A DNA stretch of 25,376 bases from a bacterium (GTDB taxonomy: Bacteria; JAHJDO01). The number at the start of each line of letters is the position of its first letter. Within the stretch, counting starts at the first letter, position 1. Below are positions 1 through 25,376 of the stretch, piece after piece. The translations under genes were made by a program, and so were the position numbers. The stretch is from the NCBI GenBank assembly GCA_043824255.1, contig JBDRTG010000001.1:1-25376 (forward strand), given 5' to 3'. The notes beneath the pieces were generated by a model. The model was not told where the DNA came from and did no database searches. It saw only the letters and a list, made by a program, of their open reading frames with translations.

Positions 1-285
1 AAGACGCCAGTGATTTTTTAAAAAATACTCTGATTCAGCCTTTTTAGTATAATCAATATCCTGCTGACATATATACATCCAAAAAGGAATGCCCATATAA
101 ACAAAACTGCATTTTGCCTCTTTAAGACGTTCTGCTGCTCTAGAATTACCCAAATTGCCGCCCCAGTCTGTTTGAAAACATATAATAGCCTTATCTTCAG
201 CTTGCAGCTGGTTTATGCCATAGCAGGATAGTAATAAACTTAGACACAACACAACAACCACTCTCACATACATTCTTCTTCTCAT
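1..285 (-). CDS. Secreted hypothetical protein, N-terminal part only (runs off window edge)
   Basis: Not in the ORF track. ATG at 285 with GGAGGT RBS just upstream; frame open to base 1: MRRRMYVRVVVVLCLSLLLSCYGINQLQAEDKAIICFQTDWGG... Basic N-terminus, hydrophobic core and LQA-ED cleavage-like site. Confidence 0.7.
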   Translation of the reverse strand, partial: MRRRMYVRVVVVLCLSLLLSCYGINQLQAEDKAIICFQTDWGGNLGNSRAAERLKEAKCSFVYMGIPFWMYICQQDIDYTKKAESEYFLKNHWRL

Positions 286-310
286 AACACACCTCCATTT
301 TTATTGTTTA

Positions 311-1327
311 TTATTTCTTTCTTGTAGATTCTCTTACAATCAACTTCGGTTCCAAAACAATTTGTTCACATTCAGTATTTCTTTTCTGAATTCTTTCTAC
401 TAATCTTTTTATAAGATATTTAGCTTCTTTTTCTCTAGAATGTCCTATAGTAGTTAGAGGAGGATTGCAATATCTACTCATTTCAATATTGTCAGCCCCG
501 ACAATGGCCATGTCATGTGGAATCTTGAGCCCTGCTTCATTAACAGCTCTTATAGCTCCAAGTGCCAGAAAATCATTGTTCATAAACATTGCTGTGGGTC
601 TTTCTTTCATCTCTATAAAGTCTTTAGCTACGGTGTATCCGTCTTCCATATTATAACCTTCACAGTGCTTTATTAGAGAAGGCTCAAGTTTTATGTTATA
701 CTGCCTTAATGCCCTTTTATATCCTTCAACTCTACTGGGTCCGCTCATCATTCTTCTCCTGTGAGTGGTTTCCACACAACCAATTCTTTTATGTCCCATC
801 TCAATTAAATGCTTTGTTACAATAAAACCTTCCTTTTCTCCATCAATTGATATCCAATCTATGTTTTTAAAACCATACATCTTACTCCGGAAGACTACAG
901 GGACATTGTCTTTCTGTAATTTAGGGAAATAATCCTTATTCTCCTCCAATAAGGGAGAGTTTAAAATTAATCCATCTACTACATGTTGGTACACTGTCTC
1001 CAGGAACAGACGCTCATTACTGGAATTCACATCTTCTAAAAACAGGTATGTTTTATAGCCTTTCTTCTTTGCCTCTATTTCGATGTATTTACATGTTTCC
1101 ATATATACTGGATTTATGTCATTTGGAATTACTATTCCTATGGTGTCCGTTTTTTTGAGTACCAGACTTCTTGCAAGAGGACTGGGGGCATATCCTAATT
1201 CCTTTGCTACAGCTTTTATTCTTAATCTTGTATTTTTATTAATTGTTCCTGTGTTATTTAATGCCATTGAGGCAGTTGATACTGCAACTCCTGCAACCTG
1301 AGCTACTTGTTTTATGTTTACTGCCAT
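311..1327 (-). CDS. LacI-family transcriptional regulator
   Basis: HTH 'NIKQVAQVAGVAVSTASMALN', hinge 'LGYAPSPLARSL', C-terminal 'PPLTTI' and 'LIVREST'. Start moved to ATG 1327 (AAGGGG RBS) from ORF-track 1366. Confidence 0.95.
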   Translation of the reverse strand: MAVNIKQVAQVAGVAVSTASMALNNTGTINKNTRLRIKAVAKELGYAPSPLARSLVLKKTDTIGIVIPNDINPVYMETCKYIEIEAKKKGYKTYLFLEDVNSSNERLFLETVYQHVVDGLILNSPLLEENKDYFPKLQKDNVPVVFRSKMYGFKNIDWISIDGEKEGFIVTKHLIEMGHKRIGCVETTHRRRMMSGPSRVEGYKRALRQYNIKLEPSLIKHCEGYNMEDGYTVAKDFIEMKERPTAMFMNNDFLALGAIRAVNEAGLKIPHDMAIVGADNIEMSRYCNPPLTTIGHSREKEAKYLIKRLVERIQKRNTECEQIVLEPKLIVRESTRKK

Positions 1328-1384
1328 ATAAACCCCTTTATGAGTACGAAAATGGTAACGACGCAAGATACGTATTTAAAAATT

Positions 1385-1398
1385 ATAAATCGTTTCAT
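1385..1398. promoter_or_regulatory. Putative LacI-type operator
   Basis: ATAAATCGTTTCAT, imperfect CG-centred palindrome (5/7 pairs) just downstream of the -10 box. Confidence 0.45.
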
Positions 1399-1404
1399 AT
1401 TGTT

Positions 1405-1432
1405 ATTATACAATATACAATTTTATTGTCAA
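1405..1432 (-). promoter_or_regulatory. Sigma70-type promoter for the LacI gene
   Basis: Minus strand TTGACA-16 nt-TATAAT, both hexamers perfect consensus. Confidence 0.8.
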
Positions 1433-1453
1433 GGGTGTTTTTGCGAAAAATGG

Positions 1454-4400
1454 TTATTTTATCTCAGAGACCATTTTTTTCTGAAGCGAAATAGTTTTCT
1501 TTTCCAGAGCATCAATCCTGCGGCAGAAATCTACAAACTTGGGATAATCTGAAGGAGAGATTTCCTGAGGAAAAAGTTCAAAGTGCTGTTTTACTTTCAG
1601 TGTGTTTTTGTTGAACGTAAATTCAACTAGATATTTGCCGAATTTACTCTCTTCAGTAATGTTTTGAGGTACGTCCTTAATTATAAAATTATCAGGGATA
1701 TTTATATCAAACTTTTGACCTAGATATAGAGGAGTAAATTTAAGCTTTATTCTGATCGGGAATTTTCGCTGGGTTTTTTGTATATATTTTTTGCTGAGTT
1801 CAAGTTTAAAAGGAATAGGGTTGAATATAAACTCATCATCTTGTCCCGATACCTGTTGGAGAAAATCAGATATCTTAAATTTATATTTTATACGGAATGG
1901 TTCTTCAGGATTATCTATATTTGGGAATTCTGCCTTTTCTAATACAGGCTCTCCAAAGGAGTTTGCCAGACCTTTTTCAATATATTTACCCCATAGATTT
2001 TTTTCTATGCCCTCAAGAAAAACAAGTCGAAATAAAGCGGATAAATTGCCCGGATAGGTTTCCTCTGCCAAACAATCAGATTTTCCGTTAATATCTCTGT
2101 TAATATTTATAACTAAACTTGTTTCTGCACCATTAGCTGAAAGATCCAAAGGAGGAATTTTGCATATCTGATAATTAGTTGTATTAAAAACAAGTGCATC
2201 TCCATTTGTTAAACTCGAAGAAATTTCGCCAAACTTAAGATATTTGTTGCTTATGTCAAGCCAAACATTGTTCCCCTGAAGATTAAGTTTTACAAGTGGT
2301 GTTGAAAAAGCGCCATAATAGGGTGCAGCCATTTTTGCAAATGTATTGGGTCTTACAAGAACATAAGTTGCATCCAGCCCTGCTATATCCAACATTACTT
2401 TTAGCAAAATAGCTTTATTTCCACTTTTTTCTGCTAACGTAGATATTGCAGGTTCAAACTTACTACTGTTATGTTTAATAGTCCTGTTTATATAATAGTA
2501 TATTGCCTCTGCCTTTTCATGAGGGGTGTTACAATCCTTTATAATTTCATAGGTTGTATCTTTAAGTGTAGATGTAACAACAGATGTTCCCATAATTAAA
2601 CTTCTGTAGAGATCACTCATTTTATCCAATTTCATAGAAGCCGTTATAATAATATTTGGTAATACATCTTCTTTTGGAGGCATCATAACCTCTTCTGTAA
2701 CACCTGGAATGTTATAGCATTCGAACTGAACAAGTTTTTTATTGCCTTCCAAGTTTTTTTCTTCCTTTACTATGTTCTCCCCTAAATTTCTAGATATATA
2801 TGACACATTAATGTCTGAGGGGAATATTGCAGTATAACGAGACCAAAGAACCGCCTCATTAAATGCCTGGAAATAGAATGGAGGTAATCTAAAATAACCT
2901 TTAGCAATATTATATGATTTATGTTCGACTGTATATTTATACTCTATCACTGCATCCTTCTCTAATCCATGAATAGAGTAGGTATTTTTCCCCTTTATCT
3001 TTACAGGTTCCAATATTGTTCCGTCTTTAAGGAATACTCTTAATTCTTCCAGGTTCCCAGGGATGTAAATTTCACCATATTTTTCTATCCCTATTTCACT
3101 GAGGATTTTAACTACCTTATGTACTGTTTCTTTATAACTGCCGTCTGTATTAAGAATTATAACCTGCCCATTGTATAAACTTGCAGTGTAGGCATTTGGA
3201 AGTTCGCTTAGATCTTTATTATCCGAAATTAGTTTTACTGTATTAAATTTCTTTAAAGTATAGGGTGCTGTACTTGCTTTTATTTCAGCTAACAGGTTTC
3301 TGAGTTCATAATCACGTGGATTAAGCTTTAAGGCAGATTCCCATGCTTCTATTGCACTATTTGTCATATTCTCAGAATAGAAAAGGTTCCCCAATAGTTT
3401 ATAGCACATACTGTATGTTGGTATAATGTCCAGAATATCTTTATATTGTTTGTATGCGCCTCTGTAGTCTCCCAATTTAGAATATAATCTACCCAATTCC
3501 AGCCGTAGATCTGTTCTCAATGGATTAGCTTTTATACTGGCATTATACTGTGCTACTGTCTGATCATATTTGCCTTGCCTGAGTAATAAAGAGACAGGTA
3601 TATTGCCGATTTTTTTATAGATCCTTTCTGCGTTATTAAACTGGTTCCTGTCAGTGTATAACTTTGCTTTGAGGACTAAGGCATCTTTTAGCTCTGGATT
3701 GATTTTTAAAGCAAAATCAATGGATTTTGTGGCTTCTAAATCCCATCCTCTATTCCTGTAAACTCTTCCAAGATCAACATAGCCATGAGCAAACTCAGAA
3801 TTTATTTTTATTGTATGTCTAAATTTCTCTATTGCTTCTTCATATAACTTGTTTCTCTCAAAATATAGGCCCAGGGCTCCTAAAGCGGGTACATACTGGC
3901 TGTCATATTCGATAACTTTATTGTAAAAATCCTTTGCTTTGTTTTCTCTTTCTATTTTTGGGAGAAATCTGGCTTGTTCATACGTCTTGCCGATTGCATA
4001 CAAAAATCCTGAGAATTTGGGCTGAAGCTCTACCGCATTCTTTAGGTATTTTATCCCCTTATCTTGCAGTCCTTGGAAATAAAGAAGTCTGCCAGTGTGA
4101 TAGTAATTCAGCGCTTTATCATCTAAACATTCAATATCATTGCGAGGGAGAGACTCCCGAAGCAACTCAGTTTCAGGTTGCCACGTCGTACTCCCGAAAG
4201 CTTTCGGGACTTTTGGAACTCCTCGCAATGACGCAGTTGATAAGTTATCCGTAAACTTTAGATTTGTACAGTTTTTTTCTTTCAGGTCAGTTACTCTTAA
4301 CTTAAGTGTCCAGCTGCCTAATTCTACCTCACAAACAGACTTGATAAGCAGAGAATTCCATCCTTCCTCCAGGGAAACAGGAAACGAATTAGTAAGAGGA

Positions 4401-5218
4401 TAGAAATTCTTATATCTGTCACATACAGAGACGCATTGATAGTTGACCCATGCTTTCCAGGCACATGGTGTTTGGAGCTTGAAAATCACATCCTGCCTAA
4501 AAGGAGAATATATAAACGTCAGCGCATAAGCGCATCCAACATTTGGCTTAACTATCTGTTTAAAGTCGACTAAGCCATTTATAAAGATATTTTCAAAACG
4601 TCTCCAGCGAATTTCTCCAGGATATCCATGATAACTAACACTGAGATTGAGCTCTTCTTCCGGGAGGAATTTCTCATAGAAACATGAGCGTCCAAATTTC
4701 CCAAACGGACCTATTACTGCCCATTTAGTTACATATCCAAAAGAATCATATATTTTTTTAGCCTTTTTTGGCTGATGAGTGAGGTTATAGAATTTTACCA
4801 GAACTTGTTTTATGAGAAACTTGTTTCCCTGATTACTTATCCCTTTTTTTAATGTCTTCTCGAGAATCTTAATAGTTTTTTTATAATCCCTGAACTTGTT
4901 AAACTTGTTAGATGAGTTCAACAAGCTTTGTAATGTAACCGCGCTTCCTATAGAATCAGGGTCTTCCTTTAATATTTTCAGCCAGCTATTCAGCATCTCG
5001 TCATATTTACCTCTGGCTTCATATGCAAAAGCCATCCCCTCATATGCAGACAATGCATCTTTATTCTGGCCAATGTCTTTGGAGAAATATTCAATAGCTT
5101 CGTCATACCTGTTCTGATAAAGAGCCTTCCAGCCTCGAGACAAAGAATCAGCAACTGCATTTGCGCCTGTTGCTAAGCATATAAGTATTACTAGAGCGAA
5201 ATTTTTAAATAATCTCAT
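1454..5218 (-). CDS. Exported TPR + jelly-roll + DUF3857/transglutaminase-like protein, catalytically degenerate paralogue
   Basis: Signal peptide (ANA-VAD), many TPR-like repeats, 'WAVIGPF...GWNSLLIK' beta-domain, 'LEKDAVIEYKY', 'WLDIS', C-terminal 'ISPSDYPKFVDFCRRID'. Lacks the GDC and NH motifs. Confidence 0.8.
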   Translation of the reverse strand: MRLFKNFALVILICLATGANAVADSLSRGWKALYQNRYDEAIEYFSKDIGQNKDALSAYEGMAFAYEARGKYDEMLNSWLKILKEDPDSIGSAVTLQSLLNSSNKFNKFRDYKKTIKILEKTLKKGISNQGNKFLIKQVLVKFYNLTHQPKKAKKIYDSFGYVTKWAVIGPFGKFGRSCFYEKFLPEEELNLSVSYHGYPGEIRWRRFENIFINGLVDFKQIVKPNVGCAYALTFIYSPFRQDVIFKLQTPCAWKAWVNYQCVSVCDRYKNFYPLTNSFPVSLEEGWNSLLIKSVCEVELGSWTLKLRVTDLKEKNCTNLKFTDNLSTASLRGVPKVPKAFGSTTWQPETELLRESLPRNDIECLDDKALNYYHTGRLLYFQGLQDKGIKYLKNAVELQPKFSGFLYAIGKTYEQARFLPKIERENKAKDFYNKVIEYDSQYVPALGALGLYFERNKLYEEAIEKFRHTIKINSEFAHGYVDLGRVYRNRGWDLEATKSIDFALKINPELKDALVLKAKLYTDRNQFNNAERIYKKIGNIPVSLLLRQGKYDQTVAQYNASIKANPLRTDLRLELGRLYSKLGDYRGAYKQYKDILDIIPTYSMCYKLLGNLFYSENMTNSAIEAWESALKLNPRDYELRNLLAEIKASTAPYTLKKFNTVKLISDNKDLSELPNAYTASLYNGQVIILNTDGSYKETVHKVVKILSEIGIEKYGEIYIPGNLEELRVFLKDGTILEPVKIKGKNTYSIHGLEKDAVIEYKYTVEHKSYNIAKGYFRLPPFYFQAFNEAVLWSRYTAIFPSDINVSYISRNLGENIVKEEKNLEGNKKLVQFECYNIPGVTEEVMMPPKEDVLPNIIITASMKLDKMSDLYRSLIMGTSVVTSTLKDTTYEIIKDCNTPHEKAEAIYYYINRTIKHNSSKFEPAISTLAEKSGNKAILLKVMLDIAGLDATYVLVRPNTFAKMAAPYYGAFSTPLVKLNLQGNNVWLDISNKYLKFGEISSSLTNGDALVFNTTNYQICKIPPLDLSANGAETSLVININRDINGKSDCLAEETYPGNLSALFRLVFLEGIEKNLWGKYIEKGLANSFGEPVLEKAEFPNIDNPEEPFRIKYKFKISDFLQQVSGQDDEFIFNPIPFKLELSKKYIQKTQRKFPIRIKLKFTPLYLGQKFDINIPDNFIIKDVPQNITEESKFGKYLVEFTFNKNTLKVKQHFELFPQEISPSDYPKFVDFCRRIDALEKKTISLQKKMVSEIK
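4137..4231. repeat. REP/RPE-like palindromic element inserted in frame in the CDS
   Basis: Perfect 11-bp terminal inverted repeat TCATTGCGAGG / CCTCGCAATGA; internal perfect palindrome TCCCGAAAGCTTTCGGGA (4192-4209); similar ends to the intergenic element at 11871-11943. Confidence 0.8.
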
Positions 5219-8200
5219 TATTCAGCCACGGGTATCTTTTTAATTATTATTTCCTTGCTTTCGTTCTTATCTATGTCTGCAGCGAATTTACGAAATTCTG
5301 AATACTCTTCAGGCGAAACTCTTGAGACATCTAACTGAAGCTTTATTTTAACTATAATCTTATCAGGTAATTTACCATATATCATTGATAGAGAGCCGAA
5401 TTTGCTTTTAAGTTCAACATCTTGAGGCAAGTGAATTGCTTCATAACCTTGTGGGAGCAAGAATTCAGTTGTTTTGTTATCCATAAATGGATACGAAAGT
5501 AAGAGATCATGTTTTCGTATACTACTTGAAGCATACCTTTGAGTAAGTTTGTGCCTTAACATAACAGGATTAAATGAAAAACCTTCGGAAACAGGTTTTA
5601 AGAACTTTGGCACACTGACAGCATAATTGTATTTTATAGGAGTATCCAGTCCTGATAAATCAGGGAAATGGATATTTATTACTTGCACACCTTCAAATAT
5701 GGTGTTTAATAATTTTTCAAACTCCTCCTTTTGCTTTGAAGGAATTTGGAAAAAATATCTAATTCCAGAACAGAATGCTCCACTAACTATTTCTGTTCCG
5801 CCAATGTATGCGCTGCCATCGTTTTTTAATAGTACATTTTTATCTGAAATGCGGTTATTAGGAATGCCTGCGCTAACAGGTATTGCAGATAATATGCCCT
5901 TCCTTCGCTTCAGGTCTACTACAAACACACCGACTCCCTGATCCATCCATGGTATTTCATTGATACTGCTATATTCAGCAGTGCCATCCAGCCAGAGCTC
6001 TTTTCCACCCTTAAGTCTGATATGACATATTGCGTGATTAAATAAGCCAAGAGAGGCTTGGGATAAATCAAATCTGCCTCTGGATCTTGTTCTTACAAGT
6101 ACAATTTCCGAAGGAATCCCAGCTTCTTTAAGCATTGTCATAATCAGTAGAGCTTTATCCTTGCAGTCACCGAATTTCCTGCTAAATACCTGGCATGCTT
6201 TATATGGCTTATAACCATGTATGCCGAATTCCAGAGCTACATATCTAATTTTCTTAACAACATAATTATATATAGCTTCAATCTTATCAATTTCTGTATT
6301 CTTATTTTCTGTTAATGAGGCTACTATCTTTTTTATTTCAGGAGATGATTCCATCTGATCCCTTGTAAGATCAGCGTACCACCTAGCCATATCTGTCCAA
6401 TCCTTAAATGTAGATATAAGCAGATACGGAGTAATCTCTTGGTAAGGAGGCATACTCAACTCTTTGTCTATTTTTTCAATGTTCCTTTTCTCCCAAATAT
6501 AGCTAATAGTATCAGCATGTTTATCATAAATTTTTCGGGGAATGATATGGAGCTTTGGGCTATAAAAATAAAATTTGCGGTGTTTTGGAGCAATGAGAAT
6601 ATATTTAGAAAAAATTATAGGATTTGTATCTTTAAACAGGAACATATTTCCAAAGTAATCACCATATATATTGCCCCCTATATCGTTGACCTTGTATTCA
6701 AAATCAACAATATCCCCTTTTTCAAGAGAACTAAACTTAATGGTTTTTCTTCTGTAATCATAGTATAGTCTATACTGCGGGTTGGATGTGGACACGTCAG
6801 AGAATTTATAATAATCCATTGTTGTTCCATCTTTCTTTATAATGCGCGCTTTTTTAACAATAACTTCCTGGTCTCCAGGCACATAATATATGTTGAGATG
6901 ATTAAAATCCTTTACCCCTTTATCTGTAAGAACTTTAATGACTTGATGTACATATTCAGACGAAGTGCCATCCACATATACCCGTGAGATCGCTTTATCA
7001 AGAAGATAAACAGCTTCGCTATCAACATGTTTTAGGTTATTTGCAGAATTGATTATTGCTGTTATGTTCTCCGTGAAATTCTCTTCATAAGCTTCTTTCT
7101 TTGGACTCACAAATTCCTCATATTTCCTGAGCCATGTATAGTCAGGCTTTATTTTCAAAGCCTTATTAATAAACTCTTCAAACTTTTCATAATTACCGAT
7201 ACGTCGATATAGGAGCCCTAAACTTGAAAGTATTTCATAGTTCTCCGGACAGATTATCATTGCTTGATTACATACTTTAATGGCGTTATGGAATTGGTGT
7301 CTGTTGGCATATATCTTTGCCATGCGAAGATAGCTCCTCGTATCATACGGATTCAAGGCCGACATTTCACATAGTCTATTCAAGGCTTCTGAGCGCTTGC
7401 TCGTATTTAGTAAAATTTTAATAATTTTCTCTCTTGCATAATTATCCATAAAATCTATCTCTGAAAGCTTTCGGAGTTGTGTTAAAGTTTCTTCCTGTGA
7501 ATGATGCTCATAATAGCGAATTATACTATTCTGCGTTTCTTTCTTATATGTAGGAGCATCTTTTATCCCCTCAAGCAAAGGAGGAATAAGCGGAGTTAAA
7601 CCCTGTTTTGAGTAAATAGAGATTTTTAGACAAATTGCCGGGAGAAATGATGGATTAATATCAAGACATTTATTAACTATATCCAGGGCTTTTGTCAGGT
7701 TATTAGCATTTAGGTAATATTTTGCTAGTTGATAAAAGGCTATTGTAAAATTAGGATCTAATTTAATAGTTTTCTCTAACAGTTCCCTTCTTTTGTTTGG
7801 TTGATGTGCAAGATTTGCTCCAAGATAGTTATAGAAAGGATTATCAGGATTTAGTTGAATCGCTTTTGTTATACATAGAAAATCCTTATGTTTGGTTTCA
7901 TCATACGGCATGCTTTTATTGTATAGATATGCTAAATAATAATAGAGTCGTGCATTATTCGGGTCAGTTTTGATGCTTTCTTCAAGGCGGAATATATTTC
8001 CAGAGCTAGTCTTGTCAGTATCTTCCACAGGAACATGTTCTGCTATCTTTGCAGGTAAATTTGCGCGAACCTTTAGTCTTGATATACGTTTGCCGTCTGG
8101 AGATGTTATCCTGAAGAGCAATCCCCATTTCTCCTGTTTTTGACAGAGTTTAATCAGGATTTTGTTCCATCCTTTGTTAAGAAAGACCCTTGCATGACTC

Positions 8201-8970
8201 TGATCAAATCGTGCAGCATGATAATTATTATTGCTAAAAACTAATCTGTTATTTAGCCATATCTTAATTGCATCATCATGTCCCATTCTAAATGCAACTT
8301 CTCTTTTCTTATTTGATTTAACAAATGTTAGTAGATAACTACAGGTGTTTTTATTTGGTCTAAAAATAGCTCCAAGGTCAATGAATCCTAACGGAGATTC
8401 AATATTTATATGCCTCCATTTTACTTTTCTATCCTTACCCTGATATTCAGAAGAAATTTTTATTTCTGTCTCAGGCGGGTATTTTTTGTCAAAACCTGTT
8501 TTCCCATCATTGTCAAAGGGGCCTATTACAAACCAGTTTTGAATAAAACCAAGTTTTGCACACAAGCTCTTTGCCGCCTCAATTTTCCCATCTTCAAGGT
8601 ATAGTTGCAGCATGAACCATTTAGCAAGAGATTTTAGTGATTGGTTAGATTTTCTGCCTTTTCTTATATATTTACAGATTTTTAAGACGTTTGTTTTATT
8701 ACTGATACTGAAACGCATATCAAAAATTCTTCTTAGATATACCTCCTGCTGTACGCTGTCGGAAGTCTCTCTAATTAGCTTTTCATACAATGCAAATGCT
8801 TTATCATAATGCCCCTTTGCTTCCTCAGACAGTCCCGAGTTTTCTAATCTGCTGATATCATCTATATTTGGAGTTGTATAACCCGCAATTGGAACGAAAA
8901 GTATGGAAATAAAAACAAGAACGAGAAATAGAAATTTTAAATTTTGAATTTTGAATTTTAAATTAATCAT
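5218..8970 (-). CDS. Exported TPR + jelly-roll + DUF3857/transglutaminase-like protein with intact Cys-His-Asp triad
   Basis: Hydrophobic signal segment, TPRs, 'WFVIGPFDN...GHDDAIKIWLN...KGWNKILIK', 'LEKGDIVDFEY', 'IRYVALEFGIHGYKP', 'GDCKDKA', 'FNHAI', 'WLDGT'. Stop overlaps the next ATG (TAATG). Confidence 0.85.
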   Translation of the reverse strand: MINLKFKIQNLKFLFLVLVFISILFVPIAGYTTPNIDDISRLENSGLSEEAKGHYDKAFALYEKLIRETSDSVQQEVYLRRIFDMRFSISNKTNVLKICKYIRKGRKSNQSLKSLAKWFMLQLYLEDGKIEAAKSLCAKLGFIQNWFVIGPFDNDGKTGFDKKYPPETEIKISSEYQGKDRKVKWRHINIESPLGFIDLGAIFRPNKNTCSYLLTFVKSNKKREVAFRMGHDDAIKIWLNNRLVFSNNNYHAARFDQSHARVFLNKGWNKILIKLCQKQEKWGLLFRITSPDGKRISRLKVRANLPAKIAEHVPVEDTDKTSSGNIFRLEESIKTDPNNARLYYYLAYLYNKSMPYDETKHKDFLCITKAIQLNPDNPFYNYLGANLAHQPNKRRELLEKTIKLDPNFTIAFYQLAKYYLNANNLTKALDIVNKCLDINPSFLPAICLKISIYSKQGLTPLIPPLLEGIKDAPTYKKETQNSIIRYYEHHSQEETLTQLRKLSEIDFMDNYAREKIIKILLNTSKRSEALNRLCEMSALNPYDTRSYLRMAKIYANRHQFHNAIKVCNQAMIICPENYEILSSLGLLYRRIGNYEKFEEFINKALKIKPDYTWLRKYEEFVSPKKEAYEENFTENITAIINSANNLKHVDSEAVYLLDKAISRVYVDGTSSEYVHQVIKVLTDKGVKDFNHLNIYYVPGDQEVIVKKARIIKKDGTTMDYYKFSDVSTSNPQYRLYYDYRRKTIKFSSLEKGDIVDFEYKVNDIGGNIYGDYFGNMFLFKDTNPIIFSKYILIAPKHRKFYFYSPKLHIIPRKIYDKHADTISYIWEKRNIEKIDKELSMPPYQEITPYLLISTFKDWTDMARWYADLTRDQMESSPEIKKIVASLTENKNTEIDKIEAIYNYVVKKIRYVALEFGIHGYKPYKACQVFSRKFGDCKDKALLIMTMLKEAGIPSEIVLVRTRSRGRFDLSQASLGLFNHAICHIRLKGGKELWLDGTAEYSSINEIPWMDQGVGVFVVDLKRRKGILSAIPVSAGIPNNRISDKNVLLKNDGSAYIGGTEIVSGAFCSGIRYFFQIPSKQKEEFEKLLNTIFEGVQVINIHFPDLSGLDTPIKYNYAVSVPKFLKPVSEGFSFNPVMLRHKLTQRYASSSIRKHDLLLSYPFMDNKTTEFLLPQGYEAIHLPQDVELKSKFGSLSMIYGKLPDKIIVKIKLQLDVSRVSPEEYSEFRKFAADIDKNESKEIIIKKIPVAE
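8933..8964. repeat. Heptamer tandem repeat AATTTT[A/G] x ~4.5
   Basis: aatttta aattttg aattttg aatttta aatt, encoding 'NLKFKIQNLKF' on the minus strand. Confidence 0.7.
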
Positions 8971-9017
8971 TACAAAACGTATCTTGCAGTACGAACACCC
9001 TCCGAAAATCTTTCATC

Positions 9018-9048
9018 AATATAACATTTTGCGGCTTTACAAGCAATA
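9018..9048 (-). promoter_or_regulatory. Promoter for the TPR-transglutaminase pair (repeat copy 1)
   Basis: Minus strand TTGCTT-17 nt-TATATT with TGn extended -10; 27/31 identical to 11657-11687. Confidence 0.65.
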
Positions 9049-9078
9049 ATTTAAAATCAAGAAATTTCCCATTTTTTG

Positions 9079-9107
9079 TTGACGTCTCAAGCAATTCTAA
9101 GTATAGT
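9079..9107 (+). promoter_or_regulatory. Promoter for the NYN gene
   Basis: TTGACG-17 nt-TATAGT, 44 nt upstream of ATG 9152. Confidence 0.65.
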
Positions 9108-9151
9108 AAAAAGCGACAGCAAATGTTCAATGATTAACATTATAGCCAATT

Positions 9152-9655
9152 ATGGAAAATATTTTAATTAATCAATCGGTAGCTATACTATGCGATGGGA
9201 ACAATATTGAACGGAGTATCCATGAACTCTCTAAAACAAAAAACGCAATGATCAATTTTGATAAGTTGATCCCGAAATTGCTAAATGATAGAGGATTAAA
9301 CAGGCTAATTTATTTTAGGGAAGGTAAGTCCATATCTTCGAAATTCGCTGATAGATTACATGAAAACTATTATGGCTCTGTTATTCCGTGTCATAAATCT
9401 GCCGATATTCCACTTTCTATCAAAGCAACGCAACTCGCTTCAAAGGTTGACACCATTATCATTATGTCAGGGGATTCGGATTTTGTGGATTTGGTTTTGC
9501 ATCTGAAAGGGGAAGGTGTAAGGGTAGAAATTGCTGCGGTAAGAGAAACAGCTGCCAGGATATTAATTGATGAAGCAGACTATTTTCATGAAATAACCAA
9601 AGAAGATTGGTTTGTATATAAATCACCGAGAGATACAAAGGTGGAAAGAAGTTAA
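9152..9655 (+). CDS. NYN-domain (LabA/DUF88, PIN-like) protein, putative ribonuclease
   Basis: 'ILCDGNNI', 'KSADIPL', 'IIMSGDSDF', 'GVRVEI', 'EADYF' acidic motifs of the NYN/LabA family. Confidence 0.9.
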   Translation: MENILINQSVAILCDGNNIERSIHELSKTKNAMINFDKLIPKLLNDRGLNRLIYFREGKSISSKFADRLHENYYGSVIPCHKSADIPLSIKATQLASKVDTIIIMSGDSDFVDLVLHLKGEGVRVEIAAVRETAARILIDEADYFHEITKEDWFVYKSPRDTKVERS

Positions 9656-9732
9656 GAAGTTTATAATAAGTCGTTGGAGCAGTGCTCGTTGGCATCAGAT
9701 AAGTTACAGCCTAACCAATTGAAAATTGTTTT

Positions 9733-11067
9733 TCATAGAATGTACCTTGTAATATCAATATCTTCAACAAACCCTTCCAGTTTTTTCTTTACATACGCTG
9801 CATTTATAGATATTTTTTTTCCGCTTTCCTCAGGCGCATTGAAGGATATATCCTCCAGCATTTTTTCCACAACAGTATAAAGGCGTCTGGCTCCTATATT
9901 CTCTGTTTCCTGATTTATCTTGAATGCTATAGAGGCAATTTCACGAACAGCATCTTTTGTAAACTCAATCTTAACATTTTCTGTTTCCAGAAGCGCTATG
10001 TATTGTTTAATCAATGCGTTGCGAGGCTGTGTGAGTATTTTCTCAAAATCACCTTCGCTTAAACTTGAGAGTTCGACTCTTATTGGAAATCTTCCTTGCA
10101 GTTCAGGGATAAGGTCTGAGGGTTTACTCACATGAAAAGCGCCAGCTGCTATGAATAGAATATGGTCTGTCTTTACCATTCCATATTTTGTTGCAACAGT
10201 TGTTCCTTCCACAATAGGCAGTATATCTCTCTGCACTCCCTCCCTTGACACATCAGGACCGGATTGCGACTTAACGCCTGCAATCTTATCAAGCTCATCT
10301 ATAAATACTATGCCGGAATTTTCTACTTTGGATATAGCAGTACGAATAATCTCATCCATGTCAAGCAGTTTTGCCGCTTCTTCCTGAGTGAGGATACGTC
10401 TTGCTTCCTTAATAGTTGCTTTTCTTTTCTTGCTCTGTTTTGGCATCATTTTAGAAAACATGTCATTAAAATTTATTCCCATTTCTTCTATGCCGGAACT
10501 TGAGAAGATTTCAACCATTGGCATTATGTGATTTTTCGTCTCGAGTTCAACCATTCTATTATCAAGCTTGCCATCAGTAAGTCTCATTTTTAACTTTTCC
10601 CGTGTCCTTTTAATTTGATCTTCCTTTTCTCTATCATTAGTTTTGTTCTTTGCAGGGGGCAGGAGCAGATCTAACAGTCTTTCTTCTGCAATCTCAGAAG
10701 CCTTGATCTCGACGCGGCGACTCTCAGCATCTCTTATCATCTTTACTGCAAGGTCAGTCAGATCCCTTATCATAGATTCTACGTCTCTACCAACATAGCC
10801 AATCTCTGTATATTTTGACGCCTCAACCTTAAGGAATGGCACCTGAGCCAATCGCGCAAGGCGTCTGGCAATTTCTGTTTTTCCTATGCCTGTTGGTCCG
10901 ATCATAATAATATTTTTTGGAGCAACTTCATCACGCAGTTCCAAAGGCAGTTTCTGTCTGCGCCATCTGTTTCTCAAAGCTATCGCGACAGACTTCTTTG
11001 CATTGTTTTGTCCGATAATATATTTATCAAGCTCTTTTACAACTTGTTTTGGTGTTAACGCATCCAT
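9733..11067 (-). CDS. hslU: ATP-dependent protease ATPase subunit HslU
   Basis: '[22 protein letters not shown]', '[14 protein letters not shown]', 'FIDELDKI', '[13 protein letters not shown]', 'NIGARRL'. Confidence 0.98.
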
Positions 11068-11080
11068 TAGAACTTCCTCC

Positions 11081-11608
11081 CTAGAGTTTCTCTACAACTA
11101 TCTGGTCATTTGTATATATGCATATTGAAGCAGCTATTAAAATGGCTTCCTTAACGATTTCTGCTGCTGAGAGGTCTGAATATTTTATTAGCGCTTTAGC
11201 TGCAGCAAGCGCATAAGGACCTCCTGAACCTATGGCTAATACTCCGTCACTTGGTTCAATAACATCCCCATTGCCAGATATAAGAAGCGAATAATCCTTA
11301 TTGACAACAGCGAGCAAAGACTCCAGTCTTCTTAGAACTCTATCTGTGCGCCAGTCTTTTGCAAGCTCAATTGCAGCTCTCTGAAGATTGCCGCTATGCT
11401 CCTCCAGCTTTTTCTCAAACCTTTCAAAAAGAGTAAAAGCATCTGCTGTTGCTCCTGCAAAACCAACCAGCACTTGGTCGTTATATAATCTGCGCAGTTT
11501 TTTTGCATTCTGCTTCATAATAGTTTCGCCCTGTGTAACCTGACCATCACCGCCTATAGCCACTTTTCCCTTATGTCTTACAGTAAGAATTGTAGTTGAG
11601 CGTGTCAT
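11081..11608 (-). CDS. hslV: ATP-dependent protease peptidase subunit HslV
   Basis: 'STTILTVR' (Thr nucleophile after short propeptide), 'GDGQVT', 'GFAGATADA', 'IGSGG', 'ICIYTN'; GGAGG RBS. Confidence 0.98.
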
Positions 11609-11656
11609 TTTTCTCCCTCCATGAACTGGTTTTTAAACCGCAAAAAAATCCCCATT

Positions 11657-11687
11657 AATATAACACCTTGTAGCTTTACAAGCAATA
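11657..11687 (-). promoter_or_regulatory. Promoter for hslVU (repeat copy 2)
   Basis: Minus strand TTGCTT-17 nt-TATATT with TGn; 27/31 identical to 9018-9048. Confidence 0.65.
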
Positions 11688-11870
11688 TGTTAAAAAATTC
11701 TAAATGGATATTTTTCTAAAGAGCCTTTATTTCCTGCCTATTGTTCCTATAGGAGTCCTGGCAGGGTGGTGGGCTAATAAGCATTTGTCCCAGAAAGTAT
11801 TTGTGTATATCGTTTATGTCCTGCTTTTTGCTACAGCAATTAAACTGATTTTCTAATTCGTTACCGCTTT

Positions 11871-11943
11871 TGTCATTGCGAACCGAAGGTGACGTTATCT
11901 CGCCTTTTTGGATTGCTTCGTTGCCATGCTTCTCACAATGACA
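11871..11943. repeat. REP/RPE-like palindromic element, intergenic
   Basis: TGTCATTGCGA ... GATTGCTTCG ... TCACAATGACA; terminal inverted repeat 10/11. Confidence 0.75.
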
Positions 11944-11950
11944 TTTTTGT

Positions 11951-11988
11951 ATTTTTTGTTGACATTTCAGGCAATTTTGGGGTACGGT
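11951..11988 (+). promoter_or_regulatory. Possible promoter for the 12031 gene, homologous to the NYN promoter
   Basis: TTGACA at 11959-11964; 11951-11978 is 24/28 identical to 9071-9098; -10 (TACGGT, 18-nt spacer) is weak. Confidence 0.4.
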
Positions 11989-12030
11989 AGCGTTAAAATA
12001 ACACCAAGTGTTCAAGGAGGAGATGACCTT

Positions 12031-12657
12031 ATGCTTGAAATAGTGGGCAAGAAAATTGATCTTGAGAAATCGGAACTTCTATACGATGAGCCGATCTCAA
12101 ATGAATGTTTCTCTGCCAATTGGATCATCCACAGCGGTGATTGGCAGGTTCAGGACGAGTGGCTTACAGGGAAGAATCCTGCCAATTGTCCGGGGATGAT
12201 ATTTCTGAAGGGGGATTATCCGGGAAATGTCATAGTGGACTTCGAAGCGCGAACGGTCTTACCCTGCACGCATGATATCGATTTCATGTGGAACGGCAGT
12301 TGGGACAAAGATAAGAATCAACGAGGCCCTGCCTACGTTGCAGGTTTAGAGGGATGGTGGACTGGGAAAGTGGGCATTGAAAAGTCTCCTGACTACAAAC
12401 TCACCGCCGCAACTCCATTGTTTGATTTTGACCCCGGACGAACCTACCACATTCAAGGGGGGAGTATTGACGGTCATTGCTTCATATTCGTAAATGGGCA
12501 ATTGGCTCTTGAAGTGACCGATCCTGACCCCATCGACTCCCAGAGATTCACAAAAGTAGGATTTGAAGCGTATTGCAGCCATATCCAGATTCGGAATGTG
12601 AAAATCATGCGCCTCGCTTGGCATCCTGTCCCTCTTAAGTACTCGCCAGAATTCTAG
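12031..12657 (+). CDS. Hypothetical protein, probable concanavalin/LamG-like beta-sandwich
   Basis: AGGAGG RBS before ATG 12031. Pattern 'GDWQVQDEWLTG...GNVIVDFEA...IFVNGQLALEVTDPDPI...KVGFEAYCSHIQIRNVKI' resembles DUF1080/DUF1961-like folds. Confidence 0.65.
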   Translation: MLEIVGKKIDLEKSELLYDEPISNECFSANWIIHSGDWQVQDEWLTGKNPANCPGMIFLKGDYPGNVIVDFEARTVLPCTHDIDFMWNGSWDKDKNQRGPAYVAGLEGWWTGKVGIEKSPDYKLTAATPLFDFDPGRTYHIQGGSIDGHCFIFVNGQLALEVTDPDPIDSQRFTKVGFEAYCSHIQIRNVKIMRLAWHPVPLKYSPEF

Positions 12658-12727
12658 GAACGGAAGGGGAGTCGAGGTTAGGCGCTGGCGTTGACTAATT
12701 TAATTTAGAAATAAAAATTAGAGAATT

Positions 12728-14005
12728 ATGCGATTTAAAGAACTGGGACTTATTGAGCCTATCTTAAGAGCTCTCAAAGAAGAAAAGTATACTGAGCCTA
12801 CATCAATACAAGTTAAGGCTATTCCACTCATTCTAAAAAGAAATGATGTATTAGGCAGTGCTCAAACCGGGACAGGTAAAACTGCGGCTTTTGCTATTCC
12901 AATCCTGCAGCACCTCTTTCTTGATCGTCAGCATAATAACAGCCCGCGCAAAATTAAGTCGCTCATCGTAACTCCTACACGCGAATTGGCGATTCAGATC
13001 GCAGAGAGCTTTACTACGTATGGAAAATTCACTGGGATCAAAAACACAGTCGTTTTCGGTGGTGTGAAGCAAGGTGCACAAACGAATGCCCTTCGCAAAG
13101 GTGTCGATATTCTCGTTGCAACGCCTGGAAGGCTTTTGGACTTAATAAATCAGGGCTTCATCAGATTAAATGACGTCGAATACTTCGTGCTGGACGAAGC
13201 TGACCGGATGCTCGACATGGGGTTTATCAATGACATTCGAAAGATCATCGCCAAATTACCAACGAAACGGCAGTCTTTGTTTTTTTCAGCAACAATGCCG
13301 GAAAATATTGTAGAACTTTCGAGGAAAATTTTGAGAAATCCTATGAAAGTTGATGTAAGTCCCATTTCCTCTACTGCTGAAACTATAAAGCAATATCTGT
13401 ATTATACCAATAAATCAAGTAAGAAAGATTTGCTGCGTCATATACTTCAGTATCAAAAGATCGATCAGGTATTATTGTTTTCCAGAACAAAACGTGGTGC
13501 TGACAAAATAGATCGTGACCTAAAAAAACATAAGATTAAATCAGCAGCTATACATGGTGACAAAGAGCAAAATCAAAGGCAAAAAGTCCTGGCGCAATTT
13601 AAAGCCGGAGAAATTAGAGTGTTGGTGGCAACAGATATTGCCGCAAGAGGTATTGACATTGACAAACTAAAATATGTCATCAATTATGATATACCTAATA
13701 TAGCCGAAACATACGTCCACAGGATAGGCAGATCCGGTAGAGCAGGGGAAGAAGGTAATGCTATATCCCTTTGCGAACCTGAAGAAAATGCTTATATAAA
13801 AGATATCGAAAAATTGATAAACCAGAAAATAGAACTTGTCAAAGAAAACCCTTATCCTCAAACAGAAAAGCCAATGACAGAAAACGAAAAGAAGGAATGG
13901 GACAAAGAGAAACAACAAAGAAGACAAGAATACTTTGCCACGAAGAAACAAAATCCGGCTAGGTCAAACTCATCAAGGTTTTCCAGGCGATCCAGAGGAC
14001 GCTAA
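12728..14005 (+). CDS. DEAD-box ATP-dependent RNA helicase (RhlE-like)
   Basis: Q motif 'PTSIQ', 'AQTGTGKT', 'PTRELA', 'TPGRLLD', 'LDEADRMLDMGF', 'SAT', 'HRIGRSGRAG'; basic C-terminal tail. Confidence 0.97.
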   Translation: MRFKELGLIEPILRALKEEKYTEPTSIQVKAIPLILKRNDVLGSAQTGTGKTAAFAIPILQHLFLDRQHNNSPRKIKSLIVTPTRELAIQIAESFTTYGKFTGIKNTVVFGGVKQGAQTNALRKGVDILVATPGRLLDLINQGFIRLNDVEYFVLDEADRMLDMGFINDIRKIIAKLPTKRQSLFFSATMPENIVELSRKILRNPMKVDVSPISSTAETIKQYLYYTNKSSKKDLLRHILQYQKIDQVLLFSRTKRGADKIDRDLKKHKIKSAAIHGDKEQNQRQKVLAQFKAGEIRVLVATDIAARGIDIDKLKYVINYDIPNIAETYVHRIGRSGRAGEEGNAISLCEPEENAYIKDIEKLINQKIELVKENPYPQTEKPMTENEKKEWDKEKQQRRQEYFATKKQNPARSNSSRFSRRSRGR

Positions 14006-14059
14006 CACATACTAAAAACTGCTGGCAAATGATAGTATCATGTGATACTAATTTAAATA

Positions 14060-15313
14060 ATGTTGCAAAATCAATATGACATTGTAATCATTGGCGCAGG
14101 ACCGGCTGGTTTGATTGCGGCTATTGAAAGCTGTAAACCTTCCGCAAAAATATTAATTCTTGAAAAGATGCATAACCCTGCGCTGAAACTAAGGATTTCA
14201 GGAAAAGGACGATGCAACATTACCAACGATGCTGAATTAGAGGATTTTATTTCGCATTTTGGCAAAAACGGAAGGTTCCTGAAGTTTGCTTTTGCGAATT
14301 TTTTTAATACAGATCTTATTAAATACTTTGAAAAGCTGGGTGTTCAGTTTAAGCTTGAACGAGGAGGGCGTTACTTTCCTGAAAACGATGATGCAGGGGA
14401 GATTGCAAACGCTTTGCTTAACAAAGTAAAATCGCTAAATATTCCCATTTCTACTAATTCAGAAGTAATCAACATTACAAAATTACCTGATAAAAAATTT
14501 ACTGTTACAGTTAAAAAGAATACTCATCGTATTCAAATAAAAGCAGATAAAGTTGTGCTTGCAACCGGAGGAAAATCATATCCCAGAACTGGTTCGACCG
14601 GAGCAGGATTTAAACTGGCCTCTCAGCTTGGACATGCAATTACCCCTATTTCTCCATCTATTGTGCCTATTGAAACTAAAGGCAGTACTGCAAAAAAACT
14701 TCAGGGATTAAGCTTAAAAAATGTAAAAGCGCAGGTATGGTGTGGGAACAAGAAGGTTGATGAACGGTTTGGAGAAATGCTGTTTACTGATTTTGGCCTC
14801 TCCGGCCCGATAATTCTTTCTTTGAGCAAAACTGTTGTAAAGCTTGTTGATGATAAAGAAAAGGTGTTTATCTCCATAGATTTAAAACCTGCTCTTGGCC
14901 ACAAAATGCTTGAGCGAAGAATAATAAGAGAAATAACTGAGCACAGCAAACAAGGTTTTAAGAATTTACTAAAAAAACTACTGCCGGGGAAACTAGTTCC
15001 TGTATTTATCGAGAAATTAAAAATTTCAGGAGAAAAGCAACTGAGCCAGATTAATTCTGAAGAACGCAAGAAACTGAGGATACTGCTGAAAGAGTTCCGA
15101 TTTGAAGTGACAGGTTACAGGTCATTTAATCATGCCATTGTAACATCCGGCGGAGTCTGCATAAAAGAGATCAATCCCCAAACAATGGAATCGAAACTTG
15201 TCAAAGGCCTATATTTTGCAGGTGAAATTATTGACGTTGATGCTGATACAGGGGGATTTAATCTGCAGGCTGCTTTTTCAACAGGATGGATTGCGGGCAG
15301 AGCTATAAAATAG
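14060..15313 (+). CDS. HI0933/YhiN/BaiN-family NAD(P)/FAD-dependent oxidoreductase
   Basis: 'IIGAGPAG', 'ISGKGRCNITN', 'LATGGKSYP..GSTG.G', 'GLSGP', 'GLYFAGE', 'TGGFNLQAAFSTG'. Confidence 0.95.
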   Translation: MLQNQYDIVIIGAGPAGLIAAIESCKPSAKILILEKMHNPALKLRISGKGRCNITNDAELEDFISHFGKNGRFLKFAFANFFNTDLIKYFEKLGVQFKLERGGRYFPENDDAGEIANALLNKVKSLNIPISTNSEVINITKLPDKKFTVTVKKNTHRIQIKADKVVLATGGKSYPRTGSTGAGFKLASQLGHAITPISPSIVPIETKGSTAKKLQGLSLKNVKAQVWCGNKKVDERFGEMLFTDFGLSGPIILSLSKTVVKLVDDKEKVFISIDLKPALGHKMLERRIIREITEHSKQGFKNLLKKLLPGKLVPVFIEKLKISGEKQLSQINSEERKKLRILLKEFRFEVTGYRSFNHAIVTSGGVCIKEINPQTMESKLVKGLYFAGEIIDVDADTGGFNLQAAFSTGWIAGRAIK

Positions 15314-15330
15314 GACATTTCTAAATGTGC

Positions 15331-15359
15331 TTGACATAGATTTGATACAAAGCTACAAT
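15331..15359 (+). promoter_or_regulatory. Sigma70-type promoter of the catabolic operon
   Basis: TTGACA-17 nt-TACAAT. Confidence 0.8.
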
Positions 15360-15360
15360 A

Positions 15361-15378
15361 AACCAACTATATAGTTGG
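15361..15378. promoter_or_regulatory. Putative operator
   Basis: Perfect 16-bp palindrome CCAACTATATAGTTGG (15363-15378) between the -10 box and the RBS; related sequence upstream of the TetR gene. Confidence 0.6.
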
Positions 15379-15386
15379 AGGAGAAT

Positions 15387-16370
15387 ATGAAGAGTTCAGG
15401 GATGGGAATCTATGTCCCAAAGTTAAGTGATAGGCTTCGCGGAAGACAGATTCCACATATTGGGGTTCTGAACAGGGAAGAATTAGAAGAAGTAATTGCT
15501 CTTGGAGAGTGGTTTCGAGAGAACCGTTATGATGCGACTTATGTGGATCTTCTGAAGGGGCGTGTGCAGTGTTTGTTGTTTGTGTACGAATCCACAAGAA
15601 CCAGGCTTGGGTTCTCAGCAGCCATGGCACAGCTGGGCGGATCCACAATGTATATGGCAGCAAAAGATACCCAGATGGGAAGAGGTGAATCAATCGTAGA
15701 TACAGCACGTGCTATTGACCAATACATTGATGTGTTTTCAGCCCGACTCTGGAAGCATGAGGATATCGAGCTGGCTTGTAAGAATATGAGTGTACCTGTT
15801 CTTAATGCGTGCACACCCCTTGACCATTCTACGCACGTAATTGGTGAATTAATGGCAATTAAGCAGGCTAAAGGCAAGCTTGAGGGGCTTAATCTGGTCT
15901 ATACCGGTATGGCAAGAGGTATATTGCATTCATTTATCAGGGTTTGCCCAGTTCTTGGAATTAATCTTACTCTGGCGGTTCCCGCTTCTTATGCAGAAAC
16001 TATTAACCAAGATATTTTGGCAGAGGGTAAGAAAAAGGCAGAAATAGCTAAAACACGACTTGAGGTTTGTAGTGACTTAAAAGAGGCTGTAAAGGATGCT
16101 GATTTTATTCAGGCAAGTACTTTGATACGGAGTATGCTTGCTGGTGAACAATCGCCAGAAGAAAAAAAAGTTAAAATACCTGAGTGGACAGTAACAGATG
16201 AAATCCTTAATTGTGCAAGAGCTGACGTGTTGTACAGTCATTCTGGTCCTGCTCGCAGAGGTGTTTGCGTCACTGATGAAGTTATGGATGGACCAAGGTC
16301 AATTATTCCTCAAGAGGCAAAAAATGCCATTTATTCCAAGAAGGCTCTGTTGGCTTTGATAGTAAAATAG
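15387..16370 (+). CDS. Ornithine/aspartate carbamoyltransferase-superfamily protein with atypical active site
   Basis: 'ESTRTR', 'GESIVDTARA', 'VPVLNA', 'VTDEVMD' match the OTCase fold; HPxQ, HCLP and ENR motifs altered. Start at ATG 15387 after GGAGGAG. Confidence 0.85.
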   Translation: MKSSGMGIYVPKLSDRLRGRQIPHIGVLNREELEEVIALGEWFRENRYDATYVDLLKGRVQCLLFVYESTRTRLGFSAAMAQLGGSTMYMAAKDTQMGRGESIVDTARAIDQYIDVFSARLWKHEDIELACKNMSVPVLNACTPLDHSTHVIGELMAIKQAKGKLEGLNLVYTGMARGILHSFIRVCPVLGINLTLAVPASYAETINQDILAEGKKKAEIAKTRLEVCSDLKEAVKDADFIQASTLIRSMLAGEQSPEEKKVKIPEWTVTDEILNCARADVLYSHSGPARRGVCVTDEVMDGPRSIIPQEAKNAIYSKKALLALIVK

Positions 16371-16382
16371 AAAGGGAGTTTT

Positions 16383-17435
16383 ATGGATAAAGTTAGAATT
16401 GGTATTGTTGGATCAAAATTTGCCGCTGATTTCCATTGTGATTCATACAGCAGAGATAGAAATGCTGAAGTAGTAGCAGTTGCAGCAATTGACAATCTTG
16501 AGGAGATTTCCTCAAAGTGGAATATTCCCAGCACCTATGAAGACTATAAGGAAATGTTAAAACGCGATGACATTAGTCTTGTCTCTGTCTGTGTACCAAA
16601 TTTTCTGCATCATGATGTAGTTATTGCTGCAGCAAAGGCAGGAAAGCATGTAATTTGCGAAAAACCCCTTGCCACTACTATAGAAGATGCAAAAGAAATG
16701 ATTGAAGCATGTAAAAAAGAAAGAGTAAAACTGTTTTACGGTGAGGACTGGTGTTTTGCTCCTGCGCTTATGCGTACAGTCGAGATTATTAAAGAAGGAG
16801 CCATCGGTGAGGTTCTCTATGTTAAGGCAAAGGAGACTCATAATGGTACTCACAGTGCGTTTGCCAAGAATGCAAAGTATTGTGGAGGTGGCTCTCTAAT
16901 TCATCTTGGTATTCATCCGATTGGATGGATTCTTCATTTTCTTGGTAATCAGGGTAAGAACAGGGTTATTGAGGTAATTGGTAAGACAAACGCCGGTGGA
17001 GAAGATAACTATGTTCACAAGGATAATAGTGGAGAAGACTGGGCCTTAGGAATTATAAAGTTTGCCAATGGCGAGCATGCATTTGTGGAAGGGAATTATA
17101 TTACTGTAGGTGGTATGGATGATAGAGTTGAGATTTATGGTACTGAAGGTGTGATCAAGGTAGATATGACATTTGGCTCGCCTGTAAGTGTATATAGTAG
17201 GCGTGGGTATTCATATTGTATTGAAAAGGCTGATAATACACTCGGCTGGACCAAACCAGCCGTTGATGAATTCTACAATCTGGGCTATGTTAGTGAGCTC
17301 GCATATGTTGTTGAGTGTGTGTTAAATAATAAGGAGCCCATCTATGATCTCAGTGGTGAAATGGGGCTGAAATGCATAGAGATTATTCAAGCGATGTACC
17401 AGTCAAACAGAGAAGCGAAAACAGTCAAAATATAA
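16383..17435 (+). CDS. Gfo/Idh/MocA-family oxidoreductase
   Basis: 'RIGIVGSKF', 'PNFLH', 'GKHVICEKPLA', 'GGGSLIHLGIHPI'. Confidence 0.92.
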   Translation: MDKVRIGIVGSKFAADFHCDSYSRDRNAEVVAVAAIDNLEEISSKWNIPSTYEDYKEMLKRDDISLVSVCVPNFLHHDVVIAAAKAGKHVICEKPLATTIEDAKEMIEACKKERVKLFYGEDWCFAPALMRTVEIIKEGAIGEVLYVKAKETHNGTHSAFAKNAKYCGGGSLIHLGIHPIGWILHFLGNQGKNRVIEVIGKTNAGGEDNYVHKDNSGEDWALGIIKFANGEHAFVEGNYITVGGMDDRVEIYGTEGVIKVDMTFGSPVSVYSRRGYSYCIEKADNTLGWTKPAVDEFYNLGYVSELAYVVECVLNNKEPIYDLSGEMGLKCIEIIQAMYQSNREAKTVKI

Positions 17436-17447
17436 TTATAAAAAAGC

Positions 17448-18683
17448 ATGTTGCAAATGGCAAAATTTACACAAGAGGATTGTTTGATGCCCTTTGAGAT
17501 ACCAGGGCTCAAGTTCAGAAACCAGTTTATTGTCGCTTCAGGTCCAACTACTAAACATATAAGTCAAATTATTGAAGCTGAACGCTGTGGCTGGGGCGCT
17601 GCTAGTCTGAAGCTTGCTATAGAACCTGCTCCTTATATCAATCGCAAGCCAAGATACAAATTCTGGAAGAAGGAGGGCTATCTTGCATTTTCTGCTGAGA
17701 CCAGACTAATTCCTGAGCAGATGCTAAAACTTCTTGATCAATCCCGCAAAAAGACAAGAGAGATTAAACTTATTGCCAATATCGCCTATGTTGGTAATAA
17801 GGGTATGGCGGGTTGGGTTAAGATGGCAAAGAAATGTGTTGATGCTGGTGCTCATGCTATTGAGCTTAATATGTGCTGCCCAAATATGTCATTTAATTTA
17901 GAGGTCTCAGGCGAGGATAATCATACACTACAAAGCGGTGCCAGTCTTGGACAAAATGCAGAGATTGTTGGTGCCGCGACTAGAATTATCTCAGAAGCTG
18001 TTGATGTGCCAATAGTTGTAAAACTGACACCTGAAGGAGGTAATATTGGTCAGGTAGCCAGGGCCTGTTTTGAAAATGGCGCCCGTGTTGTTGGCACTAC
18101 TGCTAATCGTCTGGCTATTCCTGAATTTGATATTGCTAATCCGGCTAAAGGACCATATAGATTGCAGCATGAGCCATCAATGTCATGTTTCTCTGGTGAG
18201 TGGATAAAACCCTTGTCCAGACGTGATGTTTTTGAAATGCGAAAAGCTTGTGGATCCGAAGCGATTATTCTTGGCACAGGCGGAATCTGTGATTATGTTA
18301 GTGCTGTTCAGATGATGATGTGCGGTGCTGATATGATTGGCATCTGCACTGAAACAATGAAACGCGGTTTTGATTTTTTGCCTGATCTTATTAAGAATAT
18401 CAAGAAATTCATGGCTGAGCATGGCTATAAGTCTTACAGGGGTTTTCGTGATAAGGAGGTTGAGGCAATTTATACAGCTGATAAACTTACATTGGATGAT
18501 GCGTATGCTCAGGTTGATCCTGAGTTGTGTACAGGCTGCGGCAGATGCATGAAAATAGGTCATTGCTATGCTATCTCAATAGTTGATAAAAAAGCTGTTG
18601 TGAATCCCGAGGATTGCACAGGATGTTCCACATGCATGGACTTCTGTCCAGCTAATGCAATTTCTTTTGTAAATAAAAGATGA
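17448..18683 (+). CDS. Dihydropyrimidine dehydrogenase PreA-like / dihydroorotate dehydrogenase-family flavoprotein with C-terminal 2x[4Fe-4S]
   Basis: 'FRNQFIVASGP', 'ELNMCCPN', 'PIVVKLTP', 'GTGGI', C-terminal CTGCGRC and CTGCSTCMDFCP. Exact start uncertain (17448/17457/17487). Confidence 0.85.
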   Translation: MLQMAKFTQEDCLMPFEIPGLKFRNQFIVASGPTTKHISQIIEAERCGWGAASLKLAIEPAPYINRKPRYKFWKKEGYLAFSAETRLIPEQMLKLLDQSRKKTREIKLIANIAYVGNKGMAGWVKMAKKCVDAGAHAIELNMCCPNMSFNLEVSGEDNHTLQSGASLGQNAEIVGAATRIISEAVDVPIVVKLTPEGGNIGQVARACFENGARVVGTTANRLAIPEFDIANPAKGPYRLQHEPSMSCFSGEWIKPLSRRDVFEMRKACGSEAIILGTGGICDYVSAVQMMMCGADMIGICTETMKRGFDFLPDLIKNIKKFMAEHGYKSYRGFRDKEVEAIYTADKLTLDDAYAQVDPELCTGCGRCMKIGHCYAISIVDKKAVVNPEDCTGCSTCMDFCPANAISFVNKR

Positions 18684-19687
18684 GCAAAAAAGTTCTTGTT
18701 CTAGCAACAAGTTTTCTGGATTCTTTAATCTCTCATCCTGCGAAGGAAGGGCAGGCTAAGAAAATGCTGGATGAATTATCGGAGAATTCAAATGGAGAGA
18801 TTGAAATAATTTATCGCTGCGAAAGAAATCCTGAAGAACCCTTAAAAGTAGAGGAACTTAAAAATATTACTGCGGTAATTGCTGATCTGGAAAAATATGA
18901 CAGGGAATTGTTATCTCAAGTGGGTATAAAAGCAGGAGGTTCTTTAGAATTGATAGCAAGATATGGAATAGGTTATAGCTCAGTGGATGTTAAGGCTGCC
19001 ACTGATTATAGAGTTATAGTTACAAACTGCCCGGGATGTAATGCCCTACCCACTGCAGAATGGACACACTCTACAATTCTTGATGTAGCTGGACGACGAA
19101 TTTCTCATTACAGGACTGCCAGTCAGGGCAAACCCAAAGAGGGGCTTTCTCGTCTGGATATCTCAGGCAAGATTCTGGGAATAATTGGAACTGGGTTGAT
19201 AGGTAAACTAGTGCTCAAATTAATGAATGGATACGAGATGAAGGTTATTGCTTATGATCTCTATCCGGATAAAAACTGGGCAACCCAAAACAATGTTGAA
19301 TATATGGAGCTGAATAAATTATGCCAGACCGCAGATATTATAACCCTGCATGCAGCAGCTAATGAAACTATTATCAGGAAAGAACAGATTGATTTAATGA
19401 AAGATACAACGATTTTAGTGAATTGTGCGCGAGGAATTTTGGTGGATTACAAGGCTGCTTACAATTCAGTCAAAGCAGGAAAAATCTGGGGTTATGGGGT
19501 TGATGAAATATGGCAGGATAAGAGTCTATCTTTAGAAGGGTTGAATATCATTGTCAGCCCACATGTGGGTTCAGATACAGATAAGGGGAAAATCGGTATG
19601 CAAATAATGTCAACCCAGGCAGTGATTGATTTTTTAGAAGGGAAGATACCAAAGCATGTAATTAATAAAGAGGTGCTGCAATTATGA
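18680..19687 (+). CDS. D-isomer-specific 2-hydroxyacid dehydrogenase (SerA-like)
   Basis: 'ARYGIG', 'GIIGTGLIG', 'ITLH', 'VNCARG', 'SPHVG'; ATGA overlap with upstream gene. Confidence 0.9.
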   Translation: MSKKVLVLATSFLDSLISHPAKEGQAKKMLDELSENSNGEIEIIYRCERNPEEPLKVEELKNITAVIADLEKYDRELLSQVGIKAGGSLELIARYGIGYSSVDVKAATDYRVIVTNCPGCNALPTAEWTHSTILDVAGRRISHYRTASQGKPKEGLSRLDISGKILGIIGTGLIGKLVLKLMNGYEMKVIAYDLYPDKNWATQNNVEYMELNKLCQTADIITLHAAANETIIRKEQIDLMKDTTILVNCARGILVDYKAAYNSVKAGKIWGYGVDEIWQDKSLSLEGLNIIVSPHVGSDTDKGKIGMQIMSTQAVIDFLEGKIPKHVINKEVLQL

Positions 19688-21327
19688 ATAAAAAACAAAT
19701 TCTTTTAACAAGAAAAGGACTGGAGAATCCCGGATGGAAGGATACAGGAGTTTGTCTGCCTGAATTTTCCATGGATGATATGTTGAGTAGAACCAAAGTA
19801 TATCCCACATGGATTCATATAGCGCCCGGGAACCTTTATGTAGCAGAGATTGCTCCTATCCAGCAAGCATTACTTGAATCTGGAGAGGCAAGAGAAGGAA
19901 TTATAGGAATAGAGACATGGGATGAGGAGATAGTGGACAGAGTTTATCATCCCAGAGATAACCTTCGAATAAGTATAGCAATGTCTTCAAAAGGAGAAAA
20001 TCAGATAAAGCTTATTGCTTCTACTGCAGATGTGCTGTATGCAGATACTTCCAGACAAGGGCAGTGGAAGAGAACATTAGAATATTTTGCCAAACCTTCT
20101 TTGCAAATGGTTAGTGTTACTTGCACAGAAAAGGGTTATAAAATCCACGATTCTCAGGGAAATGTTTATCCTGTGATATTGGAAGATATAAAGAATGGAC
20201 CAGGAAAAGCTACACATCTCATGAGTAAGATAGCGAGTTTTGCTTATCATCGATATAAGAATGGTAGTACTCCAATAGCATTTATTAGTATGGATAATTG
20301 CTCAAAAAACGGGGAAAAACTATTTGATGCGGTTAGCTTCATTGCTAAAGAATGGATTTATACCAGCAAACTGGTAGAAAAGGAATTTCTAAGATATTTA
20401 GAAAGCGAGAAGGTTTCTTTTCCATGGACCATGATTGATAGAATAACCCCCAGACCATCTTCGGGAAATGTTGAATTGCTTAAAAGCAAGGGAATTGAAA
20501 ACATGGATATCATAAAAACGCGCAAAGGAACATTTGCAGCGCCTTTTGTGAATACTGAGCCCATATCTTACTTAGTGATAGAAGATAATTTTCCCAATCG
20601 AAGACCGCCTCTGGAAAAAGCAGATCAATCCAAAAATAGAGTAATTCTTGTGAATAGTTCTGAAGCAGTAGATAAGTGTGAAAAAATGAAACTTGGAACC
20701 TGCCTTAATCCTATTCATACCACTTTAGCAACTTTTGGCTGTCTCTTAGGATATGATTATATCTTTCAGGAGATGAATGATCCCTTATTGAAAGAGCTGG
20801 TGTATAGACAGGCTTATGAGGAAGGTCTGCCGGTAGTAGATAATCCTGGAGTAATTAATCCTGAGGAATTCCTGAGGCAGGTATTAGAAGAGAGGTTAGT
20901 TAATCCTAATATTCCTGATACTCCTCAGAGAATAGCTACAGATACATCCCAAAAAGTAGGGGTCAGGTATGGAGGCACAATAAAAGCATATGGAAAGAAT
21001 GCCAAAAATTTAAAATATATTCCCTTGGCCATTGCTGGATGGTACCGATATTTACTGGGCATTGACGATAGAGGAAAACCATTTGAATTAAGTCCTGATC
21101 CTTTACTTAAAGAACTTAAAAAATATATAACTGGAATTGAACTGGGAAAACCAGAGACTTTAGGGAATAAGCTAAAACCTGTTCTCTCTAATAAGGAGAT
21201 ATTCAGTTTGGACCTTTACTCTGTTGGCATTGCCCAGAGGGTTGAAGAATATACAAGAAGAATGATAACCGGTATTGGAGCTATTAAAAAGACATTACAA
21301 AGTGTTTTAGGGGAGGAGAGAAAATGA
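19684..21327 (+). CDS. Mannitol dehydrogenase-family protein (fructuronate reductase UxuB-like)
   Basis: 'VTCTEKGY', 'SMDNCSKNG', 'FPWTMIDRITP', 'EKMKL..CLNPIH', 'DTPQRIATDTSQK'. Confidence 0.9.
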   Translation: MNKKQILLTRKGLENPGWKDTGVCLPEFSMDDMLSRTKVYPTWIHIAPGNLYVAEIAPIQQALLESGEAREGIIGIETWDEEIVDRVYHPRDNLRISIAMSSKGENQIKLIASTADVLYADTSRQGQWKRTLEYFAKPSLQMVSVTCTEKGYKIHDSQGNVYPVILEDIKNGPGKATHLMSKIASFAYHRYKNGSTPIAFISMDNCSKNGEKLFDAVSFIAKEWIYTSKLVEKEFLRYLESEKVSFPWTMIDRITPRPSSGNVELLKSKGIENMDIIKTRKGTFAAPFVNTEPISYLVIEDNFPNRRPPLEKADQSKNRVILVNSSEAVDKCEKMKLGTCLNPIHTTLATFGCLLGYDYIFQEMNDPLLKELVYRQAYEEGLPVVDNPGVINPEEFLRQVLEERLVNPNIPDTPQRIATDTSQKVGVRYGGTIKAYGKNAKNLKYIPLAIAGWYRYLLGIDDRGKPFELSPDPLLKELKKYITGIELGKPETLGNKLKPVLSNKEIFSLDLYSVGIAQRVEEYTRRMITGIGAIKKTLQSVLGEERK

Positions 21328-22472
21328 CGGAGAAAATAATTAAGTATACCGAAATTAAATCTGCAGATAGTTGTAAGTATGACGGATTATCGTTAGGAGA
21401 GGTTATGTTAAGATTTGATCCCTATGATGTGCCTACTGCTCAGGCTCGGGAAATGAGAATCTTTCAGGGTGGAGGAGAAACCAATGTTGCTTGTGGTCTA
21501 TCTTATACTTTTGGCTTACGTACCGGAGTATTGACTGCCTTAGTTGATGATGTAATAGGTAAAAATATTGGGAATCAATTTAGAGCAGCGGGAGTGGATA
21601 CCAGCAAAATTATTTGGTTTAATACTGAGAATGATAGTTCCAGATTCTCTACGGATAAAAAGGGTACTTTGATGAATGGAATCAATTTTACTTATACAGG
21701 GAAAGGAGTTATTCCATCCGATACCTGTTATTACAGAGGGCATTCTGCAGTAAGAGAATTGAAAGAAGGTGATTTTAACTGGGATAGGATATTTGGAGAG
21801 GAGGGAGTAAGGGTATTTAATACAGGTGGTATTTATACATTAATTTCACATTCCTCTTCAGGGCTTGCTATAGAGGCAGTGAAAAAAGCAAATGAGTATG
21901 GCACTTTCGTGTCTGCTGATTTGAACTATAGGTCAAAAGTAGAACCAGATAAAAGCAAAGCTCAGCAGATCAATCAGAAAATCGCACCTCTCTTAGGCTT
22001 CTTGGTAGGTAATGATTCTGATCTAAGTGATGCTCTAGGTTACAAGACCCAAGTTGCCAAAAATGCACCTTTTGATGAATGGATAGATGCTTATAAGAAA
22101 ACAATTGCGCAGGTGGCAAAAGATTTTCCAAACTTAAGTTTAATTGGTACTCAATGGCGAGGGGCTACTAACGCTGATCTGATAAGCTGGGCTGCAGTAT
22201 TATACGATGCTTTAGCAGGGAACTTTTATGTATCAGCTCTCAGAAAGGATGTTCCAATCAAGGACCGTACTGGTGGAGGAGATTCTTATGCCTCCGGGGT
22301 TTTAGCTGCATTGTTAAAGGATAAAGACCTACAGACCGCTGTGGAATGGGGGGCATCCCATGGTATGCTGGTCCAAGAAACGCCTGGAGATATTACTATG
22401 ATGGATCAGAAAGCAGTAGAAGCGGAAGTAAAAAGAGTTCTGGCTGGTGGAGGAGTTAAGGCTTCCAGATAA
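21324..22472 (+). CDS. kdgK: PfkB sugar kinase, 2-keto-3-deoxygluconate kinase-like
   Basis: 'SLGEVMLRFDP', 'GGGETNVA', 'DLNYRSK', 'DRTGGGDSY', 'TPGDITM'. Confidence 0.85.
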   Translation: MTEKIIKYTEIKSADSCKYDGLSLGEVMLRFDPYDVPTAQAREMRIFQGGGETNVACGLSYTFGLRTGVLTALVDDVIGKNIGNQFRAAGVDTSKIIWFNTENDSSRFSTDKKGTLMNGINFTYTGKGVIPSDTCYYRGHSAVRELKEGDFNWDRIFGEEGVRVFNTGGIYTLISHSSSGLAIEAVKKANEYGTFVSADLNYRSKVEPDKSKAQQINQKIAPLLGFLVGNDSDLSDALGYKTQVAKNAPFDEWIDAYKKTIAQVAKDFPNLSLIGTQWRGATNADLISWAAVLYDALAGNFYVSALRKDVPIKDRTGGGDSYASGVLAALLKDKDLQTAVEWGASHGMLVQETPGDITMMDQKAVEAEVKRVLAGGGVKASR

Positions 22473-22502
22473 AATCTTAATAATTTTTGAGGAGAATTAA
22501 AA

Positions 22503-23243
22503 ATGTCAGATTATCAAAGAGATAGAATTCGGGTAGATAGAGTTATCCGCAAGAGTGGAATAGTAGTGGTGATGAATAAGAATCATGTTAAGGAACCAGA
22601 ACATATGATTACTACTATGTTGGAGATTTATAAGGCAGGGTATGTAGCCGAGTGTACGTTTCGGATTGAAGAAGCTATCTTAAAAGAAGGAATGCAAGAA
22701 CTGACAAAGAAAAGAGCAGAATGTCCTAAAGATAACCCTTTTATACTTGGAGTTGGAAGTGTAATCAATCCAAAAGAATTAGAATCAGCAATAGACATGG
22801 GATTTGATATGATTGTAGCTCCTGCCAACGTTATGGGAGGTTACGGTGAGGGAAAAGACTTTGTGAAGCTCACCCGGGAAGCAAATGTGTTTTCAGCACC
22901 TGCAATACTTAGCCCTACAGAGTTGCAGTATTTCATCGAAAGAGATGATGAATTGGAACCAGATGCAATTAAGGTTTTCCCTGCAAGTGTTCATGGACCA
23001 AGCGGGATCAAGGCTTTACTTGCTCCTTATGTCAGAGAAAGACATGCTAGTCGAATTATAATGCCTACAGGTGGAGTAGATTATGAAACTGGGCCCAAGT
23101 ATCAAGAAGCGATTCTTTCCAGGGGATATACTCCTGTTCTGGGTATGTCTGCTCCTCTTAAATTAGTGGAAAAGGAAGAAAAGCCAGGAGATGTTGAAAC
23201 AGTCAGAGGATCTTTGGCCCAGTTCAAACAAAAATTCAGCTGA
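22503..23243 (+). CDS. KDPG/KHG aldolase-like (Eda/KdgA family), divergent
   Basis: 'ECTFR', 'LGVGSV', 'SPTE', Schiff-base Lys motif 'KVFPA', 'MPTGGV'; follows the kdgK-like gene. Confidence 0.8.
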   Translation: MSDYQRDRIRVDRVIRKSGIVVVMNKNHVKEPEHMITTMLEIYKAGYVAECTFRIEEAILKEGMQELTKKRAECPKDNPFILGVGSVINPKELESAIDMGFDMIVAPANVMGGYGEGKDFVKLTREANVFSAPAILSPTELQYFIERDDELEPDAIKVFPASVHGPSGIKALLAPYVRERHASRIIMPTGGVDYETGPKYQEAILSRGYTPVLGMSAPLKLVEKEEKPGDVETVRGSLAQFKQKFS

Positions 23244-23277
23244 TTGGCAATAAGTTTGGCACATAGGTTGTAATAAA

Positions 23278-23293
23278 ACTAACTGAATGGTTT
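23278..23293. promoter_or_regulatory. Putative TetR operator
   Basis: AACTAACTGAATGGTT immediately before the TetR ATG; 12/16 identical to AACCAACTATATAGTT at 15361. Confidence 0.4.
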
Positions 23294-23299
23294 GAATAT

Positions 23300-23911
23300 A
23301 TGCAGGAGAGAGTTAAAAGAACGAAATCTAAAATTCTACAGGCTGCACAGCAGGAATTTTCCGATAAAGGGTTTCATGGCGCAAGAATGGATAGTATTGC
23401 AGAAAAAGCAGGGATAAATAAACAACGCATATATGCCTATTTCAAAAATAAGGAGAACCTGTTTTGTGAAGTGCTGAAAGGCTGCTTCCAACTGATAGCG
23501 GACCATGAACGCGTTTTTACGGATCTGCTTGAGAAAGATATTCCTCATCTTGAGGATAGAATACTGCGTTATTATATGTCTTTTCACGAAAAATATCCTC
23601 ATTTCTGGCGGCTTATTGCATGGGAGAATCTGGATGGAGGAAAACGTTCTAATACTATTAGGGGTATTAGAGAGCAACCGTTCAGACATCTGAAAAATTT
23701 ATATCAAAAAGGTCAAAAGCAGGGGATATATAAAAAAGAGGTTTCTTTTGAAGCATTCATATTCCTTTTATCTGCTGTGTCATTTTTCTATTATTCCAAT
23801 CAGAAAACTATGTCTCAAACTCTTAATGTGAATTTATTTAATACAAAAATTCAAGATAAATTAGTTCGGGAAATTTTGCTTCTTTTACATCCACAAAGTG
23901 GAAAGAGCTAG
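23300..23911 (+). CDS. TetR/AcrR-family transcriptional regulator (NicS/RutR-like C-terminus)
   Basis: 'ILQAAQQEFSDKGFHGARMDSIAEKAGINKQRIYAYFKNKENLF'; 'FWRLIAWENL'. Confidence 0.95.
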   Translation: MQERVKRTKSKILQAAQQEFSDKGFHGARMDSIAEKAGINKQRIYAYFKNKENLFCEVLKGCFQLIADHERVFTDLLEKDIPHLEDRILRYYMSFHEKYPHFWRLIAWENLDGGKRSNTIRGIREQPFRHLKNLYQKGQKQGIYKKEVSFEAFIFLLSAVSFFYYSNQKTMSQTLNVNLFNTKIQDKLVREILLLLHPQSGKS

Positions 23912-23913
23912 CT

Positions 23914-24351
23914 ATGGGTAAGCAAGTTGATATAGCAAGTCTTTCAGTTGCACATATTATAGACCGATACGGTGTTAAATTGACGCTGCTGATTGCGTGC
24001 GCAATCTTATGTTTGAGTTTTTTGATCATGGCTCAAAATTCTGTTATTTGGCTGATTATAGCCACATTTCTCATAGGGACAGGTTCTGGTATTGCGCTTC
24101 TTTCGTTCGTTGTTGAGATTCAGAAAGTGGCTAAAGGTCTGCCTGGAAAATTTATATCCTTATACTTCATGTTGAGCGGTATCATGGGTATTGTGGCAAC
24201 AGGTGTTGGCGCTATAGTAGTAGCCACTTCCATAATAGGGATTGGTCCATTGATGGTTATTGGTGGCACGATTGCTGCATCTGGGGGTGTAATAACGTTA
24301 CGATCTCCCGAAGGAAATATACCTATAAAGGCAAAGGATGCATTTTTTTGA
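23914..24351 (+). pseudogene. MFS transporter fragment (about 4 TM segments)
   Basis: Motif A-like 'HIIDRYGVK' followed by hydrophobic helices; 145 aa versus ~400 aa for a full MFS protein. Confidence 0.55.
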
Positions 24352-25198
24352 AACCATGACACAAATTAGAATAGAAAGGATGAAGAAAAAAGTCAATTAT
24401 TACCGGCAACATAATGCAAATCTTCTGGCTGAAGTTCCAGCGGAAGCCTTTAACGGTTGGGGCAAGAAAGAGATAGAGATACCGATAAAAGAGACTGCAT
24501 TTTTAATTATGCATTCATGGAACTACGGGATTTCTCCGAAGTTAGAGTATGGTCCGAATACCAGATTCAAAGGACTCTGGAACGTAGTTGAATATGTCCC
24601 ACGAGCAATTGAGATCACAAAAAGGGTAGTAGGCCCTCTTTTAGAGAAGGTTCGTTCCTCCAAATTAACCATTATTCATGTGGGCAGCTCAGAAAATTAC
24701 TGCAAAAATTATCCCGGTTATCAAAAAGCCAAAGCCTTATCTGGTGACCCTTCGCCAATTTTAGAGGGAGCAGTAAAAAAGAATTGGAGCAAGATAAAAA
24801 CTGTGGAACGGTGTGGCGAAGAGAATCTTCAGAACATCCAGAATGCCCAGAAGTATGTAGATTTTCCTAACATTACCCGGCCACGAGGAAATGAATGGGT
24901 AGTTATCAATAGTCATCAGTTGAATGCTTTATGCCGGCGTCTAAAAATATGGAACTTGATTTATACTGGTTTTGCTATTAACTGGTGTCTTTTTGAGAGC
25001 CCGGCAGGAATGATAGATATGAGTCGACTTGGCTATGGTTGTTCCACCATCAAGGAGGCGGTAACAGCGGTAGAAAATGATTGGACTGCTCGTGAAGAAT
25101 TGTGTAAGAAATTAGCACTTTGGAAAATTGCCATGTCCTATGGTTATGTTATAAATTTAGAAGATTTTCTCAAAGCATTGGAAGGGGAAACTAAATAA
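24338..25198 (+). CDS. Isochorismatase-like cysteine hydrolase family protein
   Basis: 'ETAFLIMHSW', 'LTIIHV', 'LIYTGFAINWCL' (Cys nucleophile position), 'EAVTAVE'. Start may be 24356 or 24380. Confidence 0.75.
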   Translation: MHFFETMTQIRIERMKKKVNYYRQHNANLLAEVPAEAFNGWGKKEIEIPIKETAFLIMHSWNYGISPKLEYGPNTRFKGLWNVVEYVPRAIEITKRVVGPLLEKVRSSKLTIIHVGSSENYCKNYPGYQKAKALSGDPSPILEGAVKKNWSKIKTVERCGEENLQNIQNAQKYVDFPNITRPRGNEWVVINSHQLNALCRRLKIWNLIYTGFAINWCLFESPAGMIDMSRLGYGCSTIKEAVTAVENDWTAREELCKKLALWKIAMSYGYVINLEDFLKALEGETK

Positions 25199-25298
25199 AA
25201 TTTGAAAAAGAGGTGCATAGAACAAAAATGCCAAAAAAGCTAAAAAAGTTAACTTTTGAAAAATAAACTATAACAATTTAAAGAGGGAGGATTAGGAA

Positions 25299-25376
25299 AT
25301 GTTAGATAAAAGAAGGAAAATTTGTGGAAGCAGGAACTCATTCAACTATGATTTTCTGTGCGTGTTTAAAAACCTT
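25299..25376 (+). CDS. Possible start of next gene (partial)
   Basis: GGGAGG RBS 8 nt before ATG 25299; frame open to the window end (26 codons). Confidence 0.35.
   Translation, partial: MLDKRRKICGSRNSFNYDFLCVFKNL

Follow-up and report, generated by a model that had tools for sequence, protein, structure and literature searches.

A described system with logic relevant to this locus is the reductive uric acid pathway, which brings together a flavin reductase, ring-opening amidohydrolases, and a carbamoyltransferase (PMC12507026). For the transcarbamylases themselves, a review of the family names HPxQ as the principal site that binds the carbamoyl group (PMC4581275). The locus considered here lies in a 25,376-nucleotide stretch of DNA (the window) from an uncultured groundwater bacterium, whose genome (G000) is 87% complete, and consists of ten co-oriented plus-strand genes, g1 to g10, at 15387-25198 (Table 1); related loci carry L-numbers (L001 and so on). 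We found no published description of this cluster in the literature, in agreement with a preliminary description of the sequence, which did not recognize the combination as a described pathway. We observed directly the gene content, motifs, fold, gene neighborhoods, and co-occurrence across genomes. Our tentative proposal is that the operon is TetR controlled and horizontally shuffled and may break down a nitrogen-substituted sugar, likeliest an N-acylated 2-amino sugar or its aldonic acid, with phosphorolytic N-deacylation to an acyl phosphate.

Organization and control of the locus

The ten genes are as tightly packed as the preliminary description had it: in the ORF listing, 4-bp ATGA overlaps occur at three junctions (g3/g4, g4/g5, and g5/g6), and the intergenic gaps measure 12, 12, 30, 56, 2, and 28 bp. 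The promoter upstream of g1 sits within a 73-bp gap. Because promoter-like sites in 14000-25376 are not in excess overall (27, versus 31.9 ± 6.5 in shuffled sequences), support for this one comes from its position and its conservation in the same-genus locus L001, where it aligns with the promoter preceding the TetR gene, rather than from site counts. The palindrome that follows it is unique in the window when three mismatches are allowed (12 of 100 shuffles gave a match), and half-sites akin to it occur at the equivalent place in L001 and ahead of g8. It is presumably the operator of the TetR repressor g8, which is 83% identical to the TetR gene that starts the operon in L001.

A single promoter ahead of all ten genes had been suggested; the promoter before g1 was found, but a second, degenerate promoter/operator module precedes g8. 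In the three-way alignment of these modules (A2), mean column identity is 77%; the copy before g8 fails the −10 hexamer rule of the promoter scan. Given this second copy, g1-g7 and g8-g10 are possibly two separate transcription units. RNA contigs across the operon region are thin, and DNA carry-over may account for them.

At the 3′ end, g9 covers positions 48 to 172 of the 347 in the MFS_1 profile and is probably the decayed remnant of an MFS transporter. The start of g10 is probably 24380 rather than 24338 (286 amino acids), as the longer reading frame is matched over 95% of its length by the database copy of the same protein. The earlier label of isochorismatase-like amidase fits g10 through its relatives: the protein itself has no Pfam or NCBIfam match, but PF00857 is found in 6 of the 120 homologues listed, several of which are named nicotinamidase-related amidase, and the family profile matches the ureidoacrylate amidohydrolase RutB (E = 5e-4) and biuret hydrolase (E = 0.035) in the PDB.

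Table 1. Features of the g1-g10 locus (window coordinates)
Feature	Position	Strand	Basis
Sigma-70-type promoter, TTGACA-17 nt-TACAAT	15331..15359	+	Scan, 11/12 matches
Perfect 16-bp palindrome, CCAACTATATAGTTGG	15363..15378	.	Between −10 box and ribosome-binding site
g1, OTCase-fold transcarbamylase-like, separate clade, 327 aa	15387..16370	+	Pfam OTCace_N and OTCace
g2, Gfo/Idh/MocA NAD(P)-dependent sugar dehydrogenase, 350 aa	16383..17435	+	Pfam
g3, DHOD/DPD-like FMN domain plus two 4Fe-4S motifs, PreA-type short form, 411 aa	17448..18683	+	Pfam DHO_dh, Fer4
g4, D-isomer-specific 2-hydroxyacid dehydrogenase (2-HADH), 335 aa	18680..19687	+	Pfam
g5, long-chain mannitol-dehydrogenase-family oxidoreductase, 547 aa	19684..21327	+	Pfam
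g6, PfkB-family sugar or sugar-acid kinase, 382 aa	21324..22472	+	Pfam PfkB
g7, divergent KDPG/KHG-type class I aldolase, 246 aa	22503..23243	+	Pfam Aldolase
Degenerate second promoter/operator module before TetR gene	23244..23299	+	Three-way alignment A2
g8, TetR-family regulator, 203 aa	23300..23911	+	Pfam TetR_N and TetR_C_29
g9, membrane protein, 145 aa	23914..24351	+	MFS_1 27 bits, under 33.4 cutoff
g10, distant isochorismatase-like cysteine hydrolase (amidase), 272 aa	24380..25198	+	Homologues, family profile

An OTCase-fold enzyme with changed active-site motifs

g1 falls under every NCBIfam cutoff (the best match, OTC, reaches 228 bits against 306) and belongs to a clade with 100/100 support in the tree, while its AlphaFold model (pLDDT, 88.5) superposes on the Pyrococcus furiosus OTCase with TM scores of 0.86 to 0.90. 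It retains STRTR, the Arg of MGRGE, a His at the HPxQ place, and an Arg after HSGP. Elsewhere the family motifs have changed: HPxQ reads H-S-T-H, HxLP reads H-S-G-P, GDGNN reads TGMARG, and DxxxSMG reads S-x-x-x-R-S-M, with Arg residues standing where the ornithine-binding residues would be. Across the clade, HPxQ is H-S/T-T-H, with His at the Gln position in 20/20 aligned members, and TGMARG and HSGP are invariant in 58/58. The ArgF and PyrB paralogues of the same genome retain the canonical motifs. No carbamate kinase was found above the cutoff in G000, nor was one found in any of the five other g1-bearing genomes searched, whereas acetate kinase is present in all six. By its scores and motifs, g1 is unlike an ordinary OTCase or ATCase, and its assignment as an ordinary carbamoyltransferase is unsupported. 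In the sister clades, 18/19 keep Gln at the HPxQ position, which suggests a carbamoyl-phosphate ancestry for g1, and the His that replaces it remains polar.

The putative sugar-breakdown genes

The nearest solved relatives of g2 are an unnamed dehydrogenase (6jw6), aldose-aldose oxidoreductase, and the C-glycoside 3-oxidase DgpA (E = 1e-28 to 1e-30), and g2 orthologues (51 to 88% identity) adjoin g1 and/or a DPD-like gene in many loci. For g4, the best NCBIfam matches, phosphoglycerate dehydrogenase and glyoxylate reductase, are under the cutoff; it recurs together with homologues of g2 and g3, whether or not g1 is present in the locus.

The preliminary description took g3 for a pyrimidine-ring reductase, which we cannot uphold. 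Its PreA score is 195 bits against a cutoff of 335, and in an alignment to pig DPD residues 534 to 840, N141 and C144 (DPD N668 and C671) are conserved in the g3 family, whereas the positions that align with N609 and N736, the pyrimidine-binding Asn residues of DPD, hold no conserved residue. Most g3 relatives are fusions of 880 to 909 amino acids with Fer4_20 and Pyr_redox_2.

Similarly, g5, g6, and g7 had been read as the hexuronate enzymes UxuB, KdgK, and KdgA, and all three lie far under the curated cutoffs. g5 scores 118 bits against 603 for fructuronate reductase, has mannitol 2-dehydrogenase as its best PDB match, and occurs in 0/40 related loci; in other loci, an SDR above the D-mannonate oxidoreductase cutoff occupies its place. 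For g6, the top NCBIfam match is to an aldolase-kinase fusion of KHG/KDPG type, in its kinase portion (174 bits; cutoff, 700), with orthologues (61 to 67% identity) adjoining g1 homologues in L042 and L045. g7 passes the Pfam Aldolase cutoff (44.6 bits versus 27.8) and misses that of TIGR01182 (56 versus 156); its best PDB match is the Thermotoga KDPG aldolase (E = 2e-11), and orthologues at 67 to 72% identity are found in L042 and L119. A search of the genome, which is 87% complete, found neither UxuA nor UxaC, so a dehydratase-independent route is needed.

Related loci and co-occurrence

That nitrogen-type genes (g1 and amidases) and sugar-acid genes go together elsewhere was borne out by gene-neighborhood comparison, which found them in differently ordered loci of several phyla. 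After deduplication, 30 loci of the g1 clade had 4 kb or more of flanking sequence. Gene order varies among these, and we counted a g2 orthologue in 14, a DPD-like gene in 12, 2-HADH in 9, a mannonate-oxidoreductase-type SDR in 8, a PfkB kinase in 4, an Eda-type aldolase in 4, a creatininase-family hydrolase in 4, a NagB-like deaminase in 3, and acetate kinase in 2. An acetate/propionate kinase above the cutoff adjoins g1 on the same strand in L020, L023/L061, and L036 (median gap, 18 bp), and a NagB-type deaminase with a GHIAFNEP motif lies next to g1 in the L003/L004/L024/L032 types (median gap, 16 bp). Four kinds of amidase are found beside g1 in other loci. An Amidohydro_3 protein beside distant g1 relatives does not resemble OngB, a point against the pathway proposed below.

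In 301 Planctomycetota genomes, the DPD-like gene is present in 19, the g2 orthologue in 17, and both in 16. All five genomes with the g1 clade lie within these 16 (Fisher P = 2e-7, from relatives that are not independent), so we regard g2-g3-g4 plus the aldolase as a core and g1 as an add-on; g1 is dispensable for the core, since 11 of the 16 lack it. In L117 to L119, also without g1, the Gfo/Idh/MocA, DPD/PreA, 2-HADH, and aldolase genes stay together.

Proposed pathway and alternatives

We infer the functional steps of the whole operon (substrate, step order, phosphorolysis, acyl group, and repressor binding) from family membership and neighborhood. The carbon work would fall to the core genes g2, g3, g4, and g7, with help from the kinase g6 and the oxidoreductase g5. 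In this scheme, oxidation and conversion of the sugar would give a 2-keto-3-deoxy acid with no classical dehydratase used, and this acid would then be phosphorylated and cleaved to pyruvate and a triose. g1, which keeps the phosphate and carbonyl site but has lost the ornithine site as well as the Gln by which the carbamoyl NH2 is recognized, might carry out phosphorolysis of an N-linked acyl group (amide plus Pi to amine plus acyl phosphate), and acetate kinase could use the acyl phosphate to make ATP. g10 and the other amidases of related loci may provide a hydrolytic alternative to g1. At the palindrome, g8 would keep the operon repressed until it is bound by the substrate or by an intermediate.

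As the acyl group, acetyl is somewhat favored over carbamoyl. By our own estimate, however, forming acetyl phosphate from a plain N-acetyl amide by phosphorolysis would be thermodynamically uphill, which counts against the proposed pathway. Of the gene partners, acetate kinase and the NagB-like deaminase beside g1 would suit its two products. The nearest solved relatives of g10 act on ureido compounds, which would fit carbamoyl and speaks against acetyl.

An alternative that we consider unlikely takes as substrate either a cyclic ureide or a sugar acid bearing a ureido or N-carbamoyl group: g3 would reduce the ring, the amidase would open it, and g1, as a catabolic carbamoyltransferase, would release carbamoyl phosphate to be spent on ATP or passed to ArgF and PyrB. 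This is the logic of the reductive uric acid pathway (PMC12507026). The residues kept in g1, the carbamoyl-binding Gln of the sister clades, and the nearness of g10 to RutB and biuret hydrolase are consistent with it, as are the creatininase-family, M20, and Amidohydro_3 hydrolases that recur beside g1 and the weak match of the g8 N terminus to RutR (NCBIfam). However, His replaces the HPxQ Gln throughout the g1 clade, no carbamate kinase was found in the g1-bearing genomes searched whereas acetate kinase lies in three operon types, and the DPD N609 and N736 places are not conserved in the g3 family. Nor are we aware of any ureido sugar acid that is abundant in nature, which tells against this substrate. 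Of the interpretation first offered for this operon, the linkage of nitrogen and sugar genes is supported; the functions named in it were overspecific.

It is also doubtful that g2-g7 form a nitrogen-free sugar or sugar-acid route (of keto-aldonate, uronate, or inositol type) with g1 and g10 as unrelated passengers in a mobile operon. The preliminary description had cautioned that the operon may be a mosaic of modules, and that caution was justified within a single genus: L001 shares TetR, g1, g2, and g4 with the window (83 to 91% identity), yet its DPD-like gene is a fusion of 882 amino acids with 49% identity to g3, and different accessory genes stand where the window has g5-g7. A creatininase-family neighbor of g1 weakly matches the inositol enzyme IolN (E = 3e-9), and the PfkB, 2-HADH, TIM-barrel isomerase, and MFS genes are reminiscent of the 2-ketogluconate operon. 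Neither g2 nor a DPD-like gene is nearby in 13 of the 30 g1 loci, which, like the 11 genomes without g1, favors unrelated passengers and counts against our proposal; the sister-clade Gln also counts against our proposal. Against a passenger role for g1 stand the presence of both core genes in 5/5 Planctomycetota genomes of its clade, its place inside operons amid core genes in differing orders (L036, L047, L003, and L010), and its position as the first gene behind the promoter/operator in the window.

Much less probable is a biosynthetic role, in which g1 would carbamoylate or acylate an amino sugar acid and g3 would cyclize and desaturate the product, as in pyrimidine synthesis, giving an exported small metabolite. 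The ATCase-like-then-DHODH-like order does mimic pyrimidine biosynthesis, the 3′ end holds a TetR regulator and a transporter remnant, and MMPL and MFS genes adjoin g1 in some loci; but the core is repeatedly accompanied by a kinase and a pyruvate aldolase, acetate kinase and the NagB-like deaminase are catabolic partners, no conserved cyclase or ligase is present, and the transporter g9 is here a fragment. Finally, two known pathways side by side, hexuronate Uxu/Kdg and reductive pyrimidine degradation (PreA), are suggested by family-level names alone and are very improbable, with all equivalog cutoffs missed, no UxuA, UxaC, dihydropyrimidinase, or PreT in the operon, and g5 missing from the related loci.

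The neighbors of related loci lend an amino-sugar color that suits the proposed N-deacylation pathway. A PIG-L deacetylase, a GH20-domain protein, and an SGSH-type sulfatase lie near them, and NagA above the cutoff is enriched in Planctomycetota genomes with both the g2 orthologue and the DPD-like gene (7/16, versus 50/285 others; P = 0.017). As regards a possible replacement of NagA by g1, NagA is found in 1/5 of these genomes that bear g1 and in 6/11 of those that lack it (P = 0.31).

The transcarbamylase-like enzyme

Judged by its motifs, the product of the first operon gene (g1) is not a normal transcarbamylase. It carries both OTCase Pfam domains (OTCace_N and OTCace), and its AlphaFold model (pLDDT 88.5) matches the OTCase 1a1s with Foldseek TM scores of 0.86 to 0.90. 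With the OTCase/PTCase/ATCase/YgeW family (reviewed in PMC4581275), it shares the fold, the phosphate-binding SxRT motif (STRTR in 58 of 58 members of the g1 clade), and perhaps the HxLP/HCLP motif, which in all 58 takes the H-x-G-P form H-S-G-P; the catalytic Arg and His are also retained. The family review records an HPGP variant in genuine ATCases (PMC4581275), and H-x-G-P occurs in the PyrB of the window's own genome (G000). However, the remaining family motifs are changed. HPxQ, where according to that review the carbamoyl moiety is mainly bound (PMC4581275), has become D-H-(S/T)-T-H, with H147, T149, and H150 invariant in 20 of 20 aligned clade members and His at the Gln position in the six commonest variants, which cover 41 of the 58. 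The ornithine-binding GDGNN is TGMARG in g1 (58/58 clade members), and DxxxSMG is S-x-x-x-R-S-M. g1 scores below every curated cutoff of the transcarbamylase family, those for OTCase included (228 bits against 306; 225 against 281). These changes speak against the ordinary carbamoyltransferase assumed in the preliminary description. G000 carries canonical ArgF and PyrB paralogs, and its paralog on contig C47 has all canonical OTCase motifs.

The g1 clade is monophyletic (100/100 support) and separated by a long stem. Two remoter clades (41 to 49% identity) have its Arg-bearing motifs in common, yet 18 of their 19 members retain the Gln, so that the change at the residue reading the carbamoyl group is peculiar to the g1 clade. 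The g1 clade is large, widespread, and highly conserved. A database search returned 1,403 relatives of g1; the best 120 of the 1,403 are 73 to 92% identical and come from Planctomycetota, Kiritimatiellia, Lentisphaerae, Firestonebacteria, and unclassified MAGs. Distribution is patchy: of 8 further genomes from the genus of the window, 1 has the clade, and 6 of 301 sampled Planctomycetota have a g1 homolog, which in 5 of them belongs to the clade. Source records label these relatives "ornithine carbamoyltransferase" throughout, a name contradicted by the motifs. Where g1 homologs lie in longer open frames (up to 600 aa), these contain only the two OTCase domains, with no added fusion domain. 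A role for g1 as a substitute phosphotransacetylase was ruled out, since PTA_PTB genes already occur twice in G000, once beside ackA.

Gene neighborhoods and modularity

We fetched 5 genome loci and 80 metagenome loci; for the latter, 87 of 137 pattern matches were confirmed and 80 were kept. ORF calling followed a simple greedy rule; because this rule occasionally selects antisense frames where the GC content is high, neighbors were counted by tblastn with family representatives, which were named from Pfam and NCBIfam scans. A g1 homolog of at least 65% identity was present in 65 loci, 40 of them with a total flank of 4 kb or more; merging loci whose g1 shares ≥97% nucleotide identity gave 53 groups, 30 with flank.

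Gene families near g1 homologs, counted by tblastn
Family	Loci with flank	Deduplicated groups
Gfo/Idh/MocA (g2 ortholog)	19/40	14/30
DPD/PreA	16/40	12/30
2-HADH	12/40	9/30
Mannonate-oxidoreductase-type SDR	10/40	8/30
Eda-type aldolase	8/40	4/30
NagB-like deaminase	6/40	3/30
Creatininase family	5/40	4/30
PfkB kinase	4/40	4/30
TetR	4/40	3/30
Acetate kinase	3/40	2/30, plus L020 (short flank)
g5 homolog	0/40	
g10 homolog	0/40	

The proposed association of sugar-acid genes with a transcarbamylase-like gene recurs elsewhere. For 13 of the 30 groups, no Gfo/Idh/MocA gene and no DPD gene stands near g1. The Eda, SDR, and acetate/propionate kinase representatives exceed curated cutoffs; the NagB-like one is under its cutoff, yet keeps the GHIAFNEP stretch. 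Gene orders vary between loci: Eda-SDR-AckA-g1-GFO-PreA-2HADH (GFO, the Gfo/Idh/MocA gene) in L036; PfkB-NagB-like-g1 opposite Eda-2HADH-SDR-GFO-DPD in L003; TetR-DPD-g1-creatininase-GFO in L047; and, in L042, an aldolase of the g7 type, a PfkB kinase of the g6 type, and a creatininase opposite g1. Acetate kinase adjoins g1 in three operon types (median gap, 18 bp) and a NagB-type deaminase does so in another (16 bp). Further recurring neighbors are M20 peptidases (L019, L020, and L030), a double creatininase protein (L016), a PIG-L deacetylase, PHP phosphatase, and DUF6786 (L024 and L032), SGSH-type sulfatases (L038 and L076), and xylose-isomerase-like TIM barrels (L021 and L051).

We surveyed 301 Planctomycetota genomes, using the g2 ortholog (E ≤1e-80) and the first 352 residues of a DPD fusion protein from L001, a locus in a relative of the same genus (E ≤1e-50). 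A DPD-like gene was found in 19, a g2 ortholog in 17, and both in 16; all 5 g1-clade genomes are among these 16, and g1 is absent from the other 11. In loci from g1-free genomes, the Gfo/Idh/MocA, DPD/PreA, 2-HADH, and aldolase genes are still clustered, and the aldolase of L119, 67% identical to g7, lies beside a GH20-domain protein. L001, the nearest relative, has TetR, g1, g2, and g4 at 83 to 91% identity to the window and lacks g5 to g7; in place of the 411-aa PreA form, it has an 882-aa DHO_dh+Fer4_20+Pyr_redox_2 fusion (49% identical to g3), together with an FAD oxidase and a 748-aa protein, encoded after the fusion. This 748-aa protein has no named relatives in Atlas and no known family, with weak leads (DUF2264 and ulvan lyase, at 0.88 to 0.89). 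From the L001 differences and the g1-free loci, we infer that the operon is modular and has been rearranged by recombination, and it is in this form, with a module swap in L001, that the mosaic allowed for in the preliminary description was borne out.

A literature search that took in few subscription journals found no published description of the gene set, the g1 clade, or the pair of Gfo/Idh/MocA and DPD-like genes, in keeping with the earlier view that the combination is not a described pathway. The catabolic system is real, conserved, apparently uncharacterized, and built from known superfamilies. The g1 clade and this gene pair mark a recurrent, apparently uncharacterized route among anaerobes that degrade polysaccharides in sediments, groundwater, and digesters.

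Remaining enzymes of the operon

By Pfam and NCBIfam, g2 belongs to Gfo/Idh/MocA; g4 is a D-2-hydroxyacid dehydrogenase, under the curated cutoff; and g9 is a 145-aa MFS-like fragment, with MFS_1 under its cutoff. The UxuB/KdgK/KdgA hexuronate route read earlier into g5 to g7 was not supported. g5 is of the mannitol-dehydrogenase family, scoring 118 bits for UxuB (fructuronate reductase) against a cutoff of 603; g6 is a PfkB kinase (69 bits against 25.8), at 20 to 93 bits for KDG-kinase models whose cutoffs are 400 to 440; and g7 is a weak KDPG/KHG aldolase (Pfam Aldolase, 44.6 bits against 27.8; TIGR01182, 56 against 156) containing AIKVFPAS, which we take to be the Schiff-base Lys motif of the aldolase. 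UxuA and UxaC were not found in G000 (2.0 Mb, 51 contigs, 87% complete). In common with the UxuB/KdgK/Eda module, the window and its relatives combine a PfkB kinase and a class I pyruvate aldolase with a reductase of the mannitol-dehydrogenase family or of the mannonate-oxidoreductase type. Curated cutoffs are exceeded by Eda and the SDR of some related loci, whereas g5 to g7 of the window fall short of them.

For g3, the suggested PreA pyrimidine reductase is likewise disfavored. The protein has a DHO_dh domain and two 4Fe-4S motifs and scores 195 bits for PreA against a cutoff of 335. In an alignment with pig DPD, its N-x-x-C-P stretch, including the catalytic Cys, is intact (equivalents of N668 and C671). 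The DHO_dh FMN barrel, this stretch, and the 4Fe-4S clusters are shared with PreA/PreT and mammalian DPD. Among 18 members of the g3 family, however, no residue is conserved at the places of N609 and N736, presumably the pyrimidine-binding residues of DPD; a pyrimidine substrate therefore seems unlikely. Conserved in the 18 are one Arg (R69) and two Glu residues; the substrate may plausibly be an unsaturated or imino compound bearing a carboxylate. Most g3 relatives have a GltD-like FAD/NAD(P)H domain as in DPD and PreT, with the domain order of the fused forms reversed relative to DPD (DHO_dh first), whereas g3 itself is without an NAD(P)H domain; there is no PreT partner in the operon and one GltD-like gene elsewhere in G000.

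As proposed, g10 may be an isochorismatase-like amidase. g10 itself matched no Pfam or NCBIfam family, but PF00857 is found in 6 of the 120 homologs listed, some of which are annotated as isochorismatase or nicotinamidase related, and a search of the PDB with the family profile finds RutB at an E value of 5e-4 and biuret hydrolase at 0.035. The Cys of N-W-C-L, the candidate catalytic residue, is invariant in 21 of 21 family members.

Proposed chemistry and known systems

The recurrent end module of PfkB kinase and pyruvate aldolase, with no dehydratase or uronate isomerase, together with the amino-sugar neighbors, suggests that the substrate may be an amino sugar or amino-aldonic acid with a substituent on its nitrogen. 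The neighbors concerned are the NagB-like deaminase, PIG-L, GH20, and the SGSH-type sulfatase. NagA was found in 7 of the 16 genomes with both the Gfo/Idh/MocA and DPD genes and in 50 of the 285 others (P = 0.017, with relatives not independent); among the 16, it is in 1 of 5 g1-bearing and 6 of 11 g1-free genomes (P = 0.31); replacement of NagA by g1 was considered, and this difference is compatible with chance. On contig C32 of G000, pta and ackA are immediately preceded by a canonical gene for a nagB-type deaminase, which ties the deamination of amino sugars to acetate production here as well.

We propose that g1 may act as a phosphorolytic N-deacylase, passing an acyl phosphate to acetate kinase and an amine to the NagB-type deaminase. 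g1 retains the site for phosphate and carbonyl and has lost the Gln that reads the carbamoyl NH2, and Arg residues stand at the ornithine site. These features would fit such an activity, as would the adjoining AckA and NagB-type genes and the absence of carbamate kinase, which was found in 0 of 6 g1-bearing genomes searched, G000 included (none above cutoff there); acetate kinase is in 6 of 6. As to the acyl group, the Gln of the sister clades and the likeness of g10 to RutB argue for a possible carbamoyl, and the His substitution and acetate kinase argue for a possible acetyl. The catalytic subunit of ATCase accepts acetyl phosphate, according to old kinetics papers. Plain N-acetyl phosphorolysis is thermodynamically uphill and would need an activated amide or a strong downstream pull. 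We think it improbable, if worth entertaining, that the clade has dropped carbamoyl phosphate and phosphorolyzes the N-acetyl or N-acyl group of an amino sugar acid to acetyl phosphate, from which acetate kinase would make ATP, with the DPD-like enzyme acting on a sugar-derived substrate.

Among described systems, the ong pathway of Pseudoalteromonas comes nearest in chemistry (PMC9537276). It converts GlcNAc1A (N-acetyl-glucosaminate), an oxidized chitin monomer, to KDG-6-P, acetate, and ammonia by means of the D-aminoacylase OngB, the PLP deaminase OngC, RidA, and KdgK; deacylation and deamination give 2-keto-3-deoxygluconate, which a PfkB kinase and then KDPG aldolase process, and the cluster is under repressor control with a GH20 enzyme upstream in the pathway. 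The ong scheme and the window are alike in the PfkB kinase, the KDPG-type aldolase, and repressor control. Pfam and NCBIfam scans found none of the OngB, OngC, and RidA families among the window's genes, which, unlike those of the ong pathway, include a Gfo/Idh/MocA dehydrogenase, a DPD-like flavoenzyme, a 2-HADH, and a transcarbamylase-like enzyme. An Amidohydro_3 neighbor of distant g1 relatives (L089), tried as an OngB-like deacetylase, matches uncharacterized hydrolases only.

In the arginine deiminase, agmatine deiminase, and reductive uric acid pathways, a transcarbamylase is run phosphorolytically and a kinase then makes ATP, as we propose for g1. The transcarbamylase of the uric acid pathway acts after a flavin reductase and after amidohydrolases that open the ring (PMC12507026). 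The g1 operons differ from ureide and arginine catabolism in having acetate or propionate kinase instead of carbamate kinase and sugar enzymes as partners. Working out the route would correct the systematic misannotation of g1 and give a DPD-like flavoenzyme a nonpyrimidine role, and it possibly would reveal an energy-conserving deacylation step. If g1 does carry out N-acyl phosphorolysis, this would be a new reaction class for the transcarbamylase fold and would provide anaerobes that degrade glycans with a new site of substrate-level phosphorylation; if it is an ordinary catabolic carbamoyltransferase acting on a new amine, it would modestly extend a known family.

Promoter, predicted operator, and expression

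Intergenic gaps in the operon are 12, 12, 30, 56, 2, and 28 bp, with ATGA overlaps at g3/g4, g4/g5, and g5/g6. The promoter lies in a 73-bp gap behind a flavoprotein gene, and the palindrome and a GGAGGA ribosome-binding site follow it. Because promoter-like matches in the region are not commoner than in shuffles (27 against 31.9), its credibility comes from position and conservation: promoter and palindrome also precede the TetR gene of L001. A degenerate copy precedes the window's own TetR gene, g8, so the ten genes may form two units, g1 to g7 and g8 to g10. The gene run and the promoter reported earlier were confirmed, and a single transcript from one promoter became less certain. With both a TetR_N helix-turn-helix and a ligand domain (Pfam) in g8 and an inverted repeat at the regulated promoter conserved in L001, g8 and the palindrome are a predicted TetR repressor and its predicted operator.

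Metatranscriptome run X2 gave 11 contigs of at least 99% identity on 16 of 30 bins (depth, 0.3 to 17), spanning the g6/g7, g7/g8, and g9/g10 junctions; run X7 had no contigs on the region. Because the DNA of this organism reaches a depth of about 500 in that study, DNA carryover is possible, and we do not count the X2 contigs as proof of cotranscription. The deepest piece, at the end of g7, could be a stable 3′ fragment, a TetR leader, or an assembly accident; other X2 pieces in the region have depths of 2 to 7. An Rfam scan of the window found no RNA family at the gathering score.

Positions of features in the window and in related sequences
Sequence	Positions	Strand	Feature
Window	311-1366		LacI-family regulator, downstream of the tandem TPR genes
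Window	1454-5218 and 5218-8970	-	Two tandem genes, ~1,250 aa each; many TPR repeats, DUF3857, DUF3858; transglutaminase-like core in the second only
Window	9152-9655, 9733-11608, 12728-15313		NYN-domain protein, hslU-hslV, DEAD-box RhlE-type helicase, HI0933/aminoacetone-oxidase-family flavoprotein
Window	11908-12657	+	Putative gene; 249-aa ORF, TTG start, partly overlapping opposite-strand ORFs
Window	15331-15359	+	Promoter TTGACA-17-TACAAT, 11/12 matches
Window	15363-15378		Perfect 16-bp palindrome downstream of promoter, overlapping start region
Window	15387-25198	+	Ten co-oriented genes (ORF listing)
Window	17448-18683		PreA-type gene g3, replaced in L001 (4787-9722)
Window	23088-23304		RNA contig over g7 3′ end and g7-g8 spacer to TetR start codon; depth 35, highest
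Window	23244-23299		Degenerate promoter-palindrome copy before g8
Window	25236-25376		DNA-run contigs in short pieces with loose ends; depth 809-1294 vs ~490-520 (1.6-2.6x)
L001	4787-9722		Module swap amid flanking genes 87-91% identical
L016	1182-2711		509-aa protein, two creatininase-family domains (278 bits), directly after g1 homolog
G000 C32	~6653-9661		nagB-type deaminase gene, pta, ackA

Other features of the window

The flavoprotein gene preceding the operon ends 18 bp upstream of the −35 box, and no homolog of it was found in 85 related loci (tblastn, E ≤1e-10). The 249-aa ORF had no Pfam or NCBIfam match. At the end of the contig, raised depth and fragmented assembly suggest a repeat.

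Follow-up and report, generated by a model that had tools for sequence, protein, structure and literature searches.

We describe here a transferase of the ornithine transcarbamylase (OTCase) fold, 327 amino acids long (15387..16370; coordinates are on the plus strand unless stated otherwise), which represents a conserved and apparently undescribed branch of the OTCase family in which the glutamine of the HPxQ motif is replaced by histidine. It is encoded in a window of 25,376 nucleotides, the whole stretch of DNA that was analysed (contig JBDRTG010000001.1 of the bacterial assembly GCA_043824255.1). The best explanation, to which we give a probability of roughly 0.45, is that this OTCase-fold enzyme is a catabolic amide:phosphate acetyltransferase, which would pass the N-acetyl group of an amino-hexonate intermediate to phosphate, so that acetyl phosphate is formed and then ATP through acetate kinase. 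A little less confidently, we propose that it would be the first natural amide:phosphate acetyltransferase, having changed its donor from carbamoyl to acetyl phosphate and converting the energy of an N-acetyl amide into ATP in an undescribed eight-enzyme anaerobic route from a nitrogen-containing hexose acid to 2-keto-3-deoxygluconate (KDG), in uncultured sediment bacteria, to which clades in Bathyarchaeia are related.

Results

A rebuilt active site on an intact fold

The gene is unbroken, with an ATG at 15387 behind a GGAGGAG ribosome-binding site, and 327 amino acids is the commonest length among the homologues, which bears out the intact reading frame reported in the preliminary description. 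Both domains of the fold, OTCace_N and OTCace, are present (Pfam; 103 and 94.5 bits, over the cut-offs). The best Foldseek matches of the AlphaFold model (pLDDT 93, pTM 0.91) are OTCases, with TM 0.88 to 1a1s, and comparison with human 1ep9 gives Z 40.4 and rmsd 1.9 over 308 residues (VIA); the ESM Atlas returned generic OTCace clusters only. A three-copy model scored 0.89, against 0.02 for the best of three controls, although this score may reflect likeness to solved trimers; the mark set for it is reached by 20 of 30 solved pairs and by 1 of 23 single chains. Contacts agreed to at least 91% between the trimer runs, with pLDDT of at least 90, and the predicted interface includes residues 94-96 and 68-71/287-289, as in shared active sites.

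Motifs were mapped by alignment to P. furiosus OTCase and to the genome's own ArgF (28% identity). Conservation was counted over 120 rows, namely the query and 119 of its best 120 matches (the fragment P0024 was left out), and these best 120 homologues are 73-92% identical to the transferase. The phosphate-binding STRT motif is kept (residues 69-72; 15591..15602), preceded by a family-specific FVYE, and so are R120 (15744..15746), the conserved phosphate-binding Arg that corresponds to human R141, and Q96 of the 80s loop (15672..15674), which in OTCases completes the phosphate site of the neighbouring subunit. All the phosphate ligands (S69, T70, R71, T72, Q96, R120 and H147) are found in 120/120 rows.

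The remainder of the site is changed. HPxQ is replaced by H147-S-T-H150 (15825..15836), the carbamoyl-binding Gln being His in 120/120 rows. GDGNN is replaced by GMARG (G174-G178; 15906..15920), whose R177 would lie one residue off the position of the carboxylate-binding R167 of ATCase, and DxxxSMG by STLIRSML (S244-L251; 16116..16139), which is one residue longer, has lost the amino-binding Asp and has gained an invariant R248. HSGP (H285-P288; 16239..16250) stands in place of HCLP; His and Pro are kept in it and known variants of the HxLP/HPGP-type motif are mixed, and its exchange of Leu for Gly would widen the acceptor pocket. Finally, EAENR has become EAKNA (K312-N-A314; 16314..16328) with loss of the Arg. 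Six of the new residues, Y67, H150, R177, R248, S286 and G287, occur in 120/120 rows, as do T149, S249, M250 and all of H285-S-G-P288, and A314 occurs in 119/120. S148 (49/120) and K312 (5/120) are variable, and the motifs of the family are therefore HxTH and EAxNA. The motif changes given in the preliminary description could thus each be placed by alignment, and the conservation it looked for in homologues was found for HxTH and HSGP (120/120), but its HSTH and KNA are too narrow to describe the family.

On the acceptor side, the ornithine-binding Asp and Asn are both absent and two Arg have been gained, and the acceptor would therefore be expected to carry a carboxylate and no second amine. 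The position of human D263 is Ser or Ala in 116/120 rows, and D263A of the human enzyme is inactive, according to the available text of PMC11256359.

On the donor side, the available text of PMC4581275 describes SxRT as binding phosphate and HPxQ as the main contact to the carbamoyl moiety, with HxLP working through main-chain oxygens and with ATCase and UGTCase lacking the C-terminal Arg (its Table 1). Table 1 of PMC4016543 shows HPxQ in every family it covers, alongside variants of the HPGP and H[ST]LP type. Neither the missing C-terminal Arg nor the altered HxLP, both of which had been taken to argue against carbamoyl phosphate, is thus decisive alone, since known families vary likewise. 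Judged against these two tables, the change without precedent is that of Gln to His in HPxQ. In human OTCase, the equivalent Q171A substitution lowers the efficiency for carbamoyl phosphate 79-fold, and among Q171 variants tested in yeast only Q171E was not amorphic (available text of PMC11256359); a case of neonatal OTC deficiency carried Q171H, and Q171 itself is in contact with E326 and R330 (available text of PMC6098936). The equivalents of these two residues are E310, which is kept, and A314, and the invariant E310 could pair with H150.

Three clades with a patchy distribution

We sorted 85 genome and metagenome loci by motif into three clades: clade A with HxTH (66 loci, including the window transferase), clade B with HTTQ (14 loci) and clade C with HPxQ and HPGP (5 loci). 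FxYESTRT, GM[AT]R, RSxLAGE and ExxNA are common to all three. The Q96 position is invariant in clade A and Met in most clade B and C rows, and P0121, an early member of clade A, has HTTQ and keeps the Gln. A quick IQ-TREE tree of 66 rows, rooted at the midpoint only, placed A, B and C on one branch (SH-aLRT 100), with A and B nested within it (100). On these alignments the transferase belongs to a well-supported clade with relatives reaching Bathyarchaeia: named sources are Planctomycetota, Kiritimatiellia, Lentisphaerae and Firestonebacteria assemblies for clade A and Bathyarchaeota for clade C, and identities of 45-52% link the archaeal sister clade to OTCases of archaea and thermophiles. 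Carriers are patchy, with 2/9, 5/17, 2/65 and 5/401 genomes in the groups searched.

Among 1.84 billion representatives searched, three full or near-full members of the family came first, followed by ordinary OTCase-like proteins. When 129 representatives of suitable length were aligned, 122 of the 126 outside the family kept HPxQ and none had HxTH. Several OTCase-like representatives (P0129, P0145, P0147, P0154, P0168, P0180, P0240 and others) combine a retained HPxQ with non-canonical acceptor loops, which suggests, as far as motifs can tell, further unnamed transcarbamylases. Database labels on homologues of the window transferase read 'ornithine carbamoyltransferase' or 'hypothetical', and the literature searched, in which few subscription journals were covered, describes neither the clade nor an enzyme of this kind that uses acetyl phosphate.

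Decay, of which substitutions unique to this genome would be a sign, is ruled out by the near-invariance of the new residues over the 120 rows and by a dN of 0.047 against a dS of 0.51 (ratio about 0.09) relative to the nearest relative, L001; among the other pairs, one gave 0.12/2.7 and two were saturated. Moreover, the genome holds three OTCace_N genes: that of the window, an argF beside argD and a pyrB beside pyrR. Both the ArgF and the PyrB are over their own cut-offs, ArgF with 423 (cut-off 306) and 388 (cut-off 280.85), and the existence of these separate canonical genes rules out an ArgF or PyrB role for the transferase.

Comparison with known transcarbamylases

By profile score and motif, the transferase falls outside all named transcarbamylase families. 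It stays below every curated family cut-off, with OTCase the best (228 against 306, also 224.7 against 280.85). The earlier conclusion that it is not ArgF and probably has a new acceptor is well supported by that score, by the 423 of the genome's own ArgF against the same cut-off, and by the Ser or Ala at the D263 equivalent. With OTCase of the ArgF, P. furiosus type (TIGR00658) it shares the fold, SxRT, the beta-4 Arg, the 80s-loop Gln, the first His of HPxQ and, by prediction, the trimer. However, its family has His for the HPxQ Gln, SxxxRSML, GMARG, HSGP and EAxNA, and the transferase itself has FVYESTRT instead of FxKxSxRT, two new invariant Arg and a sugar-acid context. The absence of a C-terminal Arg and a Gly or Ser in the HxxP motif recall ATCase and the pseudo-ATCases including UGTCase, as do two Arg, one close to the position of R167 and one in the 240s loop, and these suggest a carboxylate acceptor. 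In contrast to these enzymes, it has neither RxQxER nor HPxQ and scores 129 against a cut-off of 263, its cluster has no purine-catabolic context, and there is a separate pyrB in the genome.

PTCase and YgeW of reductive uric acid degradation resemble it in that a phosphorolytic role at the end of a reductase and ring-hydrolase module is likely, and in that the acceptor is not ornithine. By analogy with that pathway, in the available text of PMC12507026, the window transferase is likely of the catabolic phosphorolytic type. Unlike clade A, however, in which carbamate kinase is found in 0/14 carriers and acetate kinase is sometimes the neighbour, those enzymes keep HPxQ and pair with carbamate kinase; the scores of the transferase are far from theirs (202 against 500 for PTCase, 49 against 500 for YgeW), and its partners would lead to KDG, not to diaminopropionate. 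In addition, it has FVYE rather than the Gln of FxQxSxRT of PTCase, and lacks the (Y/W)(G/W) loop and the C-terminal extension. The knotted group (AOTCase, SOTCase, YgeW) differs by a proline-rich loop and extended 120s-loop inserts that the transferase, which can be aligned to unknotted OTCases, does not have (90 against 288 and 49 against 500). The DPTCase and DBTCase of natural-product clusters also show an acceptor change within the OTCase branch, with the Asp of DxxxSMG replaced and a loop Arg added, but they keep HPxQ, have HDLP and TRWQ motifs, and belong to a biosynthetic context.

Carbamate kinase and acetate kinase

According to the available text of PMC6022934, carbamate kinase is required by catabolic transcarbamylases, most of which are encoded close to it. 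The absence of this kinase from the window, noted before, extends to the whole genome (87% complete): none was over cut-off in any of the 14 carrier genomes, which are incomplete and among which this one is counted, and the only amino-acid-kinase-fold match among 93 scanned neighbour ORFs, nearly all of them drawn from a set of 148 candidates, was a UMP kinase. As a control, carbamate kinase was over cut-off in 2 of 14 reference genomes, and near-full-length matches in 2 of 49 non-carriers show that it is rare there too.

Acetate kinase, by contrast, is sometimes the neighbour. In L023, in L026/L064 (identical protein) and in L039 it adjoins the transferase gene directly on the same strand, in three different gene orders and with transferases that are 71-77% identical. 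The adjoining kinases pass the cut-off of TIGR00016, which covers acetate and propionate kinases, and their alignment with the housekeeping acetate kinase of the genome shows no notable gaps. Pta was not found in any of 94 transferase loci. Recruitment of an acetate kinase but no Pta suggests direct formation of acetyl phosphate by the cluster, in which the transferase would be the only member with an acyl-phosphate-type site. The arrangement was found in 3/50 non-redundant clade A loci, the window not among them. Presence of the kinase per genome is not discriminating, with 14/14 carriers and 39/49 non-carriers having one, and the acetate kinase near a creatininase-type gene in G011 and G012 lies beside a Pta-like gene, looks housekeeping and was not counted. 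The earlier suggestion of a possibly different acyl-phosphate donor thus gains indirect support from the missing carbamate kinase (0/14) and from the three acetate kinase arrangements.

The gene cluster and its partners

The transferase leads a tight run, in which the first six genes overlap or are 12 bases apart. Domains and orthologue counts mark a Gfo/Idh/MocA NAD-dependent dehydrogenase (16383..17435) as a core partner, and a PreA-like FMN/Fe-S enzyme with an altered pyrimidine pocket (17448..18683) as another. Domain and profile matches then identify a member of the D-2-hydroxyacid dehydrogenase family (18680..19687), a mannitol-dehydrogenase-family protein (19684..21327; best match fructuronate reductase, below cut-off), a PfkB kinase resembling KDG kinase (21324..22472) and a divergent KDPG/KHG aldolase (22503..23243). 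A TetR regulator (23300..23911), which in L001 stands at the head of the cluster as a copy of 83% identity, is followed by an isochorismatase-like hydrolase (24338..25198), recognized by features and predicted structure and without a Pfam match. Between these two, 23914-24351 contains an MFS-like ORF of 145 amino acids that does not reach the Pfam cut-off and is probably what is left of a transporter. Elsewhere, the window encodes two tandem proteins of about 1250 amino acids with TPR, DUF3857 and DUF3858, one with a transglutaminase-like core (1454-8970, minus strand), and a 249-amino-acid ORF without a Pfam match at E 0.001 that by eye resembles sugar-binding beta-sandwich proteins (11908-12657).

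When aligned with dihydropyrimidine dehydrogenase (DPD), of which it is a rewired form, the PreA-like enzyme keeps ELNMCCP and is changed in the FSAE and ANRL segments, which we take to be two of those that bind the ureido edge of uracil in pig DPD. Because two pyrimidine-binding segments are changed while the catalytic ELNxxCP segment is kept, its substrate is probably not uracil. Most full-length PreA relatives are PreA-PreT/GltD-ferredoxin fusions of 880-910 amino acids, those of the window and of L039 being short; contig C11 carries a separate GltD-like gene.

By thresholded neighbour counts in the 50 non-redundant clade A loci, many of them short, an orthologous Gfo is present in 16 and an orthologous PreA in 14, and at least one queried partner gene occurs in 20 of the 28 clade A loci of at least 5 kb. 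We further compared the 14 carriers, which include kin, with 49 non-carriers of the same groups, all genomes being incomplete. The Gfo orthologue was found in 11/14 carriers against 1/49 non-carriers, the PreA orthologue in 13/14 against 1/49, and an orthologous creatininase-type hydrolase in 11/14 against 2/49. Gfo and PreA occur together in a single non-carrier, G027; it contains the SDR, aldolase and kinase as well, and is perhaps an incomplete carrier. Neither this genome (87% complete) nor its congener yielded a creatininase-type orthologue; speculatively, the isochorismatase-like hydrolase might stand in for it as a candidate pathway amidohydrolase.

In place of the mannitol-dehydrogenase-family protein, relatives carry a non-homologous UxuB-type SDR of similar predicted function, and 2 of 3 SDRs tested pass the D-mannonate oxidoreductase cut-off. 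Two kinds each of kinase and aldolase occur among relatives as well. Taken together, this exchange of non-homologous counterparts and the variety of kinases and aldolases suggest that the predicted route ends at KDG. In L106, L109 and L111 the Gfo gene lies away from the transferase, beside 2-hydroxyacid dehydrogenase, SDR, aldolase and kinase genes. L092 of clade C, in which the Gln is kept, has the same PreA-PreT and Gfo partner families (47% and 45%), and the pathway is therefore probably older than the His. L088-L092, of the same clade, adjoin amidohydrolase, DapA-like aldolase and LarA-family racemase genes. In L024 and L100-L103 the transferase gene is immediately preceded by one for a xylose-isomerase-like TIM-barrel protein, which might serve the route as a dehydratase or eliminase, and is followed by PreA-PreT where the contig is long enough.

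None of the compounds considered accounts for all eight enzymes. A plain hexuronate route is disfavoured, as the genome, 87% complete, yielded neither UxuA nor UxaC. No fit to all eight enzymes was reached with N-acetyl-hexosaminuronates, considered for a NagB-like gene that occurs in 4/50 loci only, or with elimination products of GlcNAc or MurNAc, ectoine, pseudouridine, N1-substituted uracils, 3-deoxyglucosone hydroimidazolones or sialic acids.

Upstream of the transferase lies a sigma-70-like promoter, TTGACA-17-TACAAT (15331..15359; 11/12 matches). One site of this grade is the chance expectation (mean of 1.5 in shuffles), and better support for the transferase being first in its operon, as described earlier, comes from a near-identical promoter upstream of tetR in L001 (about 830-880). 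A perfect 16-bp palindrome (15363..15378, no strand), found as a perfect copy once only in the genome, lies between the -10 box and the ribosome-binding site and is a likely TetR operator. Operator-like and promoter sites related to 15331-15378 also precede tetR in the window (about 23275-23299) and in L001, and these shared sites suggest TetR control of the cluster. RNA contigs from one run cover scattered short operon pieces at low depth, the transferase coding region remaining uncovered, which speaks neither for nor against expression.

Discussion

If the enzyme is an amide:phosphate acetyltransferase, phosphate held by S69-T72, R120 and the Q96 of the neighbouring subunit would attack the amide carbonyl, which H147 would polarise, and the usual tetrahedral intermediate would form. 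H150, backed by E310, would shape the pocket for a methyl group instead of an amide NH2, R177 and R248 would hold the carboxylate of an acceptor without a second amino group, and G287 would leave room for a polyol chain. In the proposed pathway, the PreA(-PreT) enzyme would reduce a C=C bond of a cyclic nitrogen-containing substrate and the creatininase-type enzyme would open the ring. The Gfo, 2-hydroxyacid and mannonate-oxidoreductase-like dehydrogenases would convert the carbon chain into 2-keto-3-deoxygluconate, which would be passed on to KdgK and Eda. Acetate kinase, together with the departure of the freed amine as ammonia, would draw the uphill phosphorolysis forward; the clusters showed no transaminase. 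To our knowledge, no natural member of the transcarbamylase fold is specific for acetyl phosphate. E. coli ATCase accepts acetyl phosphate in vitro, of which the literature searched gave no account.

Several observations favour the acetyl-phosphate reading. His is found at the Gln position in 120/120 rows while all phosphate ligands are retained, HxTH occurs in none of the 126 non-family representatives, 122 of which keep HPxQ, and both Q171A and Q171H harm human OTCase (available texts of PMC11256359 and PMC6098936). The usual catabolic sink, carbamate kinase, is found in 0/14 carriers, and acetate kinase without Pta adjoins the gene in three arrangements. The context is catabolic, with Gfo, PreA and creatininase-type partners co-occurring with the transferase, and the layout of reductase, ring hydrolase, transferase and kinase parallels reductive uric acid degradation (available text of PMC12507026). 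However, the Gln has been retained in clades B (HTTQ) and C (HPxQ) and in P0121 (HTTQ), and Gln-keeping L092 shares the PreA-PreT and Gfo partners. An amide NH2 could also donate a hydrogen bond to His, and HxxP has probably retained its main-chain oxygens. The acetate kinase link holds in 3/50 loci only and the kinase is common anyway (39/49 non-carriers), carbamate kinase is rare in non-carriers too (2/49) with all genomes incomplete, and none of the compounds considered fits all eight enzymes. Acetate kinase may also accept carbamoyl phosphate. A hint that it does so appears in the available text of PMC9843812.

In the main rival reading, the enzyme is a transcarbamylase of catabolism, whose substrate for phosphorolysis is a new ureido (N-carbamoyl) sugar acid derived from a reduced and opened uracil- or hydantoin-like ring, with ArgF, PyrB or acetate kinase instead of carbamate kinase draining the carbamoyl phosphate. 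We regard both this reaction and this sink as unlikely, though as the strongest of the alternatives. A PreA-type reductase, a cyclic amidohydrolase and a transcarbamylase form an established module (available texts of PMC4016543 and PMC12507026), the Gln persists in clades B and C, the latter with an ATCase-like HPGP, ATCase and UGTCase bind carbamoyl phosphate without a C-terminal Arg (available text of PMC4581275), and ArgF and PyrB are present in the genome. Against this, carbamate kinase was found neither in the 14 incomplete carrier genomes nor among the 93 scanned neighbour ORFs, a change of Gln to His is damaging in human OTCase (available texts of PMC6098936 and PMC11256359), and the PreA partner is changed in two of the segments presumed to bind the ureido edge of uracil. 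The donor-site and kinase evidence would apply equally to another small acyl phosphate, formyl or propionyl, for instance in the deformylation of a ring-opened N-formyl intermediate, with an acetate/propionate-family kinase as the sink. TIGR00016 spans propionate kinases and creatininase-family enzymes include deformylases, yet nothing is specific to formyl or propionyl and the adjoining kinases align without notable gaps to the housekeeping acetate kinase, which makes this variant improbable. A similarly slim chance goes to the biosynthetic direction, in which an amino-sugar acid would be carbamoylated or acetylated, then cyclised and oxidised, as by ATCase, dihydroorotase and dihydroorotate dehydrogenase. 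No carbamate kinase would be needed, the forward reaction is the favoured one (available text of PMC4581275), and the three core enzymes mirror the pyrimidine module, but KdgK and Eda at the cluster end, TetR control and the patchy distribution fit substrate use, and the adjoining acetate kinase would be left unexplained. A divergent OTCase, or a decaying or non-catalytic copy, is very improbable and already largely refuted. OTCases are the best matches by sequence and fold and some homologues are so labelled, but the score lies below all family cut-offs, the ornithine-binding Asp and Asn are lost, a canonical argF is found beside argD elsewhere, and dN is 0.047 against dS 0.51, with the new residues invariant.

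SxRT, HPxQ and HxLP are treated as common to all known transcarbamylases in the available text of PMC4581275. A large conserved clade that breaks HPxQ therefore puts the determinants of donor specificity to the test in a textbook enzyme fold, and there is a real chance that the window transferase catalyses a new reaction. Should the donor be carbamoyl phosphate after all, the enzyme would still be a new transcarbamylase in an unknown sugar-acid pathway. N-acetyl groups are normally lost by hydrolysis; if the acyl phosphate is acetyl phosphate, they would instead feed substrate-level phosphorylation in energy-limited anaerobes.
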